Shown here: positions 1 through 64,000 of the stretch, piece by piece
How positions within the stretch are numbered: position 1 is the first letter of the stretch
Layout of the letters: every line of letters starts with the position of its first letter
DNA from: Candidatus Thorarchaeota archaeon
GTDB taxonomy: Archaea > Asgardarchaeota > Thorarchaeia > Thorarchaeales > Thorarchaeaceae
DNA length: 64,000 nt
Reading direction: 5' to 3'
Assembly (NCBI GenBank): GCA_020348985.1
Contig: CP070761.1
Span: forward strand, 2,571,912 to 2,635,911
Program-made: the position numbers and the translations under genes
The notes under the pieces: generated by a model
What the model saw: the letters and a program-made list of their open reading frames with translations, nothing else
Databases searched by the model: none
Told to the model about the DNA's origin: nothing

Positions 1-1010
1 AAATCCTACTTAGAGGAGCTGAATGGGCTGTCGAAAACGGATTCGGGTGGAAGGAAGACCTTGAACATCAGGAAGCCGGAGGGCGAATAGAATATGCAGA
101 TCCCTCAAAGGTTTCATCTCACGCGAAGGAGAGGGGAATGCGGCAGGTGGGCACATTGGGCTCGGGAAATCACTTCCTTGAGATTCAGGTTGTCGACCAG
201 ATCTATAATGAAGAAGCGGCCTCAGCAATGGGAATAACCCATACAGGTCAAGTGACTGTCATGATTCATAGTGGATCGCGAGGACTTGGTCATCAGGTAT
301 GCAGTGACTACATCAAAATCATGACGCAAGCAATGCGTAAGTATAGCTTGGATCTTCCGGACAGGGAGCTCTGTAGTGCACCCACGACATCTGATGAAGG
401 ACAGGCATATCTAGGTGCGATGAGTGCCGCGGCGAATTATGCGTTTGCCAATAGACAATCGATGCTGCACTGGACTCGCGAGACGTTTTCCAGTATCTTT
501 GGACAAGCACCAGAGGACATTGGGATGCGTCTAATCTATGACGTCGCACACAACATGGGAAAGGTTGAGGAACACGAAATAGAAGGTAAGAGAAGAAAAG
601 TCGTAGTCCATCGAAAAGGAGCAACGCGAGCTTTTCCGCCAGGCCATGAAGAGGTCCCGTCCAAGTACAAGAATATCGGGCAACCGGTCCTGATACCAGG
701 AACAATGGGGACGGCATCGTATATCCTCATTGGGGACAAGCGCGGGATGGACCTGACATTTGGATCAACGGCACATGGTGCTGGCAGATTCATGAGCCGC
801 AGTAGAGCCAAGAAGCAATTCTTTGGGAAAGAAGTGCAGAGCTCGTTAGCAGAAACCGGGATCATTGTCAAAGCAACAAAAGGCATAGTCATAGCCGAAG
901 AAGCACCTGGTGCTTACAAGGACGTAGACGAAGTTGTAAGGGTTTCAGATGCAGTCGGAATAGCTACCAAGGCAGTAAGACTACGACCGATTGGTGTCAT
1001 CAAGGGCTGA
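1..1010 (+). CDS. rtcB: tRNA-splicing ligase RtcB (5'-truncated by window edge)
   Basis: GTLGSGNHF, HSGSRGLGH, YDVAHN, HRKGAT, STAHGAGR and EEAPGAYK motifs; frame is open from base 3. Confidence 0.97.
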   Translation, partial: ILLRGAEWAVENGFGWKEDLEHQEAGGRIEYADPSKVSSHAKERGMRQVGTLGSGNHFLEIQVVDQIYNEEAASAMGITHTGQVTVMIHSGSRGLGHQVCSDYIKIMTQAMRKYSLDLPDRELCSAPTTSDEGQAYLGAMSAAANYAFANRQSMLHWTRETFSSIFGQAPEDIGMRLIYDVAHNMGKVEEHEIEGKRRKVVVHRKGATRAFPPGHEEVPSKYKNIGQPVLIPGTMGTASYILIGDKRGMDLTFGSTAHGAGRFMSRSRAKKQFFGKEVQSSLAETGIIVKATKGIVIAEEAPGAYKDVDEVVRVSDAVGIATKAVRLRPIGVIKG

Positions 1011-1955
1011 TTCTTCATCACGCTCAGTAAGGGCAATATCGGCCAAGACCAAACCCACGCCAAGAATAATCACTACAAATCCGAGCATCGTTAACGCCGT
1101 GGGAAACTCACCCAGAAACACCATTGCCAGTAGTGTCGCACCAATAGGTTCTCCTAGTACTGCGGAGGACACAACATACGCGGGAACTATAGTGAGTAAG
1201 TAGTTGTTCACCGAGTGACCAAGTGCTGTTGGGAAGACCGCCAGTGCCAAGAAGATCATTACCTCGTATGGCTCAAAAACGATGAAATCAGGGGCTGCAG
1301 GAATCCCTGGCACAAATGGAGCTAGAGTAGATGAAAAGAAGAACGTGAACACAGCCGCTACAAGATAGATTGAAGATGTATAGACTGTTATGGGAATCCC
1401 CTTGGCATAGCGCCGCCCCCCTATGAAGTACATCGCGAGAAAGACAGCACCTAGGATGGCAAGGAAATCACCACTGAGTGCCCCAATCCCCTGGGACACC
1501 AAATCACTCCATGCAAGCATGAGAGCTCCTGTAACTGCTCCTATTATACCAATCCATGATCTGCGTCTCAATGCTTCTCCAATCAGAACTGTGGACATTA
1601 TAGCTGTGAAAATCGGAGACGTGTTTACTAGAACTACGCTAGCCGCCACTGTTGTCAAGTCAAGGGAAATGAACCAAGTTGAGAAGTGGAGTGAGAGGAC
1701 TATTCCAATCAGAACCAGCCACTTTCTGTTTGCGCGAAAAGTCTGACTTCTGAAGCCTCCAAGATCCCCGTTTGCTATACCAAGCAATGCCATTACTGCG
1801 GAACCATAAAGTGCCCGCCAGAATACTACAACAATTGCCGGCGAGTTACTAAGTCGGATGAGGATGCTCCCACTTGAAATCATCGAGACTGATAGGAAGA
1901 GGAGCAGAATCACTCGAGTGCTGCCCGTGCTGCTTCCAAGATTCTTCTGTGTCAT
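981..1955 (-). CDS. DMT/EamA family transporter
   Basis: ~10 TM with duplicated EamA halves (NTSPIF, GEPIGA). ATG at 1955 overlaps the upstream stop (track start 1997); 3' end overlaps rtcB by 30 nt. Confidence 0.9.
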   Translation of the reverse strand: MTQKNLGSSTGSTRVILLLFLSVSMISSGSILIRLSNSPAIVVVFWRALYGSAVMALLGIANGDLGGFRSQTFRANRKWLVLIGIVLSLHFSTWFISLDLTTVAASVVLVNTSPIFTAIMSTVLIGEALRRRSWIGIIGAVTGALMLAWSDLVSQGIGALSGDFLAILGAVFLAMYFIGGRRYAKGIPITVYTSSIYLVAAVFTFFFSSTLAPFVPGIPAAPDFIVFEPYEVMIFLALAVFPTALGHSVNNYLLTIVPAYVVSSAVLGEPIGATLLAMVFLGEFPTALTMLGFVVIILGVGLVLADIALTERDEESALDDTNRS

Positions 1956-2467
1956 CCTCGGGAAAGCTCCTCGCTTGTTTGTCCACACTTCACGCATTTC
2001 AGACGACTTTCCCGAACTTCAGCTACTCCTGACAGACATTCATTGCAGTGTCCGACTCTTAAATTCGTAATGTTGATTCCACGGAGAATAGATTCTACCT
2101 CGTCCAAGTCGGTGTACTCAAACAGTGCCTTTCCTGGTGCACCCTTTGCCATGAAGGACAATGGCTTGGATTCCGTCTGCCAGAACATAAGAATCGGTTT
2201 GGACAGTTCAAAGGCAAGCATAATCTCCATCCCGACACCCAGGGAGGGATTAGAGACCTCTGTGATTAGAAGATCGCTCCTACGGACTTCCCTAACATCT
2301 CGTTGGAATACTTCGTCAGGTTCGGCTGCAGGGAGAAACTGCGGTGCAAAGACCTCGACCTCCATTGATCTCAGGATGTCAATGACTAGTTTGTAGAAGT
2401 TGTCTTTGCGAAGCTGGCTGTGAATGATAGGGCCTGATAGATAGGCGAGAACCATGAGAACTAACAC
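1952..2467 (-). CDS. Nucleoside 2-deoxyribosyltransferase/DNPH1(Rcl)-like N-glycosidase with C-terminal Zn ribbon
   Basis: YLSGPI, RDVREVRRSD and EVSNPSLGVGMEI motifs; C-terminal CNEC..CVKC. Confidence 0.8.
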   Translation of the reverse strand: MLVLMVLAYLSGPIIHSQLRKDNFYKLVIDILRSMEVEVFAPQFLPAAEPDEVFQRDVREVRRSDLLITEVSNPSLGVGMEIMLAFELSKPILMFWQTESKPLSFMAKGAPGKALFEYTDLDEVESILRGINITNLRVGHCNECLSGVAEVRESRLKCVKCGQTSEELSRG

Positions 2468-2483
2468 AGGTCAGAGTGGTACT

Positions 2484-2843
2484 TTAGTCTGATGCTCCCG
2501 ATGAACCGTGCTGGAGACCTAATTCAGTCACAGGTGGTATCGACCCATCATCTGGAATTTCATCGTAATGTCCTGACCGTCCTAGCGAAAGCTGAACCTT
2601 TCCTTTCCATTCTTTCGCCCAGCCATCGACTATCTTGATGACTTTTCCTGCTGAAAGAGCCGTCCCCTCACCAAATCCCCATAAGGAGAGGATCAGTGTT
2701 CCAGTTTCGTCCGCAACTAGGACTTCTCTGAGCTGAGTCATTCTGCCAGTCTTTGTTCGGATCATTCGAGGCGGTGCTACTTTCATCACTCTAACAACAA
2801 CATCGGTTACTGGTTTCCCGCCCTGCACCTCGCTCAGCTTCAA
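2484..2843 (-). CDS. Single OB-fold ssDNA-binding protein (crenarchaeal SSB-like)
   Basis: VADETG.LILSLW, GKVIKI.DGW and EWKGKVQLSLGR OB-fold signature. Confidence 0.85.
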   Translation of the reverse strand: MKLSEVQGGKPVTDVVVRVMKVAPPRMIRTKTGRMTQLREVLVADETGTLILSLWGFGEGTALSAGKVIKIVDGWAKEWKGKVQLSLGRSGHYDEIPDDGSIPPVTELGLQHGSSGASD

Positions 2844-2963
2844 CGTTAACGCCTACATTGAACTAACCTACTACATCCAAATGAAACTTGCGGGAAGAAT
2901 TCACTGGGCCCCTGTAGGCACTATACTGTTTGTCCAAAAGGAAACACGAGTCAATACTAGCGG

Positions 2964-4781
2964 CTAGGATTCGTCGTTCTTGGAGCTCTGACTGTCAAGG
3001 CGATTGTTCTCTTCAGATACACCATCATCTGTAGGTACTGTGTCGAGAATTCCCAATGCCCTTTCGAGGTCTGTACGCATCTTATCATCAAGATCTTCCA
3101 ATGGCTCTACCTCGCCGTCTAGAAGTACAACCTCCTCGCAAGAGAACGCTTCGAGGGCTGTTTCGAGTTCTTCTTTGGTTGCCTTTTCAATCTCTTCCGA
3201 TACTAGATCGTCTGCATCAAGAGCCTCCGATATCAGTGCGCGTGCCATCATCGATCCGTTTGATTCATCTGCGCTTGTCTCAATTTCGCTTTCTTCGATA
3301 AGAATAGGAACTGCCTCCTCAACTTCATCGTCAGATATAGTGACTACATCAAAGTCATCAGATGCTTCTACGGGGACCATCTCTGGTGCGATTCCTTCAA
3401 CAACCACATCATCTTCAACAGCATCTTGGACTGGTATCTCGATTTCACGCTCCTCCAAATCGGCTGAAAGCGCAGCATCAACTTCAATGAAGAATTCCTC
3501 AATGGCATCCATTTCTGAGACATCCGAAACAACAGGAGATTCTTCCGTCACAGCCGCCATGTGCTCTACAATCTCTTCTGTTACAAGATCCTCATCGAAG
3601 TGTTCAATCTCATCCTCAGCACCACCAACTTCAGGTACATCGGGGATAACAGAGGGTTCTTCAGCCACTACCTCGACAGGTTCCTCGAAAATTCCCTCGG
3701 CTTCTTCTGAGTCAGGCTCCACATCGACGTACTCAATAACTTCTTCAACGATTTCGTACTCATCTGCGTCCTCAATTATCCGACCATCTTCGTCAACGAG
3801 GATTTCTTCTACAATCTCAACTGTTTCGTATTCCTCTTCAACCTCTTCTTCTGAAACAGCAGAGGCTATTACCGCAGCTGCTTCGACAGCTTCTTCTGAG
3901 AACTTGAGCAGCTCAGAGGCTGGAAGATCAGGCAACGCCACTCCGACATACTGCGCAGCAGCTGTCATTAAGATGCGAAGCATCTCATCTCGACGGCCCT
4001 TGTCAATTGCAACCATTGGATAGGTCGGAATTCCTAATATCTTCTGAACCACCTCAGGTTTCATAGCATTTGGTTTGTCTTGCTTGTTAGCTATTGCGAA
4101 GACAGGAACCTTGGGTGCATCTCGCTTTATCAGTTTGAGAATGTCTTTGCTGATTATCACATTCCTTAGGGTTGAATCGCACACGAGAATGATAACATCA
4201 GCACCGTGGAAATAAAACCGCCAGAGTGTTCGGAATCTCTCTTGGCCTGCGAAATCCCACAGAACGAGTGAGTAGTTGCCGAAACGGATGTTCTCGACAG
4301 TCTCAAGGTTGAGTGCGATTGTAGGAACGTATTGAAGGGGAGGTGTGTCACCCAGGAGGAGATGAAGAGTAGTTGTCTTCCCTGTACCGCCCTCGCCAAC
4401 CAGCGCTATCTTCAGCCTAGTAACCACCGAAGGCTCGATTATCTCCTCGAATCTCTCAAGCACGCTATTTAGATCGGCTCTTTCAATCTCAATAGTAAGA
4501 TCGTGGGCTGCTTTCTTGACACGGTCTTGAGTGCTGAGCTCATCTTCACCCTTGTCTGTGACAAACACAAGAATTGAATCATCATTAACTTCGCTGCCCA
4601 TGAACTTGTTCTGATCGATCACCAGAGGAATATCCTCTAGTGCGTCATGGTTTTCCGCTAGCTCCTCTCTTGTTGAAATGTATTCTTCAATCTCGCTGGC
4701 CCCCACCTCAACTGGCCAGTACTGAACAGATGAGAGAATCTCATTGTCGTCCAGTCGGATAAGGAAGGCATTATGAATCAT
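2964..4781 (-). CDS. Arf-like small GTPase with N-terminal longin-like domain and long acidic C-terminal tail
   Basis: G1 GEGGTGKTT, G2 YVPT, G3 WDFAGQERFRTLWRFYF, G4 NKQDKPNAM; ~120-aa N-terminal domain; ~320-aa E/D/V-rich tail. Confidence 0.88.
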   Translation of the reverse strand: MIHNAFLIRLDDNEILSSVQYWPVEVGASEIEEYISTREELAENHDALEDIPLVIDQNKFMGSEVNDDSILVFVTDKGEDELSTQDRVKKAAHDLTIEIERADLNSVLERFEEIIEPSVVTRLKIALVGEGGTGKTTTLHLLLGDTPPLQYVPTIALNLETVENIRFGNYSLVLWDFAGQERFRTLWRFYFHGADVIILVCDSTLRNVIISKDILKLIKRDAPKVPVFAIANKQDKPNAMKPEVVQKILGIPTYPMVAIDKGRRDEMLRILMTAAAQYVGVALPDLPASELLKFSEEAVEAAAVIASAVSEEEVEEEYETVEIVEEILVDEDGRIIEDADEYEIVEEVIEYVDVEPDSEEAEGIFEEPVEVVAEEPSVIPDVPEVGGAEDEIEHFDEDLVTEEIVEHMAAVTEESPVVSDVSEMDAIEEFFIEVDAALSADLEEREIEIPVQDAVEDDVVVEGIAPEMVPVEASDDFDVVTISDDEVEEAVPILIEESEIETSADESNGSMMARALISEALDADDLVSEEIEKATKEELETALEAFSCEEVVLLDGEVEPLEDLDDKMRTDLERALGILDTVPTDDGVSEENNRLDSQSSKNDES

Positions 4782-4926
4782 CCTTCAAGGTCACCAGCCA
4801 GATTTCACAAGTCAATTGCGAATCAGCAATCCATCTGTGTTGAGATATGGATAAATCGATTGACATGTATCTAATAGTTTGTGGTGTATATGTCCTATTG
4901 AGCGTCTGTTAGACTAGCTCAAATTC

Positions 4927-5200
4927 GTAAGTAGGAGCGGGGCTCGCCCAGCCGAAGCTGATAGTGGCGAACCGTATCCGCATCCGTGACACGCTTTCAT
5001 CGGAGCATGCGAAAGAACTCAGTTCTTTATGCGCAAGTATTGGAGTGGCAATCTCGGGGAAGATGCCACAGGGGACCAATGCTTGGAAACTCGCTAGGGG
5101 GACCGTGCATTGCAGTGCGAGTTTCCATGACGGGGGGAAATCGCACATCCCGATAAGAGCAGTCAACATGAAGAGAGGCATACTGGCCTAATAACCTTAC
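4927..5200. ncRNA. Candidate structured non-coding RNA of unknown family
   Basis: Terminal pairing 4927-4935 with 5187-5200 encloses ~7 hairpins, including a perfect 11-bp stem (5084-5094/5117-5127) and a C(UUCG)G tetraloop on the minus strand (4949-4960). Confidence 0.6.
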
Positions 5201-5245
5201 TCCCCTTCACCTAGTGGAACCGCTTGAACACTAGCCAGGGCAGTT

Positions 5246-6406
5246 TTACCGCGGGAAGTTGTCCCTCAGTAGTCTCAGATGATGGTGGACAAGCTCCATC
5301 TGCTTTGCGTCGTCAGGAGTCTTTTCAAGCTCCACGATTAAAGTCTGAAGGAAGTATTCGGGGAAGAATAATCGCACACGAATATCGTTAAGCAAGAAGA
5401 GCCATTTATCGTACTCGCCAGATGGTCCCTTTCTTCTCTTTTCGGAGACTACTCTGAATTTCTTTAGCGTCTGAACGGCTGTTTTGAGCTCCTTCGGAGG
5501 AATGCCCAGGGTAGCTTCTAGTTCGGATATATTCACTGGCCTACGTCGGAGGACTACTAGCGTGTCGTAGGCATCGGGATCAGCCAAGATTGAAGCAACT
5601 GATACAGTATCCTCAGGTGTCTTTTTCCATTCTGTGAGGAATTCGAGTACCTCTCGTTTGTACTCAGCGGCGAGTTCCGGATCCAGAACCTGATTTGCAG
5701 CCTCCATCGCCATCAGCGGAGGAGCACGGAAGACTTCTAGGTCCTTTATCATGAACACACAGGTCCGGCCAATTTCGTCGACCCATTCACTCTTGACAAG
5801 TCCGAGTTCCTCAAAGGGTGAGAGGATCGAATCGACACTGACGCTTGGAAGACCAGTTACCATCTTCAACCATTCTTCTAGCTCTTCTTTGGATATGCCA
5901 CCCTTCCAGAGCTTCGGAAACACGGCCCTAGAGACTTCCTCTGAAAAGAGACGAGCTAAGCGGCTCTCATCAGCCATTCCCGCGAGCCGGATGATCCTCC
6001 TGTAGGTGTTATCAAGCTCGCCCTGCAGCTCTGCATCAGTCATAGAAATTACTGCATTAGTTATGGGTGAGACGACCGATGTTATGGCCGCCTCAAACAT
6101 CTTGGGGTCTTCGCCTGTTGTAAGAAGCAGTGAGATGCAATACTGCTCCTCTTCACGAACAATACCAGTATAATATGATGCAACTTGGTATTCCTCTCCC
6201 CCAATCCTGACGCTCAGTGATGCAAAACCTGCAGTGGCGTCTCCCATGGCGTGAGATGTGAAGATCCTCATAATCTCTGTGTTCAAGTCCTCTCGGTATC
6301 CATCCGCAAAATTCGCGGGCACCTTAGTCTTGAGGACTGCTCCGATTTTGCTATCCCAATCTATCAACAAGAGGGCTACGGGCAAGTACAGTATCTCCTT
6401 GTCCAT
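5246..6406 (-). CDS. uDENN/longin-domain protein with C-terminal winged helices (NPRL2-like architecture)
   Basis: N-terminal LLLIDWDSKIGAVLKTKVP resembles the uDENN/NPRL2 beta1-beta2 motif (F.EFHPTLGPKITYQVP); two wHTH-like segments (ISKEELEEWL..FEELGLV and VNISELEATLG..LKKFRVV). Confidence 0.6.
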   Translation of the reverse strand: MDKEILYLPVALLLIDWDSKIGAVLKTKVPANFADGYREDLNTEIMRIFTSHAMGDATAGFASLSVRIGGEEYQVASYYTGIVREEEQYCISLLLTTGEDPKMFEAAITSVVSPITNAVISMTDAELQGELDNTYRRIIRLAGMADESRLARLFSEEVSRAVFPKLWKGGISKEELEEWLKMVTGLPSVSVDSILSPFEELGLVKSEWVDEIGRTCVFMIKDLEVFRAPPLMAMEAANQVLDPELAAEYKREVLEFLTEWKKTPEDTVSVASILADPDAYDTLVVLRRRPVNISELEATLGIPPKELKTAVQTLKKFRVVSEKRRKGPSGEYDKWLFLLNDIRVRLFFPEYFLQTLIVELEKTPDDAKQMELVHHHLRLLRDNFPR

Positions 6407-6528
6407 CCGCGGCTGAATTGCGCAACTTATCAGGAAGACACATAATCGAGCATAAAAGGATTGTCACATATCATTCCGCAAAATGAGAATTCTGCCCCTT
6501 TTTTCGACCGAAGTGTCAAGATTCCAAA

Positions 6529-7221
6529 TCATTCGATGACTTGCTTAATTGCTGAGAAAACCTCAAGAACGACAGTTTCCAGCGATTGAGTTGCATCTAC
6601 GACTATGTATGTGCCATGATCTTGTTTGGACATCTCTAAATATGCCAGACGAACACTGATTAGGCGCTCAATCTGCTCGAACTGCTCATTTCTATCGCCT
6701 TCGCGACCAAGTGCCCTCTCCAAGCCCACTTCTGCCGGCAAATCCAGGATGAATATTATGTCGGGCTCGGGAGCGCCGATTTCCTCTCGATTTCGCTCTA
6801 GTATCTCCTGCCAAGGAAGTCCTGTGCTTACTGTCTGGTATGCCCCGGTTGCAAAGAAGTATCGGTCCATCAGTACAACTTTGCCAGCCGCGAGAGCGGG
6901 CAGGATTCTATTAGCAACATTCCACTCGCGATCTCGGATGAACAGCTCCAGTTCTTCAGAAGGCGTTAGCTCGCCCTTAGGCGAACGGGCACGGATTTCT
7001 TTCCCCCACTTGCTCTCGTCTGTTGGTTCCCGGATTCTGGTCACTTGATGACCATCTTGTGTGAGCATTTCTACTACTCGATTACAGACTGCTGTCTTGC
7101 CAGCACCATCCACTCCCTCTAGGACAAACAACCATCCGTTGCGTTCAGCGCTCTCATGACTCATAGAGTGTAATCGCCTGTGTCCTCGACGCGGCGTATT
7201 TGTTTTAGATGCTTTGGTCAC
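6529..7221 (-). CDS. tmk: Thymidylate kinase
   Basis: LEGVDGAGKT P-loop, REP, MDRYF.AYQ and PD.IFILD; real start possibly 7164. Confidence 0.95.
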   Translation of the reverse strand: MTKASKTNTPRRGHRRLHSMSHESAERNGWLFVLEGVDGAGKTAVCNRVVEMLTQDGHQVTRIREPTDESKWGKEIRARSPKGELTPSEELELFIRDREWNVANRILPALAAGKVVLMDRYFFATGAYQTVSTGLPWQEILERNREEIGAPEPDIIFILDLPAEVGLERALGREGDRNEQFEQIERLISVRLAYLEMSKQDHGTYIVVDATQSLETVVLEVFSAIKQVIE

Positions 7222-7307
7222 ATTTTCCGAGCAACGCGTGCAAAGAGAACGTTTAAAGGGAGCTGTAGGTCAACATATCCTACAATAGGACAACCTATCC
7301 TACGAGG

Positions 7308-7844
7308 GTGGCCGAAATGAAGAGGAGATCTTTGTCCATCTTGCCAATTCTGATTGGTATCTGCCTAACTCTTCCGGCCCCAGGTACGGCTGTGCTAGAG
7401 GGGACAAATCATCTTTCTGCAGATGGAATCTCTTTGACAATCGATTTCGGCAACGAAACATCGATGTCTTTCCTTGATCTAAATGCAACCGACGTCCTAG
7501 AATTGATTCAATCTGTGACTGCAGTTGATGTCCTGTGGTATGGAGATCTGGCGTATGTCACAGGAATAGAAGGGATCTCCAACAGCGCATCTGAAGGCAA
7601 ATGGTGGCAATACTGGGTGAACGACGAGCTTGCATCAGTAGCCGCCAATAAATTCCTGTTGCAAGATGGAGACTCAGTGCTGTGGAGTCGTCAAGACTCG
7701 GCCGTGGGTGGGAATGCATCTCCGGATGTAACGATGCAAACCGATACGAGCTTGGTTGCTGGAAGCGCCATTGTCGCAGTCGTAGGATTGTTGTTTCTTG
7801 GTATTCTATATGTCAAAGGATCTAGGAGTGTAATGGCCAATTGA
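7308..7844 (+). CDS. Membrane-anchored DUF4430 (transcobalamin C-terminal-like) protein
   Basis: Signal peptide; YVTGIEGI..WWQYWVN..VAANKFLLQDGDSVLW; C-terminal TM. Confidence 0.8.
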   Translation: MAEMKRRSLSILPILIGICLTLPAPGTAVLEGTNHLSADGISLTIDFGNETSMSFLDLNATDVLELIQSVTAVDVLWYGDLAYVTGIEGISNSASEGKWWQYWVNDELASVAANKFLLQDGDSVLWSRQDSAVGGNASPDVTMQTDTSLVAGSAIVAVVGLLFLGILYVKGSRSVMAN

Positions 7845-8590
7845 AGGGAAGACTTCTACTGGCAGTGTTGATCTGTCTAGGACTAGTGTGTTCTAATGCA
7901 TCTGCGGCAATTGATGACTATAGTCCGCTGCTCACATCCCCAAATGAGAATGTAATCCTGACGTGGAATGTGATAGAAACCCCGGACGTTCCGTTTTCGC
8001 TGTTTTGGGCAGGACAAGGCTTCTGGTTAGCTGAGGCCGGCAGCGAGATGAGCTTCGAGTTGCTGGAACTGCTTGATGATGATGTCGAAGGTATCCTAAC
8101 AGTAGGCAACTTGACTGTGACAGCCAATAACTCGGAGATTGCACAAGACTTTGCGTTGGGGGTATGGGGTCTGACACAGTGGATGCCTGGATTGGTCGTC
8201 AAGGTTGGGGATGATAACCGAAACAATCTCAATGCTACGGCGTACGCTGCAGCGGCCAGGTTGAGTGGCAACTATCTAAATGGTACAATGAATTCCCGCT
8301 ATGAGGTTCTCACAGTTGGCGATTCAGCGTACGATTGCATAGTCTTTGACTATGTGCAAGATCCACCGCTGTTCGGAGAGGCCCAGCAGACTCATCTTGC
8401 CTACGAAATAGAAACAGGAGTCCTTGTCCTCTGCAACACAAGCTATTCGTTCGGTACACCATACTCGCTTGTACTAGAGGTGTCTTCTCTTCCGAGTGCA
8501 TCTCCCGATTTGTTGCTTCTTCTTCAGATTGCTATCTCAGTCACTGGTGTTGTTATTGTTGTGACAATAATCGTCCTGAGAAGACGGTAA
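7841..8590 (+). CDS. Secreted, C-terminally anchored surface protein of unknown function
   Basis: Signal peptide, N-x-S/T sequons, C-terminal TM followed by RRR. Confidence 0.75.
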   Translation: MKGRLLLAVLICLGLVCSNASAAIDDYSPLLTSPNENVILTWNVIETPDVPFSLFWAGQGFWLAEAGSEMSFELLELLDDDVEGILTVGNLTVTANNSEIAQDFALGVWGLTQWMPGLVVKVGDDNRNNLNATAYAAAARLSGNYLNGTMNSRYEVLTVGDSAYDCIVFDYVQDPPLFGEAQQTHLAYEIETGVLVLCNTSYSFGTPYSLVLEVSSLPSASPDLLLLLQIAISVTGVVIVVTIIVLRRR

Positions 8591-8610
8591 TTGGAGTCGA
8601 GGAGATTCTG

Positions 8611-9210
8611 ATGAATCACGAGCGCCGGAGATCTGCAACTTACGGTGCAAGATGGGTGGCGATTGCATCAATAATGAGTGCGCTGGCCCTTGTAGGCAAC
8701 TACTCGCTTGTGGCGGTACCCAATGTCGAGTTGGGGACAACTGTGCTCTTCATCACATCAACGAGCTTTGGACTTCCCATGGGTATTTGGTGCACACTCA
8801 TTATGTCTGTAATCTTTGGAACTATCAATCCTTGGGGACCATTTGTGCCGCAGATTTGGATTACGCAGGTGATAGGTTGGGCATATGTGGCGGTAGCTGG
8901 CGGGCTTGTACGACGGATAGATAGGCCTGCTGGAACGACATACAGAGCTTCCCGCGACTTGTTCATCGTTGGGCTATTCGTGACCGCGATGTTTGATTCA
9001 ATCTCGAACATTGGCTATTCACTGGCATTCTCTGTACCTTACTCTATCGCAATGATCGCGGGCTTGCCTTTCATGGCTGCACATGTGCTTTCAAACGGTG
9101 TGCTCTTTTCACTCGTCATTCCGAGAGTTGAGAGCATAATAGGAAAGGAGTTTGGACCGGCATTATGGAGTGGTACAGTAGAGAGACTTGAGGTGCTTGG
9201 CGAAGAGTAA
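8611..9210 (+). CDS. ECF transporter S component (CbrT-like, probably cobalamin)
   Basis: ~6 TM with VPNVE and AGLPF..AHVLSN motifs; adjacent to DUF4430. Confidence 0.75.
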   Translation: MNHERRRSATYGARWVAIASIMSALALVGNYSLVAVPNVELGTTVLFITSTSFGLPMGIWCTLIMSVIFGTINPWGPFVPQIWITQVIGWAYVAVAGGLVRRIDRPAGTTYRASRDLFIVGLFVTAMFDSISNIGYSLAFSVPYSIAMIAGLPFMAAHVLSNGVLFSLVIPRVESIIGKEFGPALWSGTVERLEVLGEE

Positions 9211-9249
9211 AAAGTGGAACGAAGAAAGAGAAGACGGAGTTCGAAGTAG

Positions 9250-9891
9250 TTGGCACCTTGGAGAGATGAATTCATCAAACTAGTGGAGGCAGCGGATGGA
9301 CGTGTATCCCCCTCCTTTAAACCCCATCATGCTGCTGTTGCTCTTCTAATGATCGGCCGACAGCAACCCATAGGCAGGTATGAGCTCTGCGAAAACCTAT
9401 CAATCGGTGAAGGAAGCGCCAGGACTCTTCTCAAACGCCTCACTGAATCGCAGTATGTTACTGCAGACGGTAAGCAGGGACAACGCCTGACTGAGAAGGG
9501 CAGTCGTCTCTTCTTAAGCGTCTCTGAAGACATACCATTGGGTATGTCTTTGAACTTGAGGAGCCTTGTTGTCTACGAGCATGCATATGGAAACAGAGTC
9601 GTAGGCCGTGCTGACAAAGTAGCTGATGGGGTAAGGCAGAGAGATGAGGCAATAATCCAAGGCGGATATGGTGCAGCAGGAGCAACGACGCTTGTGCACA
9701 AGGACGGTGTGCTCGTCATTCCACCGGATGACTTCGAAGCACATCTTGCGAGTATGCGTGAGGCTACTCTGATTCTCGAGAGTCTAAGACCCGAAGACGA
9801 TGATGTCATCGTGATTGGATCGGCCAATGATGGGAACCTAGCTAGAGAAGTCTCTATGGCAGCGGTGATGACCCTCTTCGAAGAGGATTGA
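9250..9891 (+). CDS. Winged-helix protein (DUF2111/DUF4443-like archaeal regulator)
   Basis: PIGRYEL...IGEGSARTLLKRL wHTH; RQRDEAI..GA.GATT C-terminal domain. Confidence 0.75.
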   Translation: MAPWRDEFIKLVEAADGRVSPSFKPHHAAVALLMIGRQQPIGRYELCENLSIGEGSARTLLKRLTESQYVTADGKQGQRLTEKGSRLFLSVSEDIPLGMSLNLRSLVVYEHAYGNRVVGRADKVADGVRQRDEAIIQGGYGAAGATTLVHKDGVLVIPPDDFEAHLASMREATLILESLRPEDDDVIVIGSANDGNLAREVSMAAVMTLFEED

Positions 9892-10721
9892 ATATGCAGA
9901 TGGATTTGCTTGGCAACGTGCCTCAGATTGTGGTGGACATTCATGAGACCACGGGAAAACGAATGAATGCTTGCAAGCATTTGATGTCAATGCTAGAAAA
10001 AGAGGGCATCTCATACACGGTTGAAAAAATACCCATTGGAGACATTCTCGGACTTGATGGAGTCGCGATAGAGAGGAAGACTGTCAGTGATCTTGTGAAT
10101 ACGCTCAAAGGGAGCAGTGCAGGGGTTCCCAGACTGACCAAGCAATTGCAAGCGCTTCTCCAATATGAAAAGCCGTACGTGCTAATCGAAGACATCCTGG
10201 CAATTAGACGGGATCCAATGAATAAGTGTGTGTACATTCCGTTTTCATCTAAAAGAACAAAAGGAAAGCCCTACTTTGTTACCATGGAGAGGGCTAGCTA
10301 CATTCATCCAAGTTCACTTGATGCCCTCGTAGAAAGCGTAGCCGAAATGGGTATCGAAGTCATCAAGGGCTTTAACGCGCTTCATTCCGCAGGGCTACTC
10401 TTCGGAATCTTGGTGGACAGGTCAGAGGCCGACAAGAAGAAGGGCCAGAGGCTGCCTGTAATAAGGACACGCAAAGGTCTCGAGAGCCTTAACGATGAGC
10501 AGGAGTTCCTCATTGCGGGATTCCCAGGCATCAATGTAGTAAGAGCGAAAGCACTTCTCGAAGAATTCGGTTCACCGTTCGAGGCAATAACAAGAGTTGA
10601 TGAATGGACCAAAGTTCCCGGAATAGGACCCAAGACTGTGTCATCTGCAAAAAAGATGCTCTATGCTGGCTATGAGTCATCTGATTCAAAAGAGATAGAT
10701 GATGAAATGAATGAGCAATAG
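9888..10721 (+). CDS. ERCC4/XPF-family structure-specific nuclease (short form with HhH2)
   Basis: VVDIHE, GD, IERKTVSDL and LIE nuclease motif; FPGIN and VPGIGPK HhH. Confidence 0.92.
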   Translation: MNMQMDLLGNVPQIVVDIHETTGKRMNACKHLMSMLEKEGISYTVEKIPIGDILGLDGVAIERKTVSDLVNTLKGSSAGVPRLTKQLQALLQYEKPYVLIEDILAIRRDPMNKCVYIPFSSKRTKGKPYFVTMERASYIHPSSLDALVESVAEMGIEVIKGFNALHSAGLLFGILVDRSEADKKKGQRLPVIRTRKGLESLNDEQEFLIAGFPGINVVRAKALLEEFGSPFEAITRVDEWTKVPGIGPKTVSSAKKMLYAGYESSDSKEIDDEMNEQ

Positions 10722-10816
10722 GACCCTTTTCTATTAGATAGATATTAGATATATTTATGCTCATAGAATAGTATATATGGAATCCTGCTTGGACAGATTT
10801 CGTTGATGGTGATAAC

Positions 10817-11902
10817 ATGGGCGAAGTTCGTATAGCAGTTGCAGGACTTGGCAATTGTGCTTCAGCACTAGTGCAGGGAGTACACTACTATCGCAATGCA
10901 AAGGCTGACGAAGAAATCCCTGGTCTAATGCACGTCGATTTTGGGGGCTACTTCCCGAGAGACCTGAAGTTCGTCGCTGCTTTTGAGGCAAACAGGAAGA
11001 AGGTCGGACTTGATATTGCTGATGCGATCTGGATAGAGCCCAATTGCTGCCTTAGATTTGCACCTGATGTGCCGAAAATCGGTGTGAAGGTAGTTGCAGG
11101 ACCCATCTCTGACGGTGTGGCCCCACACATGAAAGAGTCCTTCTTTGCTCATAACGAGGACGTAGACCTATCCTTCGTGACGGAGGAATTGAAGAAGAGC
11201 AAGGCTGACGTGTTGGTGAACTACTTGCCAGTGGGTAGTGCTGATGGCTCCAGAATGTACGCTCAGGCAGCATTAGAAGCCGGTGTTGCATTTGTCAATG
11301 CTATACCTGAATTCATAGTGTCAGATCCAGATAGCCCAATAGGTAAAGAGTTCGAGAAGCAAGGAATTCCTATGGCCGGGGATGACATCAAGAGTCAGCT
11401 CGGTGCAACTATTCTGCACAGAGTCTTGGCCCAGCTTTTCGACAAGCGAGGTCTGATTCTTCAGAACACATATCAGCTTAACATCGGTGGAAACACCGAT
11501 TTCGAGAATATGCAGGTGGAGAACCGCCTTTCATCGAAGAGAATAAGCAAGACTGAAGCAGTCACAAGCTGTGTTGACTACGAGCTTCCTACCAAGATAG
11601 GGCCAAGCGATTATGTGCCATTTCTAGAAGACAACAAGATCTGCTACATCAGCATGAGATCCAGAGCGTTTGGCGACCTTCCTTTGAACTTGGACCTCAA
11701 GCTGTCAGTCCAAGATTCGCCAAACAGTGCAGGGGTCATCATAGATGTCGTTAGAGCTGTGAAGATAGCACTCGATCGAGGAGTAGGTGGAGAGCTCTCC
11801 AGTATTAGCTCCTACAGCTTCAAACATCCAAGGTATCAGATTGACGACTTCGAGGCAAGAAAACACGTAGACGAGTTCATCGAAGGTAGGCGAGAACGCT
11901 AG
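10817..11902 (+). CDS. ino1: myo-inositol-1-phosphate synthase
   Basis: GLGNCASALVQG, NYLPVGS, GDDIKSQLGAT, YQLNIGGNTDF and DSPNSAG. Confidence 0.97.
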   Translation: MGEVRIAVAGLGNCASALVQGVHYYRNAKADEEIPGLMHVDFGGYFPRDLKFVAAFEANRKKVGLDIADAIWIEPNCCLRFAPDVPKIGVKVVAGPISDGVAPHMKESFFAHNEDVDLSFVTEELKKSKADVLVNYLPVGSADGSRMYAQAALEAGVAFVNAIPEFIVSDPDSPIGKEFEKQGIPMAGDDIKSQLGATILHRVLAQLFDKRGLILQNTYQLNIGGNTDFENMQVENRLSSKRISKTEAVTSCVDYELPTKIGPSDYVPFLEDNKICYISMRSRAFGDLPLNLDLKLSVQDSPNSAGVIIDVVRAVKIALDRGVGGELSSISSYSFKHPRYQIDDFEARKHVDEFIEGRRER

Positions 11903-11964
11903 TCTTGTGTGCTCCAAGTCGGGGTTCAGTGCTAGTTTGATTCCATTTGCAGATTCAAGCGCAA

Positions 11965-12492
11965 CTAAATCGTGGTCTTAGCAAGCTCTTGGAATGCCTC
12001 TTCTACGTTCTGACCGGTCAGAGCACTTGTCTCCAGATAGCCGTTGAGACCATTCTCTTCGACAAACTGCTTGCCCTCCTCCGTCGAAATGACTCGTTCA
12101 CCCTCGAGATCCACTTTGTTTGCCAAGAGTATAATGGGAATCCGTTCGTTCAGCGCATCTTCAGTTTCGGTGATCCACTTCGGCAATTCGATGAATGTGC
12201 TCTTCCGAGTGGTATCAAACACAAGCAGGGCACCCTTGGATCCACGGTAGTACGCGGCTCTGATGAAGTCGAATCGTTCTTGTCCAGCAAGATCCCAGAC
12301 GAGAAGCTTGACAACAACATCTTTACCGTTGTTCTTCTCTACTAAAACGGTCTTGACGGCGAACTGTGATCCAATCGTGACTATGTATTGCTCTGAGAAC
12401 TTGTTCGTCAGGAACCGATTGACGATGGCAGTCTTTCCGCTTCCACCGGCGCCTATCATTACCACTTTGCGCATGAAATCGAATTCCGACAC
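11965..12492 (-). CDS. Rab-like small GTPase
   Basis: GAGGSGKT, YIVTIG.QF, WDLAGQERF, YYRG, NKVD and ETSA; probable GTG start 12492 (track 12534); no C-terminal Cys. Confidence 0.93.
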   Translation of the reverse strand: MSEFDFMRKVVMIGAGGSGKTAIVNRFLTNKFSEQYIVTIGSQFAVKTVLVEKNNGKDVVVKLLVWDLAGQERFDFIRAAYYRGSKGALLVFDTTRKSTFIELPKWITETEDALNERIPIILLANKVDLEGERVISTEEGKQFVEENGLNGYLETSALTGQNVEEAFQELAKTTI

Positions 12493-12716
12493 GTTCTCCC
12501 AAACCTCAATCATTGATTCAAATACTTGCAGCATACAAGCTTTGGCTGGCCTTGTTGAAGGAGCTTGCTCTCGCTGAGTTGGCCGTGATGCTATTTAGTC
12601 TTTATTGGATTGCCCTTCTGGTTGTTGTCGGCCCTAGAGACTAGAAGCGCGACCAATAATGAGAAAACTTTCGTTGGAAGGCGCGGTATCGAGAGTATAA
12701 TCCATTCATCTCGAAG

Positions 12717-12728
12717 GGGTTATATCAA
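12717..12728 (+). promoter_or_regulatory. Putative TATA box upstream of the RHH gene
   Basis: GGGGTTATATCA ~40 nt upstream of ATG 12767. Confidence 0.4.
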
Positions 12729-12766
12729 TCACAGAGAGCTGACAACTGCCGGGAGAACGTGCTGAC

Positions 12767-12946
12767 ATGCGACTGATTACTGTTAAGATGAGCGACATCT
12801 ATGTGAATGGTCTTGACAAGCTAGTTGAGAGTGGCATGTACCCCTCGAGATCCGAAGCCATCAGGGTTGCGATTCGAGACCTTCTTCGAAGAGAGCTTTG
12901 GATTGATGGAGTACCAGTAATCGAAGAGTCCAATCCAAATAGGTAG
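12767..12946 (+). CDS. Ribbon-helix-helix (CopG/CdrS-like) regulator, 59 aa, absent from the ORF track
   Basis: Manual translation MRLITVKMSDIYVNGLDKLVESGMYPSRSEAIRVAIRDLLRRELWIDGVPVIEESNPNR*; G.YPSRSEAIR.AIRDLL is the RHH signature. Confidence 0.9.
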   Translation: MRLITVKMSDIYVNGLDKLVESGMYPSRSEAIRVAIRDLLRRELWIDGVPVIEESNPNR

Positions 12947-13056
12947 AATTCATGAGTCCAATCATCATCGGAATTGACCCAACTCGTACCAACAACATCT
13001 TTAGGGAATGTTCAATCAGGGGATGTCATCACGCCTAGTGCTAAGAGGTTCCAGAC

Positions 13057-13587
13057 ATGAATTGGAGGATTCTTTTCAAAAGCATCAAGTTCGCATTTCG
13101 CGCCAGGAAACGAGTCATAGTGTTCATAGTGATCTATTCGATACTTCTTCTTGTTGTTGGGCGGGGCTTGACTAACGCCGCTGCCAGCCCGGGAGCTGAA
13201 GTACCCTGGCTATTGATGGCGTTCGTTGTTTCGACGCTTTATGCAGTTCTGATAAGTCAGTTTAGAAGAACGGACATAGCCATCCTCAAATGCGTGTCTT
13301 GGGGAAACTCAGAGATACTTTTACTCTTGATTGGTGAGGTCGTGTTAGTTTCACTTTCTGCTTTCCTGGTGGTGTTTCAGATTAGTGTTGAAATACTTGG
13401 TTTCGCAACCTATTTCGCGATTCAGGATGCTGCGTTCATAACTGGACTGCAAGAACTGATTGCATTGCCCGCAGGACCCCTGTTCACTAGCATGTTCTAC
13501 ATCGTGATTCTGCAGCTTCCTGGTCTGGCATTAGCTCAGTTCAGAGCTATGAAGATACCACCAATGAGAGCACTACGGGAGGAGTAA
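13057..13587 (+). CDS. Minimal FtsX-like ABC permease
   Basis: RRTDIAILKCVSW and RAMKIPPMRALRE; 4 TM. Confidence 0.85.
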   Translation: MNWRILFKSIKFAFRARKRVIVFIVIYSILLLVVGRGLTNAAASPGAEVPWLLMAFVVSTLYAVLISQFRRTDIAILKCVSWGNSEILLLLIGEVVLVSLSAFLVVFQISVEILGFATYFAIQDAAFITGLQELIALPAGPLFTSMFYIVILQLPGLALAQFRAMKIPPMRALREE

Positions 13588-13590
13588 AGC

Positions 13591-14280
13591 ATGCCTAATC
13601 CGATAATCCAAGTTCAGGAAGTCAACAAAGAGTATGGTAGAGGCAAGAACACTGTTGCCGCTCTTAAAGACATAAACATCGAGATTCAGCCAGGCGATTT
13701 TGTCGCGGTGTTGGGTCCGTCAGGATGTGGGAAGAGCACTCTGCTACACGTGATGGCCGGACTCGAACAACCAACAACGGGAAGAATTCTCCTTGACGGA
13801 GTTGATGTGACGCTCATCACAGAGAGAGACCTTCCGAAAGTTAGGGCGCAGAAGATTGGTTTTGTGTTTCAGGCCTTTCTCCTCATAGAGGACTTGACTG
13901 CTTTCGAAAACGTTGAATCTGTATTGTGGCCCAGTGAAGAGCTTACCAAGCAAAAACAGGAAGAGATGGCTCTCGAGGTTCTAAGAGAAGTAGATATGCT
14001 CGAGAGACGGGATCACTTTCCACGACAGATGAGCGGTGGAGAGCAACAGAGAGTAGCGATTGCGAGAGCCTTGGTCAACAGCCCACCGATTCTGTTCTGT
14101 GACGAGCCAACAGGGAATCTAGATTCCAAGTCTGGAGAAGGCGTAATGAAGATAATCGCGAAACTAAACAAGGAACGAAAGATGACTGTCGTACTAGTCA
14201 CACATAACGAAGAGCTCAGTCGCTATGCGCGTCGCACTCTCCGAATGCACGATGGTGATATAAAATCCGATAGGTCATGA
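13591..14280 (+). CDS. ABC ATP-binding protein (LolD/MacB type)
   Basis: GPSGCGKS, MSGGEQQR, DEPTGNLD and VTH. Confidence 0.95.
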   Translation: MPNPIIQVQEVNKEYGRGKNTVAALKDINIEIQPGDFVAVLGPSGCGKSTLLHVMAGLEQPTTGRILLDGVDVTLITERDLPKVRAQKIGFVFQAFLLIEDLTAFENVESVLWPSEELTKQKQEEMALEVLREVDMLERRDHFPRQMSGGEQQRVAIARALVNSPPILFCDEPTGNLDSKSGEGVMKIIAKLNKERKMTVVLVTHNEELSRYARRTLRMHDGDIKSDRS

Positions 14281-14375
14281 CTCTCCCGAGTAAGCTCGCC
14301 CAATGTACTTTTGTTCCAAAGGTTTAGAAGTGCCTAGAGCCTGACCTATGCATCCTTCATGGATGGCGCGTACAT

Positions 14376-15206
14376 ATGAGATTCTCGGACTGCCAAAAAG
14401 CGGAGAAGCTGGCGGAAGAGAGGGCTAAAGAGGGACGCAACACAGATGCGACGAATCTATTCAGCAGAGCAGGTGATTGCTGGAAGAGATGGGAATCATT
14501 CGCCAAGGCGGCGAGAAGCTATGAGCGCGCCTATGAACACGCAATGTTATGTCAGGAGTACACTAGAGCCGCAGAATTGGTCATGGAAGCAGGCGAGACT
14601 TGGATTAAGCAGGGAGAATTTGAGAAGTTTGAAATTGACTGCCAGATCGCTTCTGAGGCATATGTTCTTGCAACCGAAGCAGAGCGTGACCCTGCTTTGT
14701 TCGTTGAGGGTGCCTTCTGTGCCATTCAGGGCGGAGATCTCGAGATGGCCAAACAGCTGATTCATGCGGCATCAGAAACAACACGTGGACAGCAAATGGA
14801 ACGCATCAACCTGGCTTTGATGTTGAGTGAGTACGACTTTGGTGATGCGGATCGGTATATCGATGGCGCCGTCGTGAGGGTCCTGGACAGAGACGGAATA
14901 CGAAGGACTCGAAGAGCATTCTCTCTTGTCTTTGCAGGCTTTGTTCGCACCTCTCTTGAATCAGAAGCCGCGGTTACTCTGGCGAGTTTGGCAGAGAGCA
15001 CAGGGCTTGACACACACAAACTGAAAGAACTCGTTGAAAGAGGGATTGAGGAAGGGATTATTCCTGCGTTTCTCGATCCGGAAACGCAAGAACTTGTAGT
15101 TGATGCGGATCGCTTTGATGTGTCTAGCCTAGCGCGTCGCAAAGGACCAATAATGAGCAGAGACCTGGAAGACCCTGGTGCGTGGGACGTCGACCTTGAA
15201 GACTGA
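14376..15206 (+). CDS. alpha-SNAP/TPR-like solenoid with C-terminal PCI winged-helix domain
   Basis: DATNLFSRAGDCWKRWESFAKAARSYERA (SNAP-like); VTLASLAESTGL..LVERGIEEGIIPAFLDPETQELVV (PCI-like). Confidence 0.7.
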   Translation: MRFSDCQKAEKLAEERAKEGRNTDATNLFSRAGDCWKRWESFAKAARSYERAYEHAMLCQEYTRAAELVMEAGETWIKQGEFEKFEIDCQIASEAYVLATEAERDPALFVEGAFCAIQGGDLEMAKQLIHAASETTRGQQMERINLALMLSEYDFGDADRYIDGAVVRVLDRDGIRRTRRAFSLVFAGFVRTSLESEAAVTLASLAESTGLDTHKLKELVERGIEEGIIPAFLDPETQELVVDADRFDVSSLARRKGPIMSRDLEDPGAWDVDLED

Positions 15207-15325
15207 CCAGTGCCACAACGGTTGATTTGGCGTCAAAGCGCCTCGATTCAATCTCAGCTGGAAGCCATCTGACAAGGAAATCTTTTTAGTACGATTGACT
15301 TGTTCTCGATTGACTACGCCACTCT

Positions 15326-15553
15326 ATGCAGGTGTTGTTGATGGCTGAAGGGCTGAAATGGCTACAATGTCCCGTCTGCAAGGATTCGTTCAATTGGAAA
15401 GTCCCTGCGGATGCCCTGAAGGACGTCAAGAGATACCCGGTTGCAGTGGTTATCAAGCACAAGGATCACTATCTCGTTTGTTATCTTGACAGTCATCAAC
15501 AGCTTGCAGACACTGAGGTTGCGGCTGCGCTAATTGAGGCGGAAGAGCAGTAG
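15326..15553 (+). CDS. Small putative Zn-binding protein (CxxC...HxxH)
   Basis: CPVC ... VIKHKDHYLVCYLD. Confidence 0.7.
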   Translation: MQVLLMAEGLKWLQCPVCKDSFNWKVPADALKDVKRYPVAVVIKHKDHYLVCYLDSHQQLADTEVAAALIEAEEQ

Positions 15554-15592
15554 TCGGAATCGTACTCGCTCTTAGCTTTGTCTTTACGTATC

Positions 15593-16180
15593 CTATTCGA
15601 CACCCATGCCCTCTAGGTCATTATCCAAAGCCCATTCCAGAACACGGGCAGCCTGTGCACTGGCCATTCCCCAAGTCTTCAAGTTTGAAACCAAGTCGCG
15701 AATGCCGCGGACCCAGTCAACGAGAAGGGTTCTAATCCGGGCCTTGATGTTCTCATCTTCAACTTCTCGCATGAAGGGCAGGAGCTTATCGACCAAACTT
15801 TGAGAAAGGACCAGAACGGTCTCAAGCCTCGCAATCCACTCCTCTCTGGGCAGGCCCGTCAGCGTTTGGGCGACAGACAGATGGTAGTCGTACTGCGTAT
15901 CGTAGTAGCGTAGACGCCAGCTCAGTGCTTCCACTAGTAGAGCTCTGTGCGCCGTGCTCGGAGATGTCTTAATCAAAACCGTGAGAAAGCGCTCTGTCAT
16001 CTCATCCGCCGTTTGACTTGCATCGAAAAACAGAGCCATGGCTTGTTGGTACTCTTCATTTGATAGATGCTGACATGCCTCATCATGAGATGCCTTGAAC
16101 CTCTCAACGAGATCGCGTGTAGAGCCAACTAATGCGGGATCCAACAAGTTCTCGTCGATTTTCGTCATTCCCTGTATCAC
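15593..16180 (-). CDS. Hypothetical alpha-helical protein
   Basis: Long ORF abutting the upstream gene; amphipathic helices. Confidence 0.7.
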   Translation of the reverse strand: MIQGMTKIDENLLDPALVGSTRDLVERFKASHDEACQHLSNEEYQQAMALFFDASQTADEMTERFLTVLIKTSPSTAHRALLVEALSWRLRYYDTQYDYHLSVAQTLTGLPREEWIARLETVLVLSQSLVDKLLPFMREVEDENIKARIRTLLVDWVRGIRDLVSNLKTWGMASAQAARVLEWALDNDLEGMGVE

Positions 16181-16597
16181 CTATCGTCCCTGAAGATGTG
16201 TGACTTCAACACTCAGCATTGAGTCTAAGCTCTCAAGCCACTTGGAGAACTCCTCAATCTCATTCCTCTGTGTGGATAGGAAGTATCCCTCATAGACACA
16301 TTCTTCGGATATCGGGCAGAATCCAGTCGAGTGAACCAGTTCAAGTTTCCTCTTCTTCATCTCCTCAAAAACATATCTGCCAATCTCTGGAAAGCCATTG
16401 AGGGCCATCCGCATTCGGACAATCGAGATCTCCGGAGTGGAAACTGGAATGACTCTGAGAAATCCACTTTTGGTGCTGACAACCAGAACTTTGGAGCCTT
16501 CTTCAAGGCCTACGTAAGAGGCTACTCCAGAAATGTCAACTGTGCCGTCAATCACTTCAGTTACAGAACCTTCGGTCAGATACTTCAGATATTCCAC
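16181..16597 (-). CDS. Hypothetical protein, AbrB-like N-terminus plus ACT-like C-terminus
   Basis: DGTVDI..VASYVGLEEGSKV (AbrB-like); LVHSTGFC beta-alpha-beta segment. Confidence 0.55.
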   Translation of the reverse strand: MEYLKYLTEGSVTEVIDGTVDISGVASYVGLEEGSKVLVVSTKSGFLRVIPVSTPEISIVRMRMALNGFPEIGRYVFEEMKKRKLELVHSTGFCPISEECVYEGYFLSTQRNEIEEFSKWLESLDSMLSVEVTHLQGR

Positions 16598-16860
16598 CCC
16601 AGAGCTATTTCGAGATACTTCTCACCCGCGGGAGTTATCTCGTAGCCGTCGTCATCATCTCTAACAAGGTCAAGTTCTCTCAAGACAGTTATCCTCACAT
16701 CAAGACATTCCTGCGTGATAGAACCAAATCGGGTTAGTTCGTCATCCAATCGACATCCTTGGTAAATCAAGCGGAGTACGAGCTCTCCCATTTCACCAAG
16801 GAGATTCCTGGTTGAATCTATTTCTTTGCTGATGTTAGATGCTGTCTCGTCCAATCCCAT
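16585..16860 (-). CDS. Small winged-helix protein
   Basis: LRELDLV...GYEITPAGEKYL wing motif. Confidence 0.65.
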   Translation of the reverse strand: MGLDETASNISKEIDSTRNLLGEMGELVLRLIYQGCRLDDELTRFGSITQECLDVRITVLRELDLVRDDDDGYEITPAGEKYLEIALGWNI

Positions 16861-16931
16861 CTTGGCTTTTACGTCTCCACAAATGCCCTAAAAGTAACCT
16901 ATGATGTCCTCTCTTCCCTCAGGTGCCGAAG

Positions 16932-17909
16932 TTAGTCCAATGGAGGTTTGTGCTTCATCTTATATTCGTCAGTAGCTTGTGTCCAATCAACAAACTCCAC
17001 TGTTGGTGGACTTGAGGCGTATAGATCTGCCCTCTGTGACTCCAATGGACGGGGTAGCATCCCTGCCATTTCAGCCATGCACATGAGCTCATTCCCATGT
17101 TCTTGTGCAAGGGATTCTATCGGGCTTAGCCACTCTCTCCAATTTGGTGATCGAAGAAGATGATGGTCCACAATTAGTCGAGGGACTCTCTCTCCCAGCT
17201 TTCGAAGTGCCGAGATTGCAGTGTGAGCATGTTCACTGCTGAACGAGGCCAAGTAGATCGGAGGTCCACCGATAATCGTCAAATCCGAATTGCTAGAAAG
17301 GATGTATCGAAGAGTCTCGTCCACTACTGGCCCTTGGACATCCGGAGCAAAAAGGACCCGGTTGTCGGCGTGTTGTATTGTGCAACCAATAATAAACCCA
17401 AGTGGCGTGTCAGCTGGACCGTGAGGGAGCACAGAAGAAAATGTGATTCTCGTATCACCAAATTCAAACGTGGAACCATCAGCCCAATGCAACTCATTGA
17501 CAATCTTGCGGACATCACGCTCGAAGTAATATCCGCGTCTTCTTTGGGATGGATTGATGTTGTCTCTATTGTCCTTGGCCAGCACAGTCTTATTCTCGAA
17601 TAGCTCCTGGAACTCTTCCTTCGAACTGAAGTTGTACCTGTAGTTGGTGAATCCCGGTCTGACGTGGTCAAAGTGGTAATGACTAACAGTGACTATGTCT
17701 GCTCGATTTGCAGCATCATGAATCCGCTTCAAAGATGATTGGAGGGCGCTGTACTCTTCTGGATGAGGCTCCTTGCCTTGCCTAAAGGCAAGAGCAGCAG
17801 ATGGGTCAAGCAGAATGCTCACACTAGGCGTCTGAATCATTGTGCACATGGAACGAACACCCATGCTTTCTCCAGCAATGGGGATTATCTCAATTTCATC
17901 AATGTTCAA
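16932..17909 (-). CDS. UPF0282 metallo-beta-lactamase-fold hydrolase
   Basis: ESMGVRSM, SHYHFDH, PHG, DVQGP, GGPP.YL and DHHLLR. Confidence 0.9.
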   Translation of the reverse strand: MNIDEIEIIPIAGESMGVRSMCTMIQTPSVSILLDPSAALAFRQGKEPHPEEYSALQSSLKRIHDAANRADIVTVSHYHFDHVRPGFTNYRYNFSSKEEFQELFENKTVLAKDNRDNINPSQRRRGYYFERDVRKIVNELHWADGSTFEFGDTRITFSSVLPHGPADTPLGFIIGCTIQHADNRVLFAPDVQGPVVDETLRYILSSNSDLTIIGGPPIYLASFSSEHAHTAISALRKLGERVPRLIVDHHLLRSPNWREWLSPIESLAQEHGNELMCMAEMAGMLPRPLESQRADLYASSPPTVEFVDWTQATDEYKMKHKPPLD

Positions 17910-18400
17910 GGCTTTGCCTCTCGATAGTATACTAGATGATAACCAGTTGATGTCCGTAGGAGTTCAGCTTCAAACATTGCAAAGTCGTCATCCATCTGTA
18001 GACAGGAATTGAACATGTACCAATCTGATGGTAGGAAAGACTCCTGCTTCTTGTGAACTTCTTGTGCTTTAAAGAGAGCCAATTCTCCCTCCCGATGGTT
18101 CTTGGAAAATGCCCCTATTTCGGCCATGCCTAGATGAATCAGGAAATGAGCCAGAAGAGAGCCATTTTCGTCTACGAGACGTTCAGACACGAGTCCTTTG
18201 AAAGCATAATTCTCCACAGACGACGTAGAGGTCTCTTCAATGATTTCTCTCCTAGCGGCCTCAAGAATGTGCTCTCCAGGTTCCAACTTACCACCCACCA
18301 TGCTCCAAAGATTCTCGTAAGGAGGTCGATTTCGCTTCAGGAAGAGAAAACGCCCTTTGTACCTCAAAACACTGATCGCAATGGGGACTATCTTGGTCAC
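17906..18400 (-). CDS. NUDIX hydrolase
   Basis: Nudix box GGKLEPGEHILEAARREIIEET. Confidence 0.92.
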   Translation of the reverse strand: MTKIVPIAISVLRYKGRFLFLKRNRPPYENLWSMVGGKLEPGEHILEAARREIIEETSTSSVENYAFKGLVSERLVDENGSLLAHFLIHLGMAEIGAFSKNHREGELALFKAQEVHKKQESFLPSDWYMFNSCLQMDDDFAMFEAELLRTSTGYHLVYYREAKP

Positions 18401-18525
18401 TTATCAGACCTCCAAGAACGTTGCATTATCATCCCAGATGTCCATTAGCCACTCATGCTTTAAACATAGAGTAAGCGAGCGAAGATTCAAAGCCTGGCCG
18501 ACATTGAGATGATGTGTGATTCGGG

Positions 18526-19974
18526 TTGGGTAGTCTTCCTGGAAAACTTCGGAGTAGAGTACTTTCTGTCATATGCCCTACACCAGAGGAGATTAGAGAC
18601 CAGCGAGCCGCGATTGATACATTGAGGCAAGCACTTGAGCTGAGGGCAGACAATATTGGCCAGTCATACTCATTCATCGAAGCCCAAGGTTCCACGGGGA
18701 AGAAACAGACGCAATTGGCGGGTATATCAGATATCGATCTCTTTGTTGGACTTCGCGTGCAGGACTTTCAAGACATATTCATGAAAGACCCTAAGGAGAG
18801 ACACAAACATGTAGGAAAGGTCCTCGATAGCCTGGTGGATGATTGGTTTATTCCGGCCGTACAGACATTGGAGGCCACGAATGTGCAGAAGACCTACTCA
18901 CAGCATCCATACTTGTCTCTCACTCTAATGGGTCTTGACGTGGACATACTCTCTTGTTTTGATATTTCTGCAGAAGCTATCGCTAATGACGGCCCGATCA
19001 CTGCTGTTGATAGGACTGTTCATCACTCCAATTTCGTTGCAGAGAATCTCACGCCTGAGAAGAGGGAAGATGTGAGGCTCCTCAAATCATTCGTTCGTGC
19101 TTGTCACGCCTATGGCGACGATTGCGCAATCGGGAGGATGGGTTTCACGGGTTATTCACTTGAGCTGCTAGTCCTAGACTCTGATAGCTTCGCGGACGCG
19201 ATACGAAGGATTGCACGGCTTAGAGTTGAACCTTTGGATCCAAAAGGTCGAAGCGTCGAGAAGCTTCGTAGTATTCCCTCCTTCCGTGATGACTACATAC
19301 TGATAATTGATCCAACAGATCACGGAAGAAACGTAGCGTCAAGTTTCGATGAGCGAGCGGTACGATGGGTTCAACACAAGGCGAGACAGGTTGAGGAGTA
19401 CTTAGAGAGAGGAATCCTAGAAGAGAATGCTGAGATTCTTATTGAAGAGGCGATATCTGAAGAGCCCCTCCCAGAGTCAGTCCGGAATCATGCTCTCTCG
19501 TTCGAGTTCCTGTCCGACGCGACAGTCCATTATACAGTCCAAAGGGACAAGCTTTACCGTCTGGCCAGGCGCATCTCTTCGCAACTGGAGCGGGAAGAAA
19601 CTGGCGAAGTTAGATTCGGCAGGTCACTTGCGGAGGTCTACTTCGAAGGTACAAGATTTGCTTTAGGGATATTTGTTCAGAGGGCGTCAGTCTCAGAAGA
19701 CTACGTCCGGCAGGGACCCCCGGTCGAGATGAAAGACGCTGCTGAGAGATTCATTCAAACGCATCCTGGGGCGTTTGAGGATGCAGGGCGATTGTGGGCT
19801 GAAGTGACCAGGAAGTGGACTGATGCGGGAATGCTGGCTAAGTACATAATCAGACATCATTCAATCAAGGGATTGACTCTAGTTTCAGAGAAAACAGCAG
19901 TATCAAGAAAAGCACTGAGAGCACTCTATGAGTATGTCTTGCACGTAGAGAAGGACTTTACCACAGAAGAATGA
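18526..19974 (+). CDS. cca: Archaeal (class I) CCA-adding enzyme
   Basis: GS..K.T.L...DIDLF, HPY, TAVDRT.HH, GFTGYSLELL, DPTD..RNVA and GPP. Confidence 0.93.
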   Translation: MGSLPGKLRSRVLSVICPTPEEIRDQRAAIDTLRQALELRADNIGQSYSFIEAQGSTGKKQTQLAGISDIDLFVGLRVQDFQDIFMKDPKERHKHVGKVLDSLVDDWFIPAVQTLEATNVQKTYSQHPYLSLTLMGLDVDILSCFDISAEAIANDGPITAVDRTVHHSNFVAENLTPEKREDVRLLKSFVRACHAYGDDCAIGRMGFTGYSLELLVLDSDSFADAIRRIARLRVEPLDPKGRSVEKLRSIPSFRDDYILIIDPTDHGRNVASSFDERAVRWVQHKARQVEEYLERGILEENAEILIEEAISEEPLPESVRNHALSFEFLSDATVHYTVQRDKLYRLARRISSQLEREETGEVRFGRSLAEVYFEGTRFALGIFVQRASVSEDYVRQGPPVEMKDAAERFIQTHPGAFEDAGRLWAEVTRKWTDAGMLAKYIIRHHSIKGLTLVSEKTAVSRKALRALYEYVLHVEKDFTTEE

Positions 19975-20018
19975 AAGAGTTTAAGGAACTAAGAAACAGT
20001 CTCGAAAGGGGAGGAAGC

Positions 20019-21092
20019 ATGCCAAGTCGCTCGATTGCATTCATTTCTCATCCAGAGCCCGGCCAGCATATTCAGCCATTTCCTAGACCACATCTTGAGT
20101 CATTTGAGAATCCCCTGAGAGCTCAAATGGCTGAGTTACATCTCAGGAACAGAGGGCTACTAGATGAGATGTCCGTCTTTGAGGCGGTAGAGGCGGACTC
20201 CAGTGATGTTCTCAGTGTGCATTCCGAGTATGTTCTGGACACAGCCATGCTTATGACAGATTTGGGATCCGGACAGCTGGGAGAAGCGGCCTATGCCAGC
20301 CCGGAACTATTGCGATCAGCTCTTCTTTCTACCGGAGGTGCAAAGCTGGCTGCAAATCTGGTCACTGAACCAGACTACATTCACTCGTTTTCTCTCATGA
20401 GACCTCCAGGTCATCATGCAACCTCATCAGCGTCTATGGGCCTCTGCTACTTCAACAACATCGCCATCGCAGCGAGAAGTATTCAAACAGAGGTAGGCAT
20501 AAAGCGAATCTCGATAGTCGACATCGATGATCATTTTGGCAACGGGACCGCAGAAATCTTCTATTCAGACCCTAGTGTTCAGTACATAAGCATACACGAG
20601 TATGACTATGAGAGTCTGGGTCTTGGACATTACTATGAAGTTGGACAGGGGAAGGCTAAGGGTACAAACATCAACATCCCACTTGTTGAAATGAGTCAAG
20701 ACGAGTCGTATAACTCAGCATTTGAGAGAGTAGTTCTCCCTGCCATCAAGAGTTTCAAACCGGAAGTGATTGGTGTGTCTGCTGGATTTGACGCACACTA
20801 TTCGGATCCAGTGGGAAACATGAACATAGACTCAAAGACGTTTTGGTGGATTGGCCGAGAAGTGAATAGTCTTGTTCAGGACTTGAAGCTGCAGGGTTCT
20901 TTCTGGGTACTCGAGGGAGGTTACAATCCGTTTTCACTAGGACCCTGTATAGAGGCAAGTCTACGGGGCTTGGCGGGAGAGGAGACGCCTGAACTTGAAG
21001 ATCAGTGCGAGAGAGTCATAAATCAAGAGTTGATAGACGCAAACAACGAGATAATTGATGCAGTTCTTGAGACTGTCGAAGTGTACTGGTAG
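20019..21092 (+). CDS. Zn-dependent histone deacetylase-family protein
   Basis: RPPGHHA, CYFNN, DIDDHFGNGT, SAGFDAH and LEGGY; ATG 20019 follows GGAGG (track start 19971). Confidence 0.93.
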   Translation: MPSRSIAFISHPEPGQHIQPFPRPHLESFENPLRAQMAELHLRNRGLLDEMSVFEAVEADSSDVLSVHSEYVLDTAMLMTDLGSGQLGEAAYASPELLRSALLSTGGAKLAANLVTEPDYIHSFSLMRPPGHHATSSASMGLCYFNNIAIAARSIQTEVGIKRISIVDIDDHFGNGTAEIFYSDPSVQYISIHEYDYESLGLGHYYEVGQGKAKGTNINIPLVEMSQDESYNSAFERVVLPAIKSFKPEVIGVSAGFDAHYSDPVGNMNIDSKTFWWIGREVNSLVQDLKLQGSFWVLEGGYNPFSLGPCIEASLRGLAGEETPELEDQCERVINQELIDANNEIIDAVLETVEVYW

Positions 21093-21195
21093 TCGATTAG
21101 TGGTGAGAAGAAGATTTGCATCTTTGGGTGCCAAGGCTAAGATTTTAAGCGGAGCATCCTAGGCGCGCAAGAGCAGCATAATAGGTGAGAATCCA

Positions 21196-21480
21196 ATGGC
21201 CAAGAAACGAAAGTCCGGAGGGCGCGCAAAAGGCAGCTCCGGAAAGAGCGGCGCGGTCCAATGCTCAAAATGTGGACGTGTCGTTCCTGCAGACAAGGCG
21301 AAGAAATACACAAAGAGAGTCTCATCGGTCGATCCGCAACTAGCAAGAGAACTAAGGAAGCAAGGTAGCTTCATTCCAGCGCGTCGAGTAACAGAGTACT
21401 ACTGCGTTAGCTGCGCAGTTCACTCTGGCAGAGTCCAGATAAGACAGGCCAGCGAGAGAAGAACGAGAGGCAGACGTTAG
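21196..21480 (+). CDS. rps26e: Ribosomal protein eS26
   Basis: KKRKSGGR, VQCSKCGRVVPADKA and YCVSCAVH. Confidence 0.96.
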   Translation: MAKKRKSGGRAKGSSGKSGAVQCSKCGRVVPADKAKKYTKRVSSVDPQLARELRKQGSFIPARRVTEYYCVSCAVHSGRVQIRQASERRTRGRR

Positions 21481-21554
21481 AACTCAAACTCACGATGTCC
21501 GACCTGCTGAATACCAACCTAATGCGGAAGACACTTGCTTAGCTGGTAGGCCAA

Positions 21555-22148
21555 ATGCCAACTTCGATAGGCCTTATTCGCTTCATCCAACTACTTCCTT
21601 CTGTGCCTGTGAGCAGTGATTTCACCCTGAGAGACCTCCCAGGTTCTGGAAAGAGAATAGACATCCTATGTCGAGATTTGGCGGCATGCTTCGATTGGGG
21701 ACCAACGACTTGGCCAAAAGAGAATCTTGAATTTGTCGCGCTATTTGAAGACAAGCTAGCAATCACCATCCGATTCCCCTCAGAGAAGACTCCGTCCGGG
21801 GAAGTAGAATGGGCCACCGTAATAGCCGATGCACTAAGAGGGGTGGAATATGATTTTGTGTCGGTTGAACCGACAAACCTCTTGAACGTCATTCTGAAGC
21901 TAAAGAACGAACCGCAAGGCAACCTGTGGATCCTAGATGAGTCTGGGAATCCACTAGATGATGTTCTTGGCCCTATTCTATCGTCGCAGAACAGTTTTAT
22001 GCTGGGAGACCATCAGGGCTTTGATTCTCGGGACCTTGAGACCTTCGAGAATCAGGAGATTGTTAGCGTCTCTTTGGGAGATCTGAGCTATCTGAGTAGC
22101 CACTGTGTGGCTGCAATAATCTCCAAGATGGAAAGGAGGGTTGCCTGA
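21555..22148 (+). CDS. trmY: tRNA (pseudouridine54-N1)-methyltransferase (SPOUT)
   Basis: FTLRDLPGSGKRIDILCR, FMLGDHQG and SLG..SYLSSHC. Confidence 0.85.
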   Translation: MPTSIGLIRFIQLLPSVPVSSDFTLRDLPGSGKRIDILCRDLAACFDWGPTTWPKENLEFVALFEDKLAITIRFPSEKTPSGEVEWATVIADALRGVEYDFVSVEPTNLLNVILKLKNEPQGNLWILDESGNPLDDVLGPILSSQNSFMLGDHQGFDSRDLETFENQEIVSVSLGDLSYLSSHCVAAIISKMERRVA

Positions 22149-22496
22149 GTGCCTGAAGACAAGGAAATTGAAATCTCCAAAGCCATGACAAGATTGGTCA
22201 AGAAACTGACCAAGGAGATGCTTTGGATCTACATTCTACGATTGCTTCAAGAGAGACCTCACTATGGCTACGAGATAAAGGAGCTTGTCACAAAGAGGTT
22301 CAGTTTCTCTCCGGCAACTGTTAGTGGCTATGCCATTATTTATCGACTAACGAAGGATGGATTGATTGAAGAGCAAAGAACTGGCGACTCTCCGAGAAAG
22401 TACTATGGCATCACAGAGAAGGGACTTTGTGCAATGAGAGAAGCAAAGGATTTCCTAGGACGCACGTTGGAAACTGTTTTTGATATTACTGAGTAG
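22149..22496 (+). CDS. PadR family regulator
   Basis: HYGYEI, Y..IYRL..DGLI and RKYYGITEKG. Confidence 0.92.
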   Translation: MPEDKEIEISKAMTRLVKKLTKEMLWIYILRLLQERPHYGYEIKELVTKRFSFSPATVSGYAIIYRLTKDGLIEEQRTGDSPRKYYGITEKGLCAMREAKDFLGRTLETVFDITE

Positions 22497-22508
22497 GTCC
22501 CAACTGCT

Positions 22509-23441
22509 TCAGCGAAATTCCACCTTTTCTAAGAGGTACTCACTTCTTCGCGCGACCTCTTCAAGATCAACGCTAATCTTGTGGCTTTCTCTCTCAATCA
22601 GTATACTCGCAGTACATGTCGCAAAGATTCCGCTGTCCAAATGGTTGTAACCATTCAGCATCTGAGAAGCAAAAGCTGCGAGGAACGCATCACCTGCTAT
22701 GGTGCAGTCCCGCGCAACTGATTCGAAACTGGGAAAGATGACAAAATCAGATCCATCGAATAGAATGCTCCCCTTTTCCCCCATCGTCACTACAGCAGTA
22801 TCGCAGCCATTCTCTACAAGCATCTCAACGGCCACGAATAGGTCGCTCTGGCCGGTTAGAGCTTCTGCTTCCTTCTCATTTACTTGGATCTGATGGACCA
22901 AACCCACAATCTCTTCCAACAGGTCATTGCCACCAACAAGCTCAATCTTACCACCATTGGTCGTTTTCTGGAGCAGCCCTCGCGGATCAAGAATTATCCT
23001 AGCATTAGTAGCTCCTGACAACCAGTCGATGAATTCAACATCAATCTCCCTGTGACTTGGAGTCATAAGGACTATTCTGGATTTGAGAAGCTCGGCAGGA
23101 AAGTCCGAAATCCGAATTCGATTGGCGAGCCCAATGACCTGTAATGATTCAGAATCACCATCACTGTAATCTACTTCAAATCCGCCGGTTGCCTTTGAAG
23201 GTAAAAGCACTGATTCTGCAAATGGGTAGTCACTGAGATCCTGCAAGAACTCTGCGCGAAAGTCATCGCCAAGGCATCCTACAATAGCGGCTTGCTCAAC
23301 TCCAAGATGAGCAGCGACTCTAAACACATTGGCTGCCGATCCAGAGAGGACTCTGTCTTTCGTATCAAGCAACGGTGACACGAATCTGTTATAATGAGGG
23401 TTGCCTACGACAACCAAGTCATACGTTATCGACGCTGTCAC
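22509..23441 (-). CDS. PfkB/ribokinase-family kinase
   Basis: NEKEA, VTMGEKGS and DCTIAGDAF. Confidence 0.9.
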   Translation of the reverse strand: MTASITYDLVVVGNPHYNRFVSPLLDTKDRVLSGSAANVFRVAAHLGVEQAAIVGCLGDDFRAEFLQDLSDYPFAESVLLPSKATGGFEVDYSDGDSESLQVIGLANRIRISDFPAELLKSRIVLMTPSHREIDVEFIDWLSGATNARIILDPRGLLQKTTNGGKIELVGGNDLLEEIVGLVHQIQVNEKEAEALTGQSDLFVAVEMLVENGCDTAVVTMGEKGSILFDGSDFVIFPSFESVARDCTIAGDAFLAAFASQMLNGYNHLDSGIFATCTASILIERESHKISVDLEEVARRSEYLLEKVEFR

Positions 23442-24120
23442 TCCTTGGCTCCCCTATGACCTTTCTGGCGTATAGCAAACGTTGGATGACCGTGATGTGT
23501 GATAGAAGCCCGACTATCACCACGCATAGCGTGAGTATGTTGGTTATCGACAATACATCAATCATGAAGACCGGGACTGAGGCGGAGTATCCCATCCATC
23601 CATCAACGGGATCCACCATAAGCAGAAGAATGCCGACGAATGTCAGGATGAGCTTCTCTTGCCGCTCGGCAATTCCCACCGAACAGTCGTCCATTCCGCC
23701 AACAGATTCTGCTTTGGCTCTTGTGAAGCTGGCCATGACCATACCAAAAAGAGCAAAGTAGCCCCAGACCCAATGCAGGAACTTCTGGAGAGAGGCAGCG
23801 GGCCCCAACATAAGTCCAAAGAGAAAAAGGAACTCAGCATATCTGTCAAGAGTGTGGTCTAGAGTGGCACCAAAAGGTGAGCTCATGTTGTTCGCCCTTG
23901 CAACGGCACCGTCAAACATGTCCAGAATGACTGTGAATACCATCGTTAGTAGGCCAAGTAGTAGATCTCCGAAATAGAAGAACCAGGCCGTGAGGATTGC
24001 TATAGCAAGAGTGAGCACGCTAATGGCATTGGGAGTTATCCCAGTTTTGGCGATTACTCTTCCAATCGGCATCATCATTGCCTGATAGCGTTCTCGTAGA
24101 CGACCCAACATCGAGTTCAC
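23419..24120 (-). CDS. CDP-alcohol phosphatidyltransferase (archaetidylinositol-phosphate synthase-like)
   Basis: TPNAIS, DMFDGAVAR...FGATLDHTLDR, SFTRAKAE and GIAERQE. Confidence 0.9.
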   Translation of the reverse strand: MNSMLGRLRERYQAMMMPIGRVIAKTGITPNAISVLTLAIAILTAWFFYFGDLLLGLLTMVFTVILDMFDGAVARANNMSSPFGATLDHTLDRYAEFLFLFGLMLGPAASLQKFLHWVWGYFALFGMVMASFTRAKAESVGGMDDCSVGIAERQEKLILTFVGILLLMVDPVDGWMGYSASVPVFMIDVLSITNILTLCVVIVGLLSHITVIQRLLYARKVIGEPRSDSVDNV

Positions 24121-24188
24121 ATTTCCGGCCCATTGGCTGGGGTCGGCAACTTCGTTTCGTTAATAAACGTGTTGAGAAGGGCTTTCGT

Positions 24189-25868
24189 TTACCCTACCAA
24201 TTCCAGCGCGTCTGTTATTCTACGAATAACCCAATCTCTTCCGAGCATGTTGATGAAAGGTGCAAGACGTGGACCAGACTTTCTGGATATAAGAATTCGG
24301 TAGAGCACAACGAATGCACGTTTCTCTTTTAGTCCCAATTCTCTTGCAATACCGAATACTGCTGATTGCAGGGTTTCATCGTCCATCTCTTCTGCTCGAA
24401 GCTTCTCGAGAAAGCCTTGGAGAAACCTAATGTCAAGCTCAGTCAGCGTTTCTATGATGCTGCTAGGAACCAAGTCAGGGACATCAACACGGTCCCGATT
24501 AGAACCAAACTCTTGTACCCACTTCAGAGCTCTATCAAGCCTTCTTCGGATATTGCGACGAGACTCTGCCGAGACGGACTCAAGGCTGTACTGTCTCTGG
24601 ATAGCATATTCGCTTCGACTCATCACCATGTCTGAACCAATCACACTTTCAAGCTGGGACATCACAATTGCGAATTTGAACGGGATATTGGGAGTGAACT
24701 CCTCTGGCACTGCACCAGACAGACATAGTGGATACAGCAACCTAGCCAGCTCATCATCGATGGCGCTTTCAGCGTCTATGCCATAATATGTCCGTTCAAG
24801 TCTCTCAAATTCGTCAGTCATGTCCGGAACTTTCTCAGGCATAATGTTGATCGCTCTGTTGAGATCTGTCTTCAGCATGATGAACCTGTAAAGCTCAGGT
24901 GGTGCAATTGCGGACCATCGCTTCGGGATGAACACAATACCCTCCGACGAACTCATGTCCCGCCCCCCAATCCGAACCCACTCAAATGGCACCTTCACAG
25001 GGCCCTCCCATCCAAACACTCTTCGAGATATCTCTAGACCAGAGTCATAAGATCCTCCTTTGACAGCATGGTCTTTCCCCGCAGGTTCACATGTCACATC
25101 CAGCACATGCCATTTGGCCGGCCAGTCTACTCTCCATGAAAGTTTGACGCGAATGGAATCTAGAGGGAGAGTGTTGGCATGACCACAAGCCGGACAGTTA
25201 AAGGAGACCATATCCTTCTCTGCGTCGTAATTCGTTACTCTGTTTGGGACGATCTCCCCTTTTGCACCAGACTGCAGTCGACCGCAGTCCGGACAAACAA
25301 CTGTTGCGGGATACCAGCTTCTAATCGATTCAATGTATTCCTTTTGCTGTTCATCGTTGAAATCTCGTGCCACGTATTCAATTAGTATCTCCCGGATGGT
25401 ATCTGTATTGAGAAGACAAGTACGTACCGCTTGCTTCATTTCGGGGGTTTCGTAGAGCTTGTGATGCCAAATGACCTCAGGATCGACTCCAAACTCCGGA
25501 AATGTTTCAATTAGTTCGTTGGCGTGGTGCTCGCCGTAACTCTGACAACAACCAAACTCATCTGGAACATCAGAGTAGGGAATTCCAGCCCACTCATCCA
25601 GGGAAAGCGAACTCGACCCAGGGAGCGAGCGCAACGGATCGAAGTCATCTACGATGAACAGCGTACAAGACTTCAGACCCCTTTCGCGAAGCTCACGCAT
25701 TATAACATCGCAGATTACGAGCTCGCGCATGAAGCCTAAGTGAATCGAGCCGCTTACGCTTTTTCCAGAACTGATTCGATACTCCTCTACGTTGCGCTCG
25801 GCAACCTTGTCGACTACGTCACGTATCCAGTGAATTGAGTACTCATCGTCTGGGGGTTCGTGTGTCAT
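24189..25868 (-). CDS. lysS: Lysyl-tRNA synthetase, class I
   Basis: HW, SG.IHLG, KLSWRVDWPAKW, EPAGKDH, MSSS.G and SGPRL. Confidence 0.96.
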   Translation of the reverse strand: MTHEPPDDEYSIHWIRDVVDKVAERNVEEYRISSGKSVSGSIHLGFMRELVICDVIMRELRERGLKSCTLFIVDDFDPLRSLPGSSSLSLDEWAGIPYSDVPDEFGCCQSYGEHHANELIETFPEFGVDPEVIWHHKLYETPEMKQAVRTCLLNTDTIREILIEYVARDFNDEQQKEYIESIRSWYPATVVCPDCGRLQSGAKGEIVPNRVTNYDAEKDMVSFNCPACGHANTLPLDSIRVKLSWRVDWPAKWHVLDVTCEPAGKDHAVKGGSYDSGLEISRRVFGWEGPVKVPFEWVRIGGRDMSSSEGIVFIPKRWSAIAPPELYRFIMLKTDLNRAINIMPEKVPDMTDEFERLERTYYGIDAESAIDDELARLLYPLCLSGAVPEEFTPNIPFKFAIVMSQLESVIGSDMVMSRSEYAIQRQYSLESVSAESRRNIRRRLDRALKWVQEFGSNRDRVDVPDLVPSSIIETLTELDIRFLQGFLEKLRAEEMDDETLQSAVFGIARELGLKEKRAFVVLYRILISRKSGPRLAPFINMLGRDWVIRRITDALELVG

Positions 25869-25916
25869 TGGTCATCCAAACGGGACTTCCCCTGTCGGTG
25901 CTAAAGAAACTTGTCC

Positions 25917-27767
25917 TCAAACAGAGAACTCAGAGACACGCAAGTCAGTTCCACTATTGAAGATGAGATACACCGGGACAGCTGCAATAATCACTACTAA
26001 CACCAAGGAGAGAAGCATTGTCACTATAGCTAATGGAAGGTAGAGAACAGACGGAACCGCAGCTTCAGGAACGAGGAGGTACACACTGAAGATTGTGGCA
26101 AACGCTATTGAAGGAATACCTGAGCCGAACCCAATGGCAACTCCTTCAGCAATCATTGTTTTAGCTACAAACGAGGGCGCTGCACCAATTGACCTCATAA
26201 TCACATAGTCCCTGAATCTTCCAAAGACTGAAACTAACAAGTAATTCATGAGACTGAGAAAAGCGCTGATGATTGCCATAATCGGTAGCGGCTGCAATAG
26301 AAACCAGAAGGCTGACACAGTTGCCAAGTTGCCTTGCAGAACATCTTCTTGAAGGTATATACCTAGGCCCCGGGTTGATGCCATTCCACTGATTTGCGAA
26401 ATCAGCGTCTCAGAGTACTCATCAAGCTGAACGAGGACCAGATTGACTCCATCGATGCCCCAGGCAGACTGCATCTCGGCCAGACTCATGAAGGCGGTCT
26501 TGCCTCCATTGAGAATCTCGAATGCTATGGCTCTGACTGCCAGTGAGCTTCCTCCGACATCGATACTCTGGATGAGCGGGTCTACAAACATGCCAGTTGC
26601 CAGCTCCCCACCTATCCAAGCTTGCTGCGAACCGTTGACTTGAGATCCCTCAAAGTACCAGTCAGATATCGTGCTTCCCCACTCGAGCCCTACAATCAGT
26701 GCAGAATCTGTTCTGTCCTCTCCAATCCGTTCATACATCTCTGTTGTTGGATTCCAGACAATCGCCGGATTCTCTATTACAGGTGCAAAATCGACCAGCC
26801 TTTGTTCAACTCTGACGACTCCCGGCATCTCTAGAAACTCCTCGACAAGATCTGACGGCACTAGATCTGAAGAATTCAGATAGCTGAAGCTTTCGTCAAG
26901 CAGTGTGCCACTCAGAGAATATGCCGAATAGTATTCATTCAGCAATGTCGGATTTCCGATGGCCACAACATTCTGACCCATTGACCGGACAATGTAGGCG
27001 TCGGTTGTAGTTTCAATGATGCCCCCACCAATCCATAGCATTGCCGCAAGTGAAATGCTCAGGAATAGAGAGACCATCGTCCGCCGAGACCCACTTATTC
27101 TTCGGCCCGTAGCTTTAGTAGCTACCTTGAAAGGCAGTCCAAAGCTGTCCAAAAACCCGGACTTCCGTACTCTGGAGCCAAGTTCTGGATTCATTGTTGT
27201 GATTGGTGATTCGTGAACTGCATCGTAGATAGGCTTCTGCGCAGCCAAATAACCAGCAAAGAGATAGATGATGACCACCAATCCAAGCTGAAGCCAGGGA
27301 AATTCGAAGGTCAGCCTGACTGCAGGCAAGACTGATGACAGCCACAGAAGTCCACCCAGATAAAGAGCCAGTCCAAAAACCACACCGAGGACTGTTCCTC
27401 CTACTAGCAATATCAATGCCTGGGCCATGAAATGGTCAAAGATTGTGTCCATGAGCGTTCCGATTGATTTCATCAAACCAATGTCCTTTCGACGGCTCAC
27501 CATCTCCAATGAAATAGTACTAGAAACGACTACACCACCAAGTAGCAGAACCAATATCAGAGTGGCCCAGATGAAGGACTGGAAGAAGACACCAAGAGCT
27601 GAACTGAGCCCGCCGGAGGTCAGAACCGATGTTACATCCAGGAGAATATTCCCGAAGAGGAACAGAAACGTGGTTGTAGCTACAACACAAGTGAGAGTTA
27701 TCATCATCAGTGTTGAGCGAAACGGACGTCTCTTCAGGTCTGTAGATGCATAGTCCTGCTGGGACAT
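25917..27767 (-). CDS. FtsX/MacB-like ABC permease with two FtsX domains
   Basis: RRKDIGLMKSIG and RFRDYVIMRSIGA; large extracytoplasmic loop. Confidence 0.9.
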   Translation of the reverse strand: MSQQDYASTDLKRRPFRSTLMMITLTCVVATTTFLFLFGNILLDVTSVLTSGGLSSALGVFFQSFIWATLILVLLLGGVVVSSTISLEMVSRRKDIGLMKSIGTLMDTIFDHFMAQALILLVGGTVLGVVFGLALYLGGLLWLSSVLPAVRLTFEFPWLQLGLVVIIYLFAGYLAAQKPIYDAVHESPITTMNPELGSRVRKSGFLDSFGLPFKVATKATGRRISGSRRTMVSLFLSISLAAMLWIGGGIIETTTDAYIVRSMGQNVVAIGNPTLLNEYYSAYSLSGTLLDESFSYLNSSDLVPSDLVEEFLEMPGVVRVEQRLVDFAPVIENPAIVWNPTTEMYERIGEDRTDSALIVGLEWGSTISDWYFEGSQVNGSQQAWIGGELATGMFVDPLIQSIDVGGSSLAVRAIAFEILNGGKTAFMSLAEMQSAWGIDGVNLVLVQLDEYSETLISQISGMASTRGLGIYLQEDVLQGNLATVSAFWFLLQPLPIMAIISAFLSLMNYLLVSVFGRFRDYVIMRSIGAAPSFVAKTMIAEGVAIGFGSGIPSIAFATIFSVYLLVPEAAVPSVLYLPLAIVTMLLSLVLVVIIAAVPVYLIFNSGTDLRVSEFSV

Positions 27768-28517
27768 TCAGATCAATTCTCCGTTGGACATCTTCAAATG
27801 ACGCGCACTCTCGGTATGGATTATGTCCAAATCATGAGTCATCACAATGACGGCCTTCCCTTTGGCGTTCAGTTGTCTGAGGAGCGACCTCACCATCTCT
27901 GCACTATCCTCGTCCAAGTTAGCCGTAGGCTCATCAGCAAGAATTATCGGAGGGTCGTTTGCCATCGCTCTAGCAATTGCGACTCTTTGCTGCTCGCCAG
28001 AACTGAGCTGCCAAGGCAAGTGATCAAATCGTTCCTCAAGGCCAACTGTGGTGAGTAATACTTGAGCGTCGTGTGTTAGTTCACCTATCGGCTTGGTCGA
28101 AAGCTGCATGGGAAACATGACATTCTCCAAGGCTGTCAGAGTGGAGATCAGATTATAACTCTGGAAGATGAACCCTGTATTCTGAAGTCTGAAATTCGAA
28201 CGGAAAGTCTCGTCATAGTCTCCTATGGGAACATCCATGACGATAACTCTACCTTCGGATGCCACGTCGATTGCCCCAATGATATTCAGAAGCGTGGTCT
28301 TTCCCGATCCAGAGTGGCCAGAGATTACAACAAACTCTCCTGGCTTCACATCCAGGGTGACCTGTCTCAGCGCTTCAATGCGCCTCTTACCCAGTTTGAA
28401 GGTTCTTGAGACTCCCTCTAGTCGCACTGCACTCCTGACTATATCGAGTCCATCAAGCTCATCAATGTCAATCTCTTCATCTTCGATGTGACTTCCTAGT
28501 ACTGTGTCTTCATCCAT
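27768..28517 (-). CDS. ABC ATP-binding protein (LolD type)
   Basis: [16 protein letters not shown] and DEPTANLD; probable start 28517. Confidence 0.95.
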
Positions 28518-28608
28518 TGTTCTTGACCCTCTATGGAGATGCCTGCAAGTGGTCGTAATTGCGAATTCAGAGCCAATCCTCTTGAAGATAAGGATAGGGG
28601 TTGTTGAG

Positions 28609-29364
28609 CTAATGCACCAGTAGATCATGGTTTATTAGTGCGTCCCGGGCCCAATCCGATAGTATAAGTGGGCGCTCTCTTCCGAAGACCTTGATTGTAC
28701 TCAGTATGTCCATTTGCACGAGCTGACTGGTGTAATAGCTAATCAGACTTTTGTCAACTGCTAAGGTTCTGCTTAGCTCGGCTTGTGTCATTCTTCCGTT
28801 TGCGAGCCCTTCAACAAGAATCGACCTTATCGTGGGATTTCTGGCGGAAGCAGCTAGTCTCAGAACAGAATCCTCAATTGAGAAGCTGCTCGGGAAGAAA
28901 TGCCTAGTGTTCCCTTGCCTAATACTAATTACCTCGGCCTCCCGTTCCAAGCTGATTAGGTGGTATTGAAGTGCACCCATGGCGCATCCTAATGCTCTAT
29001 GAAGCTCTCTTAGATGAATACCCGGACTGGCTGCTATTTCGTCCGCCACCCGGTCTCTAAGCTTCTTGTTTCGGACCTCCTCCCGCCGTTCAGTCGCGAC
29101 AGTGCCAACGATCAGGAATAGGGCATATGTGGTGAGACTGTTCACCATCGTATCTGGAAAGAGAGCAAGAGTACCGCCACTTACAGTTGCTGTGACCATG
29201 TCAATCCGCATCTTGGATGTGGCCGACATTACGGGTTCAGAGGCCTCAGCCACCGCAAGCGTTCCGTTTCCCGGCCCTGCGCTAGACATCAGTATGGAAA
29301 GAAGACTGGTCATAACTAGGGCAGCTGCAATTGCAACAGCTATTCTACGGCCTATCCGTCCCAT
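28609..29364 (-). CDS. Membrane-anchored double winged-helix regulator
   Basis: N-terminal TMs; PGIHLRELHR..GALQYHL and MTQAELSR..SLISYY HTH motifs. Confidence 0.8.
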   Translation of the reverse strand: MGRIGRRIAVAIAAALVMTSLLSILMSSAGPGNGTLAVAEASEPVMSATSKMRIDMVTATVSGGTLALFPDTMVNSLTTYALFLIVGTVATERREEVRNKKLRDRVADEIAASPGIHLRELHRALGCAMGALQYHLISLEREAEVISIRQGNTRHFFPSSFSIEDSVLRLAASARNPTIRSILVEGLANGRMTQAELSRTLAVDKSLISYYTSQLVQMDILSTIKVFGRERPLILSDWARDALINHDLLVH

Positions 29365-29430
29365 AGTACTGACCGTACAGGCATTCGGACTTTTGCACTT
29401 AAGTGCAGTCGTTGGAGTAAGAATGTACTA

Positions 29431-29979
29431 CTATCCTCTTTGGGGGTAGCTGAGAGTTATCTTGAAGGAGCAATGCGGCCCGCCCACTGACATGCAGGAC
29501 TCTTCCTCCACAATAAGCTTCTCATACTCGATTCGATTGAAGTCCGTTAGGTATTCGAGAACGGCCTCAACAAATCCGCGAAGGAAATAGCAACTTGGCT
29601 CTTGGCTTTCTAGACCTGAAGCGTAAGGATTCTCTCCAATCTCAATGATTGCCTCTTCATCTAGCCAGAGTTTGTATAGCTTGGAAATCCTGACATCACC
29701 AAATGGAACTATGAGATTCTCAAGTGCCATCTTGATGAACTCTACGATGCCCTTGAAGTCGCCAGGGGGTTTCTGTTTCCCTACTTTGAAGTACTCACGC
29801 TGTGCTTCAAGTCCAGCCAGGCGTCCTGCACTATAATACAAATCACGAATACGATCAGGAAACATGACGGCAATCCTATTGCCAAGCATTGTCCACGTCT
29901 TCGAGAAGAAAGCACGCATTGTCTGACGCTGCTTCAGCTTGCCAGTCCACCATGGCGGAATATCCTTTGTGTTCGACAT
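29431..29979 (-). CDS. V4R/TRAPP-fold protein
   Basis: YSAGRLAG, ENPYA, SCYFLRGFVEAVL and EESCMSVGGPHCSF. Confidence 0.85.
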   Translation of the reverse strand: MSNTKDIPPWWTGKLKQRQTMRAFFSKTWTMLGNRIAVMFPDRIRDLYYSAGRLAGLEAQREYFKVGKQKPPGDFKGIVEFIKMALENLIVPFGDVRISKLYKLWLDEEAIIEIGENPYASGLESQEPSCYFLRGFVEAVLEYLTDFNRIEYEKLIVEEESCMSVGGPHCSFKITLSYPQRG

Positions 29980-30055
29980 CTGGCGGCCTCTTTAATGACA
30001 GAGACTGAGCAGCACGTGTTAAGTGCTTTACTGGGATTGACCTGCAAAACGTGGC

Positions 30056-30529
30056 TCAGTTTAGTCTAATATTCCAAACGCAGTTATCCGCACCAGTTGC
30101 TCGACTTGCTTCTTGGAATACTTTCGCTTGTACGTCCTTGAACTCTAGGATAGCTTCGATCATTCCGCTAAAGACCTCACAATATCCAAAGCCCCTCATG
30201 CCTTCGAGATTGACGTCCTGACACCATATGCAATCCTTGTCAGCAATTCGAACTGAACCCCTTGCAGTATCCATATCGACGTCTGTTGGCCTTTTGTTGT
30301 AAAGCGTTCTGAAGACCACATCGATTAGTTTCGCAACGTCCTCACGTGTCGTGACAGTCTCTTTGGTCTTCTCCACGATTTCAGAGTTAAGATAGACCTG
30401 GGACCCTAGCTCCTTTCCGATCTCCCGGAGTCTTTGATTCGCCTCATCGATACTAGAAGTTGAAGACAGCACTTGGTCAACAGTCTGTGCATACAAACCT
30501 AGCAGTAACGGATTCTCAATCTTGACCAT
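30056..30529 (-). CDS. Bet3/TRAPPC3-like V4R protein
   Basis: LYAQTV..IDEANQRLREIGKELG; CIWC; YCEVFSGMIEAIL; probable start 30529. Confidence 0.8.
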   Translation of the reverse strand: MVKIENPLLLGLYAQTVDQVLSSTSSIDEANQRLREIGKELGSQVYLNSEIVEKTKETVTTREDVAKLIDVVFRTLYNKRPTDVDMDTARGSVRIADKDCIWCQDVNLEGMRGFGYCEVFSGMIEAILEFKDVQAKVFQEASRATGADNCVWNIRLN

Positions 30530-30551
30530 TGAATGTAAGCCTCCTAGCTGT

Positions 30552-31544
30552 CTATCTTGTTTTACCAATCATTCGCATGCCGTACTTTCTGTATTTGGCA
30601 AGAATCTGAATCACTTTTGGATGTGCCACGCCAGTCTTCTCAGCGATTTGCTCAGGTGTTAGAGAACCATTGCATAGCTTGACAATCTCTATGTCAGGGC
30701 CTTGGATTTTGGAGAGGTCGCCCTCAAACTTAGGACATTTCACAAATCGGCCCATAGCTGCTTCTTCTGCGGCTACAGCCTCCTCTCCACCTTCTGGCAC
30801 AGTCACAATCTTCCGCGACGCCGCCCATTTCAGAAGGTCGGAGACTCGCTCTGTGGACTGAAACATTGTGTCGGCTATCTCTTCTACGTTCTTGCTTCCA
30901 TCGACAAGCATCAGAACGTCGAACCCGAAGTTCCTGTAGGCGGACTTCATCTCGCTGTATAGATCCGACTCAAGTGAAAGCGCTGACGCATACGCTTCGC
31001 CCCTCTCAGGAACAGTGGTCGTCGTCACTGAGAATGATTCTGGACTTGTCACTTCCGTTTCAGCAGGGGCATCAGCTGTTGCCGATGGTTCGGAAAGTGC
31101 TTCTGCTGGCGCGGGTTCAGGTTCAGGAGGTGGTGCCTCAGTTGCTGCTGCCTTCATAGCGATGCTTTCGAGAACCTGAAGATTGTCTTCAGCTGCATCT
31201 TCGAACTCTTCTGGAGGTGGTGGGAGCTCAACTCCTTCTAGAAGTCGTAGGACGTTTTTCGTCTTCGCGATTGCAAGACCCAGCTGCAATTCCGGAACGT
31301 ATAGAACGGTCAGAATCCAATTTTCATCTACTGGAGACAGGACAACAAGACCTCGGTCCGTATCAATAGTCATGAGGCGCAGGTCGGACTTGTACAGATT
31401 GATGCTGTCCTTGACACGAGGAAATAGCTCATCAGGGAAAGCGAAGCTCACAAACGGCCGTCCAGCCTTGGTCATCAGTGAGTATCCTATCACTTGATCA
31501 TCGAAACGAAGTTTCGAAAGTGCACGTTCCAAGTCCATGGACAT
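30552..31544 (-). CDS. Roadblock/LC7-domain protein with PPPP linker and tandem winged helices
   Basis: VIGYSLMTKAGRPF..LQLGLA roadblock pattern; LVDGSKNVEEIA and LCNGSLTPEQIA wHTH motifs. Confidence 0.75.
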   Translation of the reverse strand: MSMDLERALSKLRFDDQVIGYSLMTKAGRPFVSFAFPDELFPRVKDSINLYKSDLRLMTIDTDRGLVVLSPVDENWILTVLYVPELQLGLAIAKTKNVLRLLEGVELPPPPEEFEDAAEDNLQVLESIAMKAAATEAPPPEPEPAPAEALSEPSATADAPAETEVTSPESFSVTTTTVPERGEAYASALSLESDLYSEMKSAYRNFGFDVLMLVDGSKNVEEIADTMFQSTERVSDLLKWAASRKIVTVPEGGEEAVAAEEAAMGRFVKCPKFEGDLSKIQGPDIEIVKLCNGSLTPEQIAEKTGVAHPKVIQILAKYRKYGMRMIGKTR

Positions 31545-31736
31545 TTCCTAACACCCTGCGCAATATGGAATAGGCCCGACCCCGGCCATTCACAGCTCTT
31601 CCTCAGATGGTGGTCTATAAAGGATTGTGGTGCTGTACTCTTCCGCGACGACTCTTTTTCGATTCTCCGAGAGTCAAAAACGATTAAGAAGAGCTGTATC
31701 ACCCAACAAAGTGCAAGAGCGAGAGGATATTGGAAG

Positions 31737-32312
31737 ATGAGAAACTTTCTGGGCGCACTAGTTGGCGCTCTAATGGGTACGTCACTAATTGTGGCCATTA
31801 CAGGGCTCGCCCCACCCTCATATCCTGCGCCCCTCGACCTTGTATGGTTCGTACTAGCTGGAAGCGAATCACTGCTGCTATCAGTTCTAGATGCCGTTGA
31901 TCCAACAAGCATGCTTGTGGGAACTATGGTCTGGATTGCTATGGGGGTAATCGCAGGGCTAGTCGCAACTTCTCGTTGGAATGTTCTAAGATCAGTCCTG
32001 TGGATGGGCGTCCTGGTGGCAGTTCTTGGACTTGTGTCCCTCTTCGCAATATCTCCAGACTTATGGTTTCAGGACCAAGCAGTAAGAAACACAGTGATTC
32101 TGTATCGCTTTGTGACAACATTGCTACTGTCATTGGTGTCTGTGCTAGGCGCATTGCCAGTAGCTATGGCGATTATTACAATCAGAAAGAAGTCACTAGC
32201 CCTCCCTCCAGGTAAAATCGAGACAATATGTGAATGCGGTGCGATCTTCAAGTCAAAGCCATTGATGTGTTCTGAATGTGGAAGGTTTTTGAGTGACAAC
32301 CAGTCCAAATAG
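31737..32312 (+). CDS. 4-TM membrane protein with C-terminal Zn ribbon
   Basis: Hydrophobic helices; CECG..CSECG; ATG 31737 follows GAGG (track start 31494 is unlikely). Confidence 0.8.
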   Translation: MRNFLGALVGALMGTSLIVAITGLAPPSYPAPLDLVWFVLAGSESLLLSVLDAVDPTSMLVGTMVWIAMGVIAGLVATSRWNVLRSVLWMGVLVAVLGLVSLFAISPDLWFQDQAVRNTVILYRFVTTLLLSLVSVLGALPVAMAIITIRKKSLALPPGKIETICECGAIFKSKPLMCSECGRFLSDNQSK

Positions 32313-32330
32313 ACCGAACACCGAGAGGCA

Positions 32331-32879
32331 TCAGCGATCCCGGCTTATTCCTCCTCCCAATAGGCCACCAACAATGGATGCAACGCCAGGCCAGATGCTT
32401 CCTTGAAGTGCAAGTTGCATGATAATCATGGACTCGGTGCCGAATAGTGCGAAGAGGTCGGCATAGGGCTGAATTAGAAAAATCAGGAGCCAAGTCAGGA
32501 ATGCACCGATGATAACGGCAAACAAGGATGCGAAGAGGCCTTCGAGGAAGCCCCTAGCTAGAAGCCCAGCGACAAGACCTGCTGTGCCCCATGTGACAAA
32601 TGTGAGAACAGTTGTCTGGGTTGCGCCAAAGCTCAGGTGGCTTCCAAGATAATACGGATAAAGCACAGTCCCAACAATAGCCACCCGCAATTCTAAGTCG
32701 TTCACAGACAAAAACTCGGACACGAGTGCAGGTGGAATTACCTGTGAAGGTATGAACAGGCCGAATGTCAAGACTAGGAAAGCCATTACATATGCTACGA
32801 CAAGTCCTACAATCATTCCAAGTCCTTGACCCAATGCATATCCTCCAGTGGTTCTTCTAGCTCTCAAGTCCTCTCTCAA
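32331..32879 (-). CDS. 4-TM glycine-rich membrane protein (probable paralogue of 31737..32312)
   Basis: TWGTAGLVAGLLAR matches VWIAMGVIAGLVAT; GGLLGG. Confidence 0.8.
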   Translation of the reverse strand: MREDLRARRTTGGYALGQGLGMIVGLVVAYVMAFLVLTFGLFIPSQVIPPALVSEFLSVNDLELRVAIVGTVLYPYYLGSHLSFGATQTTVLTFVTWGTAGLVAGLLARGFLEGLFASLFAVIIGAFLTWLLIFLIQPYADLFALFGTESMIIMQLALQGSIWPGVASIVGGLLGGGISRDR

Positions 32880-32933
32880 GTGTTCACTTTTATGCCTATT
32901 CCATGGGAACTAAGCCTAGAACACACTGGAGGT

Positions 32934-33440
32934 CTAGTCTCTGAGTCGAATGGTCCAGGTGCATGTTCCGTCTCCTACAGCTTTGCACGACTCTTGATAG
33001 GCTTCTCCGTTGAATCCTCGCAGATCGAGAACAGCCTGAAACACTCCGCTTACAAGATTGCAATACTGGAGACCTGGCATGTCGGTGATATGGACACCTT
33101 CACATAGCGGACACTCTTCATCGCTAAACTTCACAGCTCGCTTGTCATCACTCAGCCAGATGTTTGTGAATTCTTGACCCGAGTTGACCTTGTAGGCGAG
33201 ATGGAGGGTCGACGAGAATTCGTGAAATGCCTTTGCGTGCGCTCGGATCCTCTCCGCATAATCCATGAGCAGGTGCTCGCCTACCTTGTACCCCATGTCC
33301 AACAGCTTCTCATTAATGGCATCGACACTTTCGCTGCTCGATATCAACAAGTTGAGGAGCTCCCGATACATGCTCTGAAACAGGGGCTTAGCGACCTTCG
33401 GTGTCATGAATCTCCAGGCTACCTTTCCTCTGAAGCCCAT
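32934..33440 (-). CDS. Bet3/TRAPPC3-like V4R protein
   Basis: LFQSMY..INEKLLDMGYKVGEHLLMDY and LQYCNLVSGVFQAVL closely parallel the Bet3 motifs LF..TY..VNKQLDKMG.NIG.RLIEDF and L.YSN.LCGVL.G.L. Confidence 0.85.
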   Translation of the reverse strand: MGFRGKVAWRFMTPKVAKPLFQSMYRELLNLLISSSESVDAINEKLLDMGYKVGEHLLMDYAERIRAHAKAFHEFSSTLHLAYKVNSGQEFTNIWLSDDKRAVKFSDEECPLCEGVHITDMPGLQYCNLVSGVFQAVLDLRGFNGEAYQESCKAVGDGTCTWTIRLRD

Positions 33441-33461
33441 TCCTTTGTTCCTCCATGATAT

Positions 33462-34394
33462 CTAGTTGATTTCTATGATCTTTCGGATAAACCGTACGGT
33501 CTTGCCACGATAGGGTACGATTGACTGTAGTGCTTGGAAGTATGGAATGTCCAACTCGCCAGCTATATCATGAATTGTGCGGTTGCCATCACAAAGAGCA
33601 AGCACTTCACGGTGCTGTTTCTTTGCCTTGCTTAGTTTCCCCTCAAATAGAGGAACCTCAACGACCTCCTTCTGACTAGTCTCTTGTACTTCGGGACATT
33701 CTAGCGTGACAACATGTCTTGAAGTGCACCATTTGACAACCTCAAGGACTCGTTCCACTCGTCGGGCCAGAGATTCAGCGATCCCGAATACAGTCCGCTG
33801 TTCATCCACCATCAGAAGTACATCGACTCCCATGTTGGAAAAACCGCCAACCAGAAGTCTGTTGAGTTCACTATCAATGCTTGTTGCTTCTTGGTACAAA
33901 TCACCCCGAAGGACCACACAACCATGGGAAATGGAAATCTCATCGAGTGGTATGTCTTCCTTCTCTTCGACGACAACAACCTCAGGCAGAGCTTCTTGAA
34001 CAACTGATGCAGAGGCTTGGACTGCTGTTGCAACCTCTGTCATGGCGGGAATTATGCGGCTTGGTGGTGGAGGAAGATCCACACCCTCAAGTAGAGTGAC
34101 CACGTCTTGCGTTCTCTGAAGCGCCAGACCAAGAGGAGAATCGGGGGAGAAGACCACTGCAAGAACCCAATTGACATCCACTCTTGCAAGGATTACGGTC
34201 CCCTCACTGGACATGACATTCATCAGTTTCAATGAGGAGGAATAGATTTCCATGGTTCCTTTGATTATCGGCACAGTCTCGTCAGGAAGTGAGAAAGTCA
34301 GGAAAGGCATGCCATCGTTGGTAATAAGAGCGTATCCATTAACTGATTCATCGTATCTTAGTTTAGTCAGTACACGCTCTAGTGCCAATCCCAA
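33462..34394 (-). CDS. Roadblock/LC7-domain protein with PPPP linker and tandem winged helices (paralogue of 30552..31544)
   Basis: LERVLTKLRYDESVNGYALITNDGMPF..PLGLAL; MVDEQRTV..IA and LCDGNRTIHDIA. Confidence 0.78.
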   Translation of the reverse strand: MGLALERVLTKLRYDESVNGYALITNDGMPFLTFSLPDETVPIIKGTMEIYSSSLKLMNVMSSEGTVILARVDVNWVLAVVFSPDSPLGLALQRTQDVVTLLEGVDLPPPPSRIIPAMTEVATAVQASASVVQEALPEVVVVEEKEDIPLDEISISHGCVVLRGDLYQEATSIDSELNRLLVGGFSNMGVDVLLMVDEQRTVFGIAESLARRVERVLEVVKWCTSRHVVTLECPEVQETSQKEVVEVPLFEGKLSKAKKQHREVLALCDGNRTIHDIAGELDIPYFQALQSIVPYRGKTVRFIRKIIEIN

Positions 34395-34471
34395 GACACC
34401 CTTCCGTTTTGACCGGCAGATTACCCGCCTAGCACTTGCCTTCGACGCTTAAGTAGATTATTCCGAGTAGT

Positions 34472-35575
34472 CTAGCGGACAGACTGACTACATATGAATG
34501 AAATGACATCTTGTGGGGTTGGATGGTCGCCCTCGGATGATGAAATGTATAGAGCAGCGACTGCATTGGCTAGAACTAGACGATCGCTCGGCATCAGATT
34601 CAGCAATGTTCCATAGATTGTCCCTGCATTCCAAGCATCACCGGCTCCGCAGACGATATTGGCATCCACACTAAACGCGGGAATCTTGGTGCACTCTCCA
34701 TCCTCGATTGTTGCGGCGTAGCTTGGAGTGTGGAGATCCACGCGGACGCCGGTCTCCATGGAAATCAACTCTGCTGCAGGAAGCCAAAGACCGGACTCTT
34801 TGAATGTCTGCTTCCACCTGTCGTTTCTGTCGGATAGGGCTTGGGCAAACCATCCAACTTCATTCTCATTCACTCCAAGAATGTCTACCAGACCTTCGCA
34901 CAGAACCTTTCTAGTAAGAGGTTCTATGATGTCAGGATTCCCAGAGGGATCTCCAATGTCCATGAAAGTCAGACTCTTTGCTGAATCACGAGCAAAGCCG
35001 AAGAGATTCTCAGCAAGAGCAACGGCATTCCTGTTGTGGTTAAGACATAACAACGCAACAAGTCCACAGTCACGGATTGCGCTTAGGTCGTTCTCGGAAA
35101 GGTCCTCAAACGAGAATTCTGCGGCAGATCCACTGTCGCTTACCATCAGATTCACTCTTCGTCCTTCATATTCAGTCTCAATTGAGACTGTGGAAGAGAG
35201 GGCCCCGTTGTCCTTTACAAGACCGAGATCCAATTCAGGGCTGACCAATACTTCAAGAATGGACGCACCCTTTTTGTCTGTCTTGACAATCAGTTTTGGG
35301 TTCGCGCCGAGGGCTTGCAGAGCTGACGCAGTGTTAACCGAGTTCCCCCCGCGAGAGATGATTTGAGACGTGCCGATTAGATTGCCGCCACCTTGTTCAG
35401 CAAGTTTCCTCAGGTCCGCCATGAAGTCCTCGAAAGAGCCAGTAATGACAAAATGATCTAGGAAGAAGTCAGGAAGAATGACGGGATATGGCACTGGTGG
35501 TGGGTCACGAAGAATCTTGACGAGCCGGTCGAAATCCAGCTCCATCCTCTCCGTATTATATTGCCCTTTCCGCAC
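34472..35575 (-). CDS. PfkB-family carbohydrate kinase
   Basis: GGNSVN, NENE and CGAGDAWNAG. Confidence 0.9.
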   Translation of the reverse strand: MRKGQYNTERMELDFDRLVKILRDPPPVPYPVILPDFFLDHFVITGSFEDFMADLRKLAEQGGGNLIGTSQIISRGGNSVNTASALQALGANPKLIVKTDKKGASILEVLVSPELDLGLVKDNGALSSTVSIETEYEGRRVNLMVSDSGSAAEFSFEDLSENDLSAIRDCGLVALLCLNHNRNAVALAENLFGFARDSAKSLTFMDIGDPSGNPDIIEPLTRKVLCEGLVDILGVNENEVGWFAQALSDRNDRWKQTFKESGLWLPAAELISMETGVRVDLHTPSYAATIEDGECTKIPAFSVDANIVCGAGDAWNAGTIYGTLLNLMPSDRLVLANAVAALYISSSEGDHPTPQDVISFICSQSVR

Positions 35576-36018
35576 TAGACTTTTTTGAGCGCGGCCTTGA
35601 CCATTTCGGTCAAACGATCTTCATCTATTCCAGACTTTTTGGCGACCTTGGAGATCTCCATGTAGGCCAAATCCTCGAGAGTTTTTATTCCGGCATCGAC
35701 AAGCAATTGCGCCTCAGCCTTATTCACTGCGCGCAGAGACGATAGTTCAGCCACCGCATCCTCAATAGCCTTGAAAGGAACTTCCACGGACACACTTGCT
35801 GCAACTTCCTGGATGGTCTTGCTGAATTCTGTGAGGGCTTCGGCATTTTCAGGATGACTAGTCTTCCGACGAAGATCTACGATAACACCCATTCTTCTTG
35901 CCTCCTTCACCGTCAAGCCAGCCGCTTGAATCTCCGCCCTGCTAAAGCCGCGTCCAATCCTAGGTTGGCCGTCTCTAGGAGACTTCACGGATGGATCCGA
36001 AAACGAATCGTAGCTCAT
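35575..36018 (-). CDS. rpl13e: Ribosomal protein eL13 with C-terminal helix-hairpin-helix extension
   Basis: GRGFSRAEIQAAGL..ARRMGVIVDLRRKT.H.EN; C-terminal AQLLVDAGIKTLEDLA. Confidence 0.9.
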   Translation of the reverse strand: MSYDSFSDPSVKSPRDGQPRIGRGFSRAEIQAAGLTVKEARRMGVIVDLRRKTSHPENAEALTEFSKTIQEVAASVSVEVPFKAIEDAVAELSSLRAVNKAEAQLLVDAGIKTLEDLAYMEISKVAKKSGIDEDRLTEMVKAALKKV

Positions 36019-36112
36019 GTGCTAGTCACCTGACTTTGCAGCCGAGCCGGTGGTGCGCTTATTAGGCTTTCGAGATAGGAGCTGTTTCAGGGCTTCCGGT
36101 GGATTCGTCAAA

Positions 36113-36928
36113 TCAGAAGTCCTCCAAGGAAGATTGGGACACAGACATGTAAGAGAGCATACGGTCGAGTTTGTTATCTTGTCTTTGAGAAACAAGACCC
36201 ATCATCTTTATCATTTGTAGTGCATTCAGAGGCGCGTTTCCATGGAAGTGGTTGTTGAAGTATCCAAGAACTGGGTCTGCCTGCTTCATCACCTCTTCGA
36301 CCCTAGGCACCCATTCCTCAAGCTCCTCCACGGAATATCGGTAGTTGTACCATGGCCTCTTCCCATGACCATGCCACCGGATGTATGTGAAGTCTGCTGT
36401 TATTCTAAGGTCGATTGGTAATTTCGGTTCGTCAACTATGACATTCGCGATTCCGTAATCTTCCAAGAGACCCCAGACTTTTTTATTGAGCCAGCTTTCA
36501 TGTCTGAATTCGATTGCATAGCGAAAAGCCGGATCAAGTTTGGAGAAGAATGTCTCAAGACTGGCCATGTTCGAGATATCCCAGGGGGGAAGCTGAATGA
36601 GTAATGCTTCTATGCGGTCTCTAGCAGGATGCATAAGGGAGAAGAACTCGGTCAGAACGTCTCCTCCTTCGCCACGGAGATCCAGCTTATGGTTGTGTGT
36701 GACTTTCTTCGGAATCTTTGCTGTGAAGAATTTCCCCTCTTCTACTCTTTCTGTCAAGTGTTGAATGAATCTGGGAGTTGGCTGCGCATAGAAGGTTGAG
36801 TTAATCTCTGCAGTTTCGAATATCTGCATGTATTGTTTTAGAAGCGCTCCTGATCTCGAATAGAATGACCCTTTCCAATCATCCGGATAGGACCAGCCAC
36901 TGCAGCCCAAATGGAGCCCCTTTCTCAT
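36113..36928 (-). CDS. DUF72 (YecE-like TIM barrel) protein
   Basis: GCSGWSY, EINSTFY, QLPP, EFRH.SW, YIRWHG and FNNH. Confidence 0.93.
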   Translation of the reverse strand: MRKGLHLGCSGWSYPDDWKGSFYSRSGALLKQYMQIFETAEINSTFYAQPTPRFIQHLTERVEEGKFFTAKIPKKVTHNHKLDLRGEGGDVLTEFFSLMHPARDRIEALLIQLPPWDISNMASLETFFSKLDPAFRYAIEFRHESWLNKKVWGLLEDYGIANVIVDEPKLPIDLRITADFTYIRWHGHGKRPWYNYRYSVEELEEWVPRVEEVMKQADPVLGYFNNHFHGNAPLNALQMIKMMGLVSQRQDNKLDRMLSYMSVSQSSLEDF

Positions 36929-37008
36929 CCCAAGTCAGGTTTGCTTAGAACACGTATCGGTTTGTATGTTACGATATGATGAATGAAGCCATGACATGAA
37001 CACAGAAG

Positions 37009-37359
37009 TTGATAAGCAGGTGTGTGGCCTCGAAACTCGTGGTCGACGTGATCGCAGAAGATGTGAAGGCAGAGTTCAGCAATCTTGAGATTCACATGGG
37101 CCAATTCAGAGAGACGAAGTTCAAGATGAAATGTAATGTAACCTATGAAGACCAGCTTCTTGTTATGGATGGTGGAAAAAGGGTGGCAAGACTGCACGCC
37201 CGCAACATAGGCAATGTCCATCTTGAAAAGAAAGCCCTTCGAATCTCTGCCCTCAACTTCGAGATTGTCGAGGGAGAAAATGTAAGCGTTGTGACCGGAT
37301 CTATTCAGGTGGAGTTTGGAATAGACACCGATGCTTGGTATCAAGAGCTCTGGGGATAA
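37009..37359 (+). CDS. Small beta-rich protein, possibly PH-like fold
   Basis: Serial beta strands ending in a Trp-containing helix (DAWYQEL). Confidence 0.6.
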   Translation: MISRCVASKLVVDVIAEDVKAEFSNLEIHMGQFRETKFKMKCNVTYEDQLLVMDGGKRVARLHARNIGNVHLEKKALRISALNFEIVEGENVSVVTGSIQVEFGIDTDAWYQELWG

Positions 37360-37421
37360 AGGCAGGGTTCATATACACCATAGGTTGCAGACGAGCCCCC
37401 GCCCTGTGGAGGTTCAGAGGA

Positions 37422-38723
37422 ATGGCGGAGAGTTTCAGGTACATAGAGCTTCAACTTGTCGATATTCTTGGGAGAGTCAAAGCCATGACAATCCCGAGTT
37501 CACCACTCAATTCTTTGGAGGAACTCGGGACTGACACCAGTTTCTTGAACGGCACAAGCATTGATGGTAGCTCAATACTAGGCTTGGCTTCCGTCGAAGC
37601 GTCAGACTTGAGATTGGTCCCCGATCCTGAATCTCTCGTTGATCTTCCCTATACAAAACAACGAACGGCCGCCGCGCTTTGCTTCGTACGGGACAAGATT
37701 GAGAGCGAAGGGCAGCACTATCCAAAGGACTGCAGAGGTGCCTTGCACAGGGTTTGCGAGGAGCACCTCCCCGGAAGTCTCAGTCTCAAGGTTAAGGTTG
37801 AACCCGAATTCAGCTTCATAACCTTTGAAGGAGAGCCCTACGATGATGGAGGGTATGCAGATGTATATCCAGCAGTCCCAAGCTCAGACATCTTGATGGA
37901 GATTGCGGATGCAATCCAGAGAATGGGCATGCAGCCAAGAGTCATTCATCATGAGGTAGGCGAAGCCCAACAAGAGATAGAGCTTGATTTTGAAGACGTA
38001 ACAGTAATGGCTGACAACATCATTCGCTTCAAGGCTCTGGCGAGAGCAATAGCACTTGCACATGGCATTGACGTCTCATTCCTGCCAAAACCGTTTGCTG
38101 GTTCTGCCGGGAATGGGTTACACTGCCACCTTCAGCTATGGGATGGGAAGAAGAATCTTTTTGGTAGCGAAGGCACCAGTAACCTGTCAGAGAAAGGGGA
38201 ATGGTTTGTTGCAGGACTCCTAGCGCATTCATCGGCACTGACTGCAATCGCCAATCCAAGCATCAATTCATTCAAGCGCCTGGTACCGCATCATGAAGCA
38301 CCCGTATACAAATGCTGGGGACCCATGAACCGAACAGCTTTGATCAGAGAGCCGTTATTTAGCCAGCCGGAGAAGGCGGCTATTGAGTTTAGATCTCCAG
38401 ACCCGCTTGCCAATCCGTATCTTCTATTCTCAGCTATAATAGCTAGCGGGATGGATGGAATCAATCGCCAGCTTTCACCTCCAAGCCCCATAAGCAGAGA
38501 TGTCTTCCAGCTCAGCGAAGAGAAACTACGCAAACTCCGTGTTGAGATGTTACCATCCTCATTAGATGAGGCAATTGATTACCTAGAGAACGACAAAGTC
38601 ATCAGGGACGCCCTTGGCGACCACATCTTCGAGACATACGTCAAGATCAAACGAAAAGAATCTGAAGATTACATGAGAGGGAGCGTCACAGACTGGGAGT
38701 GGCGTCGATACCAAGACATCTAA
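37422..38723 (+). CDS. glnA: Glutamine synthetase type I
   Basis: DGSSI, HHEV..QQEI, PKPF...GNGLH, EAP, NRTALIR and IEFRSPD..ANPY; probable start 37422. Confidence 0.93.
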   Translation: MAESFRYIELQLVDILGRVKAMTIPSSPLNSLEELGTDTSFLNGTSIDGSSILGLASVEASDLRLVPDPESLVDLPYTKQRTAAALCFVRDKIESEGQHYPKDCRGALHRVCEEHLPGSLSLKVKVEPEFSFITFEGEPYDDGGYADVYPAVPSSDILMEIADAIQRMGMQPRVIHHEVGEAQQEIELDFEDVTVMADNIIRFKALARAIALAHGIDVSFLPKPFAGSAGNGLHCHLQLWDGKKNLFGSEGTSNLSEKGEWFVAGLLAHSSALTAIANPSINSFKRLVPHHEAPVYKCWGPMNRTALIREPLFSQPEKAAIEFRSPDPLANPYLLFSAIIASGMDGINRQLSPPSPISRDVFQLSEEKLRKLRVEMLPSSLDEAIDYLENDKVIRDALGDHIFETYVKIKRKESEDYMRGSVTDWEWRRYQDI

Positions 38724-39874
38724 CCTTCGAAGTATGCCTTCAACCTGTCAAATGCCTCGTCGACTGCCTCCGGTGTCAGAGGTCCGATAGAGAGTCTGAT
38801 GAATCCCTCACCTGACGTGCCAAACACACTTCCAGGCAAAACAAGAACCTCAGCGGTCTGCAGAATATCCAATACTAGTGATCTCGAATCTGTACATCCT
38901 TTCACCCTTGGAAACATATAGAATGTTCCTGCAGTCCGCACCGTCTCTAACGCCTCAATTTCGCTGATTCTAAGGTATGCCAAGTCTCTAAGGAGCTTCA
39001 GCTTCTGAATTTCCTCATCTATCTTCAGAAGTCCACTTTTTAGAACCTCAAGAGCAAGCATCTGACCAGCTGTTGGAGCACAAATTGTAATTGTATCCTG
39101 AACCTTGAGGAACTCCTTAGTGAAGTCCGGAGGTCCGACAACATATCCAACTCTCCACCCACTCATGCCGAAATCCTTTGAGAAGCTACCAAGTGTAATA
39201 ACATGTTTGCCAGCATCTCTTCGAGATCGAGGACTATAATGAATAGAATCATCGAAAGCCATTCGCGCGTAGGTTTCGTCGGTAATAAGCCAGAGATTCC
39301 GGTCAATACAGATGTCTGTGACTGCATCGATGGTCTCTCTGTCGTACACGGCTCCAGTGGGGTTGTTGGGAGTGATCAGAAGCACTGCACACGTTCTGTC
39401 ATCTATGGCAGCTTCGATATTCTCTACTTCTGGCTTGAAGCTACCGTTTACAGGGACCTCCTTGACATGACCGCCAAAAAGATTGACGGCCATTAGCGAA
39501 TTGAAATAATGTGGGCTTGGGATTACGATATTCTGACCAGTCAGCATTATTGTTAGAATAGTCCCAGCGAAGGCCGAGTTTGCTCCCGTCGTTACAACGA
39601 GCTCAGTTGAGGGGTCCACTTGAAGGCCCGAATTCTGTCGGAGGTAGATGGCAAGTTCCTCTCTCAGTTCTACCAATCCTGGATCAGGAGTGTATCTATG
39701 TGCAGAGGGATGCATTATCCGTTCTGTCAATATGTCGAGACAAGGCCTAGGGGGTATGTGTCCAGGAAGACCTTGGCCGAGATTGAGGAAGCTAGATGCA
39801 CCAATGTGTTTCTTGGCTGCCTCCTGTAGCTCTGCAATTGGTGGGGGCATTATGTCGCTCGTTCGAAATCTCAT
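38720..39874 (-). CDS. PLP-dependent aminotransferase class I/II
   Basis: PNNPTG, DETY and SFSKDFGMSGWRVG. Confidence 0.95.
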   Translation of the reverse strand: MRFRTSDIMPPPIAELQEAAKKHIGASSFLNLGQGLPGHIPPRPCLDILTERIMHPSAHRYTPDPGLVELREELAIYLRQNSGLQVDPSTELVVTTGANSAFAGTILTIMLTGQNIVIPSPHYFNSLMAVNLFGGHVKEVPVNGSFKPEVENIEAAIDDRTCAVLLITPNNPTGAVYDRETIDAVTDICIDRNLWLITDETYARMAFDDSIHYSPRSRRDAGKHVITLGSFSKDFGMSGWRVGYVVGPPDFTKEFLKVQDTITICAPTAGQMLALEVLKSGLLKIDEEIQKLKLLRDLAYLRISEIEALETVRTAGTFYMFPRVKGCTDSRSLVLDILQTAEVLVLPGSVFGTSGEGFIRLSIGPLTPEAVDEAFDRLKAYFEG

Positions 39875-40014
39875 GCTTTAGATTCTCCAGTCGTTCAACT
39901 TCTAGAGACTAGGTGTCCCTCAAACTGATAGAATTGGAGGTAGGCTGCATTACTGATAATGACTTCGATAGAAAGCGTTAAGAGCTCCTCGTTTTGGTGC
40001 GACTTTGTGATATA

Positions 40015-41406
40015 ATGAGTCCGCATCAGAAAGGCAGAGAAAAAGTAGCCCGAGCAGCAGCCCTATCGGTAGGTGCAGCCACACTCTTGACCATTCTGAA
40101 GTTAATTGCGGGCATAATAACTGGTTCCCTGGGCGTACTTTCAGAAGCACTTCACAGCGGCCTGGATTTGATTGCTGCAGGCATTACATTTCTTGCTGTG
40201 CGTAAGGCATCCGCTCTGCCTGATTACGATCACCAGTACGGACACGGCAAGATTGAGAATTTCGCTGCGCTTGCTGAAACAATCATCCTTTGGCTAACAT
40301 CCGCGTGGATTGTTCTTGAGGCAGTTAGAAGAATTCAGTATCAGGAATGGGTGGAAGGCAGTGTCATCGGAATTAGTGTTATGGTAGTGAGTATCATAGT
40401 AACAAGATGGCAAAGCAGTATGCTAAACCGAACTGCATCGGAGCACGGCAGCCAAGCACTTGAAGCTGATGCCCTCCATTTTGGTGCTGATATGATTAGC
40501 TCCATGGTCGTTCTAGCTGGGCTTGGGTTTGTGTATCTAGGCATTCCGATTGCTGACCCCATTGCGGCCATTGGAGTTGCTATTGTCATAGTTGTTGTAT
40601 CGTTTCAATTGGGGAGACGTGCGTTCGATATTCTCGTTGACAGCGCGCCACAGGGACTTAGGGAAAGGATAGAGGAGAAGGCATTGGCAGTTGATGGTGT
40701 TCATCACTGCAAACGTGTAAGAGCGAGGATGTCGGGCCCAGAGCTCTTCATAGACGTTGTGCTTGCAGTAGATGAGGGACATTCAGTGAGTGAAGCTAAG
40801 ACAATTGGCGAACTGGTGGAGAGGACTCTCGAAGATCTAGCGCCGAAAGTGGACGTGGTAGTTCAGCTTGAACCAATAGACTTGCCGAATGCGATTCTCG
40901 AAGACAACGTGTATTCAACCCTTCAGCAGTTGGCTAGAATGCGGTCAGACATCAAGAGCATTCACAATGTTAGTGTTCTTGTTATGATTGAGGGAACGCA
41001 CATAATTGCCGATTTGGAGATGGATGCGACTCTCACCCTAAACGAGGCTCATCAAACCTCAGAAGAGCTTGAGCATTCTATCAAGTCAAGTATACAGTCA
41101 ATCTCTCAAGTCACTTTTCACTTGGAGTCTGCCGGAAACGAAACTCCTGCACATGATATTACTGCGATAAGCGATGAGATGGTCCAGCAAATCGAAAGAA
41201 TCGTTGAATTGGAGACTCCAGCAGAAGAATGTCATGAAGTTAGAATCAGTGAAGACAAGCATGGATTAGTGGTGTCACTCGAGTGCGAATTGGATGGAAC
41301 GGCGACTCTTCAATTCAGCCATGAGGTTGCCGATCGTATAGAGCTTCTGGTCAAGAGGGCCTTTTCAAGGGTGAATGAAGTTATAGTCCATGTAGAGCCT
41401 CGTTGA
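40015..41406 (+). CDS. Cation diffusion facilitator with three C-terminal metal-binding/dimerisation domains
   Basis: HSGLD, YGHGKIE and ADALHF.AD; three domains ending VQLEP, FHLES and VHVEP. Confidence 0.9.
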   Translation: MSPHQKGREKVARAAALSVGAATLLTILKLIAGIITGSLGVLSEALHSGLDLIAAGITFLAVRKASALPDYDHQYGHGKIENFAALAETIILWLTSAWIVLEAVRRIQYQEWVEGSVIGISVMVVSIIVTRWQSSMLNRTASEHGSQALEADALHFGADMISSMVVLAGLGFVYLGIPIADPIAAIGVAIVIVVVSFQLGRRAFDILVDSAPQGLRERIEEKALAVDGVHHCKRVRARMSGPELFIDVVLAVDEGHSVSEAKTIGELVERTLEDLAPKVDVVVQLEPIDLPNAILEDNVYSTLQQLARMRSDIKSIHNVSVLVMIEGTHIIADLEMDATLTLNEAHQTSEELEHSIKSSIQSISQVTFHLESAGNETPAHDITAISDEMVQQIERIVELETPAEECHEVRISEDKHGLVVSLECELDGTATLQFSHEVADRIELLVKRAFSRVNEVIVHVEPR

Positions 41407-41456
41407 CTCAAAGTTAATAATCGACCCAACCCTTCATGAAATGGGGTTCTAGTGTA

Positions 41457-42242
41457 ATGGATGAGGAATGTGAAGCGAAAATCCTGGGTTCTCCAGAGGC
41501 GAAAGTCGTACAAACCAAGGAGGTAGACGTAGAGCAGCCCTTGCTAGTGTGCTGTTTCCCTTCAGCGGGAGTTGTGGGAACAATCGCGGCCAACACAATC
41601 ATCGAGCAATTCGATATGGAGGAGATTGCTCATGTCAGATCCAGGTACATGCCTTCAGCAGCAGTCTTCATGGACGGCAGACTGCGTCATCCTTTCAGAA
41701 TCTACGGAAAGCCTGAGAGGAATCTTCTCGTAGTGACTGCAGAGCTTCCTATTGCTGAAGATGGACTCTACTACGTAAGCTCGGCACTTCTTGACTGGGC
41801 AGCGAGCATAGGTGTCAAAGAGACAGTGATTCTTGATGGAATCCCCGTGCAGGGGATTCCTCTGGAGCGCAAAGTCTTGTATGCCGCTGAAGAGGAGAAG
41901 CTTGCGGATCTGGAAGGCGACGAGCATTTGGAGATTCTGCAGAAGGGGGTCATTTCGGGAATCGCAGGTTCCATCTTGACAGAGACACTCTGCAGAGCCA
42001 TGATAGGATTTGCTTTGTTGACTCCCGCAATCGCTGTTGTTCCCGATCCAGAAGGAGCCATATTGCTGCTTCAGGCACTAAACAGACTATATGACTTTGG
42101 TGTGGAAGTTAGCGAATTGCAGGAGAGTGCCGACAACATCAGGAAAAAGATGGAAGAAATGGCACAGCAAGTTGATGGAATACGCAGAAGCCAGACAGGG
42201 GCTAGCCGGCACTCCGACGCTTATGAGAGAATGTTCGCTTGA
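41457..42242 (+). CDS. PAC2-family proteasome assembly chaperone
   Basis: FPSAGVVGTIA, PFRIY, G.ISGIAG and PDPEGA. Confidence 0.9.
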   Translation: MDEECEAKILGSPEAKVVQTKEVDVEQPLLVCCFPSAGVVGTIAANTIIEQFDMEEIAHVRSRYMPSAAVFMDGRLRHPFRIYGKPERNLLVVTAELPIAEDGLYYVSSALLDWAASIGVKETVILDGIPVQGIPLERKVLYAAEEEKLADLEGDEHLEILQKGVISGIAGSILTETLCRAMIGFALLTPAIAVVPDPEGAILLLQALNRLYDFGVEVSELQESADNIRKKMEEMAQQVDGIRRSQTGASRHSDAYERMFA

Positions 42243-42248
42243 GGAGAC

Positions 42249-42806
42249 CTAATCAGAACAGGTATCATAGGCTTCCTTAGCGCCCTCTGCATTCTTTTCG
42301 CCCACTTTGCCGGACCACTTCTCAGTTATCACTTTCTGAATGGTCTCCAACTTCACTAGACCTGTAGCCTTCGCAAATGCACCCAGCATTGTGGTGTTTA
42401 CAACAGGCAAGCCCGCAACTAGAAGCCCATGTTTCAGTGCGATTCCAGTGCCATCGTAGGTGTAGACATGCCCCTTCGGAAGATCGATTTCGCTTGCACT
42501 CTTCGGGGAATTGATGACTATCTTCCCACCTTCTTTCAGTCCTTCCGCGACATCGATTACATCAATTATCGATTCGTCAAGCACCGTAACGATATCTGGG
42601 GTGTACACCTGGCTTCGGACGTTGACCTCTTCATCAGAGATTCGAGTGAAAGCTCTCACAGGTGCCCCTCTTCTCTCGGCCCCAAAATAGGGGAATGCTT
42701 GCACCCCCTTGTAACCATCGTAGTAGGCAGCTTTCGCAAGTAGTTCGGCGGACGTTACGCCACCTTGCCCGCCGCGCCCGTGCCATCTAATCTCAATCAT
42801 CGGCAT
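42249..42806 (-). CDS. porG: Pyruvate/2-oxoacid:ferredoxin oxidoreductase gamma subunit
   Basis: EIRWHGRGGQG, FPYFGAERRGAPV and NTTMLGA. Confidence 0.93.
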   Translation of the reverse strand: MPMIEIRWHGRGGQGGVTSAELLAKAAYYDGYKGVQAFPYFGAERRGAPVRAFTRISDEEVNVRSQVYTPDIVTVLDESIIDVIDVAEGLKEGGKIVINSPKSASEIDLPKGHVYTYDGTGIALKHGLLVAGLPVVNTTMLGAFAKATGLVKLETIQKVITEKWSGKVGEKNAEGAKEAYDTCSD

Positions 42807-42909
42807 TGGGATAGCTCCTTGTGATCTCCCTCAGTCAACCTGACGCCGACATCGGCAAGACAAAACCTTTTCGCTGTACGTTTGCTAGACCACATGAAGA
42901 GGCTGAGGA

Positions 42910-43392
42910 ATGAACATTCTGTTTGTGTGTACAGGGAACACAGGTCGTAGCGTCATGAGTGAGGCAATCTTCAATTCGCTGGCAATCGAGAATGAAGACA
43001 TGCACGTAGGACGAGTTCACGCGCAATCGGCCGGTGTGAATGCTAGCATGGGAAAAGAACCAGAGAACCTTGCTGTGGAAATAATGGCCGAACACGGTAT
43101 CGATATCAGACAGCACACCTCAAGACCAGTTACCCTCGAGCTTATACAAGATTCAGATTTGGTTTTGACACTCGAACAAAGACACAAGGACATCATTCTG
43201 GAAATGCTCAAAGACGAGAATCAGGACATGCGTGACAAGGTATGCACATTGACAGGCTATGTAGGGGAGTCAGGAGATGTTGAGGACTGCTATGGTAAGG
43301 AGTTTCAAGCTTACAAACAATGTGCGGACAGACTCACTCATCTCATCACCAACCTGATCAGGAAGCTCAGCCAGGAATCCTCGTGTACCTGA
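42910..43392 (+). CDS. Low-molecular-weight protein phosphatase (LMW-PTP/YwlE-like)
   Basis: LFVCTGNTGRS P-loop, SAG and DVEDCYG. Confidence 0.9.
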   Translation: MNILFVCTGNTGRSVMSEAIFNSLAIENEDMHVGRVHAQSAGVNASMGKEPENLAVEIMAEHGIDIRQHTSRPVTLELIQDSDLVLTLEQRHKDIILEMLKDENQDMRDKVCTLTGYVGESGDVEDCYGKEFQAYKQCADRLTHLITNLIRKLSQESSCT

Positions 43393-43403
43393 GAAGGCTG
43401 GCT

Positions 43404-44777
43404 CTAATCGCCAATTCGTTTAAAGAGAGTTTTCGCAACTCCTTCTGCCGAGTTGGCTGCCTGTTGGAGGCCAACTCCCTCCCCTGCAGTATCCGTCCCC
43501 ACGATGTAGAGACCTTCTATTGGGGTCTCAGGACCAGGTCTATCTAAAGCAGTCTGGCCTGGAATCAGTGCAGCCCTTGTGGCGTATGACACTTGAACGT
43601 GTTGCATCTCAATGTGGTCAAGTATCTCGGGATGGACAATGCGAAGAACCTTTTCTCTAACTTCCTCAACTTTGGCCTCTCTTGTTTCATCTTCCCGAAT
43701 GACTGTAGCTACTCCAACAAGCTCCTTGCCTTTGGGAGCGCAGGAGGGATCAAAGCTCGACAGAGAGATGATCCATGTATTTGGGTTGGGGTGAACGATA
43801 ACTCTTGACTTGCGGTCACCAATCACGACTTCACTCAGACCAAGCCATATCGTCAGGCCTTTGGTGTATTTCATGTTGGACCACTTCTTGAAGAACTCTT
43901 GGTCCTCGGTACGGTCTGAGTCTACAATTCCTGGCATGAACCATAACGGAATGTTGCTAACAATGAAGGGGTGTTGAAACTCACGACCGCCTGCAACGAA
44001 ATGACTAACCTTCCCATCCCGAGCAACGATTCTCTCCACTGGGACATTTAGGACATAGTCACCACTGATGGCATCTACAACACGTTCGACTAGATTCTGC
44101 ATTCCCCCGATGACATATCCTTCATCATATTCACTAGAACCAAAAATCAATCTCTTTGCAGAGCCAAGTTTGGATGATTCTTTATCGGTATCCTTCAGCG
44201 TGCGCAAGGCTTCGTATGCGGAAGCTTCGTCTATTGGCACACCAGCAGCCATGAAGATTGCACTCTGCATCACATCAAGTATAACCTGGTTATCGGCGCC
44301 CCGTGACATCATGAATTCGAGAAAAGTGATGTCCTTGTACTTGCGCATTTCTTCCAATTTCATAGTCTTGATTCTAGCACCAATTCTTGCAAGCCCAAGT
44401 CGACCTCGAAGATCGGTGAGTGGCCATCTCAGGGTTTCGCCTATGGTTGATGGAATTGTCCCCACCTTATCGTGGACTCTGAAAAACCATCCTTCATGTA
44501 ACACAAACTCGGGAGGAGGATCCAAGTAGGTACGCAGAAACCTAGTAAAAGCTCCGTGTTTCACTCTGGTAATGACATGCAGGCCTTGATCTACACGAAA
44601 ATCGCCCACGCGATAGCCGTGCCAAACTCCACCCAGGCGGCTCTCTTTCTCAAGAATCAGTATTCTCTTCCCGTTGGCCGAAAGAGCAAGGGAAGTGAGC
44701 AGACCTCCTGCGCCAGCACCAAGAACAACTGCGTCGTATTTGCTGACATCAATTTCGTCAATGGAGGTTTGTTGCAT
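43404..44777 (-). CDS. FAD-dependent oxidoreductase (phytoene desaturase-like family)
   Basis: GAGAGG, LEK...LGG, DQGLH, GGMQ, APKGK and TPIEGLYIVG. Confidence 0.88.
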   Translation of the reverse strand: MQQTSIDEIDVSKYDAVVLGAGAGGLLTSLALSANGKRILILEKESRLGGVWHGYRVGDFRVDQGLHVITRVKHGAFTRFLRTYLDPPPEFVLHEGWFFRVHDKVGTIPSTIGETLRWPLTDLRGRLGLARIGARIKTMKLEEMRKYKDITFLEFMMSRGADNQVILDVMQSAIFMAAGVPIDEASAYEALRTLKDTDKESSKLGSAKRLIFGSSEYDEGYVIGGMQNLVERVVDAISGDYVLNVPVERIVARDGKVSHFVAGGREFQHPFIVSNIPLWFMPGIVDSDRTEDQEFFKKWSNMKYTKGLTIWLGLSEVVIGDRKSRVIVHPNPNTWIISLSSFDPSCAPKGKELVGVATVIREDETREAKVEEVREKVLRIVHPEILDHIEMQHVQVSYATRAALIPGQTALDRPGPETPIEGLYIVGTDTAGEGVGLQQAANSAEGVAKTLFKRIGD

Positions 44778-44851
44778 GGCCTACTCAGCTCAATGGGACT
44801 GAGTTTCCTACTTAAGGATGACTCAATATTTCTGGATGTCTACTGGCTTTG

Positions 44852-45955
44852 CTATAGCTGTTCAACACAGCGGGATTCACTTGACGATCGATAGGCGGCA
44901 TCCACAACTTTGTGTGCGGCGATAGCATCCATGAAGTCAGGACTTGGTGCGTTGCCCGATAGGATTGCCTTCAGAAACGAGTATGATAGAGCCGCATATC
45001 TCTCGCTGCCGACCTCAGTCAATACCTCAACAACGTCTGGCGATAGCTTCTTCTCAACAAGACCAAGATGATTCAGAAGTGTTGATCTCGTTTCGATCTC
45101 GGAAACACGTACAGGACTCTGTCCCTGAAGCTGATAGTCAAGGAATCGTTTCTCGGACTCCAGGGCTATTCCCATGTACCCCTTTTCGAAGAAGAACTCG
45201 ATTCTTCTTTCATTTGGTCGTTCGACCCAGTGCCAGATAGAGTCCAGAGTGCTGACGGCTCCATCTTTATGAGTCATGATGAGTGAAGCTTGGTCTTCCA
45301 CTTCTCTCCCAGCAAAGAAACCAATCTTGGCATAAACACTCTCAACATCACCCAGAAACCATTGAAGAATATCTATGTCGTGAATACTGTGTTCAATCAA
45401 GGTTCCTCCGCCCGCGATCGATCGGTCGCCTCGCCATTTGGAGTAGTAGATATAGTCGACCGGAAAGCGCTGATCATCACGAATATGCGCCAATATGGGT
45501 TTGCCAAAGTCATGCTTGGCCAAGAGATTCTTCGCGTAGAGCAGAAGCTGGTCCAAGCGTAGTACCAACCCGACGCCAGCCATGACGCCAGCATCCTTTG
45601 TTACCATAAGAAGCTCTCTAGCTTGTGGAGTGCTATGAGCAAGGGGTTTCTCGCAAAAGACATGCTTGCCAGCCTTCGCAGTCGCTTTTACCATATCGCC
45701 GTGTTTGCTAGTGGGGGTGCACACGTATACAATGTTAACCCCCTCATCATTGATTAGACCCTCATAGTCCTCATAGACGGTCTCAACTCCGAAGAGTTCA
45801 GCTGCTTCTTTGAGAGACTTTGGGTCGCTGTCACAGAGCGCAGAGATTTGAACATTGACCAGCCCAGCCTCAATCAGAGAAGAAATACCAGTAAGATGGA
45901 TCCTGCCTACGTTCCCAGTTCCTATAAGCCCAAGCCCAATTCGTTCCTTGGTCAC
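44852..45955 (-). CDS. Gfo/Idh/MocA oxidoreductase
   Basis: IGTGNVG, CEKP and GGG.LIEHSIHDID. Confidence 0.93.
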   Translation of the reverse strand: MTKERIGLGLIGTGNVGRIHLTGISSLIEAGLVNVQISALCDSDPKSLKEAAELFGVETVYEDYEGLINDEGVNIVYVCTPTSKHGDMVKATAKAGKHVFCEKPLAHSTPQARELLMVTKDAGVMAGVGLVLRLDQLLLYAKNLLAKHDFGKPILAHIRDDQRFPVDYIYYSKWRGDRSIAGGGTLIEHSIHDIDILQWFLGDVESVYAKIGFFAGREVEDQASLIMTHKDGAVSTLDSIWHWVERPNERRIEFFFEKGYMGIALESEKRFLDYQLQGQSPVRVSEIETRSTLLNHLGLVEKKLSPDVVEVLTEVGSERYAALSYSFLKAILSGNAPSPDFMDAIAAHKVVDAAYRSSSESRCVEQL

Positions 45956-46107
45956 CGGCTCTCCACTACCGGAAGTGACTTTGGTTTTGTTCTATTTGAG
46001 TCTTCTCTGAGATGCATCAAGAACAGAACCCGGGCAATACAATGGAATTAATATACAGTCTCACTTGATTCGAACAAGCGCAGAATAACAGGCCAGGTGG
46101 TTCACGG

Positions 46108-47946
46108 GTGGCTTCTGAACAAGAACGGCTCAAACAGGCAAGAGAAGAGCTAGGCAAAGGAAACAGAGAAGCCGCCGCCAAGATTCTGATCGAGGTTGCT
46201 GACAAGCTGTCTGGTCAGGGAGACTACAAGGGAGCAGCTGGAATCTATGAGGAGGCAGCCCAAATCTATCGTGAGAACTACATGGCCGACGAGTGTTTTC
46301 AGAGCTTTGACAATGCAATACTCATGTATGTGAGACAGGGATCCGAGCCTGAGACCCTAAAGGAGATTGTCAGAGTAGCCAAAATGGCTGCCAACATTGC
46401 CGAAGAGGCAGAAGAGTTCAAGAGAGCAGCAGACTATTACTTCCGTGGAACAGACTTTGCTACTGATGAAGAGAAGGAACCTCTTCTCATTGGTGCAGCT
46501 GATGCCTTGGAGAATCTTGCTGACGTCCGGGAGGAGGAGGGTAGATTCGAAGATGCAGTCTCTCTACTCAAAAAGGTAGGGAGGTTGTTCTTTTCAGTTC
46601 AAGATGAGGAGCTCGGAGAGAGGATTTACGAGCGAGCAATCAAATTGGCACATCAATGGGCTGATACCGCAAAGGGAGACAAGGATTACGTATCTGCTGG
46701 GAACGCACTAGCAGAAGCTGCACAAATCATGCAGTCGAGGGGCGAGTCGCCCGAATCTCCTCGGCTTCTTATGGCCGCTGGGGGGCTATACGAGCAGGCA
46801 GGGCTTCTGGAGAAGGCAGGAAACATCTATGATGCTGCCCGAGAGGCCTATGTAGCTTTGAGAAATACCTCAGCCAGAAAGATGGCCATGACTAAAGCTG
46901 CAGAAGCATATCTGAAAATGGAGGGCAGACAGGAGATTGTAGCTCCTCTACTAATGAAAGCAGGTGCACTGTTCAAGGAGTTGGGGAGTGTCAAGGCCAA
47001 ATGGGCGTACAAACGGGCGAATGAAATCTTCCAAGAGCTTGCTTCGAAGGCTGCCAAAGATGGTGAAACAGAATCTGAGAAGACGTATCTCAGATACAGG
47101 GCAATGTGCCTTAGGGAGTGGGGAAGCCTCGATGAGGCTGAAGCAGTCTACAGAACCGTTATTGACTACTTCCTAACCCAGGCAAAGAACGAGGCAGAGC
47201 AAGGAAACAAGGAGAATCAGGCAGTTTCCTTGGAAGAGGCCGCGAAGGTCTTGCTTGAATCGGGTCAGGAGGGTGAAGCTAGAACACGTCTCGAAGAGGC
47301 TCTTGGCATATACGTTGATCTGGCAGAAGAGGCTGCAGAAGGAGAACAGCCTGACGAAGCCTCAAAACACTATAGCAAGGCTGCAACATGTGCCATGAAT
47401 CTTGGCAACAATGAAAGAGCTGCCGAATTACACGAAGTAGCAAGTGAGAAAGCTCTGAGGGCAGCCAAACTCTACGAAGAACTTGATGTCGGCGAGTTGG
47501 CTGTCATCTGGATAAGGACAGCTGGCATGGAAGCACTGAAGACTAACAATCCGGAGTTCGTTGACAAAGCTATTGGCCTATTTCGTCAATCATCTGCCGG
47601 CTTCGAGAAGATAAAGGAACCACGAGAGGCCTTTGAAGATATCTTCACGATTTTCGAGACTTTGTTCCTTCATAGACCTGATGCACGTTCTGAAATATCG
47701 GCAGTTCTTCTGGACGCAGAACAAATCTCACGACACACGCGTGATGACCGCCTAATGGTCTTGAGTGCGATTCTCATTGCATTAGACAGTGGAAGTCACG
47801 TGGCTGCGCTTCTTGCACTGCAGGAGAGAGAGGAAGAACTAGCAGACAAACGAGATAGGATAGTCAAACTGATAGAACAGTCGAAGTTGGTCAGAAAGAC
47901 CGAGACTGAAAAGGCCAAAGGCCGCACACACTGGCTTTACAAGTGA
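46108..47946 (+). CDS. Long alpha-SNAP/TPR-like alpha-solenoid protein
   Basis: Repeated AA..YEEAA / AADYY / AG..YEQAG helical hairpins over 612 aa. Confidence 0.75.
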   Translation: MASEQERLKQAREELGKGNREAAAKILIEVADKLSGQGDYKGAAGIYEEAAQIYRENYMADECFQSFDNAILMYVRQGSEPETLKEIVRVAKMAANIAEEAEEFKRAADYYFRGTDFATDEEKEPLLIGAADALENLADVREEEGRFEDAVSLLKKVGRLFFSVQDEELGERIYERAIKLAHQWADTAKGDKDYVSAGNALAEAAQIMQSRGESPESPRLLMAAGGLYEQAGLLEKAGNIYDAAREAYVALRNTSARKMAMTKAAEAYLKMEGRQEIVAPLLMKAGALFKELGSVKAKWAYKRANEIFQELASKAAKDGETESEKTYLRYRAMCLREWGSLDEAEAVYRTVIDYFLTQAKNEAEQGNKENQAVSLEEAAKVLLESGQEGEARTRLEEALGIYVDLAEEAAEGEQPDEASKHYSKAATCAMNLGNNERAAELHEVASEKALRAAKLYEELDVGELAVIWIRTAGMEALKTNNPEFVDKAIGLFRQSSAGFEKIKEPREAFEDIFTIFETLFLHRPDARSEISAVLLDAEQISRHTRDDRLMVLSAILIALDSGSHVAALLALQEREEELADKRDRIVKLIEQSKLVRKTETEKAKGRTHWLYK

Positions 47947-48034
47947 AGGTATCATCCGAATCCGACCCGAAGTACCAGAGATCAAGCAGAAGCGTTATCA
48001 CAACCAAGTATCAACGCATTAGGTGTGGAACGCA

Positions 48035-48454
48035 ATGAGTGTATACCAAGACAGGATTAGTCTTCAGACTAAAGGCAATAGCCACATGTTAGACATAACA
48101 AATCAGACGGAACGAATTGTGAGTGAAAGTGGTTTGCGGTCGGGAATCTGTACAGTATTCTGTGTTGGTTCGACAGGATCCATCATCACAATCGAGTTCG
48201 AAGGTGGGCTGATAAAGGACTTTCCAGAAGCCATGGAGAGAATTGCTCCAGAAGGCGCATCGTACGAGCACGAATTGCGATGGCATGATGGAAACGGGCA
48301 CTCTCACGTAAAAGCCTCGATAATCGGACCGAGTCTTACCGTTCCGTTTACAGATGGCAAGCTTACTTTGGGTACATGGCAGCAAATCGCGTTTGTAGAT
48401 TTTGATAGCAAACCAAGAAGTAGAAATCTTGAGGTCACTGTTCTGGGAGAGTAG
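48035..48454 (+). CDS. yjbQ: YjbQ/UPF0047 protein
   Basis: DIT, GSTGSI..IE, DGNGHSH.KAS and LGTWQQI. Confidence 0.92.
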   Translation: MSVYQDRISLQTKGNSHMLDITNQTERIVSESGLRSGICTVFCVGSTGSIITIEFEGGLIKDFPEAMERIAPEGASYEHELRWHDGNGHSHVKASIIGPSLTVPFTDGKLTLGTWQQIAFVDFDSKPRSRNLEVTVLGE

Positions 48455-48724
48455 CTAGAATAGTTCTGGTTCTCTGTCTAGGTCCCATGAAAGTTCTCTT
48501 GTGCTTGAAGTGGGCGTTGATTCACGTATCTTCAGCGCCAGATAATGAATCCGAAGAGCCCGTCGAAGTCTATGCAGGTGGTATGGGGCGTTCCATCCAG
48601 GAGGACCCGTTTTGTAACTTATCGAATCGCAAAAATCTCGAATCGTGTCCAGCTCTTTTTTTACGTGAGCCTTGATGTCCTCGAGGTCGCGATCGATTGT
48701 TAATGCAGAATAATCATCTGACAT
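48455..48724 (-). CDS. Small hypothetical protein
   Basis: ORF fills the gap downstream of nob1; probable start MSDDY. Confidence 0.5.
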   Translation of the reverse strand: MSDDYSALTIDRDLEDIKAHVKKELDTIRDFCDSISYKTGPPGWNAPYHLHRLRRALRIHYLALKIRESTPTSSTRELSWDLDREPELF

Positions 48725-48799
48725 CGTGGATTCCTCTATCAGAGGAACGGTGAAAGATGAGCAGATAACTAGGAGTATCACATGGGTATTACTACAATC

Positions 48800-49324
48800 T
48801 CATCGCAAATTGCGCTTATGCTTAACACGTCTCTTCATTTCCGTGCCACAAATTGGACAGTCCATTTGACGAGTCTCTTTCTCTTCAACTTGATTACAGG
48901 CAGGGCATTGAAGAAACCATTGACGTCCCTCTTTCATCTGACCCTTGGGGTCAAGAACTTCAAGACCGAGGTAGATCGCTGTGTTCAGGAGTGCCAGATC
49001 GGAAGACACGACAACTATCCCCCCTTCGAGTCTCTCAATCTCAAGAGCATAGGCAATCAGCTCAATGTCTGCATGAGACAGGACAGGAATGTCCCCGGAT
49101 TCTTCTGCGGCATCTTCAACCTGCTTGAGTGACTCTCTTCCTGGCGAACCAATTCGAAGTCGTCCTAGACCAATCAGGGTCTCAGTCCTCTGGCGAGTCG
49201 GCCGATTTCGAATCTCGTCGAGGATTCTGTCGGTTGTGGCAAACATAGCTTCAGGTTGTTGCTGCGTCCACATAGAGAACAGAGTGCCTGCATCAACAAT
49301 ATAGAGTGGCGCCATGAAATGCAC
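48800..49324 (-). CDS. nob1: Nob1-like PIN endonuclease with Zn ribbon (16S rRNA maturation)
   Basis: IVDA, DEIR, LSHADIELIA, SSDLALLN; CPAC..CPICG. Confidence 0.88.
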   Translation of the reverse strand: MHFMAPLYIVDAGTLFSMWTQQQPEAMFATTDRILDEIRNRPTRQRTETLIGLGRLRIGSPGRESLKQVEDAAEESGDIPVLSHADIELIAYALEIERLEGGIVVVSSDLALLNTAIYLGLEVLDPKGQMKEGRQWFLQCPACNQVEEKETRQMDCPICGTEMKRRVKHKRNLR

Positions 49325-50206
49325 CTATAGAGTCCTTGGGACGAGCCTTGTGTTGATTCGATCCCAGTAGTTGTCGTACAGCCTAATAAAACGGCTTACG
49401 CTATCTGACTTCTTTATCCAAACAGTTTCACTGGGTTCTATGATATACTGAACCTGCCCATCGACTACTGCGAGACCCGGAGCGTCGGGCTTGTCCAATT
49501 CTAGTTCAACAACACACCAATCGGGTATCACGAGAGACTTGAGTTCAAAACGCGGAGGGCACACTGGAACGAATATGAGTCCATTGACATCTCTAGCAAG
49601 GATAGACCCCCCTGCGGCGAGGGCATATGCTGAAGATCCTGTGGGTGTTGCAACCATAGCTCCATCAGCACGTCCATAGTCAACTAGGACACCATCAATA
49701 CGAACTTTGAAAGTGAGTAGACGGCCAGGGGTACGAGAGACTACATAGACCTCGTTGAGGGCATTCTCGAAGACGCGGTCTCCGACACCGGAAGATAGGT
49801 TGGAATTCTGAATCACAATGCACTCACCTGAGAGAACCTTCTTCAAATCGTCAACAGCGTTCTCAGTGCTACTTTCTGTCAGGAAACCGACCTTTCCGCG
49901 ATTGACGCAGAAGAGAGGTTTCTGCCGATCACTTAGCCTGGAAAGAGTATACAGGATGGTTCCGTCACCGCCAACTGTGATGACAAAATCTACATCGAAT
50001 TCCTCAATTTCTCGGGTCTCCGCTTTGCCGTGGGCCATCTTGCAGGACCTGCTGTCAACTTGAACTTCGATGTCCTGTGACTGAATAAACTCGACAAGGT
50101 TGGTTGCAGTCTTTTCAATCTCAGGCCTTCCAGGACGACAAACGAGACCCACTGCTCTTTTATCAGACAGTATCGAAGGATTGTCCTCTATCAAGAGATG
50201 GCACAT
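49325..50206 (-). CDS. nadK: NAD kinase
   Basis: GGDGT, G.VGFL, NE and ADG..VATPTGSSAY..AAGG. Confidence 0.95.
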   Translation of the reverse strand: MCHLLIEDNPSILSDKRAVGLVCRPGRPEIEKTATNLVEFIQSQDIEVQVDSRSCKMAHGKAETREIEEFDVDFVITVGGDGTILYTLSRLSDRQKPLFCVNRGKVGFLTESSTENAVDDLKKVLSGECIVIQNSNLSSGVGDRVFENALNEVYVVSRTPGRLLTFKVRIDGVLVDYGRADGAMVATPTGSSAYALAAGGSILARDVNGLIFVPVCPPRFELKSLVIPDWCVVELELDKPDAPGLAVVDGQVQYIIEPSETVWIKKSDSVSRFIRLYDNYWDRINTRLVPRTL

Positions 50207-50365
50207 CCAGCCACACCCTCCTTGCAGTTCCCTTTTACTCTTGTTGTTTCATTGTGTCACAAACGATGATGCTTCTGAGTCCAAGTGAGACGGTAAAGTA
50301 TATCTTTGAGTCAGAGTGTAGTCGCACGGCGTCGTCTGACGAACAGAGGAGCACTGGTGGTTTGT

Positions 50366-50767
50366 TTGAGCATCAAGAAGACGGTCGTGAAGAGCCTGAA
50401 GCCCGGTTCTTACTTTCTTATTGAGGAAGAACCTTGTGTAGTTGTAAGCATTGAGAAGTCAAAGCCAGGAAAGCACGGATCAGCAAAGGCCAACATCACC
50501 GCAAGAGGTCTATTCGATAATCGAAAACGGAATGTCATAATGCCAGCCGATAGAATGGTAGATGTTCCGGTCATCGACAAGAGGACTGCCACGATTATTG
50601 CGGATATGGGTGAGTCACTCAGTCTGATGGACTCAGAAACCTATGCCACTTATGACATACCAAGACCAACTGATGAGGACATTGCAACCAAGATTGAACT
50701 TAATGCCGTTGTTGAGGTTTGGGATGTGATGGGTCGGATGAAGGTTGTGCGAGTCAAGAAGGATTAG
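50366..50767 (+). CDS. eif5a: Translation factor aIF5A
   Basis: SKPGKHGSAK hypusine loop; probable TTG start 50366. Confidence 0.96.
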   Translation: MSIKKTVVKSLKPGSYFLIEEEPCVVVSIEKSKPGKHGSAKANITARGLFDNRKRNVIMPADRMVDVPVIDKRTATIIADMGESLSLMDSETYATYDIPRPTDEDIATKIELNAVVEVWDVMGRMKVVRVKKD

Positions 50768-50854
50768 AGCTGAAGTTTCTTCGAGCGCCAGCGTCTGAGT
50801 GAATCCAAACCATTTATCACCTACATCCACAGGACCGGTTTCAATTGCGAAGGG

Positions 50855-51301
50855 ATGGTTCTGATGGGTTCGATGGAGAAAATCGATAGCAGGGATCGTA
50901 AGATACTGTCCATTCTCACTGAGGATGCAAGGAGTTCCCTGAGGAATATCTCAGCTCAAGTCAAACTAAGTCCAAGTTCTGTGAGGAACAGAATCAAGAG
51001 ATTGGAAGATATCGGCGTCATAGAACGGTTCACGATTGATGTGGATCACCGACTGCTTGGTCTTGAAATTCAAGTCGTAGTCCTGGTGACCTGCAAACCT
51101 GGCTCATCCGAAGAACTTTACGACCTTCTAAGTGGGTATCAACAAGTCACACAAATCTACTGGACAGCAGGCCCCGCCAACTTCATCCTAATCGTTAGGG
51201 TCAAGGACATGATTGAACTCTCAAAATTGTTGACCGGTGAGATAGAGAAGCTGCCCGGAATCGAGAGGATAGAGACTCATTTTCTTATGCCCCGGTCATA
51301 A
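50855..51301 (+). CDS. Lrp/AsnC regulator
   Basis: DSRDRKIL..L..DAR.S...IS..V.LS.SSV.NRIKRL...GVI. Confidence 0.93.
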   Translation: MVLMGSMEKIDSRDRKILSILTEDARSSLRNISAQVKLSPSSVRNRIKRLEDIGVIERFTIDVDHRLLGLEIQVVVLVTCKPGSSEELYDLLSGYQQVTQIYWTAGPANFILIVRVKDMIELSKLLTGEIEKLPGIERIETHFLMPRS

Positions 51302-51339
51302 TACTGACTGGACATGATTCACAGGTGTGCGAAAGCACT

Positions 51340-51477
51340 CTTTCAATATGGATCAATTACACAACAATCCCAAGAGAGCAGCAAATGATGATTGATGAAT
51401 TCGGTGTAGAGTATTTGGAATACACTGCAAGGACTGGAAGTCTATTGCCACGCTTTCGTCGGAGCAGAGAGGCATGA
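51340..51477 (+). pseudogene. 3' remnant of an isoprenylcysteine carboxyl methyltransferase (ICMT/PEMT)-family gene
   Basis: In-frame TIPREQQMMIDEFGVEYLEYTARTGSLLPRF* matches the family C-terminal pattern RI..EE..L...FG.EY..Y...T...P; the N-terminal part is missing. Confidence 0.6.
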
Positions 51478-51538
51478 CAATCAGGTAGACGCCCAAGATT
51501 AGAAAACCTTCAAAGCATTCCCAACTAGACGCTTCGTT

Positions 51539-52555
51539 GTGCGGATATTGCTATCTGAGATACTCTTGGCTATCGGAGTCTTCTTTGTAGGTCTTCTAGT
51601 GTGGGCGGCCGTCGCTTTCAAGGGATGGAAGAAGAATCTCCTGACTGAATTGAAGCAACACAGCCTCGTGCAGTCCACAGCACTGGGACTAATGGAATAC
51701 GCACTAGTGGGAGATGGCCCTGTACTGCTCGTTATTCACGGTGCTCCCGGAGGTTATGATCAAGGTCTTCTCGCGATGAATAAGTGGACTGATGAAGGCT
51801 TTTCAGTACTCTCCATCTCAAGACCAGGTTACTTGCAGACCCCCATCGAAACGGGACCAACATTGGAGGAGCAGGCAGATGCTGTTGCGGCATTGTTGGA
51901 TTCTCTGAACATCACAAAGGTAGCAGTCCTTGGCGCTTCAACAGGCGGGGCCGTTGCACTTCACTTTGCCTTACGTCATTCAGACAGACTCTGGGCGCAG
52001 GTAGTAGTCGCAGGAGTAAGTCAGCCTTACACCATGAAGACGAGTCAAAAGAGGTCTTTTCTCAGACGCGTGATCTTCTCGAATCTGCTCATGGACATTG
52101 GAGTCTGGCTGTTTGATGTTGCTACACGATACCGTCCAGTATTCTCATTAAATGAGATGTTCAAGGTGAATGTTGCCTTGGAATCGAGGGAGAGGAAGAG
52201 ATACGTAGCGTGTGTCATGAATAGACCAGGGCAAGTGGAATGGTACAAGAGATTCATCAAAACAACGTGCCCGCTCAGTTCCCGCAACCCCGGTCTGGCG
52301 AACGATGTAGAACAGCTGGCAAATCTTTCCCTTAAGCAAGTCGAGAGAATACGTTGTCCGACGATGATCATACATGGAACAGCTGATGGTGAAGTGCCTT
52401 TCTCACACGCGGAGTACACGTCCTCCTCAATTTCAAACTCAATCCTCTACGGACTCAAGGGCATAGGTCATATTGTATGGCTAGGAGACCACGTTGATCA
52501 AATGGAATCGGACATGTTTGAATTCCTCAAGGAGCATGAGCCATCGACGTTTTGA
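51539..52555 (+). CDS. Membrane-anchored alpha/beta hydrolase
   Basis: N-terminal TM; HG.PGG, GASTGG, HGTAD and GH. Confidence 0.9.
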   Translation: MRILLSEILLAIGVFFVGLLVWAAVAFKGWKKNLLTELKQHSLVQSTALGLMEYALVGDGPVLLVIHGAPGGYDQGLLAMNKWTDEGFSVLSISRPGYLQTPIETGPTLEEQADAVAALLDSLNITKVAVLGASTGGAVALHFALRHSDRLWAQVVVAGVSQPYTMKTSQKRSFLRRVIFSNLLMDIGVWLFDVATRYRPVFSLNEMFKVNVALESRERKRYVACVMNRPGQVEWYKRFIKTTCPLSSRNPGLANDVEQLANLSLKQVERIRCPTMIIHGTADGEVPFSHAEYTSSSISNSILYGLKGIGHIVWLGDHVDQMESDMFEFLKEHEPSTF

Positions 52556-52586
52556 TTTCGATGAGCTGTCAAAAGCAAGACTATGA

Positions 52587-52674
52587 TGGTGCGGAGGGCG
52601 AGATTCGAACTCGCGAACACCTACGTGATAGGGATCTGAACCCTACGCCTTTGACCTGGCTTGGCAACCTCCGC
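52587..52674 (-). tRNA. tRNA-Leu(CAG), intronless, CCA encoded
   Basis: Minus strand GCGGAGG..TAGGG-TTCAGAT-CCCTA..GTTCGAATC..CCTCCGC-ACCA; long variable arm. Confidence 0.97.
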
Positions 52675-52729
52675 AAGTACTCGGAAGCGGGTTCACTTGA
52701 CAGAGCCTTTTAACAATATCGTACTTGGC

Positions 52730-53485
52730 TCAATGTTGAGCTGTTCGAGACGCTCTAATCCGCCTCCTGAGTTGCTCCCAATTCCCAATCTTATCAACAA
52801 GGTCGGGAGACGAAAGCGCTTCCTGTGGGGAACCGTCAAAGATAATGCGTCCCTTGTCTAGTACAGCCATAGAATCGGTCCAGTTCTCAATGAAGAAACG
52901 ATTGTGTGTCGTAAAGAGAATGCTCAGCCCCTCTTCGCGTAGATCTTGGACGATCTCAGCCATATTCGTGACCATTTCGAAATCAAGTCCTGTGAAGGGT
53001 TCATCAAGTATTAGGATGCTGGGTCGCATCGCAATGATACCTGCCAGAGCCACTCGTTTTGCTTGTCCATGACTCATCTGGTTTACTGGCCTATTGATGA
53101 AATCGCACATGCCAACAGTATCGAGAGCCCAGTCAACTCTCCTAGCGACCTCGTCTTCAGACAGTCCCAGGTTGCGAGGACCAAACGCCACATCTTCCCA
53201 AACGGTCGGCGCGAAGAGCTGGTCATCGGGGTTCTGAAACAGAAACCCTACTTCCTGTCTCATTTCCCAGAGGTTTTCCGGATTCACCATGCGATCATAG
53301 ACGAAGACTTCTCCCTCTTTGGGCTCTAAGAGTCCCATTATGATCTTGAAGAGAGTAGTCTTCCCAGAACCATTAGGCCCCACAATGGCTTTCTGCTCGC
53401 CCACATGAAGCTCCATGTAGATGTTCTGGAGTGAGAAATTCTCGTATTCGAAACTGACACCGTTTACATCTATTGCACAAGTCAT
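52730..53485 (-). CDS. ECF-type ATPase CbiO/NikO
   Basis: GPNGSGKT, FQNPDDQLFAPTV.EDVAFG and MSHGQ.KR. Confidence 0.95.
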   Translation of the reverse strand: MTCAIDVNGVSFEYENFSLQNIYMELHVGEQKAIVGPNGSGKTTLFKIIMGLLEPKEGEVFVYDRMVNPENLWEMRQEVGFLFQNPDDQLFAPTVWEDVAFGPRNLGLSEDEVARRVDWALDTVGMCDFINRPVNQMSHGQAKRVALAGIIAMRPSILILDEPFTGLDFEMVTNMAEIVQDLREEGLSILFTTHNRFFIENWTDSMAVLDKGRIIFDGSPQEALSSPDLVDKIGNWEQLRRRIRASRTAQH

Positions 53486-55272
53486 ACGAATATCGCTCCT
53501 ATTATGTTTGGAATCAAGATGGCATACGCGACAACCAGAAGCAAAATCATGACAGGCAGAAGGACATCAACTCGTCTAAAGCCGGAGATTCTGAGCGTTG
53601 CTCCTTTGCCAAAACCTCGTAGTGACATCGAATCGTATACACGAGCACTCCGGTCGAAAGCTCTGTCGATCGTCGTCCCTACTAAGAATCCTATCGCCTT
53701 GAGTTTACCTAAACCGCTTCCCTTCTCATATCCACGGAGGATTTGAGCATCTTGCATTCGTGATCTCTCTTCCATGAAGAGCGGAACGTAACGTAGCATG
53801 ATTAGCACAGATCCAAGAATGGCTTGTGGGACTCTAAATGTCCTCAGGGCGCCTATGAAATCCGTCAATGTCATGTGAGACAATGCGGCAAGGAATACAA
53901 GCAAGATAGTCAACATTCTGAGACCCAAGAGTAGACCCAGTAATACGCCTTCAGAGTAGGCATTTATTGGACCCAACGGGGTCATCAGGGAGAATGCAAG
54001 AGAGCTGCCATAGAGGAATGGCATTAGGAGTACCCAGAACAGAATGATGATCTCGAACTTGGTCGCTATTGAGATCACCCGCCGCCAAGCAGTCCCAGCA
54101 ATCACGCCTCCAGACAGGACGAGAATCAGAATGACGCCCACAACTGAAATGCTGTATTGCAGTGCGACCAGAACTGAAACGGCAATGGCTGCCAGGAGCA
54201 TCCCTGGAGGAGAGAACGGAGTCGGTGAACGTCTTCCTTCTCCGAAAGGAAGCAGGAACTTGCCAGTATTTGGATTTGTGTCGTGATGATGTGACGCCCT
54301 TCTAAAAACAATAGCTGCAAATCCAAGCAGAAGCAAGATGCCGATTGAGCCTGTGAATACGTCAGCAATGGAACTTTCCGCGAGAAAGGACCACAAACCA
54401 GCATACCCGACTTCAGGCTCAGGGACTCCGGCAAACTCGAACAATGCCCATTCAAAACCATCCGGATTGACGGAAGCAAGACCCGTCATTATTGCAAAGA
54501 CAACAAGAATGATGGAGGCTGCCACTGGTACCATTATCTCTTTCGGCCTCCACACTGGAATCTCGTCAGCAATGGATTCGCCGCCGTCTGCCTTATCGTC
54601 CGGTGATAAATCACCAGAATCGATTGTCTTCCGTTCTGACATCAGTAGTATCATACCCGGATTCGCTTTCACAAAGTAAAGCAAGATGATGGATGTGAGA
54701 ACTGCTTCCCCAATGCCGATGAAGAAATGGATTGCCGTGATTGCGATAAGCGCCTCTGTTCCAAATCCATCGACTGTGAGAAGTTGGAGACCCAACGTAA
54801 ATGCAGCTGATACTGTTACAATGAAGGAAGTGATTGATGCTGCTACAACAACGGCTCGCTCTTTCCTAACGGTCTTGATTGAAGCCCTGTAGAAAAGGAC
54901 TGCAAGACCATAGCCTAGAAGAGGTGAGAAAACCCCCATATTGAAGAAGTTGAGGCCCCAGGTCAGTATACCTCCGTCGCCGTAGAGTGCCTGAACGAAT
55001 GTTACGAGGGCCATAATCAGCATGGCCACCCAAGGGCCTGTCATGACAGCTAGCAAAGTAGATCCTACTAGATGACCACTAGAAAAGGGGGGAACCGGGA
55101 AATTCACGAGTTGGGCCGCGAAGATGACTGCAGCAAGCACACCCATGTAGGGGACGAGCTTCTCATTGAAACGCTTGCTGACAACCTTGAAGGAGACATA
55201 GAGCATGGCACCGCTAACAACTAGAAGAACGATTTGAAGCCACAGCGGCACGATTCCGTCAGGCACATGCAA
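53482..55272 (-). CDS. Fused NikM/CbiM-NikN(PDGLE-type)-NikQ/CbiQ Ni/Co ECF transporter
   Basis: N-terminal MHVPDG, SGHLVG, GDGG; ASVNPDGFE; C-terminal CbiQ motifs LRY.P, LRG and AFDRS.RVY.SM.LRG. Confidence 0.9.
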   Translation of the reverse strand: MHVPDGIVPLWLQIVLLVVSGAMLYVSFKVVSKRFNEKLVPYMGVLAAVIFAAQLVNFPVPPFSSGHLVGSTLLAVMTGPWVAMLIMALVTFVQALYGDGGILTWGLNFFNMGVFSPLLGYGLAVLFYRASIKTVRKERAVVVAASITSFIVTVSAAFTLGLQLLTVDGFGTEALIAITAIHFFIGIGEAVLTSIILLYFVKANPGMILLMSERKTIDSGDLSPDDKADGGESIADEIPVWRPKEIMVPVAASIILVVFAIMTGLASVNPDGFEWALFEFAGVPEPEVGYAGLWSFLAESSIADVFTGSIGILLLLGFAAIVFRRASHHHDTNPNTGKFLLPFGEGRRSPTPFSPPGMLLAAIAVSVLVALQYSISVVGVILILVLSGGVIAGTAWRRVISIATKFEIIILFWVLLMPFLYGSSLAFSLMTPLGPINAYSEGVLLGLLLGLRMLTILLVFLAALSHMTLTDFIGALRTFRVPQAILGSVLIMLRYVPLFMEERSRMQDAQILRGYEKGSGLGKLKAIGFLVGTTIDRAFDRSARVYDSMSLRGFGKGATLRISGFRRVDVLLPVMILLLVVAYAILIPNIIGAIFV

Positions 55273-55317
55273 TCAGACGTCACCTTCCCCAACTATTATC
55301 AGGATGTTTGCTTTATA

Positions 55318-55367
55318 CGTGTTACTTCTTGGCAATTCGTGTTACTATGTTGCCAGAATGTGTCACA
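55318..55367. promoter_or_regulatory. Candidate NikR operator
   Basis: GTGTTAC-N13-GTGTTAC-N14-GTGTCAC plus an interleaved TGGCAA-N14-TTGCCA inverted repeat, next to TTTATA between the divergent nikM and nikR. Confidence 0.6.
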
Positions 55368-55391
55368 ATCTTGAGGGAGAGGCCAAGTGGG

Positions 55392-55814
55392 ATGAAACTC
55401 AAGCGATTTGGCGTGTCTGTTCCAGAAGACTTGTTGGAAAGATTCGACGTTCTTGTTGCGAAGAAAGAATACGTAGGCAGATCAGAAGCGATACGCGACG
55501 CAATGAGGCTGTTAATTTCTCAGGATGAATGGGAGTCGGAGCAAGGCGGAAAGAGTGCCACGCTAACCATAGTTTACAAGCACAAGCCGAGTCTTATGAC
55601 AGCACTTATTGAATCACAACATGGGAGCGATGTCGAGGTAATCGCAACGACTCATGTCCATTTGTCCCACGCCTACTGCCTCGAGGTCATGACAATGAGA
55701 GGGTCAAGACACGGGATCGAGCAGCTGGCTTACAGGATATCAGGTCTATCCGGAATAACATTCTCGAGACTGTTCACATTCTCCTTGCCTGATGAGGCAA
55801 ATCACACGCATTGA
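55392..55814 (+). CDS. nikR: Nickel-responsive regulator NikR
   Basis: RFGVS RHH strand, RSEAIRD; QH, HVH and CLEV Ni ligands; probable start 55392. Confidence 0.93.
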   Translation: MKLKRFGVSVPEDLLERFDVLVAKKEYVGRSEAIRDAMRLLISQDEWESEQGGKSATLTIVYKHKPSLMTALIESQHGSDVEVIATTHVHLSHAYCLEVMTMRGSRHGIEQLAYRISGLSGITFSRLFTFSLPDEANHTH

Positions 55815-55839
55815 TCCCTAGTTCACCTGCAACTTGGGC

Positions 55840-56556
55840 CTAGCTGACGGATGTCCGCGTTCTAAGATATCCAATGAAAACAATAGCTGTGATCGCTCCG
55901 CTTACTCCCAGAATCAGATATAGAGAGTAGTCACAAGTCTGGCAAGGAACTGGAGTAGATAGAGTGTCAAGACGCATCCCGTTTGCAGAATACAGAAGAG
56001 TCCATCGTTCGCTCTCAGCTACAAGATAGAAGATCAATCTCCATACAATCTCTTCAGTTCTGTCGACTAGAGACCCAGGAACTAGCACGATTTCTTCACA
56101 AAGACCCCAATAGTGGCCATCGTCGCTGAAGAAATCTGTTGCATCGTTCAGAATGAGAGAATAGTTTTCAACGGCAGACTGAGGGAGACTATGAATCCAT
56201 TCTACTGATTGCCGTGACACATCGAGGCCAATCACAGAAATGAAAATGCCAGTGTCATTCAGCTGCACTACTGAGTAGCTGTTTGCTGTAAAATTGGCTT
56301 CGAGGTCTGGTCCAAACTGTCCCAAAGCTTCCCAAAAGACTGTGCTGTTCTGACCTAGCAAAACTGTTAGACTGGAGTCAGTTCCGAATGCGGGTGCCTC
56401 TGTGATGAGATGACTGAAGTTCTCCGGAACTAGACGTATCTCCTTGTAGTCTATGTTGATAACTGGATAGGTTGACTGAGCACTGGAATAGGTCACCAAT
56501 GAACAGATCAGTAGAGCTGTCAATATGGAAAGTGCCGCAAATCGAGTCATCAGCAT
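55840..56556 (-). CDS. Secreted, C-terminally anchored protein of unknown function
   Basis: Signal peptide, sequons, CQTC before the C-terminal TM. Confidence 0.7.
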   Translation of the reverse strand: MLMTRFAALSILTALLICSLVTYSSAQSTYPVINIDYKEIRLVPENFSHLITEAPAFGTDSSLTVLLGQNSTVFWEALGQFGPDLEANFTANSYSVVQLNDTGIFISVIGLDVSRQSVEWIHSLPQSAVENYSLILNDATDFFSDDGHYWGLCEEIVLVPGSLVDRTEEIVWRLIFYLVAESERWTLLYSANGMRLDTLSTPVPCQTCDYSLYLILGVSGAITAIVFIGYLRTRTSVS

Positions 56557-56665
56557 GTTAGGCTGCTACAGCCCTTAACAACATTGCCCAGCCGGTAACA
56601 TGGACTACCTGTAATGATTATTGTTGCCTGACGGAGACTCTGTTGGAATGAATGAACTTTAGGAT

Positions 56666-57157
56666 CTACTGTAAAGCTCGGAGTGTCTCAATCACCCGGT
56701 CCATATTGGGACAGCCTTCGCCCTTCGACTTCAAGACCTCGATGTAGCGAATGACACCAATCTTGTCAATCACGAAGATTGCTCTCTTGCCATATCCCTC
56801 ATTAGGCACAATGCAGTCGTATTTCAAAGTCGCATCACCGAGTGGAGCGAAGTCCGAAAGCACTGGAAAACCCAAGTCACCGATTTCCTCAGCCCATAAT
56901 CTATTGCTCTCAATTGGTGCCATGTTCAAGGCTATGACTTGAGAATTCAATTCCTCAAAGACGGAGAGGTTGTCAGCATAGAATCTGAAATGATCCTTAC
57001 AGCCAGTGGTCAGCTCACCAGGATGCAGAGCCAGTACTACATTCTTCCTACCGCGATAATCTGACAACATGACTATGTTGCCATTCTCGTCAGGAAGTGA
57101 GAACTCTGGTGCCATTTCTCCAACATTAAGGCAAACATTCTGTTCACGCAACAACAT
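56666..57157 (-). CDS. Peroxiredoxin (BCP/AhpE-like)
   Basis: APEFSLPD, P...T.GC, FPVLSD and RAIFVIDK.G.IR. Confidence 0.9.
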   Translation of the reverse strand: MLLREQNVCLNVGEMAPEFSLPDENGNIVMLSDYRGRKNVVLALHPGELTTGCKDHFRFYADNLSVFEELNSQVIALNMAPIESNRLWAEEIGDLGFPVLSDFAPLGDATLKYDCIVPNEGYGKRAIFVIDKIGVIRYIEVLKSKGEGCPNMDRVIETLRALQ

Positions 57158-57298
57158 CCTCTGAACACCTCGTTATTCACCAAGAATCAAGGTTCAAGAC
57201 CTTATCAAGTTAACCATTGTTAATATCCATCGGAGCCATCTGCTGCCGAGAAAGAAGTGCTAATAGAGAGGCGAATCCCCCTCAAGATTGAACATACA

Positions 57299-57535
57299 AT
57301 GACGTTTGAAACCGATGAGATTGCGGATACTGATCCCAGACCAAAGCCGCCCTACGCTCGGATTACACTTACGGTTGTGGTGACTGCGCTGACAGCACTT
57401 GTGCTCTCCATTTTCGGGTACATCCCGCTTGATCCTGTGACTGCAGTTATCAGTGGCTGTCTAGTCAGTCTTGTCTTTGTCTGTTACCAGTCCTACTACT
57501 TGAATCAGGTCGATAGAAGTAGCATAAATCCGTAA
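57299..57535 (+). CDS. Small 2-TM membrane protein (paralogue of 58323..58580)
   Basis: LTALVLSIFGYIPLDPVTA. Confidence 0.7.
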   Translation: MTFETDEIADTDPRPKPPYARITLTVVVTALTALVLSIFGYIPLDPVTAVISGCLVSLVFVCYQSYYLNQVDRSSINP

Positions 57536-57657
57536 CTCAGATGGCGCCAAATAGGAAGCGTACTTAGACGCTTTGGCCCGCTGAGATTTGCTTATTAGAC
57601 GCCCTTGCCAGCCATTGTTAGCTCACATTTGCTGTGAGAATGGAGGTACTGAGATAA

Positions 57658-58017
57658 ATGTCTGCTAAACCTACGGGCGTTTTGATACTCGCAATACTGC
57701 AGCTGATAATAGCCATCCTCTGGCTTGCACTGGGTGCGCTCCTACTAATGGCAGGAACTGGTACACTACTTGACATAATTCTGATGTTTCTTGCGGTCTT
57801 CCCAATTGTGCTAGGTGTAATCGGGCTGATACTATTCTATGGCCTATACACCCTGAAGGGGTGGGCCTGGCTTTGGGCCCTGATAATCAATATCTTAGGT
57901 ATTCTATCAGGGTTGATGGGCAGTCTAACTGACATCGTTAACTTGCTATCACTGGGATTAAGTGTCGTAATTGTCCTCTATCTCCTTATGCCAGCTACCA
58001 GGGCCTACTTCAAATGA
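57658..58017 (+). CDS. 4-TM membrane protein (DUF2127-like)
   Basis: KPTGV.IL, GLY.LKGWAW and YL..P..RAYF; GGAGG RBS. Confidence 0.8.
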   Translation: MSAKPTGVLILAILQLIIAILWLALGALLLMAGTGTLLDIILMFLAVFPIVLGVIGLILFYGLYTLKGWAWLWALIINILGILSGLMGSLTDIVNLLSLGLSVVIVLYLLMPATRAYFK

Positions 58018-58067
58018 ATGTAGAAGCTGAAAAGTGCAGAGGATCACAAAGCAAATTGCATCTTAAG

Positions 58068-58126
58068 GTGTAGCACTGGGATTCGGAGTACCTGGTCCGG
58101 GTCCCTGCTACATTCTTTCTTGTTTT
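58068..58126 (+). terminator. GC-rich hairpin followed by a T-rich tract
   Basis: TGTAGCA/TGCTACA, GGGA/TCCC and TTCGGA/TCCGGG stems, then TTCTTTCTTGTTTT. Confidence 0.5.
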
Positions 58127-58322
58127 CCTCGTTGTAAGAATAGATCTCTAGGAATTTGGCAGCACCAAGCATTATGACTTGACGAGGAAGTCCTTCCAGA
58201 GGCTAGCAAGCAAGAGAGATTCCAAACAAGCGTCCTCAGGAGTTTTTTATCAAACAGCAAGCTTACTAATGCGTTGAAACTATACCTATTATTTCAATTA
58301 GGCGAGCTCCAGATGACTTTTC

Positions 58323-58580
58323 ATGACACTCGAACCCTCAATACAAGAAGTCCCAAGAGGAAGAGCCGCGATCAGGTACGCATACATCGTCTTTTCGATT
58401 GCAGTTACCTCATTGACGGCCTTCGTGCTCTCTATAGCTGGCTATATCCCATTGAATCCAATCAGTGCGGCAGTAACCGGAGCCGGTGCGGGATTGGCTC
58501 TCGTTATTTTCCAAATCTACTATGTAAGCCGGATTGTAGCCATGAGCCGGCGCATTAAGCTAGACGCCGGACTCGAGTAG
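58323..58580 (+). CDS. Small 2-TM membrane protein
   Basis: LTAFVLSIAGYIPLNPISA. Confidence 0.7.
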   Translation: MTLEPSIQEVPRGRAAIRYAYIVFSIAVTSLTAFVLSIAGYIPLNPISAAVTGAGAGLALVIFQIYYVSRIVAMSRRIKLDAGLE

Positions 58581-59372
58581 CTTCACATATTGTTCAATCT
58601 GTTCGACACCCCTCAAAAGACGCAATGAGTTCCTGTGAACGATATCCTCAAGCTCTTCTATGGAAACCCCACGGAACTCAGCCAGATTGTCAAGCAGACT
58701 CTTGAGTTTAGATGAAGGCGGCACCCATCCTTCGCGGGGAATCGTATCCACCTCAACAAGGAGTGCGTCATTAGGTATTTCTCTAACTGCATTCTTGATA
58801 CGATTCGATGCTTCATCATCCCGATATTCTACGAAACCTTGACCCACCGTGAAGTAGTAACCCCTATCTGCGAGCTCTCTCATTCCTTCTGGTTGCTCGT
58901 AGTGACTATGCATGATGACTCTCTTCAGATTGTAGCTACCAAGAATGTCCCTGGCGTCTTTGAAGGTTTCATCTCCTCTCACGTGATTGTTCAAGATGAG
59001 GTCATGCTTCTCCGCTGCGGCTAGGAAGAACTCAAAAAGCGCCTTCTGCATGTGTGGCTCCGCTTCAGCAGGTGAGTGCTTGTAGTCAATTCCAATCTCG
59101 CCAAGCATTCCGACCTCATTCAGGGGGATTTCGATTTCATCCAGTTTCTCGTAGTGCTCATGAGCGTACCATGGAAGAATCCCAAACGCAGGGAACACGA
59201 AGTCGGATCTCTTCGAGATTTCAAGGGTCTCGAAGTATGATGAAATGTCAGTCGAATTCGCTGCAACTAGCATTCTGTTCTTCTCGATATCTGCCAGTGT
59301 TTTGCCCACAAGCTCAGGGTTGTGCCATTTAGAGTCTATGTGGAAGTGCATGTCTACGAGCATTCTAACCAC
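58560..59372 (-). CDS. TatD family hydrolase
   Basis: DMHFH, GEIGIDY, HVR, HS and LVEVD. Confidence 0.9.
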   Translation of the reverse strand: MVRMLVDMHFHIDSKWHNPELVGKTLADIEKNRMLVAANSTDISSYFETLEISKRSDFVFPAFGILPWYAHEHYEKLDEIEIPLNEVGMLGEIGIDYKHSPAEAEPHMQKALFEFFLAAAEKHDLILNNHVRGDETFKDARDILGSYNLKRVIMHSHYEQPEGMRELADRGYYFTVGQGFVEYRDDEASNRIKNAVREIPNDALLVEVDTIPREGWVPPSSKLKSLLDNLAEFRGVSIEELEDIVHRNSLRLLRGVEQIEQYVKLLESGV

Positions 59373-59457
59373 TACCTAGAGTTGTGTGTCGAAGGGTTGA
59401 AATGATAAGCCTGCCTCACAGCGCAACACTCAGAGGAGCAGAGAGTGGAGAATCAAT

Positions 59458-60021
59458 ATGGATTGGTTTCTTCAGAACCACAGTCTCATCTCCGTTTTGT
59501 ACTTCATAGTCATCGCGATTGTTGCCCACCTGTTGACTCCATCTGAGTACGACTGGAAGAGGAATTCTATCAGCGAATTGGGAGCACAGCAGTATGAGAA
59601 CAAGTGGGTGATGCAGATTGGTCTGGGTGGTTTCGGACTCATTCTAACCATAGGCGGCATCTTCAGACTGCTCGGACTTGGCCCGACTTGGTTCGTCGAG
59701 GTGCCAGTTCTGGTCTATGCTGGATCCCTAATACTCACTGGCATATTCTGTACAAAGCCGTTCGTTCAATCAGAAGACTACTCCAAGAGGGAAGACAAAC
59801 TGCACTCGGTCTTTGCCAACCTGACCGGCATCTCGTTCTCGGCCGCTGTGGCAGTACAGAGCATGGTATCTGAGGAATTCATCGGATTCGCGCTCAATAT
59901 TCTTGTACTTGCAGCCACATTGCTGCTGGTTTTTTCATTTGGGAGGTCCGAATCAAAGAGAGGCATCTTCCAACGAGTTACCTTCATTGTTGGATTCCTT
60001 TGGTTGATCTTTCTGTATTGA
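59458..60021 (+). CDS. DUF998 membrane protein
   Basis: YDW..NSISELGA, LH..FA and GIFQR. Confidence 0.8.
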   Translation: MDWFLQNHSLISVLYFIVIAIVAHLLTPSEYDWKRNSISELGAQQYENKWVMQIGLGGFGLILTIGGIFRLLGLGPTWFVEVPVLVYAGSLILTGIFCTKPFVQSEDYSKREDKLHSVFANLTGISFSAAVAVQSMVSEEFIGFALNILVLAATLLLVFSFGRSESKRGIFQRVTFIVGFLWLIFLY

Positions 60022-60038
60022 CGAGGTTTGACCAGTTA

Positions 60039-60950
60039 TTAGCCCGAAATGTGTGCAATCCCATCAGTCACAACAGGCGTATCCTTGCTGTCCACGGCCA
60101 AAAAACGAAATGAATCAAACCCCTCCTCAGTCGGTGCGTCAGCATACACACGTGTCGTTAGTGTCTCACCCATGAATACAGGATTTGAGAACCTCGCGCT
60201 CAAGAATCGAAGACCAGTAGGATCTCCATCAAGGACGCTGTCTACGATTGTCTGCGTTGACATTGCCAGAGTGCAAAGACCGTGTAGGATTGCTCCAGGA
60301 AATCCAAGCCGACGCCCCACTTCATCGTCAGTGTGAAGGGGATTCAAGTCTCCGGATGCCTTTGCATACCTTTTGCCTTGATCAGCGGATACCACAGACG
60401 TTCCCTCAGTAATCAAATGTCTGGTGATCTCTTCGAATTTGGGAGGCGTGGCTTTCTTTTCACTTGTGCCGCCTTTGGTAAGGGCAATGATTCGGAACGT
60501 CATATCTACGAGCTTAGTATCTTCTCGGGTGAGACTCACAATCATGTCAAGCGATTCATGCCTTCCTCGCGAGACAATGTTGGCTATCTCTGCGCTTGAG
60601 TAGACTATGTCACCCGGCCGCACAGATTCAAACCAACGCATTTCTTGCTGAGCATGGACCACACGAGAAGGATCGGCCCCTATCTCGTCGGGATCTAGCC
60701 AGAGTTGTTGGAGAAGGTCGGGCAACACGACAACGGTGTAAAAGGGGGGCGCTATGATTTGCCGGCTATCAGAGTGCGTGAACCGCGTATTGGTCTCGTT
60801 AGTAGCAAGTGCATAAGCCCTGATGCTATCGGCGGTCACATCGAGCGGCGAGCCGCTGTACATCTTGCCAGCAAAATCGCGGTTGAATTGTGATTCAGTC
60901 ATTGTAATTCCACCGTTCTTCGAATCAATATGAATTCCATCACAGGCCAT
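60039..60950 (-). CDS. Double hot-dog MaoC-type (R)-enoyl-CoA hydratase
   Basis: YAKASGDLNPLHTD, ILHG and RFSNPV; probable start 60902. Confidence 0.9.
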   Translation of the reverse strand: MACDGIHIDSKNGGITMTESQFNRDFAGKMYSGSPLDVTADSIRAYALATNETNTRFTHSDSRQIIAPPFYTVVVLPDLLQQLWLDPDEIGADPSRVVHAQQEMRWFESVRPGDIVYSSAEIANIVSRGRHESLDMIVSLTREDTKLVDMTFRIIALTKGGTSEKKATPPKFEEITRHLITEGTSVVSADQGKRYAKASGDLNPLHTDDEVGRRLGFPGAILHGLCTLAMSTQTIVDSVLDGDPTGLRFLSARFSNPVFMGETLTTRVYADAPTEEGFDSFRFLAVDSKDTPVVTDGIAHISG

Positions 60951-61079
60951 CTTCTTCGTTGTAGATTGGGCAACTCCTCAAAGAGATTACAGAGCGACTA
61001 AAAGCTTCCGGAGAAGAATCATCACCTAGCATCGTAGTTTCAGAATTGATATAGGGAGCCCTTTCCTCGACTTCGAGAG

Positions 61080-61889
61080 GTGTCGCACTTGGAAGATAGC
61101 GAAAAAGGACATTATCTGGAAGTCAACGGAATAAACATGTACTACGAGGACCTCGGAGAAGGACATCCATTGATACTCCTCCATGGAGGGTTTGCTTCTG
61201 CTAGATTCCAATGGGGATTGCATATCCCAGTTTTCTCAAAGGAATTCAGAGTTATAGCTCCTGACTGTAGAGGACAGGGAAAGACAGACAATCCAGATGG
61301 ACACTTCAGCTATAGATTGATGGCAGATGACATAGTTGGCTTGATTAATGAGCTCAATCTAGAGAGACCATTCATCTGCGGCTATAGCGATGGAGGACAA
61401 ATAGTCCTAGAGATCGGAATTCGATACCCAGATGTTGCAGGTGCCCTCATTGCCGGAGGGGCACTAGTCGAATTGTCTGACTACTACCTCAACGGCATGA
61501 AGGCAATGGGCGTCGATGGGCCTGGTGAGGTTGATATCGGAAGACTAGGAGAAGCATTCCCAGAGTTTGTAGCAGCTGCGAGTCAAGTTCATGCCGCAGT
61601 CTATGGAGAAGAGTACTGGAAAGTGCTCCTTGTAAACATCTCGAAAATGTGGGCGAATCCGAATGAGTTTCCTGGTGATAGAGTAACTGGCATAAGAGCT
61701 CCTACTCTTGTGATCCAAGGTGATCGAGACGAAGTGATCCCTCTTGAGGATGCCATGACTTTGTACCGGAAGATACCAGGTTCTGAATTGGCCATTGTGC
61801 CAAATGCAGACCATGGCTCATTGATGTCCCAACCGGAAGTCTACTGCTCAATCATCACGGACTTCCTTAAGCGAATCGAAAGTCGATAA
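61080..61889 (+). CDS. Alpha/beta hydrolase
   Basis: LHGG, GYSDGG, GDRD and ADH. Confidence 0.92.
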   Translation: MSHLEDSEKGHYLEVNGINMYYEDLGEGHPLILLHGGFASARFQWGLHIPVFSKEFRVIAPDCRGQGKTDNPDGHFSYRLMADDIVGLINELNLERPFICGYSDGGQIVLEIGIRYPDVAGALIAGGALVELSDYYLNGMKAMGVDGPGEVDIGRLGEAFPEFVAAASQVHAAVYGEEYWKVLLVNISKMWANPNEFPGDRVTGIRAPTLVIQGDRDEVIPLEDAMTLYRKIPGSELAIVPNADHGSLMSQPEVYCSIITDFLKRIESR

Positions 61890-61934
61890 GGAAACAAGGA
61901 CTCATCAGACTGTTCTTGTGACCTGTTTTGACCT

Positions 61935-62834
61935 CTAGGCTTCCCGGAGCGACGGGATGGTCTCGCTAGCGATTCTCTCAAACGACGGAATCTGGTCTGG
62001 GGCGAAGAATGGGTAGAAGAATATCAGCTCATCAATTCCCAAAGCTGTGTATCTCTCAACTATCTTGGTGAAATGCCCCTCTGAAGCGAATGCAGTATTA
62101 CCTTCTGCACCGAATATAAGTAAGGCCCGTCCAATTGTCGCCGGATCCCGACCCATCTCCTCACAGTACTTGTCAAGGATTCTGCTGCGTCTTCGAGTGA
62201 CCTTGACAACAGTCTCAGGTGGAGCACCGAATTCAGCCCCGTAGGAAACCCAAGTGTCGGCAAACTCAGCAGCAATTTTGAGGGATTTCTTCACGTGGGC
62301 CGCAATGGTAAGTGGAGGTCTAGGTTTTTGAATTGGACCAGGAGCCATTATGGTTTCTACAAGATTGTAGTACTTCCCTTGGTAGTTTGAGATTTTGTGT
62401 CGAAGGAGTGTGTCGATTATCTCTACTTGCTCTCGAAACCGTTCAATCCTTTCATCTTGAGACCAATCCTCAATCCCAATCATCTTGTAGCTAGGGTCAA
62501 TACTCCCGGGAGCTCCGGCGCCGATTCCTAGATTCAGTCGCCCATTTGATATGTGATCGACTGTTAGTGCCTGCCTTGCTAGGAGTGCGGGGTTTCGTAG
62601 CGGGATTGCGGTCACCAGAGTACCAATTCTGATCTCTGACGTACAACTGGCCAAGCCTGCAAGAGTAGTCCAGCACTCCAACCAAGGGCTTGTAGGATTT
62701 GCATAATTCACAAAGTGATCTGCAATGAATGTAGAATCAAAACCCATCGAGTCGAACTGCTGCCAAAGACGGACAAGCTCCTGCCAAGGGAGGTCTTGTA
62801 GCACCCCCACACCAAACTTGATTTCGCGATTCAA
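61935..62834 (-). CDS. LLM-class (luciferase-like, probably F420-dependent) oxidoreductase
   Basis: GFDS..IADH, ECWTTLA.LA..T, RNPA.LA.Q..TVDHIS.GR and P.QKPRPP. Confidence 0.92.
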   Translation of the reverse strand: MNREIKFGVGVLQDLPWQELVRLWQQFDSMGFDSTFIADHFVNYANPTSPWLECWTTLAGLASCTSEIRIGTLVTAIPLRNPALLARQALTVDHISNGRLNLGIGAGAPGSIDPSYKMIGIEDWSQDERIERFREQVEIIDTLLRHKISNYQGKYYNLVETIMAPGPIQKPRPPLTIAAHVKKSLKIAAEFADTWVSYGAEFGAPPETVVKVTRRRSRILDKYCEEMGRDPATIGRALLIFGAEGNTAFASEGHFTKIVERYTALGIDELIFFYPFFAPDQIPSFERIASETIPSLREA

Positions 62835-63042
62835 ACTTCCTCGATTGCTTCGATGACTTTCTCCTTATAACTGAGAGTCACTTCAAATGGTCACAAGAAG
62901 CTACTGAGCGGCATACTCCGTATGCTGAACGCTGGTGTGTTTTGAGTTTGCGCAATGTTTGCGTGATTCTCCTAGCTATTTAGTATTGAATGCCAACTAC
63001 TCAACAAGAGAAAGTTACAGTGCAGAGCCGAGGTGTTAGCCG

Positions 63043-63168
63043 GTGGTTGACAATACAAGAAGAAGGAGTCTCTTTAGCAGACTTCACGCACTCAAGAAGA
63101 GATTCATTGATTGGTTTGAGGGTGATGGCGATGAGCTTGACTTTATCATGTCAGCAGAATTGATGTGA
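63043..63168 (+). CDS. Possible 41-aa small protein, absent from the ORF track
   Basis: GAGGTG 7 nt upstream of GTG; MVDNTRRRSLFSRLHALKKRFIDWFEGDGDELDFIMSAELM*. Confidence 0.35.
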   Translation: MVDNTRRRSLFSRLHALKKRFIDWFEGDGDELDFIMSAELM

Positions 63169-63212
63169 TAGCCAGTTGCCTCCATGCTTCCAATCAGAAG
63201 ATCGCGCGAGTG

Positions 63213-64000
63213 CTAGTAGGTGCCTCTCCTCTTCCAGAATACTATCAGGACAATTACTACAACCACCACACCACCGCCGCCCACAACAACCGTCAAGATT
63301 GCTGTAAGTATCTGATCTGGTTGCGTTTGAGTTGTGGTGGTCGCAGTATCTTCAGTTGTAGTAGTGGTTGTTGGTACTTCTTCGATGTAATTAGCAATGG
63401 CAATGTGAGCTTCGTCCATAGTCAGCGTGATGGATGAAACACCGGTCTCGTAATCAAAGCCGTCGACAACCCAATGACTGAACTCGTATCCCTCTATTTC
63501 TGGAGCCGTTAGGTCAACGGATGCACCCTCATCAAACCATTCCAGAAACGGAGTTATTGTCAGTTGAGGTGAGAAGTCATCTGGATTAGATGTGCAGGTC
63601 AGATGGTATTGTGTCTTCCAGACGGCTGTTGCATTCTTTGGACTTTCCATAACAATCACATCTGATTCGGCGTGGTCCGTTCCAGAGGCATCGCCAGCCC
63701 AGTTTGTGAAAACGAATCTTTGTCCAGCGTCGCCATCGACAACAGCCTCATCCAGTCCAGCATGTGCCTCTGCTCCAGCGGCATACCATCCCTCCCCAGA
63801 AGGTGTAGAATGAGCCGTTTCGACGGCCAAGTAGTACTCGGTCTGCCAAGTTGCTGTAACGTTCATTGGACTATTCATCAGAATGTCATCAGATTGTGAG
63901 TAATCTGTGCCTGTTGCATTCCCGCTCCAGTTAATGAAAACATGACGTATTCCAGCATCACCAGGGACTACTCCGCTAGATAGACTCACATTGACAATTG
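63213..64000 (-). CDS. Cell-surface protein with tandem InlB-B/Flg_new-like repeats, Thr-rich linker and C-terminal TM (5'-truncated)
   Basis: Repeats F.NW.G.A.GTD...SD.I.M.SP.N.TA.W.T.Y.L; GYEFSHW; TTTTT; TM followed by KRR; frame is open to the window end. Confidence 0.85.
   Translation of the reverse strand, partial: IVNVSLSSGVVPGDAGIRHVFINWSGNATGTDYSQSDDILMNSPMNVTATWQTEYYLAVETAHSTPSGEGWYAAGAEAHAGLDEAVVDGDAGQRFVFTNWAGDASGTDHAESDVIVMESPKNATAVWKTQYHLTCTSNPDDFSPQLTITPFLEWFDEGASVDLTAPEIEGYEFSHWVVDGFDYETGVSSITLTMDEAHIAIANYIEEVPTTTTTTEDTATTTTQTQPDQILTAILTVVVGGGGVVVVVIVLIVFWKRRGTY

Follow-up and report, generated by a model that had tools for sequence, protein, structure and literature searches.

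A predicted structured non-coding RNA gene upstream of an Arf-like GTPase gene in one family of Thorarchaeota

Genomic setting of the interval

The window analysed here is a stretch of 64,000 nucleotides from a Candidatus Thorarchaeota archaeon genome (GenBank assembly GCA_020348985.1, contig CP070761.1), and positions are counted from its first letter; the nominal single contig of this genome is a scaffold in which the pieces are joined by 131 spacers of 100 N. The interval under study (4782-5245) is the gap between two protein genes on the minus strand. The downstream neighbour, with its start at 4781, encodes a 605-aa protein containing an Arf-type G domain (Pfam Arf, E-value 2.5e-22) and giving a weak Pfam SRPRB match as well. 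The upstream neighbour, with its stop codon at 5246-5248, encodes a 386-aa protein that returned no match in the Pfam search and that we take to be an NPRL2-like longin protein. The pair, presumably an NPRL2/3-like longin protein and a longin-Arf GTPase, is on that assumption likened to eukaryotic GTPase regulators.

The start codon of the NPRL2-like gene is probably TTG 6385-6383 rather than ATG 6406, judging from over 25 homologous genes (orthologues) whose coding sequence begins ATG-CCN-GTN, and if the TTG start is taken the Shine-Dalgarno sequence of this gene is GGAG 6398-6395. Start codons vary among the GTPase orthologues (ATG, GTG or TTG), and almost every genus shares a conserved GGUGA-type Shine-Dalgarno sequence for this gene, located around -14 to -8 (4782-4800, minus strand, in the window).

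Sequence comparison across relatives identifies in this interval a structured non-coding RNA gene of about 240 nt on the minus strand of the window, running from about 5165 to about 4921 (Table 1). The NPRL2-like gene, the RNA and the GTPase gene follow one another in this order and share a strand in 23 of 23 further loci checked (genera of the family are referred to as g1, g2 and so on). In genera g5, g7 and g12 and in one g11 genome, an opposite-strand gene of about 300-330 aa, convergent with the RNA, lies between the RNA and the GTPase gene (L079:1974-2954, minus; L089:2003-2917, minus; L004:524-1447, plus); read from its sequence motifs, this inserted gene is a two-domain GNAT-type acetyltransferase.

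Conservation and distribution of the RNA gene

When 40 relatives were searched by BLASTN with the interval as query, four genera of the same family showed matching blocks at 72-86% identity. An exact three-block pattern detected the element in 20 of the 85 genomes of the family that were scanned, and the 315 other genomes of the phylum contained no instance of it. A covariance model (R1), built on the ~107-nt core of the RNA, returned one match per genome in 70 of 86 family genomes and 13 of 16 genera; in genera g2 and g14, which lack a model match, a divergent copy was spotted by eye at the syntenic site. The same model found no match in 94 genomes from 22 other Asgard families, in a run that recovered 22 of 27 family genomes, and no homologue of the RNA was found in other Asgard families at the syntenic site or anywhere. 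The preliminary description of this locus had called for BLASTN and covariance-model searches in Asgard genomes, and these showed conservation in most genomes of the family; the helices covary.

In the sister family, represented by a single genome, the two flanking genes lie 123 nt apart and are separated by an AT-rich spacer in which nothing resembling the RNA was seen. Because the sister family has the gene pair and lacks the RNA, the RNA arose inside an older pair in the ancestor of the family, which dates its birth. The predicted stand-alone gene for this RNA is specific to one Thorarchaeota family, is present in one copy per genome and always has the NPRL2-like longin gene on one side and the longin-Arf GTPase gene on the other.

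Protein coding was assessed from reading frames in the aligned homologues. Of 46 sequences, 25 keep the best frame open and no other frame does better, core lengths range from 86 to 133 nt and fall in all three classes modulo 3, and the 75-aa open reading frame flagged in the preliminary description shows no codon-type conservation. With no frame conserved and lengths in every class, a small-protein gene (a 75-aa or 90-aa open reading frame) does not account for the conservation of the interval.

Fold and covariation

In the predicted fold, the long helix P2 closes a three-way junction from which the hairpins P4 and P3 project, and the RNA continues into H1, its terminal hairpin (Table 1). The strands of P2 are unalignable between genera and their pairing is nonetheless kept: cognate strands pair with -31.2 +/- 4.9 kcal/mol, versus -19.2 +/- 5.5 kcal/mol for strands taken from different genera. 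For P4, both partners vary in 8 of the 10 pairs, the observed score was reached by 0 of 500 shuffles, and slid registers drop to 15-46% paired; one of its pairs is found as A-U (10 sequences), G.U (13) and G-C (23), with 0 mismatches. The P3 stem is absent in g5 and in one g11 genome. The one homologue in which the H1 segment does not fold is that of genome G347, and H1 interiors elsewhere range, from a 9-bp mini-hairpin upward, over roughly 20 to 55 nt.

Table 1. Positions of the predicted RNA gene, its structural parts and associated elements in the window.
Feature	Position	Strand	Basis or remark
Candidate target region in NPRL2-like mRNA: degenerate box UGGACAA (6405-6399) plus GGAG	6395..6405	-	Most relatives have (A/U)GGGAC(C/U) at this place
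BRE/TATA-like promoter box of RNA gene	5187..5201	-	Present in all genera, at constant distance upstream of P2
Predicted ncRNA gene, ~240 nt	4921..5165	-	Both ends inferred, within about 5-10 nt
P2, 5' strand of long closing helix	5141..5165	-	Pairs with 4987-5011 in MFE fold
J2/4, C-rich junction strand, CCCCGU nearly invariant	5127..5140	-	Near-invariant in 46 sequences; predicted unpaired
P4 hairpin, 10-bp stem (5126-5117/5094-5085), 22-nt loop (5095-5116) with ACGGUCCC	5085..5126	-	Covariation
J4/3, junction strand with second GGUCCC motif	5070..5084	-	Conserved; predicted mostly unpaired
P3 hairpin, C-rich loop	5045..5069	-	Different stem sequence in each genus
J3/2, junction strand with near-invariant CUUGCGCAU	5029..5044	-	Conserved block
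Small hairpin specific to genus g1	5012..5028	-	Window and G002 (different sequence); absent in most genera
P2, 3' strand	4987..5011	-	Partner of 5141-5165
H1 terminal hairpin, C(UUCG)G loop (4953-4956)	4934..4985	-	Folds in 44/45 homologues
Promoter-like box of longin-Arf GTPase gene, outside RNA	4864..4877	-	TATA-like, ~85 nt upstream of start 4781

The preliminary description had read the interval as a multi-helix RNA, and the conserved, covarying helices bear this out. Its arms 4937-4981 and 5035-5084 are real and conserved, the former being H1, with the UUCG loop on the minus strand, and the latter P3 plus its flanks. Its arm 5084-5127, given as a perfect 11 bp, is likewise real and conserved and is P4, with a stem of 10 bp here, and the small hairpin that it placed in 5005-5032 exists and is genus-specific. 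The segments 4983-5004, 5131-5152 and 5160-5185, drawn there as separate hairpins, are replaced by P2, in which the two strands listed in Table 1 pair with each other. The closing stem 4927-4935/5187-5200 is discarded, its second strand coinciding with the promoter box outside the RNA; a pseudoknot between 5070-5075 and 5201-5206 fails, 5201-5206 lying upstream of the TATA box; and the hairpin 5211-5234 is no part of the RNA, being situated between the upstream stop codon and the promoter. The repeated AGGGG(G)ACC motifs are real and read GGUCCCC on the RNA strand.

Thermodynamic stability was evaluated against shuffled sequences, as the preliminary description had advised, and the folding energy of the single sequence proved weak (z-score of -1.4 on the plus and -2.2 on the minus strand), with whole-RNA minimum free energy z-scores of 20 homologues on both strands similarly weak and non-discriminating. 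An RNAalifold run on a plain MAFFT alignment of the core was set aside as meaningless, since the variable hairpins are misaligned there. Support for the RNA is conservation and covariation, not thermodynamics. Inspection by eye for a G-quadruplex, an i-motif, a K-turn, and C/D or H/ACA boxes found that the required elements are not conserved, and a switch pairing of CUUGCGCAU with CGGAUGCGG was rejected on account of uncompensated changes.

The conserved blocks could also be DNA-level sites in an intergenic control region that yields no functional RNA, for example GGGACC/GGTCCC boxes to which a transcription factor binds, the winged-helix part of the NPRL2-like protein being one candidate, and the same hexamer does occur, in either orientation, in the leader of the upstream gene and three times in the interval. 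We consider this extremely improbable, as it gives no account of the pairing kept in P2, H1 and P3 while their sequences diverge beyond alignment, nor of the A-U / G.U / G-C series in P4.

Strand, promoter and transcript ends

The strand of the RNA was determined by comparing wobble pairs, loops and promoter elements between the two orientations. The P2 duplex is more stable on the minus strand for 12 of the 15 sequences of a first set, in which the minus reading has 57 G.U pairs and the plus reading 17, and for 17 of 22 in a second set, and H1 folds more stably on the minus strand in 20 of 20. The interior pairs of P4, read on the minus strand, contain 29 G.U cells vs 2 A.C cells; the 21 C.A cells of this helix all fall at its apical position, where the bases are probably unpaired. 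The H1 loop, read on the minus strand, is UUCG, UCCG or UUUG in several genera, and the g3 stem of this hairpin includes 3 G.U pairs. Wobble pairs, UNCG-type loops and the promoter box agree in assigning the predicted RNA to the minus strand, so that the lean of the preliminary description towards this strand, drawn from the UUCG loop, is now backed by several independent lines.

An initial assignment to the plus strand, taken from U.G pairs in one helix and from a T-run, was reversed by the wobble counts of P2, H1 and P4. The T-run is no plus-strand terminator, because it is part of the minus-strand promoter, where it forms the A-rich stretch just after the TATA box.

Read from the plus strand, the RNA would expose G-rich GGGGACC motifs and would be an antisense-oriented gene between two minus-strand genes. 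Several details would suit this reading: one optional helix that is conserved (AGCAUUGG/CCAAUACU; AAGUAUUGG/CCAAUGCUU) contains a U.G wobble on the plus strand where the minus strand would have a C.A mismatch, within the loop of P4 a small hairpin and possibly a UUGCG/CGCAA contact vary only as plus-strand wobbles, and the core folds slightly better on the plus strand in 19 of 20 cases. The better folding of the G-rich strand is explicable by composition alone, however, and the plus side has no conserved promoter box, the UNCG-type loops exist only on minus, and the wobble counts of P2, H1 and the P4 interior favour minus; we therefore regard a plus-strand RNA as very improbable.

On the minus strand, the RNA gene is preceded by a promoter box made up of a purine-rich BRE-like part and then TTC(A/T)TATG, and in one g6 genome this box takes the canonical form TATATATG. 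The gene for RNase P RNA in this genome is preceded by a box of the same kind, 25 nt from its 5' end, and related boxes occur at the SRP RNA (G001) and at one tRNA of the window. By analogy with RNase P, a TATA box 22-26 nt upstream places the 5' end of the RNA at about 5161-5167, at the foot of P2. The 3' end was set after H1, where most relatives have a run of 4-5 T and this genome has only TTT (4921-4923). The RNA would accordingly be transcribed from its own BRE/TATA promoter and end after H1. Boxes related to the one preceding the GTPase gene (4864-4877) were found in genera g3, g4 and g8.

These promoter elements bear on the role suggested in the preliminary description, that of a cis-regulatory leader for the Arf-like GTPase. 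A leader or riboswitch on the minus strand would fit the GTPase start, which lies on the same strand 150-330 nt downstream of the RNA in most genera, and H1 with its T-run could serve as a terminator. We find this role improbable: the GTPase gene has a TATA-like box of its own downstream of the RNA, giving the two separate promoter boxes; the opposite-strand GNAT gene separates the RNA from the GTPase gene in four lineages (g5, g7, g12 and one g11 genome), in which the RNA stays conserved; the sole candidate alternative pairing (CGCAU/AUGCG) is broken and uncompensated in G391, G345, G014, g11 and g15; and no Rfam riboswitch matches.

Comparison with known RNA families

Searching the window with Rfam 15 at gathering thresholds gave a tRNA at 52590-52674 as the sole match, and searching 4700-5400 at E-values ≤ 10 gave as the sole match a chance snoRNA hit outside the element. 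The Rfam search proposed in the preliminary description thus returned no known family in the interval, and its label of a novel non-coding RNA stands for an RNA that is conserved, single-copy and covarying and that has no Rfam match at E-values ≤ 10.

A divergent SRP RNA was considered and rejected, with no match to the archaeal model (Archaea_SRP, RF01857) and with 39 of 41 relatives having their SRP RNA at loci other than those of the element's homologues. Neither RF01857 nor the SRP RNA of a same-genus genome detected an SRP RNA in this genome, where it probably lies in the unassembled part. RNase P RNA (RF00373) was also rejected: the copy of this genome is located elsewhere (160 bits), and GGAAACUC pairs locally here as a hairpin. 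The RsaE family model (RF01820) gave no match at E-values ≤ 10.

In size and topology the new RNA resembles the S domain of SRP RNA, with a long helix leading to a three-way junction with two hairpins, but it differs in lacking a model match and the helix-8 and helix-6 motifs. Its neighbours recall the SRP receptor, through the weak SRPRB match of the GTPase; the SRX domain of SR-alpha is longin-like.

A second resemblance is to C-rich small RNAs of the RsaE/RoxS and Staphylococcus RNAIII type, which share with the new RNA a stand-alone gene and unpaired UCCC-like motifs in loops and joiners. Through these motifs the new RNA could pair with G-rich sequences of ribosome-binding sites. Compared with RsaE/RoxS, the new RNA is two to three times larger and is built on a conserved three-way junction, its motif is GGUCCC and not an anti-Shine-Dalgarno sequence, and it is archaeal and confined to one family. 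Archaeal small RNAs that mask ribosome-binding sites are known, for example sRNA41 of Methanosarcina mazei. Protein-sequestering RNAs of the CsrB/RsmZ type are alike in exposing several copies of a short motif in a structured RNA; the motif of the new RNA is a different one, is present in 3-4 copies only, and is set in a fixed architecture rather than in a string of hairpins.

C-rich motifs and candidate mode of action

The C-rich motifs exposed in the predicted fold are CCCCGU in J2/4, ACGGUCCC in the P4 loop, GGUCCC in J4/3 and often UCCC in the P3 loop. The mean predicted unpaired probability of the motif nucleotides is 0.62, vs 0.40 for the whole RNA. With a promoter box of its own and at least two C-rich motifs predicted to be unpaired, the RNA would share the gene layout and the exposed motifs of the base-pairing C-rich small RNA class.

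A possible partner of these motifs was found in the 5' UTR of the NPRL2-like mRNA, where (A/U)GGGAC(C/U) stands directly 5' of the GGAG Shine-Dalgarno sequence, at -21 to -9 from the start. The GGGAC(C/U) box occurs in g1 (G001), g2, g3, g4, g6, g7, g8, g9, g10, g11 and g15, and as GGGACC it is the complement of the repeated motif of the RNA; in some g3 genomes the complementarity, as judged by eye, reaches 8 nt (AGGGACCG). A g6 sublineage combines GGGACU in the mRNA with AGUCCC in the RNA, and the g9 genome, again with GGGACU in the mRNA, carries AGUCCCC in an additional loop of the RNA; both changes look compensatory. The sister family lacks the RNA and the GGGACC box alike.

We infer, with moderate to low confidence, that the RNA acts in trans through GGUCCC (P4 loop and J4/3) and CCCCGU (J2/4). 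The partners of these C-rich motifs would be G-rich mRNA sites, with the GGGACC box directly 5' of the NPRL2-like Shine-Dalgarno sequence as the first candidate target, and pairing there would control translation of the NPRL2-like GTPase regulator. The reading as a whole, a minus-strand non-coding RNA gene that has its own promoter and acts in trans via exposed C-rich motifs, is one we hold tentatively and rate a little below an even chance.

Several results limit the proposed pairing. The complementarity between RNA and mRNA spans 6-8 nt and in single genomes is not above chance (p from 0.01 to 0.5 vs shuffles), RNAduplex energies between the NPRL2-like 5' UTR and the whole RNA are not significant in most genomes, and in this genome the GGGACC hexamer has no genome-wide enrichment. 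This genome and g5, g13 and g12 all keep the RNA but have no box or a degenerate one, and trans pairing is a weak lead because of the degenerate box here. In genome G013, of genus g12, the mRNA box and the RNA motifs have both decayed. The genera are not independent observations, since both motifs are conserved, and the link to the box emerged post hoc. A simple antisense RNA would not need so elaborate a conserved junction, which speaks against trans pairing.

The junction and the GGUCCC motifs could instead be protein sites, possibly for products of the flanking genes, in which case the RNA would be an RNP scaffold or a sponge. The long, near-invariant junction strands, the recurrence of a single motif, 3-4 times, at structurally different places, the strict synteny with the NPRL2-like gene across the family and the persistence of the RNA where the mRNA box has been lost are all consistent with protein binding. 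On the other side, no RNA-binding domain was found in the neighbours (the 386-aa protein having no Pfam match), we know of no protein that recognises GGUCCC, and protein binding gives no account of the complementary box in the 5' UTR of the upstream gene. Taken by itself such an RNA is possible but rather unlikely; for the junction and motifs, a protein-binding role is nearly as likely as trans pairing.

Implications

A full-text literature search found no paper on this RNA, and in Asgard archaea almost no described non-coding RNAs were found beyond the universal ones. The RNA is uncatalogued and is a new family for Rfam. It is well defined, being single-copy and confined to one family, with a promoter box, a covarying fold and invariant junction strands, and it is also a marker for Thorarchaeota transcriptomics, even if its function is unrelated to its neighbours.

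Its location is of note, inside a gene pair resembling eukaryotic GTPase regulators, and the motif match at the ribosome-binding region of the regulator provides a hypothesis for control of the GTPase module. A further-reaching idea, which we think quite unlikely, is that the RNA is a working part of an Asgard longin/NPRL2-like plus Arf-like GTPase module, either binding its proteins or tuning their stoichiometry via the GGGACC box. If this were true, a eukaryote-like small-GTPase switch would be RNA-regulated, loosely as SRP RNA acts on the GTPases of SRP and its receptor.

Further observations at the locus and in relatives

Genome G002 (a MAG) contains two extra, compact, rearranged copies of the core, which are circularly permuted (L010:1455-1600, plus; L011:1470-1620, minus), closed by a new 11-bp stem and accompanied by common flanking sequence. 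These copies occur in 1 of 86 genomes and may stem from a recent duplication or represent strain variants; treated as a rearranged duplication peculiar to this species, they were set aside as evidence on the family.

The hairpin at 5211-5234, between the NPRL2-like stop codon and the RNA promoter, is palindromic, with a 6-bp stem (CTAGTG ... CACTAG), and may be a terminator or barrier element.

The same promoter pattern recurs at 6451-6467, 5187-5201 and 4864-4877 on the minus strand of the window and at about 992380-992395 on the plus strand of the whole scaffold (C1). These boxes precede the NPRL2-like gene, the RNA, the GTPase gene and the RNase P RNA gene, respectively, about 25 nt before the start, and the recurrent box could be a Thorarchaeota promoter consensus.

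Follow-up and report, generated by a model that had tools for sequence, protein, structure and literature searches.

The window (the whole stretch of 64,000 nucleotides analysed here, contig CP070761.1, positions 2,571,912 to 2,635,911) carries on its minus strand an open reading frame, 5246..6406, for a protein with a longin domain followed by tandem winged helices. The frame spans 386 aa from the ATG at 6406 and probably 379 aa from the TTG at 6385; the latter was taken as the probable true start because homologues begin at the eighth codon (MPV..., 379 aa) and AAGGAG lies 9 nt 5′ of this TTG. Residue numbers (W10, D11, G15, R77 etc.) refer to the 379-aa form. Translation of the minus strand confirmed that the reading frame is real and contains the motifs quoted in the original prediction. 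The closest homologues are Thorarchaeota (Thor) proteins of 379 aa (80–96% identical), followed by proteins of other Asgard lineages (~30%). Two 151-nt contigs (depth 2) from one marine metatranscriptome cover 5531–5828, too little to show transcription, and a sigma-70 promoter scan gave chance-level scores with a model that is unsuited to archaea.

The neighbouring gene on the same strand, 2964..4781, encodes the candidate partner, a 605-aa protein with a longin-like domain, an Arf-like GTPase domain (Pfam Arf, E 2.5e-22) and an acidic tail. Its N-terminal domain (4428..4781, aa 1–118) is fast-evolving and longin-like by secondary structure; fold searches were filled by matches of the G domain. 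The G domain (3942..4427, aa 119–280) is of Arf type, with intact P-loop, switch-I Thr, DxxGQ and NKxD (G1–G4 and the catalytic Gln), and carries VAID in place of the usual G5, a signature of its clade. The top Foldseek match of the protein was the Asgard GerdArfR1, and Pfam Gtr1_RagA stayed below cut-off. The tail (2967..3896, 310 aa) is of low complexity with 36% D+E and 3% K+R, and is lacking in most non-Thor GTPases that adjoin members of the query family (the family of ORF 5246..6406). The neighbour is of the same kind as the Asgard Arf-like GTPases (AArf/ArfR; PMC11914678, 10.1101/2024.02.28.582541) and the longin-GTPase fusions already described for Asgard archaea (PMC10933270). Elsewhere in the window, a Rab-like GTPase of a different clade (11965-12534, minus strand; Pfam Ras, E 1e-49) lies 5.5 kb from ORF 5246..6406, and the product of 14376-15206 (plus strand) has a SNAP/TPR-like N-terminus and a faint PCI match (E 0.019).

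A gap of 464 nt separates the two genes and holds a conserved structured non-coding RNA of roughly 230 nt (4928..5159, minus strand; fold z −3.6 on the gene-sense strand). Two-sided changes were found in 14 of its 27 predicted pairs, and CCCCGUC, CUUGCnCA and GGAnGC are invariant blocks; the gene-sense strand also has UUCG and GAAA loops. The RNA is single-copy in 23/26 Thor-family genomes, was found in none of the other families searched and had no Rfam match. Assignment as SRP RNA was rejected because in two Thor relatives the SRP RNA lies elsewhere (no archaeal SRP RNA was detected in the present genome, a single 3.16-Mb contig that is 86% complete, although relatives have one), and assignment as RNase P RNA because RNase P RNA was found elsewhere. 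A tie to the 3′ end of ORF 5246..6406 was also dropped: insertions of genes occur both before and after the RNA, which therefore looks like a separate RNA gene. Co-transcription of the pair is doubtful, since 464 nt and the RNA separate the genes and some genomes have insertions as long as 2.9 kb.

Domain architecture and likeness to NPRL2/3

The AlphaFold2 model of ORF 5246..6406 (mean pLDDT 89, pTM 0.81) begins with a longin and a linker helix, continues with two winged-helix units and ends in closing helices. Strands and helices follow the longin order in model residues 10–141, and two helix-helix-helix-strand-strand units occupy model residues 145–218 and 263–337. The longin N-domain and the two winged-helix-like units that had been proposed from the letters alone were both recovered in this way, the former by topology and by VIA-align (uDENN/NPRL2-type longin, residues 1–136, 5978..6385, minus strand; Z 12–14). 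The best VIA-align match of the longin was a Loki longin (8yqg, Z 13.9, rmsd 2.5, 132 residues aligned), and the GATOR1 chains 9o5d_D (Z 12.9) and 7t3b_B (Z 12.1) aligned over 127–128 residues with an rmsd of 2.7, this comparison covering the longin only. Lower scores were obtained for the FLCN complex (8dhb_J, Z 11.2), DENND1A (Z 10.1) and C9orf72-SMCR8 (Z 8.8); SNARE or adaptin longins also scored below the GATOR1 chains, in a Z 9–11 group with the FLCN complex and DENND1A. On the predicted structure, NPRL2 (Z 12–13) is the best eukaryotic structural match of the longin. A full-length Foldseek search, which the original prediction had proposed against NPRL2, FLCN and DENN proteins, ranked GATOR1 first: the top three matches were to GATOR1 chain C (E 2e-4 to 7e-4, TM 0.17–0.27, rmsd 15–23), and since the TM is about 0.2, GATOR1 shares the domain order, not the overall geometry, with the query. 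In an Atlas feature search with the longin domain alone, the top archaeal cluster scored 0.92 (Pfam NPR2 on 19% of members) and the best eukaryotic cluster 0.77 (NPR2 63%, C9orf72-like 16%), the latter being a lead only.

Sequence comparison gave no match of this kind. Pfam NPR2/NPR3 gave no match above cut-off in the query or in any of 103 family members, neither phmmer nor a profile matched GATOR1 in the PDB, and searches of Pfam, NCBIfam and the PDB, with Pfam NPR2 and Folliculin run over the whole genome, returned no eukaryotic link above cut-off. An NPRL2 orthologue by sequence was ruled out (no Pfam NPR2 match, no GP motif, an Arf-like and not a Rag neighbour). As modelled, the family is built like NPRL2/3, which is a likeness of fold without sequence membership. 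NPRL2 and NPRL3 (GATOR1; yeast Npr2/Npr3; GAP for RagA/Gtr1) share the N-terminal longin with the query (Z 12–13), which in these proteins is followed by repeated C-terminal winged helices (PMC3747258); both they and the query have at least two such repeats and an arginine in the beta4-beta5 loop. The query differs from them by its low identity (8–13%), the absent GP motif and the Arf-like neighbour, and GATOR1 has a second longin subunit and DEPDC5, neither of which was identified for the query.

The first winged-helix unit (residues about 139–212; 5750..5971, minus strand) was delimited by its DSSP pattern. The second (residues about 257–331; 5393..5617, minus strand) has an ArsR-like fold (VIA-align Z 9–10.6) and a profile match to PH1932 (E 6e-5); its NCBIfam ArsR score of 19.6 bits against a cut-off of 55 marks this as a fold match only, outside the ArsR/SmtB family. 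Atlas structure rows matched residues 140–345 with tandem HTH proteins. Unlike in the tripartite DENN proteins (C9orf72, FLCN and Avl9 among them), no cDENN or dDENN follows the longin of the query, where the region was positively modelled as winged helices.

Linkage of the family to one GTPase clade

A profile of the query family found 546 representatives at 50% clustering and matched 115/151 Asgard genomes, Loki genomes having as many as 11 matches; among those searched, Heimdallarchaeaceae (0/13) and Sifarchaeia (0/5) gave no module. In Thor, the GTPase lies within 3 kb of the query gene in 55/56 informative loci. Nearly every Thor genome keeps the block from rtcB to ino1, 12 kb being syntenic and tmk, ssb and rtcB kept too, and Thor-only synteny was dropped as evidence of a link because these housekeeping neighbours are equally syntenic. 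Across Asgard archaea, a family member was found <1 kb from a longin-fused GTPase in 9/17 families sampled, in four arrangements (GTPase downstream, upstream, divergent or convergent). The other flanking genes are replaced across those families, except ssb in one of them (f12), which shares this gene with Thor and hence is not independent. Of the 26 adjacent GTPases, 25 belong to a single clade (SH-aLRT 99). In the present genome this clade accounts for only 5 of some 30 small GTPases, and both full-length family members adjoin one of them. By Asgard family, both genes are present in 16, neither in 8, the query family only in 3 and the GTPase only in 0; kin share losses, and the families with neither gene may reflect only two or three losses. 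In eight families, a query-family protein stands without an adjacent GTPase at the copies examined. Cross-lineage adjacency, a dedicated GTPase clade and matching distribution are, like fold and motifs, computational observations; with them the genes are linked well outside Thor, and the cognate pairing proposed in the original prediction is supported as a functional link, the query itself being a candidate regulator.

The second pair of this genome, L002:635-2595 (C1:1911780-1913740), consists of a divergent family member (24% identity, without the WD motif) that overlaps a tail-less longin-Arf GTPase by 4 nt. The pair adjoins a 775-aa coiled-coil protein; the C-terminus resembles, by eye, the tandem winged helix of ESCRT-II Vps22/36. 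A small membrane protein with the tail motif of the surface proteins described below lies about 4.6 kb away. Two more longin-fused GTPases of the partner clade occur without a partner gene, one (C1:926654-928591) after two large coiled-coil-like ORFs and the other (C1:996623-997630) upstream of ribosomal protein genes.

Across Thor, identity is 82–91% in every part of the query and 93% in the G domain; tmk is at about 60%. A mirror-tree analysis with one pair per lineage was not significant (r 0.22, p 0.14), and comparison of the query-family and GTPase profiles gave a probability of 5%. The complex prediction that had been suggested as a check returned no interface and scored 0.36 against 0.00 for the best control, graded as weak support. 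Its runs shared 75% or more of their contacts, and the pLDDT of the partner was 83 or higher. That mark was reached by 58/80 solved complexes and 2/110 mismatched pairs, of which only 7/80 solved complexes but both mismatches lay at 0.60 or below.

Candidate role and alternatives

The protein of ORF 5246..6406 is probably a cytoplasmic binding partner and regulator of the neighbouring GTPase, the two genes forming an old Asgard module, and physical partnership with the product of 2964..4781 is probable to the same degree. The conserved beta1-beta2 face of the query longin (W10, D11 and G15, with H45 and S70–Y72) would bind the G domain directly, as in longin GAPs, rather than pair with the GTPase's own longin; the winged helices may serve as a protein-binding scaffold. 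Paralogues are found on, or fused to, the short tails of giant surface proteins, and for this reason the module probably sets the GTPase's nucleotide state at the membrane, which for the query copy would follow from its relatives only. Within this regulator reading, a role as non-catalytic adaptor or effector is doubtful and one as GEF distinctly unlikely.

The family alignment contains a W10-D11-x3-G15-A16 motif in the beta1-beta2 hairpin (6338..6358, minus strand). The tryptophan is kept in 91/103 members, the aspartate in 85/103 and the glycine in 99/103 (WDxxxG in 75/103, GP in 14/103), and these three residues, H45 and S70–Y72 are among the conserved surface residues of the family's longin. 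In C9orf72 (W33-D34...G38-P39) the WD motif stands five residues before the G of GP and is essential for Arf GAP activity (PMC12290439); the WD-x3-G spacing is equal in the query, which however has G15-A16, without proline. The GP motif before beta2, a feature of the catalytic subunits of longin GAPs (NPRL2, FLCN, SMCR8, Avl9), is thereby absent from the query.

Longin GAPs are defined by an arginine between beta4 and beta5 (Avl9 preprint, 10.64898/2026.01.05.697756). In the model of the query, R77 (6155..6157, minus strand) falls in the beta4-beta5 loop, between E70-78 and E88-94, and is a candidate arginine finger; by this modelled loop position it can be matched to R78 of NPRL2. The two arginines presumably also have equal spacing to beta5, which was not used as evidence. 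R77 is present in 43/43 Thor and 21/21 next-closest homologues and family-wide in only 14/103. It also occurs in the Atabeya-type clade, the f12 clade and two Loki members with a GP motif; its occurrences form four patches of the family tree that do not follow GTPase adjacency. GAP activity through R77 cannot be the family-wide function, since most relatives, many of them adjoining a GTPase, lack the arginine. For the query itself, R77-dependent GAP activity is overall a tentative possibility. The fuller proposal, a native archaeal GAP of the NPRL2/C9orf72/Avl9 class with R77 as true finger, WD motif and finger on one chain, and a place in a surface-protein/small-GTPase module, is tentative too and a shade more doubtful.

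The Arf GAP C9orf72-SMCR8 (CSW) and FLCN-FNIP have the longin fold in common with the query (FLCN complex, Z 10–11), and its candidate substrate is Arf-like; CSW splits WD motif and arginine over two subunits, whereas the query has both on one chain, and the DENN C-terminal domains of C9orf72-SMCR8 and FLCN-FNIP are replaced in the query by winged helices. The monomeric DENN Arf-GAPs Avl9, DENND6 and DENND11 (10.64898/2026.01.05.697756) combine, as the query does, a single-chain longin with a beta4-beta5 arginine and act on an Arf-family GTPase, but grip its switches by a cDENN domain that the query does not have.

A second possible role is suggested by the paralogues, many of which abut genes for single-pass surface proteins (860–2200 aa) with a conserved basic tail, often with overlap of stop and start; in one protein of 2661 aa, ectodomain, membrane helix and tail are joined to the whole family module. 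Abutting and fused surface proteins taken together (860–2600 aa) carry Ig-like and laminin-G domains, and directly inside the membrane they have a conserved basic helix. In Atabeya-type and Loki genomes, genes for a surface protein, a family member and a GTPase also stand together as runs of three. Because paralogues are translationally coupled or fused to surface proteins in this way, an adaptor role is about as probable as GAP activity and a serious rival or complement: the query would dock on the juxtamembrane helix of giant surface proteins, with the GTPase at most an indirect member of the pathway. Its own genome encodes four membrane proteins with the juxtamembrane tail motif and no adjacent family member (3994, 1294, 632 and 184 aa; C1:1437343-1449327, 2239261-2243145, 1271731-1273629 and 1906604-1907158), as compared with only two full-length family members. 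Against this role, no surface-protein gene lies beside the query copy in any Thor locus examined, and the surface-coupled members in other Thor genomes form a separate subfamily. We regard docking of this kind, within a pathway for trafficking or placement of giant surface proteins, as unlikely; it is compatible with regulation of the GTPase, and both may hold. In two further proteins (P0140, P0158) the family module is fused to a SIR2-like domain and TPR repeats.

For the favoured partnership with the GTPase, the mode of contact was considered from conservation. The original prediction had suggested a possible longin-longin heterodimer; in such a dimer the query would pair with the N-terminal longin-like domain of the GTPase and form a platform for the G domain. 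The query has a longin and the GTPase a longin-like N-domain, dimers of longins form the usual platform for GTPases (PMC3747258), and nearly all adjacent GTPases keep the N-domain. Across 26 Thor orthologues, however, the N-domain of the GTPase is only 42% identical, as against 87% for the query longin and 93% for the G domain, and it aligns poorly in Atabeyarchaeia. Because the GTPase longin drifts and the G domain and query (82–91%) stay, direct contact with the G domain is favoured, and the heterodimer appears improbable.

That the protein instead regulates through DNA or RNA, with the longin as input domain and the winged helices binding nucleic acid, perhaps the neighbouring RNA, is very improbable. 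The ArsR-like second winged helix, database annotation as an ArsR regulator, a basic wing in Thor and the conserved RNA downstream of ORF 5246..6406 would fit such a role. The recognition-helix surface, on the other hand, is unconserved in the family (top residue 17–38%), and retention of core leucines only argues against a shared DNA target; the NCBIfam score is far under its cut-off, the module is fused behind a membrane helix in relatives, and the RNA is limited to one Thor family whereas the protein/GTPase pair is Asgard-wide. Mere inheritance of gene order without functional link, which the rtcB to ino1 block could explain within Thor, is hardly credible in view of adjacency in four orientations with different flanks in nine families and of the second paralogous pair in the same genome.

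Earlier work and related longins

NPRL2-like longins (Liu et al., 10.1101/2020.10.19.343400) and GP/arginine-finger longins (PMC12290439) of Asgard archaea have been described; they are of the same longin class, from the same organisms as the query, and neither source names a GTPase partner or a surface-protein link in the parts consulted. The family of Liu et al. (most Thor, few Loki) is narrower than the query family (115/151 genomes), and it may be a different Thor longin and winged-helix group with a faint NPR2 C-terminal match. GTP hydrolysis by Asgard Arf-like GTPases is slow, and PMC11914678 states that the native regulators of these GTPases are unknown; according to PMC10933270, the order of genes in MK-D1 is of no help in assigning regulators to GTPases, and PMC12290439 leaves open which partners the Asgard GAP-like longins have. 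In comparison with the AArf/ArfR and longin-GTPase papers, a dedicated GTPase clade is here matched to a candidate regulator, and in the literature searched we found no paper pairing the query family with the GTPase clade or with surface proteins. Through its association with this clade, the query family is a testable candidate for the regulator of one group of Asgard Arf-like GTPases, and the locus offers a defined pair, both proteins small and probably soluble, with point mutants at R77, W10 and D11 for direct assay. If the assignment is true, longin-based GTPase control would have existed before eukaryotes. NPRL2 ancestry would not follow, because the module was not found in the Heimdallarchaeaceae and Sifarchaeia searched and several Thor families combine a longin with winged helices.

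Two Loki members of the wider family (L134:5243-6475, L135:4986-6056) have F-H-x3-GP and an ARGG loop and come closest to the FLCN/SMCR8 motifs, with a faint Folliculin match (E 0.07); no small GTPase was found within about 5 kb of either. A separate Thor longin and winged-helix group comprises L160:2-1246, L162, L163, L164 and L165 (C1:2454468, 1546744, 1543768, 2384803); L160 has a faint Pfam NPR2 C-terminal match (E 0.015), and the group possibly contains better relatives of the NPRL2 C-lobe or heterodimer partners. A related longin at L003:1090-2424 (C1:1539711-1541045) carries the full WD-x3-GP motif and is fused to a TackOD1 output domain (Pfam, E 8e-17); fusions of this kind to two-component-related domains are noted by Liu et al. 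(10.1101/2020.10.19.343400).

Follow-up and report, generated by a model that had tools for sequence, protein, structure and literature searches.

A duplicated roadblock-Bet3 gene pair with an adjoining V4R-fold gene in Thorarchaeaceae, a candidate ligand-binding module

The window analysed here is a 64,000-nucleotide stretch of a Candidatus Thorarchaeota archaeon genome (contig CP070761.1 of assembly GCA_020348985.1), and coordinates are positions within it. All seven open reading frames of an earlier note on this DNA were present where that note had placed them, strand included, and two upstream motifs accompany them:

33462..34394, minus strand: RbA, roadblock domain, acidic linker and two winged helices
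32934..33440, minus strand: Bet3A, Zn-site-bearing TRAPPC3/Bet3-like protein (PF04051, 37.5 bits)
32331..32879, minus strand: TM4, small multi-pass membrane protein
31737..32312, plus strand: TMZn, membrane protein with a C-terminal zinc ribbon
30552..31544, minus strand: RbB, paralogue of RbA (roadblock, LPPPP, linker, two winged helices)
30056..30529 (or 30568), minus strand: Bet3B, Thor-TRAPPC3 orthologue by sequence (PF04051, 40.1 bits)
29431..29979, minus strand: V4R-fold gene (PF02830, 40.5 bits)
31612..31632, minus strand: promoter-like motif CACCACAATCCTTTATAGACC in the divergent RbB/TMZn intergenic region
34448..34459, minus strand: conserved upstream motif of RbA, AATCTACTTAAG, at a distance of about 55-65 nt

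RbA and Bet3A make up cassette A, with Bet3A beginning 21 nt past the end of RbA, and RbB and Bet3B make up cassette B, after which the V4R gene follows. TMZn is convergent with TM4 and divergent from RbB, and its start is the ATG at 31737 rather than the TTG at 31494 that opens the longest reading frame. Bet3B most likely starts at the ATG at 30529, and RbA may start at a TTG at 34388. The roadblock-Bet3 pair does occur twice, as had been claimed: the cassettes are true paralogues with similarity far beyond chance, RbA and RbB being 34% identical (E 2e-55) and Bet3A and Bet3B 23% identical (E 3e-27). RbB is the slower-evolving roadblock paralogue, with terminal branches about half the length of those of RbA. 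Two TRAPP-domain genes and two roadblock-winged-helix (Rb-wH) genes were found in the 3.16-Mb source genome, and no more.

Gene order was compared across the Thorarchaeaceae (family f1) and a sister family (f2). Rb-wH matches were present in 83 of 85 Thorarchaeaceae genomes, most of these 83 showing two, and two TRAPP matches about 2.9 kb apart were detected in 21 of the 24 other genomes of the family that were searched, the remaining three having one. Wherever both reading frames of a Thorarchaeaceae locus were called and intact, the Rb gene was directly upstream of the Bet3 gene, with a median gap of 15 nt in cassette A and 25 nt in cassette B across 17 loci. The sister family (locus L041) has a single Rb>Bet3>V4R triad in the identical order within wholly different flanks. 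The pairing is therefore conserved among Asgard genomes in both families, and the two genes behave as a unit that was co-duplicated, keeps a 15-25 nt spacing and retains its order in the sister family. The surrounding genes, about 20 in number and with LysRS, GlnA, an ABC transporter and a DUF72 protein among their products, also keep their order in all 16 genera; because this synteny extends over some 20 housekeeping genes, gene order within the Thorarchaeaceae alone is unspecific as evidence of function.

The proposal of three Bet3/V4R-fold paralogues was upheld, with two genes above the Pfam cut-off for TRAPP (PF04051, 27 bits) and one above that for V4R (PF02830, 31 bits). Of the genes in the cluster, the V4R gene is the best conserved (65% mean column identity in the alignment), and it encodes three invariant cysteines without a CxxC motif. 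Its AF2 model is a complete Bet3/V4R domain (pLDDT 87.5), whose Foldseek matches were evenly split between MopR/DmpR/PoxR sensors and TRAPPC3.

Bet3B matched 7YH2 with an E-value of 5e-78 and about 72-75% identity as read from the alignment. Judged by sequence, Bet3B is orthologous to Thor-TRAPPC3, whose crystal structures are 7YH2 and 7YH3 (Tran et al., 2024, PMC10933270) and which that paper describes as dimeric, with a Cys4-Zn site and hydrophobic cavities in its interior. Bet3B shares the TRAPPC3-like fold and the four Zn cysteines, and would be expected to share the homodimer and cavities. Bet3A, about 25-30% identical to Thor-TRAPPC3, is a paralogue without a crystal structure, and its orthologues are annotated by JGI as 'predicted hydrocarbon binding protein'. 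The Bet3A profile matched eukaryotic TRAPPC3/Bet3 with E-values of 3.5e-11 to 1e-6, and that of Bet3B matched eukaryotic TRAPPC5 and TRAPPC3 only at about 1e-3. In sequence, Bet3A is thus the more eukaryote-like paralogue, much nearer eukaryotic TRAPPC3 and specifically TRAPPC3-like, and Bet3B is equally near TRAPPC5 and TRAPPC3.

The earlier note had seen in Bet3A an intermediate between V4R and Bet3. Both Bet3 hallmarks (INEKLLDMGYKVGEHLLMDY and LQYCNLVSGVFQAVL) and the cysteine ligands (CPLC and ESC...C) were confirmed within the Bet3A translation, but with Bet3B as the Thor-TRAPPC3 orthologue a V4R-Bet3 intermediate with a Cys4-Zn site is already in print. The Zn cysteines are kept in both paralogues (CxxC, C127 and C160 are conserved in Bet3A), and an alanine occupies the position in Bet3A that matches the palmitoylated cysteine of eukaryotic TRAPPC3. 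A fused Rb-Bet3 protein was looked for and not found, which is weak evidence.

In RbA, a roadblock domain (aa 1-106) is followed by an invariant LPPPP motif, an acidic disordered linker and a pair of winged helices, at about aa 158-234 and aa 242-310. Roadblock identity had been claimed for these proteins; the Robl_LC7 profile match fell below the Pfam threshold (E 0.18), and the fold confirmed it for residues 1-111. The AF2 model (pLDDT 90.4) matched LAMTOR2, Asgard roadblocks and Streptomyces Roadblock/LC7 proteins with Z-scores of 12-13, the RbA domain reaching Z 13 and 23-26% identity with LAMTOR2/p14, and MglB/MglC with Z-scores of 11-13. HTH_47 was matched below the Pfam threshold by 24 of 36 members of the Rb family. 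The second winged helix had consistent similarity to HTH_47 and weak, below-threshold similarity to DUF742.

Among the 18 Thorarchaeaceae loci inspected, none had a GTPase gene closer than about 8 kb to the cassette. The source genome has 30 Ras-family genes. The GTPase link drawn in the earlier note lacks a partner in the family-conserved neighborhood, the two genes it named (2964 and 11965) being some 17-31 kb away. The sole genome with an adjacent GTPase belongs to the sister family (G025), where the triad and a small GTPase-TPR operon are arranged head to head; the orthologue of this GTPase is 31 kb from the cassette in the source genome. Small GTPases make up about 1% of G025 genes, so the chance of such a neighbor is roughly 2%. 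GTPase genes of Lokiarchaeon MK-D1 are described in the Thor-TRAPPC3 paper as generally not being in operons with RB, longin or TRAPPC3 genes (PMC10933270).

The locus resembles several known systems in part. Like the eukaryotic TRAPP core (TRAPPC3/5/6 with the longin-type TRAPPC1/4/2), it has genes for several Bet3-fold paralogues beside that for a small alpha-beta-alpha platform protein. The Thorarchaeal partner, however, is a roadblock fused to winged helices, neither longin nor sedlin; the Bet3 proteins keep the Zn site, with alanine in place of the palmitoyl cysteine; and most of the genomes have no linked GTPase. In the actinobacterial conservons (CvnA-D; MfpB-D), the abstracts of two reports describe the roadblock protein as GAP and the DUF742 winged-helix protein as GEF, separate proteins acting on one small GTPase (PMC11343762; PMC9769811). 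In contrast, the Thorarchaeal roadblock and DUF742/HTH_47-like winged helices, the DUF742 similarity being below threshold, are in a single polypeptide, and the operon has neither a histidine-kinase-like nor a GTPase gene. We know of no Bet3 or V4R partners in conservons.

The order of a platform domain plus winged helices recalls NPRL2/3 of GATOR1, which have a longin domain where RbA and RbB have a roadblock. Foldseek aligned about 345 columns of the Rb-wH model to chains of 368-402 residues in GATOR1 and SEA complex entries, which we take to be NPRL2/Npr2. The rmsd of these multi-domain alignments was 16-22 A, so the likeness is limited to domain order. The V4R gene has the complete fold and conserved cysteines in common with the V4R domains of MopR, DmpR, PoxR and the archaeal MsvR; however, the Thorarchaeal proteins stand alone with no AAA+ or HTH output fused, and their MsvR model scores were far under its cut-off.

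No published description was found of an Rb-wH gene 15-25 nt upstream of Bet3 in Thorarchaeaceae, of the second paralogue Bet3A or of the single triad in the sister family, in agreement with the earlier view that the architecture is not a described system. The TRAPPC3 and discussion sections of the Thor-TRAPPC3 paper treat that protein alone and mention neither the Rb-wH gene, Bet3A nor the downstream V4R gene (PMC10933270). The conserved pairing names candidate partners for this already crystallised "eukaryote-like" protein.

The observations of the earlier note were confirmed and its interpretation was supported in part. We tentatively favor a soluble module, specific to Thorarchaeales, in which ligand binders of the Bet3/V4R fold are joined by a roadblock-winged-helix adaptor, probably acting on a small GTPase; the folds, paralogy and tight, conserved operon beneath it are observed. 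Its core would be a bicistronic unit encoding a roadblock, acidic linker and tandem winged-helix protein and then a Zn-stabilised TRAPPC3/Bet3-fold protein, present in two copies, the V4R gene following cassette B. The Bet3/V4R-fold proteins may be sensor subunits for a lipid-like or hydrophobic ligand, and the Rb-wH proteins, dimerising via their roadblock domains, may serve as adaptors or as the output subunits. The analogy with MglB, LAMTOR2, CvnB-CvnC/MfpD-MfpC and NPRL2/3 suggests that they could act on a small GTPase whose gene lies elsewhere. The lack of a GTPase gene near the Thorarchaeaceae cassettes and the sub-threshold DUF742 and Robl_LC7 matches weigh against this reading, and the basic second winged helix (pI about 9.2) and the roadblock fusions to DNA-binding wHTH domains in other archaea suit DNA binding as well.

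The main rival, possible though somewhat unlikely, is a split ligand- or redox-sensing transcription regulator, in which the Bet3/V4R proteins sense a hydrophobic molecule or redox state through Cys/Zn and Rb-wH binds DNA and controls nearby genes. V4R is the sensor module of the activators MopR, DmpR and PoxR, the top fold matches of the V4R gene, and weak NCBIfam MsvR matches were detected (E 0.002-0.06). DNA contact would be made by the second winged helix, which is basic in both paralogues and in the sister family, but the first is neutral to acidic and the linker strongly acidic. TrmB, ArsR and MarR-type profiles matched the winged helices weakly, the region is distantly related in sequence to tandem-wHTH, TrmB-like proteins, and Bathyarchaeota have roadblock and HTH_24 fusions; yet every HTH match is under the Pfam threshold, the best families (HTH_47, DUF742, PqqD-like) are not classical DNA binders, and roadblock domains are chiefly known as platforms of GTPase regulators. 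Also in favor of this rival, the highly conserved motif CACCACAATCCTTTATAGACC, some 70-90 nt before the start of RbB, was present in 17 of 18 orthologous RbB upstream regions; none of the 17 regions upstream of RbA had it. The RbA regions have an unlike pattern, [TC]TA[CA]TTA[AT], in 13 of 17, and this motif may overlap the end of the preceding PfkB gene in some genomes. The RbA and RbB upstream regions have no common motif, and no palindromic operator was seen, both of which count against this rival.

A lipid-handling or membrane-homeostasis module, with isoprenoid or acyl lipids bound in the Bet3/V4R cavities and Rb-wH docked on the cytosolic zinc ribbon of TMZn, is unlikely. TM4 has the motifs WGxGGLxAGL and GGLLGG, and the zinc ribbon of TMZn is invariant (KIETxCECGAVFKSxPLICSECG) while its membrane part drifts, a point in favor of this reading. 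The earlier '4-TM' label is approximate, since a crude hydropathy scan gave 3-4 hydrophobic segments for TM4 and about 5 for TMZn. In our phylum scan, TM4 formed a single-copy family present throughout the Asgards, and it is paired with TMZn in families f1, f2, f8, f12, f13 and f15. Five Asgard families other than Thorarchaeaceae have TM4 and/or TMZn beside a geranylgeranyl reductase (GGR) gene and lack Rb, Bet3 and V4R genes in the vicinity, GGR>TM4>TMZn or GGR>TMZn being contiguous in f8, f13, f3, f31 and f12. The GGR link speaks for a lipid role, as do the palmitate bound by eukaryotic TRAPPC3 and the cavities reported for Thor-TRAPPC3 (PMC10933270), and Hermodarchaeota share with Thorarchaeaceae an Rb gene adjoining the TM pair, though in rearranged orientation. 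In the reading favored above, the Rb gene landed there in the Thor+Hermod ancestor. However, separate contigs carry the triad and the TM pair in the sister family, the pair is widespread without the other genes, Bet3A has alanine at the palmitoyl position, and the Thorarchaeaceae loci lack an adjoining GGR gene, the best match to GGR in the source genome having only 30% identity. TM4 and TMZn are an older, Asgard-wide, GGR-linked pair and neighbors of the module, which weakens the membrane tether of the earlier note.

That note's central idea, a membrane-tethered proto-TRAPP in which a Bet3A/Bet3B/V4R heteromer with roadblocks replacing longins is a GEF for a Rab/Arf-like GTPase, is improbable. 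The three paralogues, the TRAPPC3 likeness of Bet3A beside the intermediate position of Bet3B, the adjacent GTPase in G025 and the many Ras-family genes are consistent with it, and roadblocks are related to longins as platform folds, with matches of the Rb model to Mon1-Ccz1 and profilin-like folds as well (Z about 10.5-11). The Rab-binding surface of TRAPP is formed mainly by longin subunits, however, and the conserved locus has no longin, sedlin or GTPase gene. The two membrane genes form a module that is older and independent, and the crystallised orthologue is homodimeric, its authors preferring ligand binding (PMC10933270). The locus is not a demonstrated TRAPP or proto-TRAPP complex. Least probable of all is that the genes are neighbors by descent only, with no joint function beyond the Rb-Bet3 pair or not even there: the constant order of surrounding genes fits this, but the sister-family triad survives with all flanks changed, and both copies of the co-duplicated pair retain their close spacing.

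The open reading frames at positions 29431-34394 of the window lie exactly as the earlier note had listed them. They comprise genes for two paralogous proteins with a roadblock domain, an acidic linker and two winged-helix domains, wH1 and wH2 (RbA and RbB, together the Rb-wH family), for two paralogous TRAPPC3 (Bet3)-like proteins (Bet3A and Bet3B), for a third protein of the Bet3/V4R fold (V4R), and for two membrane proteins (TM4 and TMZn):

33462-34394, minus strand, RbA open reading frame
32934-33440, minus strand, Bet3A open reading frame
32331-32879, minus strand, TM4 open reading frame
31737 (start ATG), plus strand, TMZn, start shared with all orthologues
30552-31544, minus strand, RbB open reading frame
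30056-30529, minus strand, Bet3B, for which the longest open reading frame begins at 30568
29431-29979, minus strand, V4R open reading frame

Family and fold assignments thus place two roadblock-winged-helix genes and three Bet3/V4R-fold genes within 5 kb. RbA and RbB proved paralogous by sequence (34% identity, E 2e-55), as did Bet3A and Bet3B (23% identity, E 3e-27), which bears out the double roadblock and Bet3 pair claimed previously, and no further TRAPP-domain or Rb-wH genes were found in the 3.16-Mb single-contig genome. In a tree of RbA, RbB, sister-family and Hermod sequences, RbA and RbB were each monophyletic (support 99), the sister-family sequence had no firm placement, and RbA evolved about twice as fast as RbB. 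Judged from these sequence comparisons, the duplication of the Rb-Bet3 unit is real and old.

The co-duplicated, conserved bicistron of roadblock-wH and Bet3 genes, with the added V4R gene, is specific to Thorarchaeales, and the literature searched contained no paper describing such an operon, an architecture that the earlier note did not know as a described system. Rb-wH matches were present in 83 of 85 Thorarchaeaceae genomes, two per genome in most. A search of 24 other family members (16 genera) gave two TRAPP matches about 2.9 kb apart in 21 genomes and a single match in the remaining three. The order RbA-Bet3A-TM4, TMZn, RbB-Bet3B-V4R was kept across 18 loci of the family. Synteny had been proposed as a check and the gene order was indeed conserved, but about 20 flanking housekeeping genes, including those for LysRS, a CDP-alcohol phosphatidyltransferase, a MacB-type ABC transporter, PfkB kinases, L13e-HhH, DUF72 and GlnA, were equally syntenic; synteny within Thorarchaeaceae alone therefore proves little. 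The gap between Rb and Bet3 genes was tight everywhere (medians of 15 and 25 nt), with wider gaps to TM4 (89 nt) and V4R (69 nt). In G025, the only genome from the sister family of this order, RbB-like, Bet3 and V4R genes follow one another as a single triad, with wholly different flanks.

No intact open reading frame was called for Bet3A or Bet3B at four Thorarchaeaceae loci (L027, L040, L032 and L034), and stop codons lie inside two TRAPP matches (TAG in G017, TAA in G005). The missing Bet3 reading frames in a few genomes are probably frameshifts and may reflect assembly errors or occasional paralogue loss. On the same strand 3' of V4R (27768-29364) is a gene for an HVO_0163-type double-HTH protein with an N-terminal hydrophobic segment. 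The end of this gene overlaps that for the ATPase of an ABC transporter (MacB/FtsX type), an organization kept in Thorarchaeaceae and not in the sister family.

The roadblock label failed by sequence and held by fold. The best match to Pfam Robl_LC7 (PF03259) was 12 bits (E 0.18), for RbB only, short of the cut-off of 23, and profiles of the Rb N-domain and of the winged-helix region gave only marginal matches to PDB sequences. The AlphaFold2 model of RbA, built with 36 orthologues as input, was confident (pLDDT 90.4). Its residues 1-102 form an alpha-beta-beta-alpha-beta-beta-beta-alpha domain, after which come the acidic linker, modelled as disordered, and both winged helices. The N-domain superposed on 9jue, 2zl1_B, 5yk3_G and 7ct3 (VIA-align Z 12-13, rmsd 2.2-2.7 A over 102-109 residues), and its structural matches were Asgard roadblock homodimers, LAMTOR2/p14 (23-26% identity), MglB/MglC and Streptomyces Roadblock/LC7 proteins. 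The RbA model thus has the Roadblock/LC7 fold and can be superposed on both MglB and LAMTOR2.

The Rb-wH family is narrow. Among 1.84 billion representative proteins there were only about five clusters of full-length relatives, namely the Thor and Hermod types and a short sister-family form; the remaining matches were confined to winged helices of tandem-wHTH proteins. HTH_47 matched 24 of 36 members, and one distant relative of the winged-helix region passed Pfam HTH_NPRL3. DUF742 matched four of 36 members, all below the cut-off (best E 1.5e-4). In actinobacterial G-protein systems CvnB/MfpD is described as the GAP and CvnC/MfpC as the GEF (PMC11343762; PMC9769811), and the combination of a roadblock domain with a DUF742-like winged helix in Rb-wH parallels these pairs, with the DUF742 match remaining sub-threshold. 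The layout also recalls the platform domain plus winged helices of NPRL2/3, and Foldseek aligned the Rb-wH model at length, but at high rmsd, with chains from GATOR1 and SEA complex structures.

Directly after the roadblock domain, L-P-P-P-P (RbA residues 107-111) shows little or no variation across the 36 RbA, RbB and sister-family sequences; Hermod homologues have a very proline-rich linker in its place. In another Asgard family (f7), a gene for a related protein with a roadblock-like domain, an acidic linker and an HTH_47 winged helix (L078, 7271-9063) lies directly 3' of a gelsolin-domain gene. The gelsolin neighbor and the LPPPP motif hint that there may be a connection with the actin/profilin system.

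The claim of three TRAPP/V4R-fold paralogues was upheld. Bet3A (37.5 bits) and Bet3B (40.1 bits) exceeded the curated cut-off of Pfam TRAPP (PF04051; 27 bits) over profile positions 1-152 of 154, and so belong to the TRAPP domain family over the whole domain of about 150 residues. Both keep the CxxC, YC and C-terminal Cys. The Bet3A profile reached eukaryotic TRAPPC3/Bet3 at 3.5e-11 to 1e-6, and the Bet3B profile came no closer than about 1e-3 to TRAPPC5 and TRAPPC3. Because its profile scores TRAPPC3 far better than that of Bet3B does, Bet3A, the unstudied paralogue, is by this measure the more TRAPPC3-like of the two. In human TRAPPC3, palmitoylated Cys68 lines a hydrophobic channel; this cysteine is not retained in Bet3A, where the mutated Cys68 of 3kxc aligns with an invariant Ala (HAxxF). 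A search for longer relatives (322-2000 aa) of the Bet3 alignment, rated weak, found no fused Bet3 forms.

Bet3B matched 7YH2 at E 5e-78 and is, on sequence, the orthologue of Thor-TRAPPC3, which was crystallized from two Thorarchaeota MAGs (7YH2 and 7YH3; Tran et al., PMC10933270). Thor-TRAPPC3 is reported there as a homodimer resembling TRAPPC3/C6, with internal cavities and a four-cysteine Zn site as in PoxR, and its authors proposed ligand binding (PMC10933270). The intermediate position between V4R and Bet3 to which the earlier note drew attention is therefore already published. A 2026 preprint grouped Asgard clusters with TRAPPC5/6 as well as TRAPPC3, and the profile results for Bet3A and Bet3B fit these groupings. 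Gene neighborhood is not discussed in the TRAPPC3 section of the structural paper (PMC10933270).

The third gene passed Pfam V4R (PF02830; 40.5 bits, cut-off 31), and its AlphaFold2 model (pLDDT 87.5) showed a complete Bet3/V4R fold of four helices and four strands (H-H-H-E-E-H-E-E); it is thus a V4R domain protein by both profile and fold. The MsvR type of V4R transcription factor was not matched: the model NCBIfam NF053755, an HTH fused to V4R, reached 13-17.6 bits where 220 are required, in the C-terminal V4R part only. The fold comparison suggested for this protein matched TRAPPC3 and, equally well, the phenol sensors MopR, DmpR and PoxR (Foldseek probability 1.00 for all four). No longin or sedlin Pfam match, as for the corresponding subunits of eukaryotic TRAPP (TRAPPC1/4/2), was found among the locus genes scanned; in contrast to eukaryotic TRAPP, the partner gene of Bet3 here is predicted to fold as a roadblock domain with winged helices. 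The locus did not qualify as a TRAPP complex member by any test run. Prediction of a RbA and Bet3A complex from paired-order alignments gave an ipSAE of 0.03, which counts neither for nor against one.

There is no small GTPase gene within the conserved block. The window has two GTPases, an Arf-like one with a long tail (2964-4781) and a Ras/Rab-like one (11965-12534), at a distance of about 17-31 kb from the cassette. Conservon organization was not seen, as GTPase and histidine-kinase-like genes are absent from the window cassette and from 18 Thorarchaeaceae loci; an adjacent GTPase gene occurred only in G025. There the triad and the gene for a divergent small GTPase are arranged head to head, with a TPR gene and one encoding 1261 aa next in line after the GTPase gene. 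With 23 Ras-family genes in 2.2 Mb the chance of a GTPase neighbor is about 2%. The orthologous operon in the genome studied here is 31 kb from the cassette. The products of this conserved three-gene operon are the divergent small GTPase, about 240 aa long, a TPR/SNAP-like protein, and a larger protein (about 1260 aa) that carries a PPC-like domain:

L041 (triad locus of G025) 8003-13695, GTPase-TPR operon
G000:C1:2567897-2570089, just upstream of the window start, GTPase-TPR operon, with the GTPase orthologue at 2569397-2570089

The link between GTPase and triad, seen in one genome, is suggestive. In Lokiarchaeon MK-D1, GTPase genes are generally outside the operons of RB, longin or TRAPPC3 genes, and according to the same authors genome layout seldom shows which regulators cooperate (PMC10933270). 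Two other candidates were rejected: a 406-aa protein of G027 with a V4R/TRAPP-like C-terminus, beside two Ras-family GTPases, is not a Rosetta-stone fusion, as its N-terminus is unrelated to Rb-wH (hhalign prob 0.2), and the longin-like gene at 5246-6406, beside an Arf-like GTPase, showed no detectable relation to the winged helices of Rb-wH (hhalign prob 0.4; no Pfam hit).

The observation in the earlier note is thus confirmed and its interpretation partly supported. We tentatively favor a system in which Bet3/V4R dimers would bind ligand and a roadblock-wH adaptor, coupled to them, would act on a small GTPase. Less probable, and on balance unlikely, is that the locus encodes a sensor-regulator with Rb-wH as transcription factor. 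Transcription activators classically use V4R domains as sensors, and the third gene has that fold; wH2 is basic (pI about 9.2), unlike the acidic wH1 and roadblock domain; and Bathyarchaeota have fusions of roadblock with DNA-binding wHTH domains. A conserved motif, CACCACAATCCTTT(A/T)(T/C)AGA, is also present in 17 of 18 orthologous upstream regions of RbB, in the window as:

31612-31632, minus strand, 21-nt motif CACCACAATCCTTTATAGACC, between the divergent RbB and TMZn genes

Its conservation exceeds what a bare TATA/BRE would require, and it may combine a promoter with a regulator site. However, the conserved motif upstream of RbA (34448-34459) differs from it, no motif was common to the RbA and RbB upstream regions, and no palindromic operator was seen. 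Quite improbable is the more far-reaching proposal that the roadblock-wH proteins, dimerized as RbA/RbB, join all three Bet3/V4R-fold proteins in a pre-eukaryotic complex, part TRAPP and part Ragulator/GATOR, which would serve a small GTPase of Asgard archaea as its ligand-gated GEF or GAP; one candidate target is the atypical GTPase beside the G025 triad, with its orthologue 31 kb away in this genome. If true, Bet3-fold subunits worked with a platform-domain GTPase regulator before eukaryogenesis.

Thor-TRAPPC3 is among the few "eukaryotic signature" trafficking proteins of Asgard archaea with a solved structure. It here gains an obligate genomic partner, the roadblock/winged-helix gene about 15-25 nt upstream, as well as a second, unstudied and far more TRAPPC3-like paralogue (Bet3A) and a third V4R-fold gene. 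These leads bear on whether archaeal Bet3-fold proteins are coupled to GTPase-regulator platforms or are ordinary ligand sensors.

The membrane-tethered proto-TRAPP reading of the earlier note requires correction. TM4 is a single-copy family in many Asgard families, and a geranylgeranyl reductase (GGR) gene is contiguous with TM4 and/or TMZn in five of them (f8, f13, f3, f31 and f12), in f8 as GGR, TM4, TMZn with gaps of 3-9 nt. Rb, Bet3 and V4R genes are absent at these GGR-linked loci, and GluRS is often nearby. Hermodarchaeota have a shorter Rb-linker-wH homologue beside homologues of TMZn and TM4, differently oriented and without a Bet3 or V4R gene, and in G025 the TM pair and the triad are on different contigs. 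The loci noted for the TM4/TMZn pair, or for TMZn alone beside GGR, are:

window 31737-32879, TM4/TMZn
L102 6405-8696, TM4/TMZn
L092 6488-9176, TM4/TMZn
L094 9693-11531, TM4/TMZn
L091 1131-3003, TM4/TMZn
L074 9835-12255, TM4/TMZn

The TM pair belongs to a different, older module than Rb-Bet3, and tethering of the cassette by the membrane proteins is therefore weakly founded. In the most economical history, a block of GluRS and TMZn-TM4-GGR would already have been in Asgard genomes, an Rb-wH gene would have been inserted beside the TM block in the Thor and Hermod ancestor, and the Thorarchaeales Rb gene would then have gained Bet3 and V4R partners, with duplication of the Rb-Bet3 unit around the TM pair. 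What is exposed is a separate, conserved Asgard-wide GGR-TM4-TMZn module, a candidate link to membrane-lipid saturation.

Neither TM4 nor TMZn matched a Pfam family or drew an informative function from the ESM Atlas. On G025 contig C23 a TM4/TMZn pair is directly beside two Snf7 (ESCRT-III) genes (L085, 7171-9628); an ESCRT link was rejected, as this is a single observation and the Snf7 genes of the present genome (1.86 and 2.97 Mb) are more than 350 kb away. TM4 and TMZn are plausibly paralogous (hhalign prob 66%, E 6e-5). The zinc ribbon of TMZn is invariant and would be a plausible docking site.
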